In this document: piece after piece, positions 1 through 64,000 of the stretch
Numbering within the stretch: position 1 is the stretch's first letter
How the letters are laid out: each line of letters opens with the position of its first letter
Assembly: GCF_964204865.1 (NCBI RefSeq)
Contig: NC_135252.1
Location: 4,774,001 to 4,838,000 of the forward strand
Length of the DNA stretch: 64,000 nucleotides
Direction of reading: 5' to 3'
From: Styela clava
Lineage: Eukaryota
The notes under the pieces: generated by a model
What the model saw: the letters and a program-made list of their open reading frames with translations, nothing else
What the model was told of the DNA's origin: nothing
Databases searched by the model: none
Translations under genes and position numbers: made by a program

Positions 1-2480
1 AGCTCTTGCTGGAGCTATTGACAGCACAGATTTAGTAGTACTGAACACCTCTTGTCCCACTAGAATAAATTTATCCCATAACAGAGTAAATAATTGGTCG
101 TTATTGGATTTAACAATAGCATCTCCCGATGTTGCCCATAGATGTAATACAATTGTGACCAACGAGTTACTGGGAAGTGATCACGTTATGGTTAAAACTT
201 ATTTTAACGTAACACAATTCGGTGACACAAGTAATCACATGGAATCATGGCGACTCAATAAAACAAATTGGGATAAATTCTCGGAATTATGTAAAACGCG
301 CATCAGTGAGAATATAGTCACAAGCGATATAAATGAATTCAATGATTTTCTTACAAATGCGATTATCCTAGCAGCAAATGAATCGATACCACGAACATAA
401 TCCTACACAAAAAATGACATCCCATGGTGGAATGCTGATTGCGACAAAGCCATACGGCTAAGAAAAGCGGCGTTCCTTAAAATGAAAAGGTCGATGTCCA
501 TCGAAAATGTGATACTGTATAAAAAACGTAAATCTGAAGCAAGAAGAATAATATTAAAGGCTAAGTTGCCATGATTACTGTAGCTCACTGGACAAGAAAG
601 AAAAACTCAGCAACGTATGAAAAATGGTTAGGCGCTTCACTAAAAGCAAGGTATACGAACAAATCCCCGGCCTTAAACACAAAGGTATAACAGCAATCGA
701 AGATTCTGAAAAAGCTGAGCTTCTGGCGAGTTCGTTCTCGGCGGTCAGTGGCAATGAAAACTACACCCCGAAATTTCTTCAAAGAAAGATCGCATTCGAA
801 TCCTCACATGACGTAACAATCTTCAAGGCTAATCACAAATTGGATAAAAATATCACAATGAAAGAACTTAATCAAGTTTTAAAACCAAGAAAAAGCACTG
901 CTCCAGGACTAGACAAGATTTGCTACGCGATGCTTATTAAATTGCCCGCAGAATGTAAAGACATATTACTCAAATTGTTCAATTTAAATTTATTCAAAGT
1001 ATTCCAGATACCTGGAAACGCTCTGTTGTAATTCCGATTCTTGAATCCAATAAACAAAAAGAACAACCATCTTCATATACGCCGATATCTTTAATTAAGC
1101 AATTTATGGGAGGTCTTGGAAAGAATTATAGTTCGCAGACTGAAGTGGTTTGTTGAAAAAAATGGCATATTATGTAGAGAACAGAGCGGTTTTAGGTGGA
1201 GGAGATCTACGACTGATGCATATATAAAATTACACGATGACATAATATATAAAGCTTCACCAAATAAAAGATATATAGGCTACTTGGCATTTTCTTAGAC
1301 ATGGAAAAAGCTTATGCCATGGTATGGAAAAGAGAACTGTTATACAAACTATATATCGTCTTTTAAGTATATTCTCATTAGAAAAAGGAATTCTTCAAGG
1401 GAGCGTAATCAGTCCACTGCTTTTCAATATAATGATAAACGATATGCCTAGTACTATTTCATCAGATAATGTTGGATTGTTTGCAGACGATAGCGCTCTA
1501 TGGCACATTGGGCTCAAAATTGAAGATTTAATCATTTCCTCTCAGAACTCGTTGATTGTATTCAGTCCTGGTGCAACCAATGGGGTTTTAAGATCTCGGT
1601 CACAAAATCAATAGTTGTACTCTTCACTCCACCCGAAAGAGAAAATTACCACCAATACAACTACACATAAACGTTGTAATACTACTAGTCAGGAATGAAG
1701 TAAGATACCTCGGAGTCTATTTCGATAGGCGCTTAAATTATAAGAGACGTATCGAATATGTTGTACAAAAATGTAGTAAACGGATTAATCTGCTGCGTTT
1801 GCTTATTGGAACTAGCTGGGGAGATAACAAATCCCCCCTTTTGTCATTGTACAGATCCCTAGTTCGACCCATTATTGAATATGGTATGGAAGCTTATTTT
1901 TCAGCATCAATAAATGCCATAAGAAAAATCGAAGTTATCCATGTCTACGCATCGCTGCAGGTGGCATGATGAGTACGCCTAAAATTGCTTTACAACTTTG
2001 TTGTAATGAGATGCCATCGAGTATACGACGACTACAATTTTGCCTCTTATATGAGGCTAAACTGCTAACATTTGTTGACCATCCTTGTCACGAAGTCATC
2101 GAGCACTCATGGCATGAGATATTTCCCAACTCTCCAACATTTCGTACATTTGCAAAGACTTTCGATATTGACAAATTGGAAATTAGTATTATTAAAGTCG
2201 ACGAAATTCCTTCATGGTATTTGGACGAAATTAATATTGACGATGCATTATCAAATATACTTTTACCTTGGTATACGCCCGACCAAAAAAAGCTATAAGT
2301 TTAGATTATATAAATGAATCCTATCAATCACACGTGCATAACTATACGGATGGATCAAAAATTGATGACAAATGCGGTGCTGCGGTTTATGTTCCATATA
2401 ATAATTCTCGTATGGGTTTTAGGCTAGACAAAGACTGTTTGTTCCTCGTTTGATTGCAAAGTTTTTGCAATATATAGTGC

Positions 2481-3745
2481 TTTAAGGAACAAATATGGTA
2501 TTTGCTATTGTTTCTGTATTTGCTGTTGTTCGCTGTCTGATTCTGTTGCTCTGATCCTATCTGATGAAAACATACTCATGATTCCAAATACATGTATTGC
2601 AATTGTATATTTACAAATACAAAGAACAGTTGGTTCCGAGTCATGACTGATGAGTCAGACACAAATACCAAGTTGCACTGCAAGCCCGCACGAGTTCGTT
2701 AATTAATTTTCCATCGTTATCCTTTTTTTCCCCCTAACGAATGGTCGCTTTTATGCTGGTTTTGGTATCCTTAGGGCAGGACGCGTTATCGTCATCGTAC
2801 CCTACAGGAGTCTAATTGTTACGTATTTTATGTCTAAGAGATTGCTTCTAACTTTAAGATTAGAATGACTTCAAGTTTAAACAGGTAACCTATTAACCAA
2901 AAGCAGCAAAATTACCCAATATCCTATACTATGCACCTACTATAGCTGCGGAGCAGTGGCCAAGCTTGGGCGTGCAGTGTAACAACATGTAACAGAATTC
3001 ATAAAAACAGGCGAAAGCGGAAATTATGATTTATGAGACAGGATTTGTGTGTGTTGAACAGTGTTTGGAAAGAAAAAGATTTGGCGTTGGTTTTTAAATT
3101 TAGCTGACAGATTACTACAATGCTTATCTCTAATACACTTCGTTCCACATTAATAAATTTTGAAGCGCTGAAAAGAAATAAAAAAATACGCGTGTTGCGT
3201 TAATGAGCTTTTCCGGCTATAATTGTGATGAGCCTCTTTGGGCGTTTAAAAATAAAAATAAAATGAGGATTTCACTTGCGTTTATGCAAATACATCCTAA
3301 AGCGCTGATTCGAAATACGATCGTATTTGTAATCATATTTTGAAAAAAATGTTTAAGTCAACGTAAAGTATAGTTAAAGAAAACGAATGCTAATATCTGC
3401 CAACATCGAATTAATTAGATATTTTTGAGTAAATTTGAGTAATAAGATATTTTCGCTTGTATTCCTTGGTTCATCGTACTGTCTGAAAATACAAAAATAC
3501 ACCAAGTTGCACTGCAGGCCCGAGTTTGTTAATTACTTGTCCATTGTTATCCTTTTTCTTTTAACGAATGGTCGCTTTTATGCTGGTTTTGGTATCCTTA
3601 GGGCAGGACGCGTTATCGTCATCGTACCCTACAGGAGTCTAATTGTTACGTATTTTATGACTAAGAGATTGCTTCTAACTTTAAGATTAGATTGAGTTTG
3701 AACACGTAACCTATTAACCAAAAGCAGCAAAATTACCCAATATCC
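2481..3745. mobile_element. Unclassified 1.27-kb insertion splitting the LINE RNase H domain
   Basis: TATAGTGC flanks both sides (2473-2480, 3746-3753). Removing the insert restores RNase H ...FAIYSAL-TW...IISDCMSA. No terminal inverted repeat seen. Confidence 0.7.
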
Positions 3746-3749
3746 TATA
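2667..3749. repeat. Pair of ~255-bp direct repeats (2667-2928 and 3501-3749)
   Basis: Both run accaagttgcactgca...gggcaggacgcgttatcgtcatcgtaccctacagg...attacccaatatcctata and are near identical by eye. Confidence 0.9.
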
Positions 3750-4836
3750 GTGCCCTTACATGGTCAAAAAATAACTAGAGAGGGAATATACTTATCATAT
3801 CGGATTGTATGTCTGCTATACACGCTATAAATAATAACTCGGATCAAATTAGTAATTTATCTTCAAATATTCAGACTTGTCTTTTTGAGTTACAGGAACA
3901 AGGATGCAAAATCACACTACTATGGGCTCCAGGACATGTTGGCATTCCGGGTAACGAAGTCGCCAACAAAATAGCAAAGGTATCAGCGGCGAAAGTCGGT
4001 GCGGACAAAAGATTATCCCAATCACGAAACAAAGTCAAATCACAAATTCGACAATTCTGCGCTAATAAATGGGATCAACATTTTATACAAAGTGACCAAG
4101 CGTTTCATTACAAGACAAATTTTCCCTCAATTGAAGACAGCATCAAGAATTCCACTTGGCCACCACGAATAATGGACAAAATTTTATTTCGACTTCAAAC
4201 GGGATATTGCCGTTTTTTAAATAAGCACCTCCATAAAATAGGATACCATAATAATGGACTTTGCGATTTCTGTAATGTTCCAGAGACAGTAAAACATTTT
4301 CTAATGAACTGTCGTGCATATAGAAATGAAAGACGCATACTAAAGATGAAATGCCGCGATTATGACATTGATTTTCAACTTAAAGCTATCTTACGCGACT
4401 CTAGCATTTTCCCTGCTCTTGTTGATTTTGTGAAATCTACCAAGAGAGTACTATGGGAATATACAAAGTTTGATTTAAATTGTCTGGCGCATAAGACTTA
4501 AATTGTTTAAAGCGCCATATACTTCCATACCACACACACATTACACAAAGATCGTCGAAAAAATACAGTTGTACAAACGTCATTACATTAATTACATATA
4601 TAAAATTACGGTAACCTGCTTGATTTCAACTACGTGCCATTGAAATATCCTAATTGTAGCATTGGCAAGTGCACATTCTTTAATTTTGAATTGTATTCAT
4701 CTATATAGATAGAAAGATGTTATGTTGAAATCTAAATGGGATCTAATAAAAATATATCAGTCGATATGTGCAACATGTTTTCCCGAGACCAACAAGAATA
4801 ATTTGCATTTTATTTATAATCTTTACATATTGATAA

Positions 4837-5666
4837 ATTTACTGGGTAGCCGACATAACAACTACGTTTTTACGGCACTTCATATTATGATTTTCGAATT
4901 AATGCGTTTCTGGGCTCTAAAAACAATCAAAAGAAGAAAAGGAATGGTAATGACTACTTTCATTCATCAAAACTTTAAACAAAAAATCGTATTTGTTTAA
5001 GTAGCATTTTAGGTAGCATAAAGTTAGCATTTAAATATTATACGAGTGAGTATAAAAGTATACCGAATCTCAGACATATAGAATATACTAAAACAGCTTT
5101 CAAATATGTTTATGTATGTATATATAAATTTCCTTCTTCTTCTCAAGATACTGATTGGAACTATTTGGACAGTAAGCATCACTTGCGGATTCATTCCATA
5201 TTATATGTTTTTTGGAGCCAGAATTCGAAAGCGTTATCACCGTTCTGTGAACTCAAGATGGCCTGCTTGAACACTCAACAAGGAATGGTGAGTTCCATAA
5301 TATTAAATTCCAAATAACGCGTATTCCATCATAGGACCAACAACATGATAAATATCAAAATCTTATAGGCGCGCAAACAAAAACTTGTTATAGGGATGTG
5401 TATGAGAGCTTGTTTAATGTATTCTTTCTTTGTTTTGTAGGAATGATCAGTACTTTTTATTGGTCAAAATCGCTTATCCGGTCTTTTTCCTTTTACCTTT
5501 TTGCAATAATGATCATCATGACAGTACATTTTGCAATCAGAAGCTGCAAAATCATTGGGACTAAGCATGAAATCGCACGTGGAGAGAACAAGAAAGAGTA
5601 GGCAGGCTGTGTTACAACAGATTCTCATTGTTCTCTCTTTTTTCATCGGATATATTCCGTTTACAA
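4837..5666 (+). pseudogene. Class A GPCR pseudogene, exons 4-6 (TM3-TM6)
   Basis: Exon 4 at 4837-4946 (YWVADITTT..TALHIM; frameshift, acceptor AG lost). Exon 5 at 5148-5287 (IWTVSITCGFIPY..RWPA*; TGA at 5268 replaces the ECL2 Cys). Exon 6 at 5441-5666 (frameshifted, QAVLQ..FFIGYIPF). Splice positions match the intact paralogues. Confidence 0.88.
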
Positions 5667-7218
5667 GTGAGTTAATTTTTTCAATACCATTACAATCGTG
5701 CCATTAGGTCACAGTGGTTCCCAACTTTTTCATATCGTGACACACTATGGAGATTTTGAGGCATTAAGTTTTTGTGTTCGAGATATGAAATAATCGTCAA
5801 TTCTTCCACGCTTTCGTGAAGTAGTGCAATTCTAAATTTAATGAAGGTTTTATTATGTTTCATTGTATCAAAGTTTGGACTACCACGCGTTTTCTAAATC
5901 CTCATCCTAAAATCCTCGACTCCTTTTATCTCAAAGTACTGAAGATTTTAAATCTATTGGTCCAGTAGTTGCAGTGAAGAGCGATTTTCTCCAACAGTGA
6001 AAATCGTCTGTTTACAAAAACAAAATTAAAGCGAAACAATCAGTATATTATGTGCACATAGATTGTAATAATTACATTGGTTTTAAAAAATAGATGGATT
6101 TGAAAAGGAAATTAAGTGAACAAATGGAAAAAAGAGTTTAATTGATATAAAATATCGGTAAAGCTTCATCTGAGCACCGCGCATAAAGGAATGCCGCGTG
6201 GTTGCGCAATTTTCGAAAAAAATTAAAATTTAAATCGGACCACATGATAAATAGGAAAAAAGGGAAAAATAGCCTTTCGGCAACTTATTCAATCGTTGAT
6301 TACTGAATATGTAAAATAGATTGTCGCTTGAAGATTGAATAGTTGTTCAATAGGTTCAATTGTGACGGAGAAGAGCGATGTTTTTACAATAACAACAACG
6401 TCAATTTTTCAAGCGGTCTATATTCATACTTTCTGTCCAATAATAAGTGTCATATAGCATAGGAACTACTCAAAACAAATTTATATGGATGCTAATAAAG
6501 GTAACCTCACAAGACGAGCTGTGCATCATTTGGTAATTGTTATGTCAATATCTTTGTCGTTGGGCTGTTCTTAATATAGCGATTTCTCCTATATGCAGAA
6601 AATATTACTTTCTACCTTATATCTGTCATACCACTTGTCAAAAATAAAACACGACATGCCTGAATTTTCACTATTACTGTATCATTGCTTACGTAGGAAA
6701 CCGCTTTTGACACCAGATGTTTTGCTATTTTTGACTAAGTGTACTAAAAATAGTAGGCAATGTTTGAGGGGAAAAACAATGGTGTTTCATGCACCTGCGG
6801 CTTGAATAGTACAAATGAAAAAATGTTATGTTGAGATGTTAGGATTGGGTTTGTTTCACTCAGAGGCATTTGAAATAAAAGTGCAAACTTTTTGCCATAA
6901 AAGCCTCTCAAATTGCGGAAACTTAAATATGTGAGGTGAAGAGCTAATGATAACTCAAGATAGGTACTTACACACTGTGATACATTACATTGATCTTCTA
7001 CATACATACAGATAAACGTATTATTACGTTATTTATTATTAATTATATATATTCAACGGTCATCGAAATTGGTCATGTCACGCTTGTCAACAACAAATCG
7101 ATTCGGTTTTGGAACACATCGTTTGGTTCTTTCCCCTTCCATATGGACTGGTGATATAAATATTCCTCAGCACCTTATCGTCTACTATGGTCTGGTTGTT
7201 CCGAAGAAGAAGGGGTCG

Positions 7219-7226
7219 TATAAAAG
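7219..7226 (+). promoter_or_regulatory. Candidate TATA box of GPCR copy 1
   Basis: TATAAAAG ~120 nt upstream of ATG 7340, conserved in the duplicate at 15609-15616. Confidence 0.45.
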
Positions 7227-7339
7227 ATAAAAGCAGTGTTTGTTTACTTTAAACTTTACTTGAAGAGATTTTTCCAAGAAAGCGGCTGTCTTCTCATCTG
7301 AAAGAATATTAGTTTCTGCATGCTGTAGTTTTAAATACA

Positions 7340-10300
7340 ATGAAATCAACAAATATGACAAACTACAATGCCGTTACTCCAGTAAACCATTTTTCGGTTG
7401 GCAATTCCTCCTCGCATATTGAGTAAGTAAGAGTACGATGGGATTAACGGAATTTGGAATCGCTGAATTTCATCACAATACTATTTAAAGTTAGTGGTCG
7501 ATAACAGAGTTAATAGTGAAAAGAACTAAATTCTTTGTTTACTCGGTTCTGAATACATTGATCATAATGTCATTTCGTATTATCCAATTTCTCAAGTTAG
7601 AAGTTGCAAACCCATCTTTAATATCCTTTCCTCATATATATTTTTACGAGTAAAAGTCCAGAGAATAATCCATGAATTTTTTTTAAAGGAACAGAAAATG
7701 AAAGTACTCCAATTTCTATTTCAGACCGTACCAACGTCCGTTTGATGATTTAGGAATCCAGTTGTCTGGAGTCATCATATTCACTTTTTTAATCATTGGA
7801 ATAGCACTAAATTTATTGACAATTCTTGTGATATGCAAATACAAAAAGCTAAGGTCAGTACAAAATTTACAAATACTCACTGGGATCGACTATATTAGGA
7901 CAATCAAAAACATGTGAAAGCTGAATGTTTATTGTTGTCAAATAATGTTATGATGTCTATTCTCCAAGATAGCTATTTAGTTCATATCACACTGGTGGTA
8001 TTTAACTTGTTTTCAAAAATATTAGTTAGGGAGTGAGTACACAAATCTACCAATGAAGTATTGTAGCCAAGGCGTATCTAGAGGGCAGCCATAGGGTAAA
8101 CCGCCCCGGAAAGCACGTAGGGGTGTGTTTGTTGCTTGATTTGATGATTTGGATGAAAATAATAAAAACATTTTACTCGTACTTGAGCTCTAATTTGTTT
8201 ATTCTCATGTATAATTTGTTTATCCCCAGGATTATTTTTGAAGTTAGGTATAAGGAGCATCATTATCAGGAACTCGCCCTGGGAAGCAGAAAAGTTTGAT
8301 ATGCTCCTATTAAAATTAAATGATTAATTATTTTAGTTGACTTATGATTCAAAAATACTTCATTTCATCGTTCACAGAAATTTGTTCGTGTATTTCATAT
8401 TTTCTCTCTGTGTTTCTGACTTGATATCTGCAATCATCAGTTCCTTGTTTTGGTATCGACGAACTCTAGGATTTGATTTGTGGGAGATTCCAGATTTTTT
8501 CTGTAAGGTGAGCTTTAGACGGGACCTTGGTACGAGTTGAGAATGACTCTCTTTGCATTACTCACTGACTCGAGTTCGAGAAAATGGTTATAGCCTGAAT
8601 AAAAAAAGCCCGTCGTGTAAAAGTGGTTTCTGTACCCGGTTTCCCGGCATGTCCTTATTCCCAGAACGGTTGATTTTTAATCTATCAGAATAACTTACCT
8701 AACGTTGTAACGTGGCTACCTGCGTTTCTTTTGAAGCTTTAAGGTTTACGCATTATCGAAATAGCTTTATATTTCTGCATTTTCAGTTTTTTTGGGCTGC
8801 AGATATAACGACTACTTTTTCTACTGCTCTTCATATCATGGCGTTTGCTGTTCTTCGTTGGATCTGGCTGAATTTCCCAACTAAAAAAATAAAAACGCGT
8901 ACAGCACTGGTAAGTAGACGGCTTTTATCTAAGACTTATGAGATGTATGAATGTGTACGTTTAACTACTAGATCTTTTGTTAGCTGAGCTGATCATGTAC
9001 TATAAAATGTTGCAAACAAAACCTTGCATTTTTATTGAATGTTAAAGTGACGATGCAAATTTGTTCCGTAGATATATAGGTGTGCTATGTTCCACTGTGT
9101 GGAAATGTGCTATACAAACATTAGCATGAGGCCTGATGCAATATATTACAAAATCAATCAGTGGGGGAAAATAACGACCTAATATATTTCTAATCAATAT
9201 GCTGCTTCGTTCCTGCCGAATCAAATTTGTGTGAAAACAGTATTCTGGCTTGAATATAGTCAATTGAGGGTTTCGTACGTTGCTGTAGAAGGGATAAAAG
9301 TTAATTTGCTTTAAGATTATCATTTCCTTGATATGGTTCTTGTGCATCACCTGTGGATTTGTGCCGTATGCGATCTTCTGCGGGTCTCGAATACGTGATC
9401 GATACGGCAAGACAATGGATGCAAGATGGCCAGCCTGTACTTTAAATCCAGAATGGTTTGTAGTCAATAATATTAAAAAATATCAGTCATAAAGTCATAA
9501 ATATCAGTCATGGTTTGCTGGTAATATTTCCACAGGTTTCCCTCGTGTTGCAAATTTGAATACTTCAGATTAGCTCCTAAATGACTGATGTCACGATAAC
9601 ACACAAATTTGCATAACTCGCGAAATTACACAATTCGAATAATGCATACGAAGTATAATAAGCCAGGCGATGTCAATATTTAGAGTTGTTCAACTAACAT
9701 TCTCTCGTTTGACCATTGGCAAATTCCAGAAGTTAAGCATATTTTGTCATGAGTGCGGACTGTTTATTCTGGTGTGCAATGAGTGAAATATGAAAAAGTT
9801 GCAATATGCTGCTCAGTATTTTCGCAGCAAAAGCACAATAATAACATCGAGGGCGTTTCAATCTCAATAACGCTGCAATCTGGTATCAATGACCATATTT
9901 GCAGCAAAAGGTTTTTCAGTGCAGGTTAAAATTTACACCTAAGGAGTTAACATTTCCAGATGAAAAACTAGGATTTAATGTTTTGCAGGATTATCGTGAG
10001 GCATAGCAACAAAACAATAGTTTTAAATTTGAACGCCTATTAATCCAATAGTGGAAAAATACTATATGGCAAAAAGACGTAGTAAGCTAAAGAGACTTCT
10101 TTTTTATTTCGCAAATTGTTCATTTTTTTACTGTTCACACAGAAAGTACTATTGATATTACCGTCATAGTCCACGAATGTCGAACCACTGGCCCCTCACT
10201 TAGCACATTTTTACATTTTTGGCGCTTCCGTAGTATGTGCAACAAGATGGCGGACACCTGAACATAGTATGTGTATCAGATTGGGGGTTAGGCCCTAATT

Positions 10301-11997
10301 TTATTCCATTTTTTCTTTGTTTTAGTTCTATTACGAGTTCGGGGACTAGCCAAGTGACACCCGTAGTATTTGTACCTGATATTATGACCTAACCCTAACC
10401 TGATAAACATACTACGTTCCGGTGTCCGCCATCTAGTTGCACATACTACGGGAGTACCTTTTTTTTCGGTGACCCGTCGAGTCACAACTTAATGAAATAT
10501 ACATTCCGATGATGAAAAATTGATAATAAAATTGAAGTCTAAAGTCAATAACTAAAAGGTCGACTTTGTTTTGACATCCAGGATCGAGGAGTATTTGTTG
10601 TTTCAAAGAATTGCTTTCCCGATTTTCCTATATGTGCCTCTCGGAGTGATTGTTATTGTTTCTGTTATTATTGTCGTCCAACTGCGGGCATCGATACAAT
10701 CTGGAATAGGAGACGCTCTCGGTAGCACAGCTCGAATGAATAGGAGGAGGCAGATCATGCAGGCCGTTTTGCAGTTAATGTTGATTGTGATATCGTTCCT
10801 AATCGGATATGTTCCATTCACAGGTGAGTTCAAACTCTTAACTTATCAAAGACCACGAAAAAGTAGTTTTATGACACTCACTCAGTCCTCTATGACGTCT
10901 CTTATAAAACAATACAATCAAGCCATAACACGTGAAAGACCAAAACTACACCGCATTGATAATTTTTTTGTCAACAAATTGAACAGAGGATAGATAGATA
11001 CTCAAATGTTGATGATTCTAGACTTTTGTGAACTTTGGGTCTTCAATTCTAGTTGAGAAAACCGTCAAAACATGCAGGTTGTTTCCAATCATACATTTTA
11101 TAGTATTGTATTATTTGACACATCTTCTCGCAGAGTTTTTTTTTTTTTTTGATAATTAATATTATATTTTAGTCCTAAATGCTATGGACGTTTCCCCGAC
11201 CCCTGAAAGATTCTCCCTATGCTTTATCATTGCAAAATTTTTAACGCTGATTTTGAGAGGGTTTTGGAAAGTTTTCGCTTACAAAACGGCCCACATGTTC
11301 AAAACTATCGTTTATATTCAAAACAATAAACCACGTGCCGCTTATAGATACTAATATCTAATTTTATGCTAGTCTATCGCAGAGCTTGCGGTATCAATTT
11401 TTGATGATTGTAGCCTAACTAAAAGTCCCCGGAAGACATAGTGACAATTAATTTATTTGATTTACAACTATTTTTTGTAAACATAACTAAAAACTGTCGA
11501 ATAACACCAAAAGAGGCAATGTTTACAACCACGGTTGAATTTCTGTCCGAGCGAAAGAAGTGTTTGAGCGGCGGCATAAATTCCAATTGTTACGTCATTG
11601 TTAATCTTTTGCTGATTTATGATTGTTACGGAAATAAACAATGAAATCGATGCTCGGGGAAACATCCATACATTTTTAAATATTGTATAAAAACACCTAT
11701 TAATTTTGCATTTTAGCTTACGAATTTTGGAGTTTGCAACATCACCCAAATACTCGTTATCACCGAGTTTTCGATTACTGGTTCGGAATGTCTGAGTATC
11801 TTTGTATTAGATTTTCGGAATGCCTAAATCCTATCTTTTACAATATTGGTTCGAGTAAAATGAGAAAATGTACTATCAGGTATATCAAAGAAAAATTCGG
11901 AGTGAATGAGCCCCAAATTGGAAACACGTGGATCACTACAAACAACGCATCAAGAAGGCAGCTTTCTCGAATAAATACCAATTCAAGGCATGCATGA
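7340..11997 (+). CDS. Orphan class A (rhodopsin-like) GPCR, copy 1, 7 exons, 375 aa
   Basis: Exons 7340-7422, 7725-7853, 8378-8507, 8787-8909, 9316-9455, 10582-10823, 11717-11997. All introns are GT-AG and the joined 1128 nt frame is open. N-glycosylated N-terminus, TM1 N, TM2 SLCVSD, ECL1 W..C, TM3 LRW, TM4 W, ECL2 WPAC, TM5 P, TM6 FLIGYVP, TM7 NPIFY. Confidence 0.93.
10221..10458. mobile_element. MITE (GG..CC ends, long TIRs); related copies or fragments at ~21368-21585, 22177-22250, 29140-29270, 34640-34840
   Basis: TIR ggcgcttccgtagtatgtgcaacaagatggcggacacc / ggtgtccgccatctagttgcacatactacgggagtacc; absent from the same intron of copy 2. Confidence 0.8.
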
Positions 11998-13213
11998 TGC
12001 CAAAAATAACACATATTTGTGGTAACAAAAAAATCGCTATTTGTTATTTGAATGCTTTTGGACACGTTTAGTGGCCATAACGATCGTTTCAAAATTTTGT
12101 TGTTATTGTTATTTTCTTTCGTCATTATCTTTAAAAAATCGCTTTTCTCTTCGAATACTGGACCAATTGCTTTGGAATTTTCAGTGGTTCAAGATTGATT
12201 TTTTTGCCAGAAGGCTATTACTTTCATTTATTCCTGAATTTTCTATGAATCTCATGAGATATAATATTTCATCCAAAAATGCGCTGTATTAATTTTTAAT
12301 TATGGGAACACGGTTTTTTATCCGCCAAGCGTGACGGCTGACTGTGAAAATTCGTCAAAGGTAAACCCTGCTTCGCTCTAGTCCACGTGTCCATATATTT
12401 GAGCGTTGCTCTCTTGTTTTTTTATATATTTTCGCGTCAATTCATAATTCATTATTGTAGGTATGTAGTCTACCGATTTCAAGTACATTATAGTGTTTGG
12501 ATTGATTAAAAATGAAATGTTGATGGGAAGTTTAGTGAAAACACATCAATCGTTAACCGGTTGAAATTGACCGGAGCGTGGCGTTTGACGTAATGAGGTG
12601 AAATTTAGAATTCTTACGTCATAATGGTTCCAGAACAGTTCTGGTACACGGGAGATTGGAGCGATGAAGGAGCAGTGAATCCAGGTTCAAATATATAGCG
12701 GGAATGGCGCAAAAATATATGTGTGTGCCTGCTATCAGAGTGTGTATTCAGAACGGCAATAAATATAGTGAATACAAAGCATTCGTCACTATTTTCCCAA
12801 AATGTCGATTATGCTAATGTCCTTGCGACAGAAGGCGCACTTATTGGATGGCATTTAATAGACGTTCTTGCAATAAAATCGTGGAAATTATATTCTGATT
12901 TTATGGGAGGTGATTCTGAACTTGTTATTGTCAAGTTTTCATATTATCAGTCAAGCGAATGAGACGTTTGAAAACTTCCAATCCTATAAATACTTTTTCA
13001 TTGAACCTGGTCTAGTAGGTCTGCCAGATCATCAGCTCAAAAATGAAAGCAAGACAGGACAAACAGTGCAGTGCGCACTTATTAAATTTTCTGCTCTTAA
13101 TAAATTTTAATTCTTATCTTTTCCGTAAATCCCTGTCCGTTATGTTTTCATCGTTTTTTACCTGGGTTGAGCTAAATAATTACGAATGAGAGATGATTTT
13201 TCGGTGTTTGTAC

Positions 13214-13549
13214 AGAGTCACTGACTACTGGTTCGGAATGTCAGAATACTTTTGTCTTCGATTCTCGTAATGTTTAAACCCAGTTTTCTAAAGAATTGGA
13301 TCTGTTAAGATGAAAAGATACACTATCATATATGCCAAGGAAAAGTTTGGAATTCGTAAGAAAAAATCTGTACAGAAAATGGGCTGGCCACAGATTGCAT
13401 TACGAAAAAAGGCAGAAGAAATCCGAGGTTCTGTTGAATTAGGAAACCAAATGAAAAAAAAATGTGAAACTCCTATGCTAGTAGAGATTGTGCCCGTACT
13501 GTATACATGGAAATCTCAAAAGCATTATTTATTCAACATTACCAATTGA
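13214..13549 (+). pseudogene. Orphan, 5'-truncated GPCR last exon (TM7/helix 8) with two in-frame stops
   Basis: RVTDYWFGMSEYFCLRFS*CLNPVF*RIGSVKMKRYT..KEKFG matches exon 7 of the cluster genes. Confidence 0.85.
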
Positions 13550-15608
13550 AAATACCTCGAATTTTTTTTTTATCATTATCCGTGTGTATGTTATAATGAT
13601 TAAAATAAACAAGTTTCATTTCAGTGTCTTTAATTCTTTTTTGATTACTTAAATATTTGCAGCATTTTTGTAATGATTTAAGACGCATTGACGCCGTTTC
13701 GTTGATGCAAAGTCGGTAGGATAAGTGAGTATTGCAGTCAAACCTGTAACTTGTGAGCACATCATTATATATTTTGATAAGTTTTCTTCAAAAGGGTTGT
13801 GTATTAATAACAAATACCAACACTCAAATATGTGGACACGGTAAGGCCAGAGAAAATCGAGTTTGCTGCAGGGATGGGCGGACATTCATTTTGGAGGCGG
13901 TCAATGCAGAATGAACAGCTCCATATTATGACTTAGGTGAAATAAAAATAAATAAATAAAAGTAATAGCTTAAAAGCGACTCTCAAAGTACTAAAAATTT
14001 TAAATCTATTAGTCGATTAGTTGCAGTGAAGTGCGATTTTCTCCAACAGCGAAAATCGTCTCTTTACAAAAACAAACATATAGCGAAACAATCAATCGCT
14101 TATCTGCTCTTATATTGTAATAATAACATCGTGTTCAATGAAGAAGTGAATTTGAAAAGTAAATTAAGTGGACTAATGGAAAAAAGTTTAATTGATGTAA
14201 AATAGTGGCTTTCCATTGGTCCATCTAGTCGCGAATCAGTAAAAAATTCTGATGCAACATGTTATAGTGTTAACACTAAATGATCGAATGCTTTTTTATA
14301 CTAGGAAAGAATACTCATACAATATTACGCCTATATTCATATGTGCATTTCCAGTTTTAAGTTGTCGAATACCGACATGGAGAGAACACCTTATACAAAA
14401 GAAAAATGCATGGACACAAAAGTCAAATGACTATCCGAAGTACAGCAATGGCCTATGAGACATGAAATAGGTTGTCTGATAACAAAACATCTTTCAGTCA
14501 AAATTACAAACCAGGTCATCGTAGCAAGTTACGGTGGTAACGGTAAAGCTTCATCTGAGCACCATGTCTGAAGGAATGCCACGTGGTGACGTAATTTCCG
14601 CAAAAATTCAAAATTTGGGGTGAAATACCGGACCACATGAAAAATAAAAAAATAAATTGCTTTTTAGCAACCTATTCAATCTTCGATTACTGAATATATA
14701 AAATAGATAAGTTCAATTGTGACGGAGAAGAGCGATGTTTTCACAAGGACAACAACCCAACAACATTTTTTCAAGTGGTTTATATTCATACTTCTTGTCC
14801 AATGATAAGTGCCATATGGAAAAGGAACTACCCAGTACACATTTATATGGATACTAATGAAGATAACATCACAAGACGAGCAAGTACATCACAAGTAAAT
14901 CATTTGGTAATTGTTACGCCATGTCAATATTTTTGTCGTTGGTCTTTTTTTTTTAGCGGTATCTCATATATGCAAAAATGCTTACTTTTTACCTCATTTC
15001 TGTCATACCGCTTGTCAATAAAACACGACACGCTTGAATTTTCACAATTACATGTATTATTGCTTGTGTGAAACCGCCTTTGACTCCGGATTTTTTGGTA
15101 AGTATACTCAAAAATAGTAGGCAAATGTTTGAGGGAAAAACAATGGTGTTTCATGCACCTGCGGCTTAATTAGGACAAATGAAAGAATGAGATGTTGGAT
15201 GTTAGGATTGGGTTTGTTTCACTCAGAGGCATTTGAAATAGAAGCGAATACTTTTTGCCATAGAAGCCTCTCAAATTGCGGAAAACTTGAATATGTGAAG
15301 GGAAGAGCTAATGATAACTCATTATGTACTTACACACATTGATACATTTTTACATGGCCTACATTAAATTGACCTTGTACATACATACAGATAAACCTAT
15401 TATTACGCATTCAATGTTAATTATATATATTCGTCAGGTCAGCGAAATTGGTCATGTCACGCTTGTCAACAAACAACAAATCTTATCGATTCAGTTTTGA
15501 AAAACATCGTTTGATTTTTTTCCGCTCCCATATGGACTGGTGATATAAATATTCCTCAGCACTCTATCCGACTACTATGGTCTGATTGTTCCGAAGAGGA
15601 AGGAGACG

Positions 15609-15616
15609 TATAAAAG
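15609..15616 (+). promoter_or_regulatory. Candidate TATA box of GPCR copy 2
   Basis: TATAAAAG 120 nt upstream of ATG 15729, conserved with copy 1. Confidence 0.45.
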
Positions 15617-15728
15617 ATAGAAGCGGTGTTTGTTCACTTCAAATTTTACTTTAGGAGTATTTTTCAGGACGACTGCCTTCTCATTTCTGACGGAATCTTT
15701 GTTTCTGCATACTGTAATTTTGAATACA

Positions 15729-18700
15729 ATGAAATCAACAAATATGACAAACTACAATGCCGTTACTCCAGTAAACCATTTTTCGCTTGACAATTCCTCC
15801 TCGCGTATTGAGTAAGTATGAGTACGATGGGATTATCGTATACCATAGTGAGATCGAATTGATTTTGGAGCCAAATTTCAATTACAATACTATTTAAAGT
15901 TAGTGGTCGATAATGAGTTAATAATGAAAAGATCTTATCACGGTGGCGCGATTTTTTTTTTCTAAATCGTTTAAGGCCAAATTCTTCGTTTACTCGTTTC
16001 TGAATATATTGATTGGCTGGTCGTAATGTTATTTCGTATTATCCAATTTCTCAAGTAAGAAGTTGCAAACCCATCTTTAATATCCTTTCTTCGTATATAT
16101 TTTTACGAGTAAAAAGTCCAGAGCATACTCCATGAAGAATTTTGAACGGAATAGAAAATGAGGGTAATCTAATTTCTATTTCAGACCGTACCAACGTCCG
16201 TTTGATGATTTAGGAATCCAGTTGTCTGGAGTCATCATATTCACATTTTTTATCATTGGATTAGCACTAAATTTATTGACAATTCTTGTGATATGCAAAT
16301 ACAAAAAGCTAAGGTTAGTACAAAATTTACAAATATTCACTGGGATCGACTATATAGCAGTTACTTAGAGTTTTGTTAAGACAATTGTAAAACGTGTGAA
16401 AGCAGAAAGCTTATTGTCCTCAATTAATGTTATAATGTCCTTTCCCCAAGGTAACTATTTAGCTGATATCACACTGGTGGTATTTAAATTGTTTTCAAAA
16501 ATATTAGTTAGGAAGTGAGTACACAAATTTACCTATAAACTATTCTAGCCAAGGCGTATCTAGGGGGCAGCCATCGGGTCAACCGCCCGGAAGCCACGTT
16601 GTAGGGGTCAGTTTGTTGCTTGGTTTGATGATTTGGATAAAAATATTAAAAACATTTCGCTCGTACTTGAGCTCCAATTTATTTATTCTCATGTATAACA
16701 ACATGTATAATTTGTTTATCTCAAGGATTATTTTTGAAGTTAGGTATAAGGGGCATCATTATCAGGAACTCACCCTGGGCAACAGAAAAGTTTGATACGC
16801 CCCTGATTGTAGCTTATATTTAAATTGAATAATTAATTTTTTTAGTTGACTTATGATTCAAAAATACTTTATTTCATTGTTCACAGAAATTTGTTCGTGT
16901 ATTTCATATTTTCTCTCTGTGTTTCTGACTTGATATCTGCAATCATCAGTACCTTGTTCTGGTATCGACGAACTCTAGGATTTGATTTGTGGGAGATTCC
17001 AGATTTTTTCTGTAAGGTGAGCTTTAGACGGGACCTTGGTACGAGTTGAGAATGCCTCTTTGCATTATTCATTGACTCGAGTTTAAGAAAATGGTTATAG
17101 CCTGAATAAAAAAGCTGCCTGGAGTACTCGTCGTGTAAAAGTGGTTTCTGTACCCGGTTTATCGGCATGTCCATATTCCCAGAACGATTAATTTTCAAGC
17201 TACCCTACCTAACGTTGTAACGTGACTATATGCGTTAGTTCCAACCTTTGCGGTTTACGCATTATTGAAATAATTTTATATTTCTGCATTTTCAGTTTTT
17301 CTGGGCTGCAGATATAACAACTACTTTTTCGACTGCGCTTCATATCATGACGTTTGCTGTACTTCGCTGGATCTGGCTGAAATTCCCATTTAAAAAAATA
17401 AAAACGCGTACAGCACTGGTAAGTATAGACCGATTTTATCTAAGACTTATGAGATGTATGAATGTGTGAGTTTACCTACTAGATCTTTTGTTAGCTGAGC
17501 TGATTATGTACTATAAAATGTTGCAAACAAAACCTCACATTTTTATTAAATGCTCAAGTGACGATGCAAATTTGTTCCGTAGATATATAGGTGTGCTACG
17601 TTCCACTGTGTGGGAATGTGCTATACAAACTTTAGCACGAGGCCTGATGCAATATATTCCAAAATCAATCTATAGGGAAAAATAACGACCTAATATACTT
17701 CTAATCAATATGCTGCTTGGTTCCTGCCAAATCAAATTTGTGTGAAAACAGTATTTTGGATTAAATATAGTCAATTGGGGATTTCGTATATGTTGCTGTA
17801 GCAAGAGATAAAAGTTAATTTGTTTTAAGATTATCATTTCCTTGATATGGTTTTTGTGCATCACTTGTGGATCTGTGCCCTATGCAGTCTTCTACGGGTC
17901 TCGAATACGTAATCGATACGGCAAGACAATGAATGCAATATGGCCAGCCTGTACTTTAAATCCAGAATGGTTTGTAATCATTATTATTAATAAAAACATA
18001 TCAGTCGTAAAGTATCTAATGGTTTGCTGATAATATTCCCAGAGGTTTCCCTCGTGCTGCAAATTTGAATATATACTATAGATTAGCTCCAAAATGACTG
18101 ATGACACGATGACACACAAATTTGTATAACTGGCCATGTTACACAATATAAATAACGCATAAAAATAGTACAAGTGCGACTGGCCGCATGCGATCAAGAT
18201 TTACAGTTGCTCAACTACCATTTTCTCGTTTAACCATTGTTGTTGTTGTTATATGTTTTATGGCGCTTATAACTTCAGTGGTCTTTTGCGCCATTGATCA
18301 ATTCAAATTTAAAAAATACTATACCTTATACTAACATATAATACAATATTTACGAATATATAATTATACAATTGAATCAATTGCAATAAGTAATTATTTC
18401 TAAACATTTCTGCCCGTAGACAAAACAAGTTCGATAACAGTTTCAATAATGTCCATGTTACTAAGCACTTCTTCCAAAGTCATTTCCAGTTTAAGTTTTC
18501 TGGCTTTGCTAATGACTGGGCTCCTTTGATTATTATATCGTTGACAATGCAATAGGTAGTGGGCTACGGTCTCGGGTACGAAACACTGTTCACAAAATCC
18601 GTCTGAATGACAGCCAATTTTATGTAAATGTGCATTCAGGGCGCAATGACCACTTTGCAGTCGGAATAAAAGAACTTGATATTTACGTGACAAAGTTTTG

Positions 18701-20939
18701 TTTTCTAGTCGTGACATCGTGGTAGGATGAAATCTATTATAATGGCTTGAGTTTACCGAGTTTATTGTAGCTATTTTCACAATTAATATGTTTTCGAATG
18801 CTGAATAATTAAGAAGAGCTGAAAGGGCATTGAGACAATCTGTTATTATCAATACACGTTCCGGTCTTGTTGTTGCGATCCATCTGAGACAACCCAGAAT
18901 TGTGTATAGCTCCGATGTATGTGAGGAGACAAAACGATGTTTAACCATTGTCAAATTCTAGAAGTAAAACATACCTTGTCATGAGTGTGGACTGTTTATT
19001 CCGGTGTGCTGTGAGTGAAATATGAAAAAGTGGCAATGAGCTGATCAGTCTTTTCGTAGTAAGAGCACAATAACATCGGTTTTTCAACAGAGGGGGATGT
19101 AATCTCAATAACGTTGCAGTCTGGTATAAATGCTCACATTTGGTGATGTTCAGCAGAAAGTTCCCCAAGTTCTCCGTCTTAAATTTATCCCTATGGTAGC
19201 GGTTCCCAAACTTTTTCTTCGCGAGGCGCCAAATTATCAGGGAAAGAACTCACGGCGCACTTAACACCTAAAATAGCTGCTTTTAAATAAAGTTCAATTT
19301 CATGATCGATAATGCGTACATTATACCTTTAAATTTTGTAAATATATAGATCTAAAGAATGAAGGCCAACGATCAACTCTTCTTCATCATCTCTGCCTGA
19401 GTTTCCTTTGAATTACTAAATAAATCATTCATGCTCGCTAAACTCGGTTCAGAAGATAAGAAAAAAAAATGCAGCTCGCGGAATTGCATCAAGTCGTATC
19501 TAACTATATATATTGTTACGTAACAATAGAGACACTAACTATGTAACAGAAAGTTATCGTAAATAGAAAGGTAAAATGGATTTATTGATTTATATACAAA
19601 GCATTTGAATTAAGAAATAATAAAACATTCATTATAATAAATACAAGAAGTAAAATTTTCAATCATATATTAGTTATGTTTAACATAATTCTGTTAATAT
19701 TCGCGGCCCCATTAACAAATCGCTATACCATTTGGGGACCGCTGCCATAAGAAGTTCACACCTTCAATGGAGAAACTAGGATAGGATTTTTTTTGCAGGA
19801 TTATTGTGATGTATTTTGCAACGATAGAAGATTTTAAAATTTGAACGTATATTAGTCCAATGATGCAAAAAAACAAGATAGCAAAAAGAAACAAACATAG
19901 TGAGCCAAGGAGGATTTCGTAAATTGTTCCATCTTTTACTGTACAAACAGAAAGTACTACTGATATTAACGGTATGGTCCATGAATTTCAAACCACTGAC
20001 CCCTCACCTAGCCAGTTTTTGGTGGTGATAAAAAATTGATAACAAAATTGAAGTCTAAAGTCAATAACTTAAAAGTCGACTTTGTTTTGGCATCCAGGAT
20101 CGAGGAATATTTGTTGTATCAAAGAATTGCTTTTCCGATTTTCCTATATGTGCCTCTCGGTGTGATTGTTGTTGTTTCTGTTATTATTATCGTCCAACTG
20201 CGGACATTGATACAATCTGAAATAGAAGACTCTCTCGATAGCACTGCTCGAATGAAGAGGAGAAGACAGACCATGCAGGCAGTATTGCAGTTAATGTTGA
20301 TTGTGATATCGTTCCTGATCGGATATGTCCCATTTACAGGTGAGACCTTAATTTATTGAAGCCACGTAAAAGTAGTTTTATAACACTCACTCGGTCTTCT
20401 ATGTCTCTTATAAATCAATACAATCAAGCCATAACACGTGAAAGACAAAGCTATACCGGCATAGATGATATTTTGTCAACGAATTCAACAAAAGATAGAT
20501 ACTGGAATGTTGGTGATACTTGACTTTTGGAAACTTTGGGTCTTCAATTCTAGTTAGGAAAACCTTTAAATTAAGCAGGTTATTTCCAATAATACATTTT
20601 ATAATATTCGACACATCGATTTTAAAGAGGTATTTTTACGATAATTACTATAATATTCAGTCCTAAATGCTATAGGCTACTTTTCAAATATTGAATAAAA
20701 ACACCTATTAATTTTGCATTTCAGCTTACGAATTTTGGAGTTTGCAACATCACCCAAATACTCGTTATCACCGAGTTTTCGATTACTGGTTCGGAATGTC
20801 TGAGTATCTTTGTATTAGATTTTCGGAATGCCTGAATCCTATCTTTTACAATATTGGCTCGAGTAAAATGAGAAAATGCACCATCATGTATATCAAAGAA
20901 AAATTTGGAGTGAGTGAGCCCCAAAATGCAAACAGATAG
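15729..20939 (+). CDS. Orphan class A GPCR, copy 2, 7 exons, 353 aa
   Basis: Exons 15729-15811, 16185-16313, 16887-17016, 17296-17418, 17830-17969, 20098-20339, 20725-20939. GT-AG introns; exons 1-6 have the same lengths as in copy 1; shorter C-tail. Confidence 0.92.
18241..18938 (-). mobile_element. 5'-truncated I-group LINE (RNase H fragment plus CCHC knuckle) in intron 5 of GPCR copy 2
   Basis: ORF 18400-18954(-): LIITDCLNALSAL, LFRLQSGHCALNAHLHKIG, CEQC..ETVAHYLLHC. (CAA)n tail. 13-bp TSD GTTTAACCATTGT at 18228-18240 and 18939-18951; the site is empty in copy 1. Confidence 0.92.
19197..19744. mobile_element. hAT (Charlie-like) MITE
   Basis: Ends tagcggttcccaaa / tttggggaccgctg; absent from the copy 1 intron; TSD degenerate. 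Confidence 0.6.
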
Positions 20940-23900
20940 ATCACTATAAACAACGCATCCAGATAAGATCTTTCTCAAAAAAATACCGATTTAAGGCATG
21001 CATGATGCTAGAAATAATATATATTTGTGAAGAAACATTTATGATCCAAAGGATGATGTTCCTCGTCAAGCCAATATGGATAATGAGAATTATAATTTTT
21101 TGCCCAGTATTACTTTTATTTGAGATTGGAGGAGAATGAGGCCAAATCCAAGATATTATAGTGATTTTGTGAAGTGAATATTGCATTTTGTAGATTAGTT
21201 GATTACTGACAACTTGTTGTAAATGAGATGTGAACATTCCGATTGGCATTGCTACAATGTGCATTAGTGTTGTGTTTTTGTCTGTAGATATTGATACTAT
21301 TTCTTTAAAAAGGGGACATGTAGCATTAAATTTATGACGTCATATTGATGGTTCATTTATGTCGCACTAAGATGGCGGACACCGGAACGTAGTGTGTGTA
21401 CTGGGTTAGGGCTAGGCCATAATTTTATTCCAATTTTCCTTATTTTAGTTCTATTACGAGTTCGGGGACTAGCCAAGTGACTCTTGTAGTATTTGTACCT
21501 GGAATTTTTTTTGGCCTAACCCTTATCTGGTACACATACTACGTTCCAGTGTCCGCCATCTTGGTTCATATACTTCCGGAGTACCGAATTAAATGGGACG
21601 GAAAATAATTTTGTGACTCACTAATCATTTTTGCACAGATTGTACGGTATAAGGTGACTATTACCTTGGATGTCAAACAATGTTCAAAAAAACATCGTGA
21701 CCGTTAACCTTCTAAAATCGTTCAACTGGGTAACCATTCACAGCCATGATTATTATAGGCTTATACTTGCATTTGAAATTGCACCCTAACTGCATAGAAT
21801 TATATCTGTCACGGTGGGTGTAAGAAAATCAAAGCAAAATTCAACGCAAAGTCACGCACACTCATTCAGAAGCAAAGCAAACTGATATCTAGGCAAAAAT
21901 TTTGTACCCGCAGAAAGTGCAAGGGCTACAGCCTACAGATATACTGGTTCAAGTGAACGGCACTTGAACCACTGCCGACTGCGTTGGCAGGCTTGTATTG
22001 TTAATTGCACCAATAGCGGGTATATTTAAATAGTATTCCTTATTTTACGCGTATGTTTCAATGGTGTTTCCCTATCTCTGGGTCGCGACCCAAAGCTGGT
22101 TTGCCTGAAAATATTTTCGGTACGATTTTTTTTACAAATACCTAAAACTTATTGATTTTATTTCCTAGTAAATTTGGTGCTTCCGTAGTATGTGCATCGA
22201 GATGGCGCACATCCTGAACATAGTATGTGTACCAGATCAGGGTTCAGGTTGTGCGTGATTACGGTGCACAGATTTGACGAAAAACACTAATGCAAATATC
22301 AAGCCGTAAAAAAAATTGCTCAAGGCTGCAAACTTCACACTCATGTAGAAATGATCGACAATGACCCCAAGATGAATAATCACATTGAAAAAAAATTATG
22401 TCTGATAACAATGTTGGGCCCAAGAAGGCCCCTTATCTGCCAGATACACAGACAATAAACGGATAAAAGAGTTCACAGCCGAGCGAATATGGCGTCTAAA
22501 AAAAGACAAGTCCAATAAACACAATCTATGACTTGATTGTGACGTTGTAGTGGCGTAATGTTTGGATGATGTAGTCAGGTGGGGGTTAGGAATAACATAT
22601 TCAAAAAATTTTGTTCCACGCCAACTAGAAGTAATTACGGCGTTTAGTAAACACGCGCCCAAAACTTCGTCTATGCAGTTCGGTCGCCAACTGGGAGTCA
22701 ATCATATGTGATCCTTTTTTTACCCGATCGAAGAGTCTGTAAGTAATAACTGGTGCTATCACCTAAATATGATAAGAAGTGATACTGTGTGATTCAATGC
22801 GCGGGTGACATCAGAAATACTTGAAAAGTCCATTCCCAATTAGACCATCCAACCTTTGTTGCTGTGACTTTATTGCAATAGAAATGCACATCAATGAGTC
22901 AGTTTATTCCGGCAGTTACACACAATTTAATCTATTTAGATTTTAGATGATCATCACTCCAAATATTAACCCCAAAACAACGAAAAGCAGAATTTACAAA
23001 AAAATAACAAATTGCAGAGCTTGATGACAGAGGTGCGCCCACTAAAAACACAGAAAAAAGAGAGCGACGTGCGTGAGAGATTTTACGGATGTCAGATTAT
23101 AGGTCAGAATAGACAGAATCGTTGGCTCAATACAATATATTTGAAATTTCGTGTGTTATAAAGCATGAAAATAATACATGCAATTGATTATAGTATCAAA
23201 TTTTGGATAGGAAATCAGTTTATTTAACTAAATATGGATGCACTAAGCTTATATGATCAAATGATTATCACAAGACTGGCATGACAGCAACAAATAAATA
23301 TTGCGAAAGACTTTTCTAGAACACGACCCTTAGTGCCCATATTTAAAATGAGGGAACATTTCTTACATAGTTTGACCCGCCTAAGTATAAAATATTTACT
23401 TCATCCAAGAGAGGGCAAAGCGGAGATTTGTACCGAAATTTTCTACATTTAATGGAAATTAATTCTTACTTTTTCCCGTAAATCACTGTCCGTAATGATT
23501 TCATCGTTTTAATATCAGGGTTGAGCTTAATAATTACGAGTGAGAGATTTTTCGTTGTTTGTGTGTATGTGCCAAGGTAGTAAGAATTGATCACAAAGAT
23601 CACGCTATAGAGCTATAGAGATCGAGGCAAGTCTAAAATTAAGTGTTATACTGCCGTCATGTGATTATTATAACACGAATAAGACCTATAGTTCGTTTTG
23701 CTAAATTATTGTTCTTGCTGTTTAATGCATTAGTATTCTTCTTGGTAATCTTTTCTCCTATTGTTTGTGTGAAAACGCTTTTCGTTTAATAGCTTTGGAA
23801 TTTTCGTTGTTTGAGGTTGTTGTTGTCGCTGCAAGGCTATTAACTACTTTTGATTATTTCTAAAATTTCTGTGGGCTCTTTCAGATTCATTTTTCACTTC

Positions 23901-24264
23901 AAAGTTTTCTGTGATAACGTCACAAAATTGAATAATTCCGCATCGTGTGTCGGTCTTGTGGTCAGCGAAGTCGTAGGGGTACTGTAAAAAATTGATACTA
24001 TTATGGAGTTTTGGCTTTCGTGACCATCTATTTGACTATTGCTCTATTTTTCAAAGCTGCCGATACGGAAAGATTGGCGTTGAACGCAATGACCGATTGC
24101 GTCCCAGGAGAAAGCCTTTTCAGTCATTATTCGTGATGCTACAATCTCACCAGATTATACGCTACTACTCTCGCATTATTCGTTTTTATTTTAATACTTT
24201 GCACTTCGTGCTAACGCTTTGGGCTTTCTTCATAACGTATGGATATAAGCCTAAGCTCATTACG

Positions 24265-24709
24265 CAGGCTTGTCCATGGGACATATTTTTTTTGTCCAAT
24301 TCCCATCCCATAGCAATTATGCCTGTCCCGTCCCATTGCATGTGATTCCCATTGGAATAAATTTCGTTAAAAATTGTTAAAAATAGGTTTCGCGTCTACT
24401 TAAATAGGACTACATGCACAAAGAGACATGCAAAACAACAAAATTTACGGACTTTGTTAACTTTATATTCATAACTATTATACACGTGTATATCATCCCC
24501 ATCACGAAGTATATTTTTAATGCTGAATATATTTGGCTCTTTGTAACTAACAGGAGAGCTATGCTCAAATATATGGACACGAAATCCATAACAAAATGTT
24601 TTACCATCATTTCCCCGAAAATCATACGGTTTTCGTGTCCCACGTGTCCCATGGGAAATATAAATGTGTGCTATCCCATCCCATGGGACGTTTCCCATGG
24701 GCAAACCTG
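24265..24709. mobile_element. hAT-type MITE
   Basis: TIR caggcttgtccatggga / tcccatgggcaaacctg; perfect 8-bp TSD TCATTACG (24257-24264, 24710-24717). Confidence 0.88.
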
Positions 24710-25237
24710 TCATTACGTGATACTATTCAATGTCTTTTAATAATGTGGGGATGAGGCACCTAAGACACACAGGAAGGACATAGGTTTAATTGGTTGGTCA
24801 TCTAAATATTCATAAAACGTTGTATACAATTATACAGTATATAGATAAATGAATGGGTAGAACAAATCATGGATGAAATATAACATTTAGGTAATGGTTG
24901 GTGAGCGCTACCACAATTGTGGGGTGGCCATGTATATTGATGACCAAACTTATTAGGAAGAGAAAAATATATAATTTAATCAAATAACAATGTATTCAAG
25001 AATAAAATTGTGAATAAAAAAAAAAATCGAACCAAGTCATTTGCATCTGATGAAGAATAGAAAATATCAGAGAGATAGTTTTTCTATAGAAAATGGCATA
25101 TTTTTGATATTCATGGCCAGAGGCTTTCATGCATCAGGCTTTATCGCCATTTTTTAGGTAAATTCTTTGTATGTTCTACGTTTACACATTCAATATAGCA
25201 GCCATTTAATTTTGGCAAAGCGTGTAAACATTGTAAC

Positions 25238-25791
25238 CAGTGGTGGGATTCATAATTTTGGATCAGGTTCTCTTTTGTATCGAACTTACTAACAACAAGT
25301 TCTCTCATTTCAGAAAATGCATGAATCTCACTAAATACGCTATATTAAGACAGGCATGATTTAACTAAATCTAATACATAACTTTTAAAACGCTAAACAT
25401 AACGCTGCTTCGTCATCAGCGATGCACTATAGTACCCATATGCTAAAGTCATCTAACACGGGGGTTTCAACGTTGTTCCCCCAATTCAGTTCCGCAGGTA
25501 CATGTATATATTGTTCACATATATATAATCAAATACATATTAGGCTTACTTTGAATTATTTAACCTGACACATATTAAAGATTATTTCGTTTTGCAGTAT
25601 TAGGTTTGCTTATATATATACATTATATATATGATTTATTCAATTCAGAAAATAAAAACATTTAAACAGAGGTTATTCGGGACTATCGCATTTTGGGTTC
25701 CGCTACACCGAAAAAGTTTAAAATCACTTGTCTAACGTTTAAAATAAAAAACAAGAACGGTATCACGCCGACCCGCTGAATTCCTCTATTG
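25238..25791. mobile_element. hAT-type MITE
   Basis: Imperfect TIR cagtggtgggattca / tgaattcctctattg; perfect 8-bp TSD ATTGTAAC. Confidence 0.78.
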
Positions 25792-28700
25792 ATTGTAACC
25801 TAACCGTGTTTATCGGGTAATTCCATCATACCTTTCCTAAATCGACAACAGGGCGAAACTGATATTTAGACTGCTGAAGACATCAAGGCCTGAATGATCA
25901 TATATATTTCCCCTGTATTTATCCCATACGTGAAATGCGTCCGTCATCTCACTAATACGATTACATTGCATAGTCTACATTTTAATGAGTATTTGGTGGA
26001 AGATTAATCGAAACTTTGTAAACCATCACGTCACACCCTGACCTACGTCAAGCATGATTGTCGAAATTCACCGACAATAATGCTTAATGTGTTTTTGACG
26101 ACAATATTTCTATGGTTGTAAAACGAAACAAGGAAATCGGAAGTTTCAAATCAAACTCCATGAACTCGACGCGTTGAAAATATAGCACGAACACGGCGAC
26201 ATATAATCACTGCTTCGTGGGTTGGGAAAAAAAATTGTTTTTCAAATTATTATAATAAATATTGAAAATATTGCTTCACCAACGTGACAGCTGTTTATGT
26301 GTATTATTTATGTCCTTCCCATAATATTATTCGAAAGAGTGATGTATCTGTAGTAGATGGATCCACCATCTGTATAAGCAACAGAGTTTGTGTTGGATTG
26401 GCGACTAACAATGGGCCGTTTTTCAAAAATTTCTAATTGGATTCATGATTTGCCTTCGTGAGTACTGGAAAGAATTTACTATTTCCAATTCCAAATTTCA
26501 TTAAAATAATGTAAGATTATAAGATCCCGAAGAGGATCTAAATTAAATTTGTTACGATACATTTCAAATTGAATTTAGACTTAAATCTGATTCTCGCATT
26601 TGTCATTGGTGCAAAATGATTCGAGAGCAAATAATCGGGTAATAATGCTTTCAAGTTGAATTATGGTGAAATCGTAGTAAATTCAGTCTTTCTTCTCAAC
26701 AATAATAGTAAGCCATATTCAGTGAGTCATCCCACACATGGATATTGTAACAACAACGTAAACGCAACTTCAGATGACAATAAATATAATCTTGTGTGAG
26801 ATAGTAGAAGAAGCATTCTCGGTAGCGTGGTTGTGGAAGTATTTAGTTCGTTCAAAGCTGCGAGCCGTTCGATGCATTTCTGATTTGAAAACTTATTTCG
26901 TCTTAATTTTTAAACATCCAGTTCTGCACAGTAAAAGATTGATTAACTCAAATTAACTACGAATTAAAATAAGTTTATGGGAGAGAAGGGCGCATTGAAT
27001 AAAATAGATTGCACACTATTTCACGAATGGTACTCGTAAAAAAATTAATTAGTGTATTAACAGAAAATATGCTATATATAAATATTATATAACCGTACAA
27101 TCTGATAATTCAAGACAACTAGTAAGATTGTCAATGCTTATTTTTGCTGAATCAATGAAAAAAGGTTAAAAAGGTTAAAAGGTGGTTGTAAACTATGCAT
27201 TTCCCTTTTGTTGCGTTGGACCCTAATTGCCAAGTCAGTATTTGTTTTCTGATTGCCCTTTTTACAATACTTTTCAATGAAACATGGATTCTCCATATTG
27301 AAGAGCCAAACGATAGCCGCTGAGGAAGTGTTGTGTTTCCGTGTTCTATTATTCACACCGTATGTGAGCAATTTGATATGCCTACTATAACATATCTTGT
27401 CCTTTCCATAGGTTTATAACCCTGTTCATAACCTCACTCAAAGCAATTCAAAACCCTTTAATAAAAAATGAAATAATTTTTGTAATCTCCTCGCCTTTCA
27501 GTGCTGTTGTTTATCAAATAAAATTTGTTAATAATGAGGAGTGGGCTTATTATGACACCATGTTTTTGTTCAAGAAGCTGGCAATGAATAATTATGTAAA
27601 TATCTGCGAAATAACTGTAGTTTCATTTCGTAATCGTGCTTCGTGTAATCATTATATATTCAAGTATGGGATACACATGAAAAAAACTTGGCATTGGCGG
27701 ATGCTGATTAAGTCATTATTATCGAAATCATGATGTGGTAACGCCAAATGCTTAGAAAATAAATCAAAGCCCTATCTACCTTGTGGGCGTGGGTATTATC
27801 AAATATGGTGTCACATCTCTGAAATGTTTTCCTACGATGCTCGAATACACAAAAACGGGTTGATTTGCATACTGTCAACCGATATGGTTTCGCTTGGCCT
27901 GTTTACTAAGTTATCTTATTTTTATCGACATCAAACAAGAAACGTATATTTCTTTCAATTGAACGTGTTTTTGTGATGTAAATAAATTTATGTAAAGGGA
28001 TATTGGCTGGAGCTGGCCTATATCAGGAAGTGTTCACCCCATTATGTTCCGAATGTTCAAGATTTATGTTAGGAGATCATATACAAGGCTGTTAAAGTCA
28101 ACTTTTGACACCAAGCTCGCTCCGATTAGAATAATTGAAAATCGTCTGAAATTTGAATCACGTGTTATGTCGCGTTGTATTCCACGAATTCAGTGTTTTA
28201 TCTCATTGCAAAACAATAGCTGTTTGAAATACCATACTGTGATACTAATTTGTTCATTCCAACTTGATTCATAGTATATCTAATATGAGCCGGATGTTTT
28301 GCATCCCGATTTTCCATTCCAGTCGTTCAAGCGTTTCCGCTCATGAATTTGGCCCATAAGCTGTACTTATGGCCTGATATATCAAATTCTCTCATTTTCA
28401 GACTCATTTGATCTACTTAGCATCTATTTTTGTAATAATGGTTACTGATTTTGATGTGGTGTAGATGGTAACCCACTAAGACCTGTTTCGTGAGATTCAG
28501 TCATTACCACTGAAATTAGTCTTCATAAATTTAATTTAACCGAAACTAAATCCACAAAACTGATTTGATTTGTTGTAGGTGGTATACGAAAAGCAAGCTG
28601 TCAAGTTGGAAATCAGTTTTTAAACTTTCTTACTTTTTGTTTAATAGGACAATTGTAGGCCTTAGTAATATTTTCATGTTACGTTAACGAAACATTTGTC

Positions 28701-29003
28701 AAATTTTATATCTATCTTCATCACTGTCCTCGATCATATTGTTGAAAAGCTTGAAAACTATTTTCAAACATAAAGCTTCTTATGTAAAGAATTGAAGATG
28801 AATTTCAGTGATTCAACCACCGATATTGTGGAAATTAGGAACACGACTGCACAGTAAGTCAAACTATTATATTCACCGAATGACAATTTGAAATTATAAC
28901 ACAAATATTCCATATTCCAATGAATTAAGCGTTTATCAAAAAACGGAATCATTACAAAACCTTAATATTCATTTATATAGTACTTTTCATGAGCGGTATA
29001 GTT

Positions 29004-29324
29004 CAGTGGTTCTCAAACTTTTTAAGCCGCGGCCCCTTTCAGAATTTGTCAAGTCTCGAGAGCCACCTCAAAAATAACTAGCTGACAATAAACTACAAAT
29101 GCCAGATAGTAAGGCAAAAGTATGAATGGACTGAAACCTATGGGCAGGGGGTGGGTATATTGACTTGGCTAACACAGACAGTCCCCGAACTCGTAATAAA
29201 ACTAAAATAAGAAAAATCGGAATAAAATTATGGCCTAACCCTAACCTGGTACACACACTACGGGAGCACCAAAAATTGTCTACGCTCACCTTGAGGGGCG
29301 CGCACCACCGTTTGAGAACCACTG
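29004..29324. mobile_element. hAT (Charlie-like) MITE containing a fragment of the 10221 MITE family
   Basis: TIR cagtggttctcaaac / gtttgagaaccactg. Confidence 0.75.
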
Positions 29325-30623
29325 GTACTATAGATAGTACATTTGATTGAGTATCTTTGATGAATGTTACATAAGTTACAAATGGCTACTTTACTCAGAA
29401 TATCATGAAATATCGTATGCCTAATTAATTTGACATACTTGTATAAAATATACCCACCAAATAATATGAACCGTTTTGTAAGTTTGTTCTAATATAAAAA
29501 TGCGTTCGAACGTGAGCGGCATCATGTAAAGCTTGAAATGGAATACATCGCCGTAGACCTATTATAAAATAAGGTAAGATATGAAGGCATTTCCAAGAGA
29601 TGTCAGTCACAACCATAACGATATATATATCCTGCACATGGTACTGTATAATATCAGACTCTGTTGGAGATTTACTGAAACATTCAACTGATATTACTGC
29701 AATTTAATTATCGATGATATAGAAACTGTCAAAAAGGCAATATGTTTTAAAAACAGTCTGCTGTAAGTAGACGTGTGAGATTTTCATATATGGTAAAAAA
29801 TAATGCAATGTCAAAAATCAGACAATAATTTTATAGTTTAAAACCCTATATTTTTTTTGTATTTTCCCTTTACACGGGAAAGGGAGAGGAACAAATACAT
29901 ATGAAAACATGTTATTATTTAAGTTAAGTCGGTTTAGATTCAAAGGGTGATAAAATTGAAAAAGATGTTAATTTGTGGCATTAAGGGAGCGATTATGAAA
30001 CTTTTACAGTCTATGCTCGTTAACGAACGTTATTTGCGCAACATAAATTAACCATCAAAAATCATTTCTCGCCCAAAAACGTGAAAATATAATTTCAATT
30101 TGAAAAATTTCGTTATTCAATATGTGCACGCATTCGGTTGAATGATATTTTTGGAGATATTTCACTGTTATAAGTATGGCCAAGACAAACAATTTTGCGT
30201 TGGCCTGGTATAACATGTTGCTGTCGGATCGTTAGATCTCCACGGAGATGATAAATGCTTATTCCCAACTCGGAATTAGAATAATGCGAAGCAATATACC
30301 TCAAGTTTATTTACACTAAATTGTATTATGTTAATAATAATTAAATACTGTAGATATAAATACAACTGTTTGGTTTCTTGAAACCAGAGTCTCAGTTTCC
30401 GTGTATTACTCATTGAACTAATATAAATCATCTTGCGTGATAATGGAGATGATTGTTAAATCACGATTATGCCAAATAAGGCGGGAAGGGCATTTGAGTT
30501 GACGTAGTGACGCAATTGCCTTGACAGCTGCAAAAATATATATATATTAGTTGCAGTTCTCATATTCTTGCATAGTTTATTTGTTATTATCGGTATCTAA
30601 TAAAGTTTGACATTATTTTTCAG

Positions 30624-33600
30624 AGTTTATCAAAAGCCATTTGGCGACGAAGCTGTTATATTGGCCGGTATCATCATATTTACGTTCGTTACTATTGGAT
30701 TGACTTTGAACAGTTTGACCATAGCAGTGATACGAAGAACACCTCAACTTCAGTGAGATCTTTTGCTTTTGGAGTTTGCTTTGGATAATCTGCCTGTAAT
30801 CATGAAGTTTGTCTTCAATTCGGTCACCAAATACAATTTGGGGTTATAAAAAATTAAATACTCAACCCGATGTCAGACGGCAGCACACCAAGTTCAATTT
30901 AGAACAACAGTCATATAGACGTGATTCTATGAAATTTACGTCTAATCGCTAGACTTGGACGGATAGCACGATGCATAGAAAACTCCAAAAATATGAGCTT
31001 TAGTTCAACAGTTTGATATCTCACCTCGGTACGTTCTTGTGACCTGTCCTAGATCATGGGTTTCCCCAATTTTCTAATTTTCAAGTAACGCAAGAAAGCC
31101 CATTGTGGTACCCATCACCTTGGGACGTTATTGTGGCCTAGAGCCCTGGATCATGGGTTTTCCTTAATTTCTAATTTCCGAGTAACGCAACATAGCCTAT
31201 TGTAATATCTCACCTTAGTACGTCTCATTGGCTTCCTAGCTTTTGGTGACCTAGTGGTTTTGGTAGAATGAGCTGGTTTTGTGTGTGATGCTTAGGGCTG
31301 GGCGTTTTCGAATATCTGATGATTTCAGATTCGAATCGAATATCTTTTTCTAATCGAATCTCGAATACTTGGAAGATATTCAATCTATGTGACTTTTTAC
31401 TGTGATGGGTCCTCCGTGTACATAAATTACTGAAAACATAGAATTCATCACTCAGACGGTTCGCTGAACGTTCACAAACAATAACAAACATGTTTCATCA
31501 ATAACTACTAGAAAGAAAAGAGTCATATGTCGTCAGAATTGCATTATAAAAATATGGCTTCAGTAAAAAAATTGAGAAGTTCACATCGACCTTTGGCGTC
31601 CAAGTAAAAAACAAGATGGCGGCGATTTGAAAATTTCGTCTGAATCGATTCGAATAATTTACTATTCGATTCGGAAAGCCCAGCCCTAGTGATGCTATAA
31701 ATCAAAATCGATCCACGAGTGACGTGAATAGAAAACAATCGTGTGGTGTATGAATATTCGTTCCAATTAAAAACTTCAATAAAACTGTTTCAACCGAATC
31801 AACTTTGAAATGCATGATGCTTGCTTGAATAAGCTCGTGAACATTGTTTAGTCCTGAATAATTTGTCGTAAATCACACGTTGGTGTTATTCATACTGGAT
31901 TGACTGATATTGTACTGTATAGTCTATCTGCAGAGACCGTGACAATATCCGGATAAATATTTATAACGTTTTGCATTTCGCGGTGGGTGGTGACTTTCGG
32001 ATTTGCCTTTGAGCAAACGAAAGATCTATACTTTATACCATGCACGGTTGGAGATTAAATACTTCGATTTAGGTCAGGGAGAACTTGCTTAATTCGGTTT
32101 CGAAAGTTGGTAACACAAACGTACTGAATTGCTGTGGATGTAACATATTCACTTCTTCATTTTTTTAGGAATATTTTCATGTCCTTCATTGTTTCCCTCT
32201 GCGTTTCTGATTTGTTGTCTGCGACGATCAGTCCGTTATTTTGGTATCGAAGAACATTGGGGTTCGATGTTTGGAATCTTCCTAATTTCTTTTGCAAGGT
32301 AAGCCATCGTTTATAATATAAACTTTATATGGACGTTTCTATGATAACGTTTATGCTATATTATATATACCACAAAACATTTCTCCCGGACTTCAGTGTT
32401 CAGATGCATGCATTTTTTGTTAATTTGAATTATATCACTGATCACAAACTTTGGTAAAACTTAAATATATCATGTTTCCGAAATTTGAATATGACCCGAG
32501 GATGTAAAAGCACAGAATAAAAAAAGGATACATCGTCCTTACAAGTAACAAGTCAGGTAAATTATGGGAAGTTATCTTTTAACCGATCATATTATTTTTA
32601 AATAAAAGTGTGAGATGATAATACAGAAACAATTATTTTTTTTTGTAATATGTATATCTTGAAAATGTGAGCGATGAGCCAAGTTCTAACAAAGTTCTAA
32701 AAAAAAATCCCAAGAATATAATTTATAATACAATTACAATAACTCCAATTACCAGTCAAAATACAATGTCTCAGGGCTTTACGATATTGTTAAATATATA
32801 AAGAAGCACTAAATAGTTTGATTACATGAGATTATCTCGTTTTTAAACTCTGATGCCATACATATAGATAATAAATAAATGGTTACATCCTGTTTGAATC
32901 AATATGCCTCACATTATAAATCAGATTTCAGTAGAATGGTCTTTCGCCATGAAATTAAAAGTGCAATTCGTTTGCGAATATATTTTTAAAACATATGTTT
33001 TCTGTGCTTACATCTTAGTAATCGGGTACTTATGTTTTCATAGCTGTACTGGTCTGTCGATATTTTGACGTCATTTTCTACCTCGTTGCACATCTTAAAC
33101 TTTGCTATCCTGAGATATATTTCAATCAAACATGCAGCGACATTTGGAAGAATTAGTATGAGAATGGGACACGTGAGTTCAATTCATTAATATGATATGA
33201 TCATCAATTTCTAGCAATGCTGTGCGATGCTTCTTTTGTAAATATTGCTGATGTGAGGAGCAACACATAGTCTGCTGCTGTATGATGTGCCGTTGCCACA
33301 CACGTTGACAATTTGTCTCACCTGTAGATATATTAAATGAATTCAGAATCAAACAATAATGAAACTACGACTATGGTATTATTATCAAGTATTATTCACA
33401 AGTGAATTTGAGCTTTTTTAGATGCACATTTATACACTTTTGAAAATATAGTTGCCAAGCCTCTCGTCTAAAAAATACATTTTTCTCAAAATCTTATATT
33501 GTTGGGGATAGTCTGACATTTTTATAGTAAATAAATAGAATACGCAAAAGATGTCATACATAAACGTGAATATTACATATGTACAATAACAACAAGAACA

Positions 33601-35501
33601 ACTTGCAACATGAAATGTTGGTACGCAATACATTTTTGCGGTTCAGAAAAGATTCAGAAAAAAAGGAAACCTCGCCGCGCAGAAAAAATTGCCGCATGAA
33701 AAATCGCCGCAAGAGCATTTTGTTGTAAAACAAGTATATATTTGTGATAAAAACAGTTAGGTTTTGAAGTACCTTTTTATTTAAACAAGATTAGTTATCT
33801 AACAGCATAATCTAACACTAATCCTATAAACCTAACTGTTTTTATCATAAATACTTGTTTTAGAGCAAAATACAACAATTTTTCATGCGAAGAATTTTCC
33901 GGACAGATATTTTTGCAATACACAAATGACCATTGTCTTCAATAATTTGATACACAACAAATTTTATTTTAGATTTGGATTGCAACTATTTGGTTTATTG
34001 CCTTCACATGTGGATTCATCCCATTCTGGATATTCTTTGGAGCAGAACCTGGCGTTGAACGAGATCGATTCAGTGAAGCCACAAATGCGAAATGGCCAGC
34101 ATGTACGTTGGAATTGACTTGGTAGGTAGGAAGTTTCTGATTATATCTTGCCCAATAATACGAGCGAAAAGCTCAGTAACGCTTGGGCACGAAATCTCCA
34201 TACCGTTCTGACACTTCTTTATTACAGTTTTTCGAATCTTTTATTACTGAATATTTGAAAGAAATAACAAAGGAATTTTACAGAATAAACTAAATGAGAC
34301 ACAATGAGGCAAAAATTTAAAAAACTATATCAAATTATTTTGTACACAGGGAAAAGCATTACACGTTATATACGTACATTGGATACACAATGTTCTTACT
34401 GGTACCGATGGCCGGAGTTATCATAATATCAATACTAATAGCAAGAGCGGTGCATTCTCACTCAGTTTCTTCAGTGGTTACGAATGACCATGCGATGAAA
34501 AGAAGATTACGAAAGGAGAAACAGGCTGTCTTGCAACTTGTACTAATTGTTGCTTCGTTTATGTTTGGATACATTCCTTACGTCAGTAAGTAACTAAAAT
34601 TGGATAGAAGTTTATTTGAAAGTAATAAAGAAGAATTGGGTGCTCCAGAAGTGTATGTATCAATATGTAGGTAACTAATTTTGTTCGCCTACTTTACATG
34701 GAGTTGTGTAATTGGACTGAAACCTATTGGCAGAGGGTAACACAGACAGTCCCCGAACTCGTAATATAACTGAAATAAAGGAAATCGCAAAAAAAATTAA
34801 GCCTTAACCCTAACCTGGTACGCACACTACGAGAGCACCAGAACTTGTTCTAGTCAATGCAATCCAATTTCGATTTTCATTACTTATCGATCTTAAGATC
34901 AGTAAGTATGTTGATAGGTATTTGTCTGTCTGTCTGTTAGATGCACGCGATATCTCACAAAAGCGAGGTTGAATTTGCCCTCAACTCCGCACGTGCAATC
35001 ATCATAGCTCGGAACAGAAACCTATTGATTTTGGATGAATTATGTCGTATATCTAGCGAGTTATTAATTAATCAGTGATGGGACACGCGGTGTCACTATA
35101 GAGTCAGAATAAATGAATGGGGGATCACCTAACTCTCGATCGATAAGTCTTCGGTCTCCGACTGATATTCTAGTTTATTGATTTGTGGGTGTTTTCCTGA
35201 AAGCATTTATTTAAACAAGTTCCATTTTTCAGCTTATGAAATCTGGTCTCTGACATCTTCCAATCCCGTCGCTGATTACTGGTTCGGACTGACGGAATAT
35301 TTTTGTCTGAGATTTTCGGAATGTATGAACCCGATTTTTTACAACGTCAGTTCATCAAAAATGCGAAGACATACGAAAAGGTTTTTGAAAAAATTATGCA
35401 GATGTTTCGATGCCATCAAACCATCTACGATAGTTTCTAATAGCTTTGGTCCATCTTCTACATCCACTAGCGCTGATGGAAACAATCGAATGGGAGTGTG
35501 A
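30624..35501 (+). CDS. Orphan class A GPCR, copy 3 (exons 2-7; first coding exon not located)
   Basis: Exons 30624-30752, 32169-32298, 33044-33172, 33973-34121, 34350-34585, 35233-35501; same phases, open frame. Motifs SLCVSD, WSVD, LRY, WPAC, FMFGYIP, LRFSECMNPIFY. Confidence 0.9.
31293..31688. mobile_element. hAT-type MITE
   Basis: TIR tagggctgggc / gcccagcccta; perfect 8-bp TSD GTGATGCT. Confidence 0.88.
33640..33907. mobile_element. Mutator-type MITE (same family as 54908-55112, opposite orientation)
   Basis: Subterminal aaa(t)tcgccgc repeats; flanked by catttttgc / tatttttgc (8 of 9 TSD). Confidence 0.65.
34879..35175 (+). mobile_element. Helentron-associated / DINE-1-like non-autonomous rolling-circle element
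   Basis: 11-bp subterminal inverted repeats acttatcgatc / gatcgataagt, internal (GTCT)n, 3' hairpin tcgg-tct-ccga, and a CTAG end followed by a T-run. Confidence 0.7.
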
Positions 35502-37779
35502 TAAACTGTGAAAGTAAAGATTCAAACTCTACTGAGAAATTATATGGTAGTCCCATAAAGTTGTAAAAATGTTGATAAATCCTTTAAATTAATTTTGAAC
35601 ACTGTATCTTAAACGTATTTTTATATTATACAAGTTCCAAATCATTTCCTCTTAGTTATTCATTTATTTTATCTTATGTATCTAAAAGACTTTATTGGCA
35701 ATATCATAGTTACTGAGTCATCTTATTTACCCCGCCATGTATGATTCACTGTATGATTAGTATCATTTTCAAATGATAAAGGAAGTATGTTCAGTGAGTT
35801 TACTTTTAGTTATGGTCTGCATCCAATTTCGTAACATATAGTTCTTTCTTATAAAATTGTTGAATTTTCATAATATAATTATCTATCGCGGAAAATGGAA
35901 TAAAATGCTTTTTTTGAGTTGTAGAAGTCTAAAATATTCCCTTTTCCAAAACAAAAAAACAAAAGACAACAATTTTATTTATGAAAACTAGGCAGGCTCA
36001 CGTGCTTGATATTGTTCTGATCGATGAAGCAATATTTCCCCTAAATATAATGTTCAGTGTTTATGACAATCTTTTTTGGGCATCGGGTAATGTGGTGCAC
36101 CCATCCCACTGTGAAATATTTGACCCACGTTCAACACTGAGCCTCGACAGTAAGTTATGTGAATTGTTCCATAAGATCGATAAATCAATAAAGTGATTTC
36201 AAATTATCAACAAGTTGCAATACGCCGGTATTAAATATTTATAGTTTCAATGCATCTGTTACAATGACGCTCAAATTAATTCTGATACCTTATTTAACCT
36301 CCAGGTTGGTTGTTATACTATTCGAAACAAACATTACAAAAAAGTAAGATGTTTGCATAGAAATGACACCACGGAAGTGCGTTTTATATAAAATCATCAC
36401 CAGTCCTAAGATTGAATTCGACCTGCTTTTGTGTGACTCCTATTTTGAAGACCCAGCAGGCAGAATCTTGGCAACAGCTAAATCCTTATAGATACCAAAT
36501 GAATAACCTATCCAATATGCGAAGGTATCAACAACAAAAATTCGGCATGCTGAACCAGTGTAGTAAACCCTGGTAGCGCCAATAGACTTTATTCATTAAA
36601 AACCCATCCTACGCGCAAAAAGAAAAGTGATGTAAAAAAAACAATTTTAACATTAGCTCTTATGGGGATTGTGATCACCAGAGCAGAAATTTGCATTTTT
36701 TGTAATTTTCTAGATATCTTTCATTGTATACGTGAGCAGTCTTGAGGATAGAATATTTTTTACATCTTTTTTGATATTTTTATCATGATAAACATGATCA
36801 AGATTTTTGATAATCGTTCATTAAAATTTTAATGAGCGCGGTGTTTCCGATGACGTCATTCTCACTAGACCATGAGATTCTGCCAACGCCCCGTGCTCTG
36901 TGGGAATGGGATATGCGCTGCAAATGCGGCGCTAATGTCGCTTTGGGTACGGTGTCGGTACCGGTACTGGAAGCGTTTACCATTGACAATCTATAACCCA
37001 TACCATTTCTATCATGTTTGTTTAATGGTTTTAGGTATTTATACTTGTACAGCTAGCAATCATTTACTGAAGGCATGCTTACGTGGTATTTAAACTACCG
37101 GTACCGTACCAAGGCTGCAAGAGGTGAAAACTAAATTATTTAGTAAATACTGAAATAGGCCTACGAACAAAAATGTTGGCCAGCCTGCCAATAGGCAGGA
37201 TAAGTTGTACGGTACCGGTATACAAAAAAGATGAATATCTCCAACCTATAACGGTACAATACCGGTCTCCTAACTAGGTTAATAAAACATGACTGAATAC
37301 GAGAGAGAGATTTATTTCGTCAACCAGAATACAAGCATTGAATCAATAAAAAATAGGCCTATATTCAAAACACACAGTTATTCGGTTTAGACTGGGGATC
37401 GATACGACCATCACAGTCAGCTCCCCCTGCCCACCAAAGTTACCCTAGCAGACATCTCTCAGCAGACATCTCTCTCGTTTTTGAACGCGCCGATCACCGT
37501 TGCCAGAACTCAGATTTCAATTGAGCGATGCGAGAGTTTACGGAAATGGCATCGATGCAAAATCATCCGATGCTTTATGCGTTGCCAGATTAATCATAAA
37601 AACTGTGAATAATTGCCAAAAAATCACAGTTCTCCCCAAAATATAAGCGTCTCACAAATAAATCCGCTTAGTATAAGAAAGATAAGTATAAGTGCTTATA
37701 ATAGGAAGTAAACACAACGCGTTTAACAAAGATTGTATAGGTGGAAGAGATACCCATTATCGTTTAAACCTGTCCCAGT

Positions 37780-39365
37780 CGTCAATTTTTAATAAAATTG
37801 GTAAAAAGACCTATTTTACCCCCAAAAAGAGGTGTCTTGCAGTCATTGCCCTCTCCATTTATAAATAAACAGCAGTGGTACATTTTATAAAGTGTTTATA
37901 CAACGAGTTTCAAAAAGTTTGTATGGGGGAAGATATTTTTATTCTCGTTTAAACATGACCCGCTTGTCAATTTATGATAGAAATGGCAAAAAGACCTCTT
38001 TTGCTCCAAAAAATGAGTGTCTTGCAATTACGGTCCCCACATTCACAAAAGACCAGTAGTAGTACATATAATAAAGTGTTAATACAGCGAGTTTGAAAAA
38101 GTTTGTATGGGGGGAAGATATTTTTATAATCGCTTAAACATGGCCCCATAGTCAATTTTTGATAGAAATGGCAAAAAGACCTATTTTGCCCCCAAAAATG
38201 AGTGTCTTGCAATAACGGGCCCTTCATTTACACAAGACCAGTAGTAGTACATATAATAAAGTGTTAATAAAGCGAGTTTGAAAAAGTTTGTATGGGGGGA
38301 AAATATTTTTATAATGGCTTAAACATGGCCCGATAATCACTTTTTGATAGAAATGGCAAAAAGACCTATTTTGCCCCAAAAAATGAGTGTCTTGCAGTTA
38401 TGGGCCCCTCATTTACACAAGACCAGCAGTAGTACATATAATATAGTGTTAATACAGCGAGTTTGAAAAAGTTTGTATGGGGGAAGATATTTTTATAATC
38501 GCTTAAAACATGGCCCGATAGTCAATTTTTGATAAAAAATTGCAAAAAGACCTAGTTTTCCCCAAATAATGAGTGTCTTGAAATTACGGGCCCCTCATTT
38601 ACACAAGACCAGTAGTAGTACATATGATAAAGTGTTATTACAGCGAGTTTGAAAAAGTTTGTATGGGGGAAAAATATTTTTATAATGGCCCAAACATAAC
38701 CCGATAATCAATTTTTGAAATGGCAAAAAGACCTATTTTGCCCCCAAAAATGAGTGTCTTGCAGTTATGGGCCCCACATTTACACAGAACCAGAAGTAGT
38801 ACATATACCAAAGTGTTTATACAGCGAGTTTGAAAAAGTTTGTATGGGGAGAAGATATTTTTATTATCGCATAAACATGGCCCGATAGTCAATTTATGAG
38901 AAAAATGGCAAAAAGACCTCTTTTGCCCCAAAAAATGAGTGTCTTGCAGTTATGGGCCCCACATTTACAATAGACCAGTAGTAGTACATATAATAAAGTG
39001 TTGATAAAGCGAGTTTGAAGAAGTTTGTATGGGGGGAAGATATTTTTATAATCGCTTAAACATGGCCGATAGTCAATTTTTGATAAAAAATGGCAAAAAG
39101 ACCAAGTTTTCCCCAAAAAATGAGTGTCTTGCAATCACGGGCCCCTCATTTACACAAGACCAGTAGTAGTACATATAATAAAGTGTTAATAAAGCGAGTT
39201 TGAAAAAGTTTGTATGGGGGGAAAATATTTTTATAATGGCCCAAACATGGCCCGATAATCAATTTTTGATAGAAATGGCAAAAAGACCTATTTTGCCCCA
39301 AAAAATGAGTGTCTTGCAATTATGGGCCCCACATCTACAAAATACCAGTAATAGTACATATATTA
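37780..39365 (+). repeat. Tandem array of ~185-bp units (~8.5 copies) in the left TIR
   Basis: aaatggcaaaaagacc recurs at 37981, 38166, 38351, 38537, 38718, 38903, 39088, 39273. Confidence 0.95.
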
Positions 39366-39435
39366 ACCGTACATATAACCGTAAGAACAATTTTCATACT
39401 TTTATAGCTCTCATCGCTCATCGTCCATCTTATGC

Positions 39436-39638
39436 GGTGACCGTACATTTGAACCCATGTACATTTGAACCCATGTGTATATCCGCGGGTTCAATCAATA
39501 TGCGGGTGCTAAAACCCATGGGTTAGGTTAGTATGAGTACAAATGTCCGTAAAACCGAAAAAATTTCCATAGGTGCAATGGCATGCAGGTGCAATTGTCG
39601 TGGGTTCAAATGTACGTGTGTTCAAATGTAATGGAACC
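39436..39638. mobile_element. Mutator-type MITE inserted at the start of the transposase coding region
   Basis: GG..CC ends with inverted acatttgaac repeats; perfect 9-bp TSD ATCTTATGC (39427-39435, 39639-39647). Confidence 0.88.
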
Positions 39639-40335
39639 ATCTTATGCTGATGTGCTTTCGCATGGACGTAAAGCGCGTGCACCAGATACAGTTGTCAGGT
39701 CTCTATCGGATGTCCCTTCCCCCCACCTCTATCCTTCAGAGTTCTTGCCTTACATCTCTAAAGACTTCACCCCCATCCGCACAGTCTTTTAGTCCATCTT
39801 ATACTGATGTGCTTCTGCGTGGACTAAAAGGACGTGCTACAGCCACAATTGCCAGACCATTGTCGCCTGTTTCTATTCCCATCCTTCGGAGTTCTTGCCT
39901 TCTTTCTAATCCTTCTCCCCCATCCGCACTGACTTTTAGTCCATCTTATGCTGATGTGCTTCTGCGTGGACTAAAAGGACGTGCTACAGCCACAATTGCC
40001 AGACCATTGTCGCCTGTTTCTATTCCCATCCTTCGGAGTTCTTGCCTTCTTTCTAATCCTTCTCCCCCATCCGCACTGACTTTTAGTCCATCTTATGCTG
40101 ATGTGCTCCTGCGTGGACTAAAAGGGCGTGCTACAGACACGATTGCGAGATCATTGTCGTCTGTTTCTATTCCCATTCTCCAGAGCCTTTGCCTTACTGC
40201 TAATCCTTCGCCTCCACCCGCACATACTTTAATTTAAGTCCATCTTATGCTGATGTGCTTCTTCGTGGACTAAAAGGGCGTGCTACAGACACGATTGCGA
40301 GATCATTGTCTCCTGTTTCTTTGCCCGCACATACT
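39639..40335 (+). repeat. Coding tandem repeat, 147-bp (49 aa) unit, ~5 copies
   Basis: agtccatcttat at 39791, 39938, 40085, 40237; unit SPSYADVLLRGLKGRATATIARPLSPVSIPILRSSCLLSNPSPPSALTF. Confidence 0.9.
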
Positions 40336-43228
40336 TTGACTCCATGCAATGGTGATGTGCCTTCGCGTGGGCTTGAAGACAGTGTGCCACATAAAGTCTT
40401 GGTACCTGTGCAGTCTCACAATAGTGTGTCACATGCAACTCGTACCGACGCTAACTCTTCACAGAACATTGCAATGTCATCTTTTCGCCGTCGATCTTTT
40501 CGACAAAATACAGAGTTTCCGACTTCTGCCCTGCCTAGTTACCCGATTTGCACTGTTCTTTCCAAATCTATTTCTGACAAAGTATCATTGCATAGTGATA
40601 AACCAACAAATATTGAATGTCTTAATTTTAATCGGCCAAGTCAGGCCATTACAGATTTTAGTCGTCTTGAATACTCACTCTTAGCATGCAAGCAGTCGGG
40701 AGGTGTGTTCTGTTGCTCTGAAATTTCGATTAAGTCATTTATTTCGGGAATTGACGGACTGGGTTCATTCAATCCAGATTGTGGCAACGACTGGGTCAGA
40801 TTAGCAAATGTAATTTGGAAAAAGAAGTTTGCAAAAAGTGCTTTGAAAAATGCCATCCGAAAATTAAAAAAATTTTGGAACAAAAATGCAGCAAAAAGTA
40901 AAAGTCAAAGTTTAGTATTTTCGGTTCAACCCTCAGAGGCAGTAGAAACGCTTCCGTCTACTGACGGAACAATTGATATTTTCGACCATCCTGAAGTACC
41001 GGCATTCAGCGACACCATGTCGGATGACAATTTGCCCAATTTATACTCTCATTTGGAAAACGAAAAAGACAGTGAAATTTACGAAAAAGAACGTAAACAA
41101 TTTGGCGATTCACCAAAACAATCTAAGCGTAAAAATTTGATTTTAAAAAGTAACACACCGACTGACCGCAGCAGGGCATGTAAATTATCTAACGCAATAA
41201 CCAGCGAGGAAGATTTAAAAGAGGTTAGTCAAAATTTAAATATATTTTTCAATTCGAACAAAACTGATCAACCTCCAGGTCCAGTGCAAGCGTCTGTCGT
41301 GATGGAATGCGGAAATCCGCAAAGTAAAGCTAAGTTTCGAATGGATGAAAAAATTTGGAGTAACCTTTTTAAATGCGTTATTGGGGGGCGAATAAAAAAT
41401 CCGGACTGGGTCGATGTCATTAGAAATGCTATTAAAAAAAGTGACCCATACTGTTCGTATGCATTTAGATGGCATACTGTAAATTCGGGAGACTTTTCTG
41501 AACGCGTTTTCGCTTGCAGTGGACATTGTGGCTTCTCGGGCTGCAGTCGTAAAATATCTGTAATAACCTTAGAGAGGACCCTCGCATGTTCCATGTTAGG
41601 TATACGGGAAATAGGTATCACGTTGGTATTAAATCAATCCAACTTAAGGGTAAACGGCGGGAGGCGGGTGCCCTCTCCTCCGATGTTTTTCATTCTGGTA
41701 ATAGGGACGATGCTCCGTCACAGGCGGTGTTAAATAAGGCGCGATATGAGGCTAGATTGGTAAATGTCCCAGATTTCGATGATCAATGGAATTCGCTTGA
41801 CTGTTTGAGAAAATTTCAGGCCAGAAAATGCAACAATAAATTAATTCGTGGAACCTTGCAGCAAATTTCACGAGTTCCTCCAGGTATTATGTTGTGGTCG
41901 GAACAGTCTGTAAGAATATTCATCCAAAATGCTCAAATTGACATAATTTATATTTACGCTACTGGTGGGGTACTGCCTTCTGGTGCCCAAAGCCCATATT
42001 ACATTTACGAAATAGTTACTCGCCATCCCCAAAAGGACAAATCCCCATTTGCTGTTGCAACGTTTGTTACGAATCGGCACAACATTGCAAATATTTCGAA
42101 CTTTTTGTCACAATTCCGTTCTGATGTTTCCAAATTGACCAAACGATTTCCCGCAAAAGTTTTTATATGTGATGGTAGTATGGCCCTCATTAAGTCGATA
42201 ATTCAGGTAAACATGCGCGAAAGTTTAGAGGCCTACATATCACGCTGTTATTCGGTCATTCAAGGCAGTGCAAATTTGGATATGCTTTCCCGACCCTTTC
42301 TTCACCTATGCACCAGCCATACCATGAAATATTTTGAGCAATTGGCGTGTAGGGTTCCAAAAGTAAAGCGGGAATTCATGCATATATTTGGGTTGCTTGT
42401 TTGCTGCGAGGAAATTAAAAATTTTGTAAAATTATTTATCATTTGACAATATTATTGATATCCCTGAATTCGAATCTTGTTGATAATAGCTGGTCGTACT
42501 TGAAAAAGCGTATCGAAAAACAAAATATTCCACCTCCACCCGAATGTGCTTTCGATCATGAAGCATCGGGTGAACTTTTACCAGATGCAGACTGGAGTGA
42601 GAGTAATCCTTTTACCGAATTACTATATCTGGATATTGCTAGAGCTACAAAAATTGCTACTGACGCGGTTTTTTGTGGTTCTAACTCTTTTTATTGTCCG
42701 GAAGTAATGACTAAATTTAAAACGTTTCATGTACCCAAAATTTGTCTATGGGGCACTTTGCTAGTAGGTGATTTAGGCAGGTTTGGTACAACAATAGGCT
42801 ATGAAAAGTATAAGCAATTTTACGCAAAATCATCGGTCTCTAACAAACAGAACTTAGCAAAAGATAATCGAACACAGGGAATCATGGAGAAAAGTCAACA
42901 GGAGCTAAAGCGTACTCGTTTCAACAACAGGCGGTTTAAACGTCTTGACGAGATCGCTGTAGTGTATGATCAACTTCATGATTCCCTAATTAGGGAATAT
43001 CAGGATAATTTGATTGCTCGTCCCAAAAAAAGGAAAGTCGATAACAGAGACCAAATTGACCAAGAAATTGAGAAATGGGGTAAAAGATGTAGAAATATGG
43101 GTAATGATAAATCGAAAGGTATATATTTACAGCCACCGTCTAGACCTCTGAAAGCTTCTTGCCCAATAGAATTGCTTGATAATGATGTATTGGAAACGGA
43201 AATAATATGTTAGCGGTCTTCTCAGTCA

Positions 43229-44032
43229 ATGGCATTGCGATTTAGATCACCCAAAATTGATTTTCGAAACTTGGTACATATGTCCATCGTTGACTTTGAA
43301 ATATTGAGCTCCAATACCAATTTCCGAAGGAATTGGTTCACATCGGACATTATAAATACCGCATCGCTAATTTTGTCATCGCAGTACCCGAATGCTGACG
43401 GCCTTCAAAGCACGACACTTTATACCACAATATCTGGCCCAAAGGTCTACGCTCCTTTCAAAAAATTTATTCAAATTTTGTTCGTGCATGATAATCACTG
43501 GGTAGCTGCGTCAAACATATTTTCTTTCAATCAGAATACCATTCAAATCTATGATAGTTCGTACTTGAAATACACAGAAAATGACAAATATGCTATTTCG
43601 CTTCTCATGCGGCCAACATTAGGAACAAACAAACTACAGATTGAATTTCCTCCCGTCCAGCAACAAACGTTAGGTGCATCATGCGGACCATTTGCAATAA
43701 GTTTTTGCATAGCTTTATGCGAAAGAATTAGACCAGAGGATATAGTTTTCCATGAGATAAATCTGCGAAAAAAGATTTATGATGGCATAAGTTCTAAACG
43801 ATTGTCACCAAATTTTAATATCGACCGAAACCACAATAAAACCAATACGAAATTTATGGATATTCAGATATTTTGTAACTGCCGACTGCCCTACATACAA
43901 AATCAGACTATGATAGAATGCACTTCATGTTTGGAATGGTACCACCCGGAATGTTGCAATACTCCTGTGCCAACTGAGGCACTGGAAGATTGCAAAATTG
44001 AATGGCATTGCGAGAAGTGCAATCGATGCTAA
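43229..44032 (+). CDS. Ulp1/peptidase C48-like SUMO protease domain plus C-terminal PHD finger (C-terminal part of the transposase)
   Basis: WFTSDIIN, HDNHWV, IYDS, QQQ..SCGPFA (H-D-C triad plus Q); FCNCRLPY..MIECTSCLEWYHPEC..WHCEKC (C4HC3). Confidence 0.85.
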   Translation: MALRFRSPKIDFRNLVHMSIVDFEILSSNTNFRRNWFTSDIINTASLILSSQYPNADGLQSTTLYTTISGPKVYAPFKKFIQILFVHDNHWVAASNIFSFNQNTIQIYDSSYLKYTENDKYAISLLMRPTLGTNKLQIEFPPVQQQTLGASCGPFAISFCIALCERIRPEDIVFHEINLRKKIYDGISSKRLSPNFNIDRNHNKTNTKFMDIQIFCNCRLPYIQNQTMIECTSCLEWYHPECCNTPVPTEALEDCKIEWHCEKCNRC

Positions 44033-44339
44033 ATTTTTTCGTTATATATTCACCATTTGCCTAACTCCAATTATTTTTCAGATCCATCGGCTTCATGGAC
44101 ACACAAATGATCAGTCTATTTTACCTTTTGCAGTATATGCCAAAGTTAAGGGTTTTCTCTCTCTATCGATCGTCGCCAGTTTTGAGATGAAAACCACCAC
44201 GATAGTTGGCACCTTGACGTGGTGTGGTGGCTTACTACTAAGACCACTAATTATCCAATGCAATAAGTGTGTCTTCTACCCCAAGTGTAAATGGGGGACC
44301 CTGATTATAAGACATTTTTTTTAGGGGCGAACTATGTCA

Positions 44340-45595
44340 TTTTGCTATTTCTATCATAAATTGACTAGTGGGCCATGTTTAAGCGATTATAAAAATATCT
44401 TCCCCCCATACAAACCTTTAAAACTCGCTGTATAAACACTTTATTATACGTACTACTGCTGGTCTTGTGTAAATGTGGGGCCCGTAATTTTTTGAAGCAA
44501 AAAAGATCTTTTTACTAAAATATCTTCCCCCCATACAACATTTTTCAAACTCGCTGTATAAACACTTTATTATATGTACTACAGCTGGTCTTGTGTAAAT
44601 GTGGGGCCCGTAATTGCAAGACACTCATTTTTTGAAGCAAAAAAGAGCTTTTTACTATTTCCATCATTAATTGGGCCTTTTTTAAGCGATTATAAAAATA
44701 TCTTCCCCCCATACAAACTTTTTCAAACTCGCTGTATTAACACCTTATTTTATGTACTACTACTGGTCTTTTGTAAATGTGGGGACCGTAATTGCAAGAC
44801 ACTCATTTTTTGGAGCAAAAGAGGTCTTTTTGCCATTTCTATCATAAATTGACTAACGGGCCATGTTTAAGCGATTATCAAAATATCTTCCCCCCATACA
44901 AACTTTTTCAAACTCGCTGTATTAACACTTTATTATATGTACTACTGCTGGTCTTGTGTAAATGAGGGGCCCATACCTGCAAGACACTCATTTTTCGGGG
45001 CAAAATAGGTCTTTTTGCCATTTCTATCAAAAAGTGATTATCGGGCCATGTTTAAGCCAATATAAAAATATTTTCCCCCCATACAAACTTTTTCAAACTC
45101 GCTGTATTAACACTTTATTATATGTACTACTACTGGTCTTGTGTAAATGAGAGGCCCGTAATTGCAAGACACTCATTTTTGGGGGCAAAATAGGTCTTTT
45201 TGCCATTTCTATCAAAAATTGACTATGGGGCCATGTTTAAGCGATTATAAAAATATCCTCCCCCCATACAAACTTTTTCAAACTTGCTGTATTAACACTT
45301 TATTATATGTACTAATACTGGTCTCTTGTAAATGTGGGGACCGTAATTGCAAGACACTCATTTTTTGGAGCAAAGAGGTCTTTTTGCCATTTCTATCATA
45401 AATTGTCAAGCGGGTCATGTTTAAACGAGAATAAAAATATCTTCCCCCATACAAACTTTTTGAAACTCGTTGTATAAACACTTTATTAAATGTACTACTG
45501 CTGTTTATGTATAAATGGAAAGGTTCATGATTGTAAGACGCATCTTTTTGGGGACAAAATAGGTCTTTTTACCAATTTTATCAAAAATTGACGAC
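44340..45595 (-). repeat. Inverted tandem array of the same ~185-bp unit (~7 copies, innermost ones partly deleted) in the right TIR
   Basis: Reverse complement of the 37780-39365 units (ggtctttttgccattt..., cccccatacaaactttttcaaactcgc). Confidence 0.95.
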
Positions 45596-46660
45596 TGGGA
45601 CCGGTTTAAACGATAATAAGTATCTCTTCCACCTATCCAATCTTTGTCAAACTCGTTGTGTTTACTTCCCTTTATAAGCACTTATACTTATCTTTCTTAT
45701 ACTAAGCGGATATATTTGTGAGACACTTATATTTTGGGGAGAACTGTGACTTTTTGGCAATTATTCACAGTTTTTATGATTAATCTGGCAACGCATGATT
45801 TTGCATCGATGCCTTTTTCGTAAACTCTCGCATCGCTCAATTGAAATCAGAGTTCTGGCAACAGTGATCGGCGCGTTCAAAAACGAGAGATCTGGCAACG
45901 CATAAAGCATCAGCTGATTTTGCATCGATGCATTTTTTGTAAACTCTCGCATCGCTCAATTGAAATCTGAGTTCTGGCAACAGTGATCGGCGCGTTCAAA
46001 AACGAGAGAGATGTCTGCTAGGGTAACTTCGGTCCCTTGTCCCTCCATGTTCGCTATCAAGATTAACAGTTAATTAAGATGTTTGAACAATCTAACAAAA
46101 ACTCCTTGGAGGAAGGGTCGACTAAGTTACGGAATATTTTCGGATTCGGTTAAAAATGTAGTCCATTATTAAACCACTGCTTTTTTTGTAGATTTTCACT
46201 TAGTGGACACTTAGCAAGTACGGCAGGTAATTTATAAAAAAAAAATTTAAATTAATAACAAATCAGTACAAGTCAGCCCGGGTATTCAAACATGTGATGA
46301 TTGACGTGAGAAAAAAATTTGAAGTCACGTTTAGGATATTACATTGAACAACAATGGAAAAGGTACATTGGAATCAGTCAAGCTTCAAATGCTAATGGCA
46401 TTAATGAAAAGAATATGCGACATGAAGACTGAAGTTTCCATCTGAGACATTGGAAGACGCTAAAACCTTAGACTTGATAGTGTGGAAAGCTTTCTCACAA
46501 TGCAGTAATAATGGGACATATATTTATAATATCATTATACAGGCTTTAAGTTGAACTATATGTTTAATTAAAATACCTATCTTTGCTAATAAATGCTGAA
46601 AACCATTTATTTCAATCTGCTGAGTGATTAGGGTCAGAAATTTGCTGTAGGGACCATCAC

Positions 46661-47144
46661 CAGGGCTGGATTTACCAATAGGCTAGGCAGGCTGAAACCT
46701 AAAGCCTCGAAATTCGGTTTCGAAGTTTGTAAATCTTTTGAAAACTTGACAAGTTTAAACCCTACGAAAAGTATATATATATAAATTAGGCTTTTCAGAA
46801 TAGAAAATTCTGTACACAACTGGTTTCAACCACATTGTAAACAGCCATTATTGCGTCGTTTGCATCATAATAAGGGAAATTATTATTATGCGCATTCTGC
46901 TGGAAGTTTCTATGTTAAAGTATGGCTGTAGCGGTTGTTTGATCAAAGAAATTGAAAGCAAAACTGACTACCTCAAGTAATTTTTTATCCTTTTAATTAA
47001 AAATTCGCACCCATGAATGGAGAGAATGAAAAGTTTAATTCACTCATATTTTAAAATTTTAAGCAATGACATGTGATGTTGTTTAGAGAGAAATTCTGAG
47101 CTCAAAAATATGAAGGGGGTTCTCATGGTCTAAATCCAGCCCTG
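46661..47144. mobile_element. MITE, probably hAT
   Basis: TIR cagggctggattta / taaatccagccctg; flanks accatcac / aacatcac (7 of 8). Confidence 0.78.
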
Positions 47145-49458
47145 AACATCACCAATTTTGTGATAGGTAGGTACATGATGTCAACATATGAACTGAGTTA
47201 GGCCATTGGATTTTGAAAGGTGTACCAGAAATGTACATAGTTACATGAAATTCATGAAATATATATCATCCAATAAAAACCAAAATAGGTCTTTCGTTGA
47301 ACGCCAGTTGTGGTCCCGGTACCGGTATTCCAGTATTCTGTCATCCCAAGCAGTTGGAGCGCATATCCCACAGAGCACGGCGCGTTGGCAGAATCTCATG
47401 GTCTAGTGAGAATGACGTCATCGGAAACACCGCGCTCATTAAAATTTCAATGAACGATTATCAAAAATCTTGACCATGTTTATCATGATAAAAATATCAA
47501 AAAAGATGTAAAAAATATTCTATTCTCAAAACTGCTCGCGTATACAATGAAAGATATCTAGAAAATTTTAAAAAATGCAAATTTCTGCTCTGATGATCAC
47601 ATTCCCCATAAGAGCTAATGTTGAAATTGTTTTTTTTACATCACTTTTCTTTTTGCGCGTAGGATGGGTTTTTAATGAATAAGGTCTATTGTAGAAGCTT
47701 GACGGGGTGTGACCTTATGCACCCTGCTTGCTACGCAAAGACGAAGGGCGCTGAACCGTGCGCCAATATTTTTCAGTCTAAACGCTCTTAGAGTCTAGCC
47801 TATCCCAATACAGCAATGGTCCAGACAATCCTCTCCAAATTATCCCGTCTTATAACTGAGATAAGCAAACTGAAGTCCACAAGCCCACAATACGCAACTT
47901 TAAACACAGGAGAATTGTAGCCTAATGTGTCGTGAAATTATCAAGCACTTGCTCAGCACAAAATATATAATCGAGATGTCAGATGGAGCCAAATAGATTA
48001 CGGAAACAGATGACAAATACAGATAGAGATGAGATATAGATAGAGAGAGGTTTTCTAAAGAAAAGAAAATACACTATAAATTTGCCGCATAAATAACTAA
48101 CATGCAATCAAATTATATCGCTTACCGACTGTTTTTAGCCAAGGTCAACAATATATCGAATCTTTTATGTAACTGCAGAACACTGAAATAAACATGAACA
48201 AATAAGCACCACAGTAACAGTACTTAACCCTACAGCATTAATTGTGGCAATAAATATAATACCAACAGTATTTCATCCAAATAGGACTACTACATAACAA
48301 GCCAAATGCAATGAAATACAGAAAACTCACCAAGAATATTTCACAAAACAATCAAAACGCAGGACAGATTCACAAAATGCAGTTCAACAATCCAGAGTTC
48401 AATGCAGCAAATTTTAAACTATTAGCAAGTTAAATAAGCATGATACAAAGGAAACCATAATTAGCCCACTATATTTAATATGATACAGCTTTTTCTAATG
48501 CTAAATCGCCATAGAAGTAACGCATTGCAACAGCAAACTAGCTGTGCACATTTACAATTTCGGCCCTAACGCGAGCGATATAATAACGATGTAAACACGC
48601 AAATTGCAGTAGACAGAAACCTTCTCGGCTCGGTCTACAGATAATAGAGAAACACATCAAATGAGACGTTTGCGACGTTGACAAACGAAAAGATGCAAAC
48701 GTGTCAGCAATAAAGAAATAGACACTACCGGCACTGGAGATCTAACAGCAATAGCTTACTTTACAGAATATAAAAAATACATGTTCACAGGCGGCGCCGC
48801 CCCGTACATTTGTTATATTTATCCCCATTAGAATAGTGTGATTAGGCGCGTGTGCCAGTTTGCAGTTGTTTGATTGCGTTTCATTGATATTTTCATACTG
48901 TTGTAGCGTACCGACAGTCTATGAAATAATTATCCAAGTTCAGAATATCTTCCAATATGATCTGACGTCAAGTTCCCTCTCAATATTCACTCCAGGTCAT
49001 GCTATTTTATTCTATTTATTAATTATCCTCCAATGAAACGGTTAATACAACCAAACACTCCGAAGAAACGGAAAGCACACAACAAAAACAACAATACCAG
49101 GCAGTGAAATGTAAGAAAACGAAATACACCATAAAAACACTAAAGAAGTTACTTATAATTTGAAAAACACGCTGAAAATTAACTTATGACAGGCATTTTA
49201 AAAGACGATAAACAATTCTATATGTGCATAACATTTGAACAGTACTGATCATAGCTAATTCCATGATAAAACAACACTAAATGAACTGCAATGGCCCTCC
49301 TGTACTGAAACAATAATATCAGCCCACTGTCTAGCATAAAAACATTCAACAAATCCCCATCCCACAGTCACAAAACAACAAACAAACATCCCCGATCACC
49401 CACCGGAGACCAGAGGCACTCCCTCAGACACTCAAAACCAAGCATCCAATCGAAAAAC

Positions 49459-49760
49459 TGTTATGAGAATTAAGTTCAGTTATTCCTGTTGCAGTGTGCT
49501 ACACTTTGTTTATATTCCGTCATTATTACATTATCGTTCTTTGTGTTGTGATCACTGATTATCGTCAAGCGACAACGGACTGCATTTGCCTTACTGCATT
49601 AGTTACGTGCCGTTACGAGTATTAGACGGTAGTCCGATTAAGTTTGGCTATACTTAGTGACTCAATGTAATTATGTTGCATGTTCTTGTATTTAGGTTAA
49701 GATGCGTTTTTAGTTTCTTAAAGCCATAATTTTGGTTGTAATAAATAAACTGTCATAACA
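49459..49760 (+). repeat. 5' LTR
   Basis: TG..CA ends with an 8-bp terminal inverted repeat; AATAAA near 49740. Confidence 0.95.
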
Positions 49761-49784
49761 ATTTAAGAAACTAAAATCTTAAAT

Positions 49785-52700
49785 ATGGATGCATCGATGA
49801 AACCAGTGAGACTTGACCTAAATCTGAATTCTCCAAGCGCGGCAAAGGAATGGAAGCACTGGCGAAAAACATTTGAGAACTACATTGAAGAATTAGAGAT
49901 GAGTGTACAAGAGGGCCAGTCTGTGAATAAACTCAAGAGGCTAATCAACTCAGTATCTCACAATGTTTATGAATATATTGAAGATGTGGACGCTTATAGT
50001 AAAGCTATGGAAGTGCTACATAACTTATATGTCAAGACGCCGAATGAAATATTTGCACGACATCTGCTAGTTACGGCAAAGCAACAAACTGGTCAATCCA
50101 TCGACGAATTTTTACAAACTCTGCGTAATCTAAGTAAAGATTGTAATTTTAAAGATGTTTCTGCCGCGCAGTACCGCGACGAACTTATACGTGATTCTTT
50201 TATCAATGGTATTTTGTCAAATAACATCCGACAACGTCTTTTGGAAAACAAGGACTTGACTCTTGAATTAGCGTTTTCACAAGCTTCATCACTTGATCTG
50301 GCGCAACGTAATTCGTCAGCATATGAAGCATCTCGAATCGACGAATTGCAACCTTCGGCATTGGCCACTTCCGAAACCTCTTTCGACAATGAAGGTATAG
50401 TAACTGGCCGTATAACAGGGCGAAAATGTATATTCTGTGGATATAATTACCACAATCGTCAAAATTGTCCCGCACGCAATGCCAATTGCTACAAATGCGA
50501 TAAAAAAGGCCACTTTGCCAAAGTTTGCCGATCAAAGATGAATAAATCTGAAGCCTCTTCATCTATAACGGCGTCAGTAAATCCATCAGTCCACGATTTG
50601 CAATCAGCACCACGTTGTTTACTGCCGGCAACACTTCCAGTTGTCATAGCTGGTCGCAATACAACTGCGTTGATAGATACCGGAAGCTCTCTCTCTTTTA
50701 TAAACGAAAAGACTGCGAGAATGCTACGTTTGAAAATTTTGCCTTCACGGGAAAATGTAGTGATGGCTGTCCAGCATCTGCAAGGAACGACTATTGGATC
50801 CTGTTTAACTGATATGATAATTGGTAGTCGTTCATATACCAAAGTGCCTCTTAAAGTATTTCGAGGTCTTTGTTGTGATTTATTGCTCGGTCAGGACTTT
50901 CAAAGACAACATGAAAGAGTCATTTTCCCTTTTAACGGCTCTCGTCCTGAACTTCTAGTTCAATATGAATCAAAAGTATGTGGTTTAGCTGCTGCAAACT
51001 ACACCCCGGCTTCGTTATTTTCTAATCTCATGAAAAATTGTCATCCGATAGCTGTCAAATCTCGCCGTTTTGGCGCGTTAGACAAAGAATTCATCGCTAA
51101 AGAAGTTTCGAGAATGTACAACGAAGGAATTATCAGGCCAAGTTCTTCGCCGTGGAGAGCACAGCCTTTAGTTGTGAAGGATCCATTGACCTCAAAACGA
51201 CGATTGTGCATAGACTATTCACAAACGATAAACATTTATACAGAGCTAGACGCCTATCCATTGCCGCGAATTGATGATATGGTTAACGAACTTGCTGGAT
51301 ATTCCTGGTTTTCCACCTACGATCTGAAATCCGCGTATCATCAGATTCCAATATGCCAGCAAGATAAAATTTTCACTGCGTTTGAAGGCGATGGTAAACT
51401 CTGGGAATTCAATCGTATTCCATTTGGAGTGACCAATGGAGTACCAGCTTTTCAGCGGATAATGGATGAAATTGTGGAAAAAGGCAATCTGAAAGATACA
51501 TTTCCATACCTCGACAATGTAACTATAGCTGGACATACAAAAGAGGAGCATGACTATAATGTGAAGAAATTTCTCGATACTGTTAAGAAAAACAATTTAA
51601 CATTAAATGATGCAAAAACAGTATCAAGTGTACGAAAAATTAACATTTTGGGATATACAGTGGGTAATAATTCAGTAGCTCCAGATCCCGAACGCCTAGC
51701 TCCATTGAGAGAACTCCTACCTCCAACAAATAGTCGCGCTCTGCAAAGAATAATTGGACTTTTTGCGTATTATTCGAAATGGATTGTAAACTTTTCAGAC
51801 AAAATGCGACGACTCCGCCAAGCGAAAACATTTCCTTTAGATTGCGCTACAGTACAAGACTTCGAATCACTAAAAAGAGAAATCGGAAATGCCACTTTGA
51901 GCTCAATTGATGAGCATGTTCCATTTGTTGTAGAATGCGACGCATCGGAAATTGCAATTTCAGCCACACTGAATCAAGGAGGGCGACCAGTGGCATTTTG
52001 GTCGCGTGTTCTACAGAAGAGCGAGAGGTTTTATCCTGCTGTAGAAAAGGAGGCAACGGCAATCATTGAAGCTGTGCGAAAGTGGGCCCATTTTCTGGCA
52101 AGACGTCCATTCACTATCGTGACCGACCAGCGATCGGTTTCTTTCATGCTAGATAACCGTCGTCGATCCAAAATAAAGAATAATAAAATTCAGTCCTGGA
52201 GGCTGGAACTAGCCTCTTTCAGTTACGACGTTAGATATCGACCTGGAAAACAAAATGCCGCACCTGATGCTTTAACACGTTCTACATGCGCATCAGTTTT
52301 TCCCACGTCATTGCAAGAAATACACGAAGGTTTATGTCACCCGGGCGTCACAAGACTTCTACATTTCGTCAAATCGAAAAATTTGCCTTTCTCGACTGAT
52401 GACGTTAAAAGAACTTGTAAATTATGCCGCGTATGTGCGGAACTTAAACCGAAATTTTATTCCCCACCGTATGGCACATTAATCAAGGCCACACGGCCAT
52501 TTGAAAGACTGAGTATGGACTTCAAGGGACCTTTGCCATCGCGGACAAAGAACGTATACATGCTAACCATTGTCGATGAATATTCTAGATTTCCATTTGT
52601 ATTTCAATGCACCAATCTTTCTTCCGCTTCAGTAATAAGCTGCCTTGAAAAATTATTTGCTCTGTGCGGACTACCTGGTTATATACACTCTGATAGAGGA

Positions 52701-53408
52701 AAATCTTTTATGTCTGCGGAACTAAGGGATTTTCTGCTGAAACGTGGTGTAGCCACCAGTCAATCCTCGCCTTATCACCCAATTGGAAACTCCCAAGTTG
52801 AACGATTCAATGGAATCATATGGAAAGCCGTGCGTTTATGCTTGCGTACATATAATCTGCCTATCACACATTGGGAATATGTGTTACCGAAAGCTCTTCA
52901 ATCGCTCCGATCTTTGCTTTGCACAGCAGTCAATGCAACTCCACATGAACTATTTTTCAACTTCCAACACCGCTCTCCCAGTGGTCATTCAATGCCTACC
53001 TGGTTGTGCGAATCAAAACATGCTTTTCTGCGGAAATTCGTTCGTTCGCACAAAAATGACGATTTGGTTGAACAAGTGGAACTAAAAAATGTGAATCCCG
53101 CATATGCTCGAGTTCGTTTTTCTGATGGGCGGGAGAGTACGGTATCGTTAAGAGACTTGTCCCCTTGTCCAGTCTCCCAACGATCTTCAAGTCACGATAG
53201 AGAGTCTCAAGACTTTTCTCCTGAAGATAGTGAAACACGTACTAATGCGTCACCACTAAATGATGGATGCAACGTCGACCGAAATGAAGAGTTCAAAATT
53301 GAAATTCCAATTAGCTCTGACAATGCTAATAATGAAAGGATTGCCACACGTCGTTCAACTCGAACTAACATTGGTGTTCCACCAGAACGCTATGGTTTTG
53401 AAATATAG
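49785..53408 (+). CDS. Gag-Pol polyprotein, 1207 aa (Gag, protease, RT, RNase H, integrase)
   Basis: Two Zn knuckles (CIFC..H..C, CYKCDKKGHFAKVC), protease LIDTGS, RT (DLKSAYHQ, PFG, YLDN), RNase H (CDAS, EKE, TDQ), integrase HHCC plus D-D-E (SMDF, HSDRG, VERFN); Gypsy domain order. Confidence 0.97.
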   Translation: MDASMKPVRLDLNLNSPSAAKEWKHWRKTFENYIEELEMSVQEGQSVNKLKRLINSVSHNVYEYIEDVDAYSKAMEVLHNLYVKTPNEIFARHLLVTAKQQTGQSIDEFLQTLRNLSKDCNFKDVSAAQYRDELIRDSFINGILSNNIRQRLLENKDLTLELAFSQASSLDLAQRNSSAYEASRIDELQPSALATSETSFDNEGIVTGRITGRKCIFCGYNYHNRQNCPARNANCYKCDKKGHFAKVCRSKMNKSEASSSITASVNPSVHDLQSAPRCLLPATLPVVIAGRNTTALIDTGSSLSFINEKTARMLRLKILPSRENVVMAVQHLQGTTIGSCLTDMIIGSRSYTKVPLKVFRGLCCDLLLGQDFQRQHERVIFPFNGSRPELLVQYESKVCGLAAANYTPASLFSNLMKNCHPIAVKSRRFGALDKEFIAKEVSRMYNEGIIRPSSSPWRAQPLVVKDPLTSKRRLCIDYSQTINIYTELDAYPLPRIDDMVNELAGYSWFSTYDLKSAYHQIPICQQDKIFTAFEGDGKLWEFNRIPFGVTNGVPAFQRIMDEIVEKGNLKDTFPYLDNVTIAGHTKEEHDYNVKKFLDTVKKNNLTLNDAKTVSSVRKINILGYTVGNNSVAPDPERLAPLRELLPPTNSRALQRIIGLFAYYSKWIVNFSDKMRRLRQAKTFPLDCATVQDFESLKREIGNATLSSIDEHVPFVVECDASEIAISATLNQGGRPVAFWSRVLQKSERFYPAVEKEATAIIEAVRKWAHFLARRPFTIVTDQRSVSFMLDNRRRSKIKNNKIQSWRLELASFSYDVRYRPGKQNAAPDALTRSTCASVFPTSLQEIHEGLCHPGVTRLLHFVKSKNLPFSTDDVKRTCKLCRVCAELKPKFYSPPYGTLIKATRPFERLSMDFKGPLPSRTKNVYMLTIVDEYSRFPFVFQCTNLSSASVISCLEKLFALCGLPGYIHSDRGKSFMSAELRDFLLKRGVATSQSSPYHPIGNSQVERFNGIIWKAVRLCLRTYNLPITHWEYVLPKALQSLRSLLCTAVNATPHELFFNFQHRSPSGHSMPTWLCESKHAFLRKFVRSHKNDDLVEQVELKNVNPAYARVRFSDGRESTVSLRDLSPCPVSQRSSSHDRESQDFSPEDSETRTNASPLNDGCNVDRNEEFKIEIPISSDNANNERIATRRSTRTNIGVPPERYGFEI

Positions 53409-53418
53409 ACGGGGAGAA

Positions 53419-53720
53419 TGTTATGAGAATTAAGTTCAGTTATTCCTGTTGCAGTGTGCTACACTTTGTTTATATTCCGTCATTAGTACATTATCGTTCT
53501 TTGTGTTGTGATCACTGATTATCGTCAAGCGACAACGGACTGCATTTGCCTTACTGCATTAGTTACGTGCCGTTACGAGTATTAGACGGTAGTCCGATTA
53601 AGTTTGGCTATACTTAGTGACTCAATGTAATTATGTTGCATGTTCTTGTGTTTAGGTTAAGATGCGTTTTTAGTTTCTTAAAGCCATAATTTTGGTTGTA
53701 ATAAATAAACTGTCATAACA
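53419..53720 (+). repeat. 3' LTR
   Basis: Direct copy of 49459-49760, preceded by the PPT. Confidence 0.95.
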
Positions 53721-54907
53721 ATTTAACAATCACAGTCAGACAACTGCACCCTGCCAACCACAGCACCAGCTATCAGGCCACCCAAAAAAGAACAGATCGA
53801 CAGTGTCACAGCGCCCCCAGTGTCTTCAATACCAAAATACCAAATATGGAAACGACATCACATGACATCATTTAACAGATAAAACAAGGGTCGTCCACTG
53901 TATTAGCCTACAGACAGAACGTCAAAATCTGACAGTTCTGGTAATTATTATTATGGTTCTATCATGCGGAAAGTGGGGAAGAAGAAATAGCGAATCAGAT
54001 CTGACTCGTGAAAGGTTCAAAGCCACAATTCCCGTTTGTACTTTTTGTAAAACTAAAATACAATACTAAAGGGAAATTTCTTTATGCTCAACTCTTAGTA
54101 ACTTCATGGATCGAGTAAACTCATCCGTTTCGGGACGAATTACCAACATTAATATATAGCCTATAGCGTTGTGATGTTGCTACTTCCTGATTCAAATGAC
54201 CTTTTAACCACAATGTGTTTTTGATTCTCTGTGTATGTTTAGTTATGAATAATGCAGTGCTTCCCGTGGCTTTTGCCTAATTTTACCATTTTATAAATTA
54301 TCGCGTAAAGTTATGACAGGGCAGTATCAGAGTTATTATGTACATAGTAAAGACTGAATACCGCCGAACGGAGCACAGATAGTAAGTAATCAGATAGTAC
54401 TGAACTCATCCCAGCCCAGTGTAATTATCTACAAGCTGAAAAGACAAGAAAGCCGCGTACTTATACTTTGTTTTTATATAGTTTTTTTTTAAATAGAAAA
54501 GTCGAGGATCTGAAGCCAAACAAGTTGTTGTCGTTATATTAACATACAGTTTTATAGAAAACTTCATCCAAGAGTCGAGGGAATTTTTCATTGATTCGCT
54601 CCCGTTCAATCAGCACATTGAACATCAATAAAACTGAAGCAATATTTCTAAGCTGAAACGATTCGATTGTTTGCTAATGGACCAACACGAACTGTCAACA
54701 AGTAACACCTTCCTGTCAACAAGTGACACCTTTACCACCTATGCAACAGAGTTAGTATTAAATTATATATATATACTATTTGCTGAGTCCCCTTGATTCT
54801 CTTTCGTTCACCACACTCACTGAAGCTATTTACGATGGGTAGCTATTTTTTTAACACCGTCAATATAGTTCTTCCTTCACATATGGCACTCATCACTGGT
54901 TTCCCGC

Positions 54908-55112
54908 AGTATCCGGAAAATTCGCCGTAGGAAATTTCGCCGCATAGAAAAAATCGCATGTGCATTTTGCTGTTAAACAAGTGTTCAAAACAGTTATGTT
55001 TATAGGGTTAGGGTATGCTCTTAAATAAAGAATCTTTTTTAAATAAGGCGATTCCTCATATGGCGGTTTTTCTTATGCGGCGAAATTTCCTGCGGCGAAT
55101 TTTCCTAGAACC
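54908..55112. mobile_element. Mutator-type MITE
   Basis: Inverted ggaaaattcgccg repeats; flanks gtttcccgc / gtttcctgc (8 of 9 TSD). Confidence 0.78.
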
Positions 55113-55175
55113 GTTTCCTGCATCTCCTTCTTGGCTGAACTATTTTATTATTTAGTGATACGTTTTTATTTTCAG

Positions 55176-58100
55176 GTTTTATGAACGGTCTTTCGGTGAT
55201 GGCTTCATCATTGGATTCGGTATTTTGGTGTTTTTACTTATGATATTTGGAATTTTATCAAACAGCTTGGTAGTTATTGTGATTCAACGAACACGAGAAT
55301 TAAAAAAGTAGGTACTCCTACCCATATACGCTATACCGGTAAAAAAATCATTTTGTTCTTATTTATATAACATCTCATTTAATCTGAAAAAGGCATTTAA
55401 TATTTTCTGCGCCAAATTATTATAATAATGAGTTATTCTTATGCATTAATATGTAGGAAATTCACACCATAATTTCCAATGTTTTTGTTAAAAATGGTCA
55501 CTTGCTGAGGCTGCAATACAATTTAAAACAAACTTGATAAACTCAAATTTAATTTTCCGACTATTGTATTCTAAGATCGACGTTTGTTTATAGGTCTCAC
55601 TTCATGACTATTATTTGTTCTCTTTGCATCTCCGATTTGATGTCTGCAATGATCAGTCCATTTTTCTGGTATCGAAGATCATTGGGTTATGACATTTGGA
55701 ATCTGCCAAACTTCTTCTGTGAGGTATTATAAGTTTTTATGATTTGAATACTGAGAGAATATGAATATTTGAGCAATTTGTCATTTGAGTAATGTGACAA
55801 ATCTTACTATCCAAGAAAAGTTAATTCATATTTCGAATCAGCTCAGTTAGACCGGGTTTACAATTTTGTTTGTAAATACGTGTTTTTCCAATTATTAAAT
55901 TTACATTAACTTCCATCCTATATTAGAATCTACCATCTTTTGGCAAGTCCCACACGACAAGTATTCCAATCCCATGCAAAACTGTAGAAATAAAATAAAA
56001 AGAAATGTGAGGTGCCAGAATAAAAACACTTTTTGTTTATACCGTCCGTTTCATCTGTTGTGAATGTTACGATATTTAGGTATTACTCATTTATTTCCGT
56101 TTTACTTCAGCTATTTTGGGCGGTTGATATCATGACATCATTGTCAACATCTATGCATGTACTGAGTTTTGCTATTCTACGATACATTGCTATTCAACAC
56201 CATTCTACGTTTGTAAAAGTCTCATCCAAAATAGTCAATGTAAGATATTATAAAGTTTTTAATGCTTTGAAATCGTTACTTTCATGGAAGGCTTGACCCT
56301 TTTTTATCTCACTATATTGAATATGATGACTAATCATAGCGTTTTTGTTTACCATTTGAATTGATCAGACTTCATCAGACATCGGCAAACTACGGCTCGC
56401 AGGCCAAATCCGACCCGTTGAGTAATTCAATCTGGCCCGCTTGATGTTGCCACAACAAAACTAAAAATTCTGATGTTAAGCTATGAAATAGCTCGAGGAA
56501 TATTATGAAATTGCAGTTAAATATAGTTTTGTCAGTTGGCTCATTGTTTTTCACTTTAGCTTTTGTGACACTGTAAATATTTTTTCTAAAATGTAACTTT
56601 TTATGTCACCTTACATGGCCGTGAAGTCTAGGTCTAGGTGGGCACAATTTTTGGCCCTTGGTCCCCTGCTTCAAATGTAAAACAACATGGCAACATTACA
56701 CATCCGTAGAAAAAGTAAAATTGACTTGAAAACCAGCTTCCTGGAGTAATAGCATTAGTCAGAAAATGTTACATGAGTTTTTGTAAATAGTATTTATCCT
56801 GAAATCTACCTGTGACTCATTTAACAAACTCTGACTCTACGACATGTTATCAATTTTGTTCTGATTTACACTTATTCCCGGGTAAACTTACAGAACTGTC
56901 CATAGTCGAGATAGGAATTAATAACAGGGGCAGTCGATTGTGTAGGGTAGTTTCTAAACGGGGTTAAACTGGAGAACCCTCAACTTTTCATTAGGCACAA
57001 AATAAACTAGGTCAAGAATCAAATAATGCTATATCATTTTTATACTATCTTATTTCATGATAGATTTGGATTGCCTGCATCTGGCTGATTGCATTTAGCT
57101 GTGGCTTCATTCCATACTTCATTTTTTTCGAAGCTGATCCAGGCGTTGAGAGAAAAAAATCGGAGCATTCTTGGCCAGCATGTACATTAAAACTTGACTG
57201 GTAATTTGGTTGATTATATTACGTTAAAACAGATTGAGAATTGCATTAAATATAATAAACAAGTCACGCGATGAAACTAAAACATTGTAAAAAAATTAAT
57301 AACAAGCAGTATACATATAACCATGGCGCATGATTGTTTTTCCGGCGTTAAATGAGCTGATAAACTATATAATCTAAGAAGATTTTTAGAAAGCTATTTT
57401 GCATACGCATATTGGATTGGCTGTTCATATTAAATGGTTGTTTATTCATACTAACTAGATGTACATTCATATCACTCTGGTCATCCTTTAAACTAGTGCC
57501 AGGTATAAAAGCTGAGTGGTCTAATTTCTAATCGCCAGACGCGGTCAAATACTGATAAATTTGGCCTATAGTTTAAAGTGAAGTGTAAACAACATAAACG
57601 ATGATTGGGTATAGTGCCTTCATGTTTGGTATTTAGTTGATATAAAAAGTAGCTCGAAATCTTCAGTAGAATATAATTTATTTGCACAGGCTCAAGAGTT
57701 ACAACATCTACGTCGTAGTCGGCTTTACTGTTTTCTTTTTTGTGCCGATGATTCTTATTGTTGTGATGTCCATTTTAATTGCTCATGCGGTTCACGTGCA
57801 CTCCGTTACGTATGTGGTTACCAACGACCAATCTCTCGATAGAAGGATGAAAAAGAAGAAACAAGCAGTTTTACAATTAGTTCTTATTGTAGTGTTATTT
57901 TTTACAGGATATATACCATATGTTAGTAAGTATAATTTTTGTGGTGTTTATTTGTCAATTCATTATTCACGGGCACCATAATGACAATCTCCATTATGTA
58001 TGTTCACTCAAAACGAAGTTACGACTCCTTATTTGAAGGCAAACATGTGGCTTATACACAGATGTTGGCAAACCATTGAAACGCTGGAAGTCACACTTGG

Positions 58101-58666
58101 GTCCACTGGAGCAAAAAAACAACAACAGATACTTTATTGAAGACGAACAGCTTGGGGGAAATGAATTCGGCAAACGGCGGTTATGGAAAAAAGCATTTTA
58201 GGCAGTAGACATTTTAATACAAGACAGTGATTCAAACGCTTACTCGCATATTCTATACTAGTAAGGCTTCTGTATCATAATTACCTATTAAAATGTATAG
58301 ACATAGTTATATGACAGAATTTTTATCATAAATTGCATCAAAACAGTTAAAAATGACTTTACAGGTTACGAAACCTGGTCAAGACATCACCGCAAAGCTG
58401 ATGCTGCTATTGACCACTGGTTTTGCATAGCGCAGTACTTGTTTTTGAGAGCATCAGAATGTTTGAACCCCGTGGTTTACTGTCTCAGTTCTTCAAAAAT
58501 GCGCAAACACATCGGAGTATTCTTACAGAAAACTTGTGCATTCTCAACATCCAATATTAATACATCTACTTCAACACCAGGAAGTTCGACATCACGTTGT
58601 GGGGAACAAAAATCTCGTACTGCAGTATTTAAGAACAAATTTTTGCCGGTTCGAGATAAAAATTAA
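55176..58666 (+). CDS. Orphan class A GPCR, copy 4 (exons 2-7; first coding exon not located)
   Basis: Exons 55176-55307, 55594-55723, 56111-56239, 57064-57200, 57690-57925, 58365-58666; same phases, open frame. Motifs SLCISD, WAVD, LRY, WPAC, FFTGYIP, LRASECLNPVVY. Confidence 0.9.
56376..56660 (+). repeat. hAT-like terminal fragment; second copy at ~61373-61650
   Basis: ggcaaactacgg..ggccaaatccg(a/g)cccgttg.. is shared by both over ~280 bp. Confidence 0.65.
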
Positions 58667-59640
58667 AACAATAATATTGAATGTGATCAATACGTCTAAA
58701 CGTATAAGTCAACTCAATTTGATAAAATCCAGCATTCAAAACTGACAAACAGCCCGATTTAATTTGGAGGAATCCGATCACGTTAAAAAGACGGAAGTGT
58801 TATATCAAACTTATGGAACTAATGGCATGTTGCTCCACATTGAATGCGCATTTATCGTTATTTATCCTTGCCTTGGTTGATAGAATGACAAATGTGTTTT
58901 TTAAATTTTTTTGAAATAAATTAATCAGGCAAGGAGGTAAAAATTACAGCTTAAGATCACCATTTTGATAATTAACAAAAAGCAAAAGTGTGAAAAAATG
59001 CTAAACTGTATTCCGTGCATTGCTCCAAATAACATTATAGTATTGCTTACGTATAGTATTATTACTAATATTTATTCTTTATTCTTTACTCATGTATCGT
59101 TTGCCTGAAAAGCGTCGTATTTCCTGCAAATAAGTCGCTTTTCTAGACCCAAATTTTTGGCCTGATTTGGGGAGGGATGGGGGGGGGGGGGAGTCTTATT
59201 GGGCAAGTATTATAATTTTCATTTTTTCGGGGTTGACTTATTATTCAATTCGGGCCATATAAATGAATCGGCGTTCTCGCGCTGTGAATCTGGAATTTCA
59301 ACGCTGTGAATATCATGTTATCATGTTTGAAGTTGCCGCATTCGCGTGTGCATCGCGACTGAACGGCTATTACCGATACACGTGGGAGTGCAATTTGTAA
59401 AAATTCTCAATTGTTTTTGTCAGCGTGATCTCTTATTTAAGCCATAAACATCTTTTATGTCAGCATTTATTCTCGCTATATCACAAATTTCTCTCAACAT
59501 ATGTTTTGTGCCACGAGGACACGATAAACACTTTATTGTTCCCAAACAACCATGGCACTTGAATAGCGCATGATTACCACCAAGTATATTCATATCGATG
59601 ATAAATAAAGCACAACCGGTGTTAGCAAAACGATATAATT

Positions 59641-59684
59641 TGCCGACGTTTCGAATTTCTATTCAGAAAAACTTCATCAGGGCA
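59641..59684 (-). ncRNA. Mirror copy of the minimal hammerhead ribozyme on the minus strand
   Basis: Exact reverse complement of 59714-59757. Confidence 0.8.
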
Positions 59685-59713
59685 TGATATGGAAAATTGT
59701 GCTTACCATATCA

Positions 59714-59757
59714 TGCCCTGATGAAGTTTTTCTGAATAGAAATTCGAAACGTCGGCA
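59714..59757 (+). ncRNA. Minimal type I hammerhead ribozyme (Penelope-like-element type)
   Basis: tgcc-CTGATGA-stem II (ttct gaat agaa core)-GAAA-CGTC-ggca. Stem I is tgcc/ggca, a palindromic ACGT replaces stem III, and cleavage is predicted after GUC at 59753. Confidence 0.8.
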
Positions 59758-62700
59758 AATTATATCGTTTTGCTAACACCGGTTGTGCCTTATTTATTAT
59801 CGGAAAATAAGTGTTGCAGCAACAGCTCAGACATGTTTTTTAATTTGCAAAAATACGAATCAAAGCAACAAATCGCAGATTAAATTGATCACTATTAAAT
59901 TAATGAAGCAACACATTTTGTTTCTGGAGCCGGGATTTTATAGCAGATCGTGGATTTTTATAATGAAGATAACGAATTCGCAAGAGCGCAAAAATATGTA
60001 TCAAAACCAAATATAATCAGGCAGTTTATCTCACATTATTATGTCTACAGATTGACGTGTTACGTCGAGCACAATTAGATTAAAATTGAAAGACAGTTCG
60101 AATTCCCTTAGTTGTCATGGATTGAATATTATACCCTACAAGAAAAAGTCATTATGGGTTATTTTAACGAATGCGCAAACACCTCGATCGCTCAGAAGCC
60201 GTTGCATGATAATTTGAGATTCCGATTTTACTGCCCGCGTCTTATTGGAAGGTTATATGCAGAAAAAAAACATTTTTCAGGCTTAAAAACGGGCCTCGTC
60301 TTATTTACCGGGTAGACTTATTCGCTGGGAAATACGGTAATTCTGGAATTGTTTGTAAACTACTTCCGGCTGGAAAATAGTTCTAATTCTAAGTCAGGAC
60401 AGCTGTAACGACGTGTTTCGATTTGATGATAAGATTTTGACCAGTTTGTATAAATTTTTATCTTTAATCAAGGGGATTCACATCGAAAATCAGTTAAAGC
60501 TAAAAAGAATAATAAAATGACATTGCACCGTTGCATAAGTATACAACATGCTTAATGAGAACGGCAAAATTTAAAACCGCCGAGACACGCAATCAGCGTA
60601 TATAATTCAATGAAATGAAAATGTTTTATCATCAAGCATCTTCTTATACGTTATTATACTCCATCCAGTGTGAACTGGGTTATCGAGCAGTGTTCTGGAA
60701 ATGTCGGGCAGGAGGGCGATATAGTTGGTGCACACAAATTTTAGTTGAATTGTTTTCTGTGGTAATCAATTCCACTTTGCCTCTGCTTTTTGAACAACTG
60801 CGTCGCACTTCCACCTGCGAGACTCACGTTGATAAAAACCACTATCCACTGACGGAATCTTAACACTGTGTAATCAGAATTTCAAACAAACAAGACTGCA
60901 ATGCTCAAATAAATGGACGCGAAGGTCAAATGACTACGCCAAGTCTGGTTTCAACTAGTGAGGCACTTTCATTAGTACTGTACGGTTTATACATGCTATA
61001 TATATATATTGGAGTGAGTAAAATTCGATAAATTTTAGTCGAGAAAGAAGGTGAAACGACCATACCGACCATATAACTTCAGGTGAAACTACCTATTTTC
61101 GCCGATAATTCCGCCCGTTTAATATCCATGTGACGACAAATTTTTTCACAGTGAGACATATATTTTGCACTCACCATTTTGTGCTTGGTGTAAAAATTTA
61201 AATAGGTAAAATAAGCCGCATTTCATTTGAGAAATACCAATTTGAAATGTTTATTCCCAGGTTAGGAAAAATCTGAGAAATATTTGATTTGACGACGGTA
61301 TGAGGTGAAATTGCTCTGTGACCAATTTCGTGATATGCATTTTATTGCATTGGTCTGCTTACATTCTAGAACTGAAATGGGCAAACTACGACCCTCGGGC
61401 CAAATCCGGCCCGTTGGTAATTCAGTCTGGCCCGTCTGATGCTGCCACAACCGAATTGAAACGAAATTTCGATGTTTTAGCTAAAAAATAGCTCAAGGAA
61501 TTTGTTGAGATTGCGATTAAATATAGTTTTGGTACAAGGCTTATAGTTCTCCACTTTCGCTTTTGTAATCCTGTAAATATTGTTTATAAAATGTAACTTT
61601 TAACGTCACACTTACATGACCAGCCAGTCTAGGTGGGCAAATTGTTTGGCATCTACTACTTCCATCTTCAAGTACTACTTGAAGGTTTAAACGCAGAAAA
61701 GCGATTTTCCACGCGAAAAAGTAGTCTCGACAATAACAAGACCAACAAAACAACAACGATTTAGCAAAACGATCCATATGGCCATTCCGTGTTCAATAAT
61801 GTTTTTGGCTATAGGTTGGCTTCGGGTTTGGTTTACCTCAAAGAATACAGGTGGCGTAAATTATAACGACGCTAAATTGTGGTCGAACATGTGTAGGATA
61901 CTTCTTTGTTACGAATTTTCACCAAGTCATTGATCCGTTCAATTGCACATTAAACCATAATATGAAAGAAACTATTTATATACGTCAGACACGGTTAAGC
62001 TAAACATTACAAAATTAAATAGTGTTTGTCAAATTAATCATTAAAAATCAACTGCACGATGTTTGGTTCGGGAAACACGGATTCTTCCTGAACATGAACT
62101 GCAAATAATTTGTTTCTTGATGCCGTAAAATTGTTTATAATTTAACAAATTGTTTCAAACAAGTAACTACTAAATTTCAGTCCATTTATTTTTCTAGTTG
62201 GCGTCGCTTGAATGACTATGACCAAGCCTACACGATTTATCTTTTACGCGCTTCGTTGCCATTTTTAAGCGAACTGCCTACATTTATTCTTTTATGGTCG
62301 ATATTATGTGACGATCAAAAATTTATACGCTTGAATCACCTTGAGAGCCCAAGTTGTGGATGGGCTTTGTAAGGAAATAAGTTTAATTTGTGTGCTGTAG
62401 CTGTAGAACATACAAGGGAGACATAAGCTTAGAACTTGCGGCATCATAGTCATAATCAATAAGAAGTGTAGATTTTTTTGAAATTTGTAATTTTCTAGAA
62501 ACTACGCTCTGCATGCACTGCCCTCTCAAAAGGATAATCAAAAGTTATTAATTTTCAAAATTGGAATACTAGAAATTCAACTTCACAGCGTTTTAGCGGA
62601 CTTGCGTTTGGGGAGGGACTGAATTCTATCGAGCCCTAAAATACAATCCCGAACTCGATCTAACATTAACTTGTTTTATGAAGATTCGAACATTTAAAAT

Positions 62701-63843
62701 AACAATTCGATCCAAAATATCAATTACCTTAGACAGATCTACAGCCCTGGGGAAACATATGCTTGTTGAGTTGCGGGGTACATTGAGCTAAGATTTCTGA
62801 AACCACGAGAAGAAGTTTTACATTAAACATTGTTCCCCTGCTTGGCAGGCAGTACGCTAAGTATGTAGCAGCACTGATATCTAACCCGTTGTCTGGATTG
62901 CTGTCCAACTGTCTTCTACGCAAGAGTCAAATAGCGATTGGAACATACATCCATACACATTCCTAACTATTAGATTGTATATTCTGCATTTCAAGTAGGT
63001 GGTGCGATAGCCTATATAGTCGATTGGTTTACGCGTTGGGTTAAATCATGTTTACATTGCATGCTTTGTGTTCGTGGACATTATTAGCATCGCTGATTAA
63101 TCAGAAAAGCGTACTGTTTAAAAGTTTTACTAGACTTTCACAGTAGCTTCCATGGTAATTATATTTGACCAATCGATTGTTGACCAAAACTGAGACAGTG
63201 GCATGTTGAAATGAACATTATCACTGGAATATGTGAACAAATGTGATTTATTATAACTATAAATAAGATCAATCAGTATCTATAATTTGGGAAAGTAAAC
63301 CATTTTATAAATAACTATATACGTTGAATTTAGCAGTAACATAATTGACTTTTATATCATCAGTAATCGTTGTCCAATGTCTGTATGAAATAGAATTGGT
63401 ATTTTGGATATTATGGGGAAAAATATTTGCTCACAGCAGTTTACTTTCAAGAACTTTGGTTTTCGATGTAAAGAAGATGAGAAAAATCTATTTTTCAGAT
63501 CACAGGTAAGATATAGTTTATAACGATTGATGAAAGTACAATTTCTGCTTCATGTCTAACTCGGTGACAGTAACTATAGTACGAATAAAAACGATAATTT
63601 TAGTATACCCGTGATTGAGGAATTTTTAGTCCCTTTACCGATGCTATGTGTGACGCCGATATTTATAATAATAATATCAATTTGCTGAAGTTTTGTGTTA
63701 ACAACATTAACCAGTAGTGAATTTAATCGACTAAATTGTAATATTATAAATAGGATTTGTAAAACTATATAATAAAAGATATTAGTGTATTATACATTGC
63801 CCAACTCAGTCGAAATCTTAACCCCCCCTTGTATAGTATAGAC

Positions 63844-64000
63844 CAGGGGTGGGCAAGATTTTTAGAGCAGGGGCCAATTTTGCTCATCTAGACTGGCGGG
63901 CCATGTAAGTGTGACGTAAGGGTAACATTTTATGAACAATATTTACAGTGTTACAAAAGCAAGAGTGGAAAACAATAAGCTTTGTGCCAAAACTAAATTT
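63844..64000 (+). mobile_element. Probable left end of a hAT-like element running off the window
   Basis: caggggtgggcaa..gggcc terminus motif preceded by gtatagac; other end not visible. Confidence 0.4.

What the first reader, a model, noticed from the sequence alone, without database searches (positions are those of the whole stretch)
37433..46033. Foldback Mutator element whose transposase carries a SUMO-protease and a PHD chromatin reader
Seen: 9-bp TSD-like flanks, kilobase modular TIRs, and a MULE D-D-CxxH-E core. ORFs 42443-43213 and 43229-44032 are in the same frame, separated by one TAG, so the protease and PHD were C-terminal domains of the transposase. The H-D-C triad is intact. Established: Ulp1-type domains occur in some Mutator elements; FB-NOF-type foldbacks belong to Mutator; SUMOylation is needed for transposon silencing. 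Inference: a single protein could cut and paste, read histone marks and locally deSUMOylate silencing machinery. Similar architectures are, as I recall, reported for Rehavkus-group elements, so the family is more likely new than the concept.
Basis: partly seen in the sequence, partly recalled or inferred. Interest (0 to 1): 0.75.

Follow-up and report, generated by a model that had tools for sequence, protein, structure and literature searches.

The report
Foldback transposase with esterase, protease, reader
This is a dead copy of a recently active sea-squirt cut-and-paste transposon whose intact sister copies encode the transposase, a tag-removing-type protease and a histone-reading finger in one frame (a layout already described), and also carry spliced exons for a predicted lipid esterase that likely joins the front of the same protein, an add-on I did not find described for this kind of element.

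Summary
Window 37433-46033 is a decayed copy of a multi-copy foldback element with 185-bp-repeat arms; 12 of 13 other paired copies have perfect 9-bp target duplications. The TAG at 43211 is GAG in 10 of 10 other copies read, and three copies hold transposase, C48 protease and PHD in one open frame. The core is Mutator-type: D-D-CxxH-E is conserved and the best fold match is ISCth4. In the window copy the first catalytic Asp is mutated, with frameshifts and deletions. 'SUMO protease' is not established: SENP3/5, the deneddylase SENP8 and Ulp1 tie, and Ulp1's SUMO-contact Asp is missing. The PHD has an H3K4me3-type cage, pointing to active chromatin. Ulp1+PHD on Mutator transposases and Rehavkus anatomy are published, and this scan noted such elements in this genome before. 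New here: full copies carry about 2.9 kb that the window copy lost. It holds three spliced exons of an SGNH esterase under purifying selection, in phase with the transposase exon (one intact 1,618-aa model). Only the two esterase introns are RNA-supported; the fusion is inferred.

The parts
37424..37432 (.). left 9-bp target-site duplication CCCCTGCCC
   Evidence: sequence; perfect 9-bp TSDs in 12 of 13 other paired copies
37433..39366 (.). left foldback arm: ~330-bp terminal part plus 8.7 copies of a 185-bp repeat (37759-39366)
39366..39371 (+). junction of a ~2.9-kb deletion that removed the 5' region and the three SGNH-esterase exons present in full-length copies
   Evidence: window resumes at position 6899 of the 15,118-bp intact copy, whose left array ends at 4028
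39371..44032 (+). remnant of the long last exon (low-complexity region, transposase, C48 protease, PHD); 97.7% identical to the intact copy over 40.2-44.3 kb; broken
39436..39638 (.). secondary 203-bp MITE insertion (GGT...ACC ends) with perfect 9-bp duplication ATCTTATGC
39630..40326 (+). 147-bp coding tandem repeats (Ser/Pro-rich low-complexity linker)
41326..43090 (+). Mutator-type DDE transposase core, broken: D1 codon 41955 mutated to Tyr, D2 42171, CxxH 42309-42320, E 42887; 1-bp deletions at 41569 and 42416; 54-bp deletion ~41664; NLS-like RPKKRKV 43019-43039
43211..43213 (+). premature TAG (GAG, Glu, in sister copies)
   Evidence: 10 of 10 copies read
43331..43800 (+). C48 (Ulp1/SENP-fold, CE clan) cysteine protease domain with intact His 43496, Asp 43553, Gln 43664, Cys 43682
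43859..44029 (+). PHD finger with F/Y/M/W at the four PHF2 H3K4me3-cage positions
44286..46033 (.). right foldback arm: 6.2 copies of the 185-bp repeat (44517-45659), a 119-bp duplication near the end, terminus at 46033
46034..46042 (.). right target-site duplication CCCTTGTCC (7 of 9 matches)

Best explanation
The window holds a dead copy of a recently active Rehavkus/NOF-type foldback Mutator transposon whose intact copies encode a DDE transposase, a C48 protease and a PHD finger in one frame, likely preceded in the same spliced protein by an SGNH esterase; the transposase likely cuts and pastes, the PHD likely tethers it to H3K4me3-marked active chromatin, and the protease likely strips ubiquitin-like tags from the transposition complex or its neighbours. 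Shown: multi-copy mobility with 9-bp duplications; one open frame; conserved catalytic residues; purifying selection on all four modules; splicing of the two esterase introns. Inferred from known Mutator biochemistry (Muta1, PMC5499845): binding of the subterminal repeat arrays, excision through flanking hairpins, strand transfer. Inferred from residues only: H3K4me3 reading. Inferred from family comparison: what is selected is removal of ubiquitin-like tags in general (SUMO, NEDD8 or ubiquitin). This most likely protects the DNA-bound transposase from tag-driven removal, or tunes repair at the break. My rough odds for the main substrate: SUMO 0.4, ubiquitin or several 0.3, NEDD8 0.2, self-processing 0.1. 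The esterase most likely acts on membranes or lipids to place or carry the protein, by analogy with LINE ORF1p esterases; this step is the weakest.
For: Mobility: 41 terminal matches (a lower bound); 12 of 13 paired copies with perfect 9-bp TSDs at different sites; 8 of 9 other copies 98.8-99.9% identical to the intact copy over 1.1 kb, the window copy 97.7%. One frame. Core: D, D, C, H, E present in 59, 59, 56, 59 and 59 of 62 near-full-length relatives. The AlphaFold model (pLDDT 82) matches ISCth4 best: Foldseek E=1.1e-3; VIA Z 11.4, rmsd 5.4, 267 aligned, against P element 9.5 and Hermes 8.9. Selection (dN/dS): C48 0.09, 0.06 and 0.25; PHD 0 of 13 changes non-synonymous in subfamily B and 0.23 in A/A'; DDE 0.10-0.23; SGNH 0.07 (dS saturated; CI to 0.17) and 0.28. 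PHD: best PDB hits are PHF2/PHF8, with a gapless F/Y/M/W match to Y7/Y14/M20/W29. Tag removal as the theme: of 34 long relatives scanned, 16 have a USP/UCH hit (14 above cut-off), 11 C48, 8 both, 11 PHD. Esterase: Pfam Lipase_GDSL_2 E=2.5e-10; S-D-S-N, P-G-G, G-T-N-D and D-G-L-H motifs; uninterrupted 1,618-aa spliced model for the copy at G000:C13 ~1.02 Mb. GT..AG joints for both esterase introns appear in contigs of runs X3 and X4 (one study). In-phase donor/acceptor into the transposase exon in subfamilies A, A' and B. The NCBI model XP_039273931.1 makes that join in subfamily B, and the Ciona model XP_026693744.1 joins a related esterase to C48+PHD.
Against: No activity was measured for any domain. 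The two RNA contigs that cover the esterase exons leave the last donor for a sequence that is not the transposase exon and is not found in the assembly; they also carry a 1-nt deletion. Three of four Styela NCBI models that hold the esterase end just after it, and one foldback element (L132) carries only the esterase exons. Subfamily B has lost the esterase's catalytic Asp (GRLH/GGLH) and has His at one PHD cage position. Only one examined family-A copy gives an unbroken full model; a second (L034) breaks at codon 532. Only 1 of 150 listed relatives (the Ciona model) shows the esterase, although most of these predictions would miss upstream exons. Pfam MULE does not hit the core (1 of 34 long relatives, below cut-off). 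The ISCth4 match is modest.
Confidence: 0.72

Rival explanations
1. One reading: the protease is SUMO-specific and the PHD brings it to silenced copies, where it deSUMOylates the piRNA/heterochromatin machinery (anti-silencing).
For: Foldseek ranks SENP5, SENP1 and Ulp1 above SENP8. SUMO is needed for transposon silencing in Drosophila (10.1101/533091, PMC10363806; search listing only). C48 is under purifying selection.
Against: VIA-align ties SENP3/SENP5/NEDP1/Ulp1. The sequence profile ranks SENP8 first (2e-12 against 1.3e-10 for Ulp1). Ulp1 N450/D451, needed for SUMO binding (PMC3216068 passages), is replaced by T/S here and varies across relatives. Relatives swap or add USP deubiquitinases. 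The PHD cage is of the active-mark type.
Confidence: 0.2
2. The esterase is a separate small gene carried by the element (a second ORF, like mudrB/VANC, or Pack-MULE-type cargo) and is not part of the transposase polypeptide.
For: RNA contigs splice the esterase exons to another sequence. Stand-alone 210-221-aa NCBI models exist, as does an esterase-only foldback element. Platyfish Helitrons carry a separate SGNH gene (PMC4021074 abstract).
Against: In-phase splice sites into the long exon in three subfamilies 44-68% identical. In subfamily B the esterase exon runs on as a 355-aa open frame up to the donor. The long exon of family A has no Met for its first ~210 codons. XP_039273931.1 joins the two.
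Confidence: 0.3
3. The C48 domain processes the element's own polyprotein into separate esterase, transposase and reader parts, as viral CE-clan proteases do at Gly-Gly sites.
For: ASFV pS273R, poxvirus I7L and adenovirus protease share the fold (Z 10.9, 9.8, 9.0). Subfamily B has RLLGGGG just after the splice into the long exon. That those proteases cut at Gly-Gly sites is recalled, not from a call.
Against: No such motif at the matching place in family A. Cellular SENP-type folds match better (Z 14-15). Relatives without an esterase also carry C48 or USP domains.
Confidence: 0.1
4. Protease and PHD are neutral hitch-hiking host fragments with no role in transposition.
For: MULEs capture host fragments readily (PMC6446971 passage). 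The C48 type differs between relatives that share the transposase.
Against: dN/dS 0.06-0.25 for C48 and 0-0.23 for PHD, against 0.62 for the low-complexity N-terminal region of subfamily B. Triad kept in nearly all relatives.
Confidence: 0.04

Closest known systems
Rehavkus elements (Repbase; outgroup or subgroup of MULEs; PMC6446971 passages and supplement search, 10.1101/2024.12.02.626372 passages)
   Same: 9-bp TSD, foldback arms with subterminal tandem repeats, PHD finger in the transposase, DDE core with CxxH
   Different: Described from arthropods and annelids as one ORF with 26-400-bp TIRs. Here a chordate (tunicate) host by NCBI labels, arms of 1.8-3.7 kb, introns, a C48 protease and an N-terminal SGNH esterase. 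No Rehavkus sequence was available for direct comparison.
Mutator and Ginger1 transposases with C-terminal Ulp1 and PHD domains (PMC2836005 passages: hydra, lancelet, plants)
   Same: transposase-Ulp1-PHD order in one protein; role in transposition proposed, untested
   Different: No foldback arrays or esterase are mentioned in the passages read; Ginger has a Gypsy-like integrase.
ISCth4 (IS256/Mutator family, PDB 6XG8/6XGX) and Aedes Muta1 (PMC5499845 passages)
   Same: best fold match for the catalytic core; DDE with (C/D)xxH and helical insertion; long TSD; subterminal repeats
   Different: 9-10% identity; no accessory protease, reader or esterase
SGNH esterases of mobile elements: ZfL2-1/CR1 ORF1p (PMC3905857 abstract and passages), Helitron-borne texim (PMC4021074 abstract), Terminon GDSL ORFs (PMC6431247 passages)
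   Same: SGNH fold with Ser/Gly/Asn/Asp-His motifs carried by a transposable element
   Different: Those are retroelements or rolling-circle elements. Here it sits in a cut-and-paste TIR element and is predicted to be spliced to the transposase.
KDZ/Zisupton-type transposases in the same genome (L048, L049; Pfam CxC4)
   Same: C48+PHD tail of the same clade of protease domains (99/98 support)
   Different: unrelated transposase; L048 adds a weak SprT-like domain

Membership tests
Mutator/MULE superfamily (broad, including Rehavkus) | 8-11-bp (typically 9-bp) target-site duplication | tested here: met
   12 of 13 paired copies perfect 9 bp; window 7 of 9
Mutator/MULE superfamily (broad, including Rehavkus) | long terminal inverted repeats | tested here: met
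   1.8-3.7-kb arms in 9 copies plus the window
Mutator/MULE superfamily (broad, including Rehavkus) | DDE triad with (C/D)xxH after the second Asp | tested here: met
   D/D/C/H/E in 59/59/56/59/59 of 62 relatives; first Asp mutated in the window copy only
Mutator/MULE superfamily (broad, including Rehavkus) | RNase H fold with helical insertion closest to IS256/Mutator structures | tested here: met
   ISCth4 top in Foldseek (E 1.1e-3) and VIA (Z 11.4 against 9.5 next); margin modest
Canonical MULE (Pfam PF10551) | match to the MULE profile above cut-off | tested here: not met
   no hit for window or intact proteins; weak sub-threshold hits in P0007 and P0157 only
Rehavkus/NOF group | PHD finger in the transposase | tested here: met
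Rehavkus/NOF group | subterminal minisatellite or tandem repeats in foldback arms | tested here: met
   185-bp arrays
Rehavkus/NOF group | phylogenetic placement with Repbase Rehavkus or FB-NOF transposases | not testable with these tools
   no named Rehavkus/NOF sequence was available; Repbase and Dfam not held
SUMO-specific Ulp1/SENP proteases | CE-clan fold with His-Asp-Cys triad and oxyanion Gln | tested here: met
SUMO-specific Ulp1/SENP proteases | WLND motif with the SUMO-contacting Asp (Ulp1 D451) | tested here: not met
   WFTS in the window and family A; position assigned by motif alignment
SUMO-specific Ulp1/SENP proteases | cleavage of SUMO in preference to NEDD8 or ubiquitin | not testable with these tools
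   needs an assay; structural matches tie
H3K4me3-reading PHD fingers (PHF2/PHF8 type) | four-residue cage Y7/Y14/M20/W29 | tested here: met
   F/Y/M/W without gaps in families A and A'; F/H/M/W in B; binding itself untested
SGNH/GDSL hydrolases | blocks I, II, III, V with Ser, Gly, Asn, Asp-x-x-His | tested here: met
   SDSN, PGG, GTND, DGLH in family A; Pfam E 2.5e-10; Asp lost in subfamily B. Not present in the window copy.

The most novel reading that the evidence does not exclude
Ascidian Rehavkus-type foldback elements make one ~1,600-residue protein that joins an active lipid esterase to the transposase, a ubiquitin-like-tag protease and an H3K4me3 reader, and the esterase is needed for transposition. 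A cut-and-paste DNA transposon would then use membranes (nuclear envelope, germ-cell or cell-to-cell traffic) the way LINE ORF1p esterases are proposed to.
Probability: 0.3. Interest if true: 0.72.

Novelty: new variant of a known kind. Interest (0 to 1): 0.47.

Why it matters
The transposase-Ulp1-PHD layout has been in print since at least 2010, but I found no test of what the extra domains do. This family is young (copies about 99% alike), has an intact copy and comes from an experimentally accessible animal, so it makes the question testable: which tag is removed, and whether the PHD steers insertion to active promoters. The added esterase is conserved across at least five subfamilies in this genome and seen in a Ciona model. 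It extends the unexplained link between SGNH esterases and mobile DNA from retroelements and Helitrons to cut-and-paste elements. That argues for a general, non-RNA role of lipid esterases in transposition or transmission.

Tried and rejected
Pfam on the window's transposase pieces and on the intact protein gave no MULE hit. No run listed was on record as RNA; those used are guessed RNA, kept as contigs. No contig crossed the esterase-transposase junction in family A or in subfamily B (swamped by short repeats in the 5' region); this lack of cover says nothing either way. The sequence that follows the esterase in two RNA contigs was not found in the assembly (0 matches with up to 1 mismatch) or in held loci. 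A search for long proteins fused to the esterase was mis-sized (it searched 1251-3570 aa) and found nothing, which is weak evidence. The shorter-query search found only four Styela models. PDB sequence search with the esterase gave only weak SGNH hits (E 0.07). dN/dS between families A and B is saturated and was not used; window-versus-intact ratios have intervals spanning 1. No complex prediction was run, because one job cannot rank SUMO against NEDD8 and ubiquitin. Yuan and Wessler 2011 was not held. Literature searches for an SGNH/GDSL esterase in a TIR or Mutator transposon (supplement search of PMC6446971) found none. Repbase Reports and Dfam, where Rehavkus/NOF elements are described, were not searchable and may already mention it. 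Rejected: two separate genes split by a genuine stop (GAG in all other copies read); chance TSD; neutral capture of protease and PHD.


Full report
1. What is in the window. The element runs from 37433 to 46033. Its arms are a terminal ~330 bp plus arrays of a 185-bp repeat, 8.7 copies on the left and 6.2 on the right. The flanks match at 7 of 9 bases. The frames 42419-43213 and 43214-44032 are separated by one TAG. The second holds Peptidase_C48 (E=9.6e-7) and PHD (E=1.1e-4) with an intact His-Asp-Cys triad and Gln. The transposase pieces give no Pfam hit of note.

2. It is a decayed member of a young family. The protease-PHD part has 96 matches in the 377-Mb genome (a lower bound). NCBI labels a protein from one copy as Styela clava. 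Of 13 other copies whose two ends could be paired, 12 have perfect 9-bp duplications at unrelated sites. Ten copies compared span 6.1-15.1 kb, with arms of about 1.8-3.7 kb. Eight of nine other copies are 98.8-99.9% identical to the intact one over 1.1 kb; the window copy is 97.7%. Three copies have open frames of 1182-1423 codons through transposase, protease and PHD. The window copy is dead: first catalytic Asp to Tyr (41955), two 1-bp deletions, a 5-bp insertion, a 54-bp deletion, the stop, a 203-bp MITE with its own 9-bp duplication, and a ~2.9-kb 5' deletion.

3. The transposase. A profile search of 1.84 billion representatives found 424 proteins at E<=1e-30; named ones include fish. Among 62 near-complete cores, D332, D404, C450, H453 and E643 (P0001 numbering) are present in 59, 59, 56, 59 and 59. 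The AlphaFold model (pLDDT 82) matches ISCth4, the solved IS256/Mutator transposase, best in both Foldseek (E=1.1e-3) and VIA-align (Z 11.4, next 9.5). Pfam MULE is not met. The anatomy fits Rehavkus as summarised in PMC6446971 (passages): 9-bp TSD, PHD, subterminal minisatellite. I could not compare with named Rehavkus or NOF sequences.

4. The protease. The fold is Ulp1/SENP (model pLDDT 84.5). Substrate is open. Foldseek ranks SENP5, SENP1 and Ulp1 first. VIA-align ties SENP3 15.0, SENP5 14.9, NEDP1/SENP8 14.7 and Ulp1 14.4. A sequence profile ranks SENP8 first (that alignment mixes two C48 types). The WLND motif, whose Asp is required for SUMO binding in Ulp1 (PMC3216068 passages), reads WFTS. 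Of 34 long relatives chosen from the 150 listed, 16 have a USP/UCH hit, 11 C48, 8 both and 11 PHD. A tree of 36 C48 domains puts this one in a clade with those of KDZ-type transposases from the same genome (99/98), apart from the C48 of most fish relatives that share the transposase (midpoint root, no formal clade test). The module is thus likely swapped between elements, and the common theme is removal of ubiquitin-like tags.

5. The PHD. Best PDB matches are PHF2 and PHF8. It has F/Y/M/W without gaps at the cage positions Y7/Y14/M20/W29 (PMC9898751 passages). This predicts reading of H3K4me3, an active mark, which favours targeting to open chromatin over action at silenced copies. It does not exclude early anti-silencing at transcribed copies.

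6. Full-length copies carry three coding exons upstream of the long exon: an SGNH/GDSL esterase with SDSN, PGG, GTND and DGLH. An NCBI model of it hits Lipase_GDSL_2 at E=2.5e-10, and the Atlas look-alikes are eukaryotic SGNH clusters at 0.95. Contigs of two guessed-RNA runs from one study show both introns removed at GT..AG (first intron in X3, second in X3 and X4). The last donor is in phase with the transposase exon, giving an unbroken 1,618-aa model for the copy at G000:C13 ~1.02 Mb. In-phase sites also exist in subfamily A' (68% identical over the protease-PHD part) and B (44%), and NCBI model XP_039273931.1 makes the join in B. Esterase exons also lie in two further foldback subfamilies with 184- and 195-bp repeats, one with a transposase and internal PHD, one alone. 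A Ciona intestinalis model joins a related esterase to C48+PHD. Against fusion: the two RNA contigs continue from that donor into a sequence absent from the assembly and carry a frameshift; three NCBI models stop after the esterase; subfamily B lacks the esterase Asp.

7. Selection (Nei-Gojobori). B1/B2: N-terminal low-complexity region 0.62, DDE 0.23, C48 0.09, PHD 0 non-synonymous of 13 changes, esterase last exon 0.28. A/A' and A/A'': DDE 0.10-0.14, C48 0.06 and 0.25, PHD 0.23, esterase 0.07 (dS saturated). All modules were maintained by selection while the element was mobile.

8. Comparison with what is known. PMC2836005 (passages) already aligns Ulp1 and PHD domains of Mutator and Ginger transposases and proposes a role in transposition or repair; PMC12903978 (passages) notes MULE-ULP fusions in rice. 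Rehavkus foldback arms are described in 10.1101/2024.12.02.626372 (passages). Muta1 gives the excision mechanism and the role of subterminal repeats (PMC5499845 passages). SGNH esterases are known from CR1/L2 ORF1p (PMC3905857 abstract and passages), Helitron-borne texim (PMC4021074 abstract) and Terminons (PMC6431247 passages). PMC13359780 and PMC7599744 were seen as passages only. Searches found no esterase in a TIR or Mutator element; Repbase and Dfam could not be seen and may bear on this. Earlier notes of this scan describe similar dead protease-PHD foldbacks in this genome, and one esterase-Ulp1-Mutator cluster in another genome; these are unchecked notes, not support.

9. Verdict. The family is a new variant because of the conserved, spliced esterase. 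Interest 0.47.

Noticed in passing
window 39436-39638: 203-bp MITE (GGT...ACC ends, 16-bp internal repeats, perfect 9-bp TSD) inserted in the element; a similar 16-bp repeat occurs inside a subfamily-B copy. Likely a non-autonomous Mutator-type family.
   Followed up: partly
window 36580-36927 and 47350-47691: 348-bp inverted repeat pair (94% identical) bracketing the element at 0.5 and 1.3 kb; probably two copies of a dispersed repeat, possibly an older host element.
   Followed up: no
G000:C3 ~4.29 Mb (L031, L120): A copy shares the window element's right end and about 390 bp of right flank (90%), i.e. a duplication of the end with host DNA; it preserves the original TSD.
   Followed up: partly
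L048:2928-7691, L049:2823-6548: KDZ/Zisupton-type transposases (CxC4) with the same clade of C48+PHD tail; L048 ends in a weak SprT-like domain.
   Followed up: partly
L132 (G000:C10 ~23.47 Mb): Foldback element with 184-bp repeat arms that carries only the three esterase exons (NCBI model P0159).
   Followed up: partly
L084/L087/L089 (G000:C5 ~13.67-13.69 Mb): The last esterase exon amplified as a ~175-bp tandem array.
   Followed up: no
L135 (G000:C16 ~17.49 Mb): Distant subfamily (195-bp repeats) with esterase exons and a PHD placed before, not after, the DDE core.
   Followed up: partly
window 49767-53408: Intact-looking 1213-aa gag-pol frame of an LTR retrotransposon (zinc knuckle, protease, RT, RNase H, integrase motifs by eye).
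   Followed up: no
window 621-4501 and 18400-18957: Broken LINE-type RT/RNase H fragments (by eye).
   Followed up: no
P0138: A distant relative of the transposase carries a Macro domain (E=8e-9), another reverser or reader of a protein modification.
   Followed up: no

Follow-up and report, generated by a model that had tools for sequence, protein, structure and literature searches.

Probable self-priming by a Gypsy retrotransposon of Styela clava and its animal relatives without a chromodomain

The choice of primer is a basic trait of LTR elements, and the primer for the minus strand must end just downstream of the LTR. Elements of the Tf1 group are said, in the title of one study listed in PMC4600332, to require a stem-loop in U5. 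In Tf1 itself, the first 11 bases pair with the primer-binding site (PBS), RNase H making its cut between bases 11 and 12 (PMC7175516; this and the other PMC-numbered sources are cited for individual passages). Self-priming has been described for Tf1, Tf2 and Tj1 and for the Tf1/sushi group from fungi to vertebrates (PMC4600332, PMC6317226, PMC7175516), and is predicted, from complementarity between LTR and PBS, for the plant elements Tcn1 (Gypsy) and TAR/Houba/Osr-1 (Copia) (PMC6317226). Passages of PMC3601003 tie the trait to chromoviruses, and Skipper elements without a tRNA site are discussed in PMC5006619. The experimental demonstration is that in fission-yeast Tf1; elsewhere self-priming has been deduced, mainly for chromovirus kin and for some plant lineages. 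Animal self-priming as such is not new, being known from the vertebrate members of the Tf1/sushi group (PMC6317226, PMC4600332).

The Gypsy element described here, from Styela clava, probably uses part of its own RNA, and not a host tRNA, to prime the synthesis of minus-strand DNA, and belongs to a distinct, animal-wide Gypsy clade; the case is built on sequence comparison. Like Tf1 and Tf2 (Schizosaccharomyces pombe), Tj1 (S. japonicus) and the Tf1/sushi group, the clade has no tRNA site and a PBS complementary to its own LTR. It differs from Tf1/sushi in carrying neither a chromodomain nor a Tf2-type SH3 and in a Gag that is not detectably related to those of two chromodomain elements, and from Tf1 in the length of the pairing (a helix of 13–19 bp across families, against a primer of 11 nt), in the frequent presence of a poly(A) hexamer and in a reverse transcriptase (RT) that is mostly of YxDN type. 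Tcn1 and TAR/Houba/Osr-1 resemble the clade in that self-priming was there, too, deduced from LTR–PBS complementarity, placing the trait outside Tf1/sushi before; their hosts, in contrast, are plants, and Tcn1 is a chromovirus and TAR a Copia element. What appears notable in the clade is a self-complement without a chromodomain, together with an apparent relation to Mag. Our literature search, which covered neither Repbase and GyDB entries nor several key papers, found self-priming reported for no animal Gypsy clade outside the chromoviruses. Self-priming is sometimes noted in Repbase entries, so it may quite possibly have been mentioned before. Term searches of three surveys of invertebrate and fish Gypsy elements (passages of PMC6238403, PMC8556966 and PMC11117352) returned no primer-site terms.

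The window (the whole 64,000-nucleotide stretch analysed, positions 4,774,001 to 4,838,000 of contig NC_135252.1, assembly GCF_964204865.1) contains a complete and young Ty3/Gypsy retrotransposon at 49459–53720 on the + strand, the strand of all element features given below. Its two TG...CA LTRs (49459–49760 and 53419–53720) are each 302 nt long and differ at two positions. Between them lie a leader of 24 nt (49761–49784), a single open gag–pol frame of 1207 aa (49785–53408, with its ATG at 49785) and, read directly from the sequence before the 3′ LTR, a polypurine tract (53411–53418). A domain search of the open reading frame (ORF) identified Gag with a zinc knuckle, protease, RT, RNase H and integrase, in that order, and returned neither a chromodomain, whose absence the initial annotation had correctly asserted, nor env; the best relative among solved structures is Ty3 Gag-Pol. 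The RT catalytic motif reads YLDN (51507–51518), Asn replacing the second Asp as is typical of the clade. The element thus combines the LTR termini, polypurine tract and gene order of Ty3/Gypsy, and its family has the corresponding 5-bp target-site duplications, seen in 7 of the 10 copies with both ends (two of these share flanks). At least 16 LTR-plus-leader copies at 94–100% identity make up the family (40 scored of 122 candidates in the 377-Mb host genome); as these copies are young and carry 5-bp duplications, some primer must work.

The LTR end is placed at 49760 because the 3′ LTR and the target-site duplications of other copies fix that boundary. The leader holds no tRNA-type TGG, the first TGG occurring at +26, within the start codon. 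Instead, the predicted primer-binding position (49762–49776) is the exact 15-nt reverse complement of LTR bases 49708–49722, a predicted self-primer segment whose 3′ end would be 49722 and whose register is the same in the 26 families considered below. Pairing begins one nucleotide from the LTR boundary: base 49761 is unpaired, as is its counterpart elsewhere (a Watson–Crick pair at leader +1 is found in 0 of 25 families), and the helix runs from 49762. On all of these points (the missing TGG, the leader length, the complement, its distance from the LTR and every coordinate) the initial annotation proved accurate. Its further proposal that 49777–49782 pairs with 49697–49702 survives in part, in that the pairing exists; it does not exceed chance (p 0.10 in this element; mean over 26 families 4.15 nt, against 3.91 nt expected), and the bases of 49777–49782 can alternatively pair inside the leader, so that this stretch, which had served to place the expected transcription start near 49697, is at most a possible second arm. 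None of 5000 dinucleotide-shuffled LTRs reached a 15-nt complement (the shuffle maximum was 13), and a complement of at least 15 nt to the preceding 302 nt was present at 20 of 9082 sampled positions of the window. The fold of 49697–49784 has a z-score of −3.97 and alters when the start-codon region is added. A short hairpin, GCCA...TGGT (49723–49736), starts at the first base past the primer and is the predicted mark of a cut site at 49722|49723. Across the 16 5′ copies of the window family the leader is identical throughout, and the complement is perfect in 12.

The same arrangement recurs in relatives within the host genome. A Gag search fetched 40 loci, 26 of them in-clade (Gag about 42–74% identical). 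For 18 in-clade loci, which form four families each with its own leader sequence, the LTR pair and sister copies served to set the LTR ends; a leader–LTR complement of 13–20 nt is present in 16 of these loci, and the other two show a single leader change. The remaining eight in-clade loci comprise a sixth family (L076, 15 nt), three further copies, two decayed old relatives and two loci without a 5′ end. Two old, decayed relatives of the window family (L061 and L062, G000:C6:9093352-9100852 and C8:16047237-16054737) have an eroded primer helix. By contrast, the 11 distant loci with a TGG site have a self-complement of only 5–6 nt; ten of them are of tRNA-Ser(GCU) type, their PBS 12-mer being listed as such in the supplements of PMC13524379, and so combine a tRNA PBS with the absence of the self-complement that distinguishes the clade. 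The last three of the 40 loci, also distant, yielded no LTR pair. Other Gypsy lineages of this genome with TGG- or TGA-type sites likewise showed a self-complement of only 5–7 nt. An abundant 7.2-kb Gypsy family (L276, L277, L280 and L285; 32% identity), with many open frames of 1306 aa, has a TGG site 12 nt from the LTR end.

Metagenome contigs extended the comparison beyond one genome. From 504 relatives we kept 80, 38 of which include the gag start; 30 of these were scored, the other eight being L101 (5′ LTR lost), L108 (partial sequence), L146 (treated separately) and L150, L153, L154, L155 and L164 (no recognisable LTR end). The cross-family test covered 35 loci in 25 families, five of them from S. 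clava, with LTR ends taken from the LTR pair in 11 and from a motif in 14; adding L076 gives a set of 26 families, 6 from S. clava and 20 from metagenome contigs. Leader positions +2 to +14 form on average 12.8 of 13 Watson–Crick pairs with the family's own LTR, compared with 8.9 with the LTRs of other families (25 families; the own-LTR register was picked for maximal pairing, and the cross-family control followed the same rule). The own LTR was strictly best in 20 families and tied in 5, and none of 100,000 permutations reached the observed advantage. The helix begins at leader +2 almost always across the 26 families and so sits, in almost every one, just downstream of the LTR, where a minus-strand primer must end.

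The sequence of the helix changes while its pairing is kept. Each position from leader +7 to +13 shows three or four pair types among 25 families; a run of two, three or four T at the leader start is matched by an equal number of A in the primer; and in one locus (L118) both sides of a single pair differ from those of its family members. Of 338 helix cells in the 26 families, 333 are Watson–Crick, 5 are mismatches and none is G-U, compared with 40 G-U among 255 predicted pairs of the adjacent loop (the families being related, such cells do not count as independent events); the difference fits a primer copied into its binding site and not a purely structural helix. The check for compensatory change suggested at the outset thus came out strongly in favour of pairing, which is conserved with compensatory changes in 26 families and absent from tRNA-primed relatives. 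The surroundings of the helix are regular as well: RCCW follows directly after the primer end in 25 of 26 families, a hairpin is predicted to begin at the base just past the primer in 19 of 26 (the rate in shuffled loops being 15%), and the loop between the helix arms is short, at 23–68 nt, in 24 of 25. In 25 of 26 families a G:C pair is fixed at primer −10/leader +11, exactly 10 bases from the primer 3′ end and regardless of how long the T-run is; it may act as a ruler for cleavage or for the binding of RT.

Upstream of the primer, no conserved TATA or start motif was seen in the 26 families. A splice acceptor at this place (cis or spliced-leader) was considered as a clade-wide feature and rejected, since 9 of 26 families have one, where shuffles give 7.4 and reach as high a count in 92 of 300; the window element has an acceptor-like site at 49695|49696. 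In L146 (Ga0126373_10036354), whose LTR is split over the contig ends, the leader pairs over 9 nt with the unspliced LTR and over 13 nt with a donor–acceptor joint, and a TA microsatellite lies between the GT donor and the strong AG acceptor. A splice-built primer is possible in this single case. Acceptor-like sites upstream of the primer occur as well in L121, L131 and L108, the neighbours of L146 in the tree.

If the element does prime itself, transcription would start at or upstream of about 49708–49710, so that the 5′ R region would contain the primer segment. Bases 49708–49722 would then fold onto 49762–49776, with the short hairpin forming directly behind. Cleavage of the RNA at 49722|49723, for which the most likely agent is the RNase H of the element itself, by analogy with Tf1, would leave a 3′-OH. 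From this end RT would make about 39 nt of strong-stop DNA, copying from 49761 back to 49723, before jumping to the 3′ LTR copy. Plus-strand synthesis would later copy the primer into the primer site and impose strict complementarity at the DNA level; with changes in the primer copied into the binding site in this way, a strict complement without G-U would be explained. Where the primer segment holds a poly(A) hexamer, as in about half of the families, the helix may mask the 5′ LTR signal as a second job. The proposal of the initial annotation, that an animal element without a chromodomain primes itself independently of tRNA, is best described as supported at the sequence level, by the pairing in 26 families and by its absence from tRNA-primed relatives.

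Among the other explanations, the one that survives best, while still unlikely, keeps the primer self-derived and takes it from the 3′ LTR copy at the RNA 3′ end or from a second packaged RNA. The 3′ LTR does contain an identical 15-mer (53668–53682), covariation and the lack of G-U would fit any self-derived primer, and the poly(A) hexamer present in the segment in half of the families would put it near the RNA 3′ end. However, the fixed hairpin and the 23–68-nt loop suit an intramolecular fold of the 5′ end, and cutting the 3′ copy would presumably delete sequence needed for the strong-stop jump. Tf1, moreover, uses its 5′ end (PMC7175516).

Less probable again, and in our view improbable outright, is that the helix only hides the 5′ LTR's poly(A) signal, or folds the RNA for packaging, while something else is the primer. 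In 13 of 25 families AATAAA or ATTAAA does fall within the paired segment, yet it lies outside the helix, in the loop, in 4 (among them the window family, whose two overlapping AATAAA hexamers are at 49740–49749) and is absent from both in 8, and pairing is equally strict in all three groups. A structural helix should also tolerate G-U, of which the helix cells hold none, and the helix fills the only possible place for a minus-strand primer, no other primer site having been seen.

Priming at the leader by a fragment of a host tRNA or by another small RNA, with the LTR match secondary, we consider very improbable. Half-tRNA primers are known in Copia lineages (PMC6317226), and the host tRNA set was examined in part, leaving the tRNA-match check of the initial annotation partly answered: an Rfam search scored 63 of 33,143 candidates, three scanned loci gave Lys, Cys and Trp genes, and direct comparison of the leader with three tRNA types found 4–5 nt of complement. 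Against a host primer stand the lack of TGG in the leader and the distribution of the 15-mer, which has 70 exact matches in the genome, 19 outside these elements and none of those 19 in a tRNA gene. Each family's leader, furthermore, tracks its own LTR and not a common host sequence; the six self-complementary families of this one genome have six different leaders, and therefore one host RNA cannot serve all. Separately, the locus L265 (2202–2275, G000:C10) holds a tRNA-Cys/tRNA-Trp array in which one copy at a Trp position has the anticodon TCA and is called SeC by ARAGORN, possibly a mutated Trp copy or a UGA reader.

Chance matching in AT-rich DNA is suggested by the composition of the 15-mer (only 2 G/C, with 13 genome matches for its reversed pattern) and is refuted by the cross-family test, with the shuffles, the fixed register and the absence of the complement from tRNA-primed relatives pointing the same way, so that its probability is negligible.

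Self-priming being the preferred reading, we examined where the clade belongs. An RT–RNase H tree was built on 57 rows, with one short row left out. In it, all 27 self-complementary rows fall in one clade of 43 rows on a long branch (support 100/100), apart from 10 tRNA-type rows. The clade RT usually reads FGVTNGV and YxDN; among 120 homologues the motif was DN in 99 and DD in 12, and was not parsed in 9. The same Asp-to-Asn change in the Ty1 RT slowed polymerisation 223-fold and stopped transposition (PMC2148107). The window family has a YxDN RT despite its many young copies. At the protein level, homologues with named hosts are known from cnidarians, molluscs, crustaceans, an aphid, a nematode, an ascidian and a shark, and a search of IMG/VR returned no relatives of the clade.

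A chromodomain or Tf2-type SH3 (GPY/F) was found in 0 of 20 relatives, while two control elements from IMG/VR have both; a search of the S. clava genome with the Tf2-type SH3 gave no matches, for its controls either, and so is uninformative. Constraining the clade and the two chromodomain elements together was weakly rejected (AU p 0.043, on a long branch and with neither element being Tf1 or sushi). The best RT–RNase H tree groups the clade with the tRNA-Ser families at a support, 73/83, that is not firm, and with unnamed references. Clade Gag has matches in 5 of 5 own-genome tRNA-Ser families (E 1e-21 to 1e-28) but none in the chromodomain elements, while the RT of the tRNA-Ser families is about 30% identical to that of the clade or less. 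From the missing chromodomain and SH3, the RT grouping and the Gag results, the clade would work like Tf1 without being a chromovirus by the features tested, and the self-priming trait likely arose separately from that of Tf1/sushi. On these comparisons the clade looks Mag-related. By their features the own-genome tRNA-Ser families are probably Mag-type, and our best guess at a name for the clade, from size and Gag type, is Cigr-1 of Ciona. The ORF of Cigr-1 is close in length to that of the window element, and the Cigr-1 Gag is of echinoderm type. Cigr-1 is listed under Mag in supplement 1 of PMC6238403, and the Mag lineage (A, B and C clades) is, like the clade described here, compact, with short LTRs and one fused gag-pol ORF (PMC11117352).

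We advance a broader version of this reading tentatively, judging it possible but doubtful as a whole: a large Mag-related Gypsy clade, spread from cnidarians to sharks, would have dropped tRNA priming independently, and its YxDN RT would use as primer an internal piece of RNA that is often the poly(A)-signal segment, is not necessarily the RNA 5′ end and in some families is assembled by splicing of an LTR intron, as is possible for L146. A separate, young, animal-wide self-primed clade would mean repeated invention of independence from tRNA, would lead one to expect that its members evade silencing by 3′ tRNA fragments, and would explain how annotation tools that seek a tRNA site come to miss or downgrade such elements. 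From the covariation, which is strict, together with the fixed motif at the cut site and the YxDN active site, predictions that are exact and can be tested may be drawn on how an RT makes its own primer.

The right junction of the window copy is aberrant. The element is inserted in a host dispersed repeat, whose left part lies at 49268–49458 and which continues at about 53725–53895; at the junction (53721–53727) there is no 5-bp duplication, the first 6 bases are the first 6 of the leader, and 8 of the first 9 equal the leader start, while empty-site copies of the repeat are without the extra bases. The window copy looks like a one-ended integration that retained primer-site DNA. In Tf1, copies of the PBS stay on the cDNA end (PMC11042837), comparable to the leader bases at this junction; PBS-derived bases at cDNA ends or junctions are described for both Tf1 and HIV-1 (PMC11042837), and with HIV-1 being tRNA-primed such copies are not specific to self-priming. 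The junction would show copying of the primer site and not the identity of the priming RNA, and this single fossil could instead stem from gene conversion.

Elsewhere in the window, an ORF at 43214–44032 matches a Ulp1-type peptidase C48 and a PHD finger, a pair that often belongs to DNA transposons, and is adjoined by a 185-bp tandem repeat at about 44290–45700. Exons of a rhodopsin-family GPCR gene (7tm_1) lie at 57670–58666, as suits an animal host. The intervals 59596–59802, 54915–55105, 56378–56655, 61374–61650 and 63879–64000 hold a near-perfect inverted repeat of 100 bp, an inverted repeat of 43 bp and dispersed-repeat copies, MITE-like in character.
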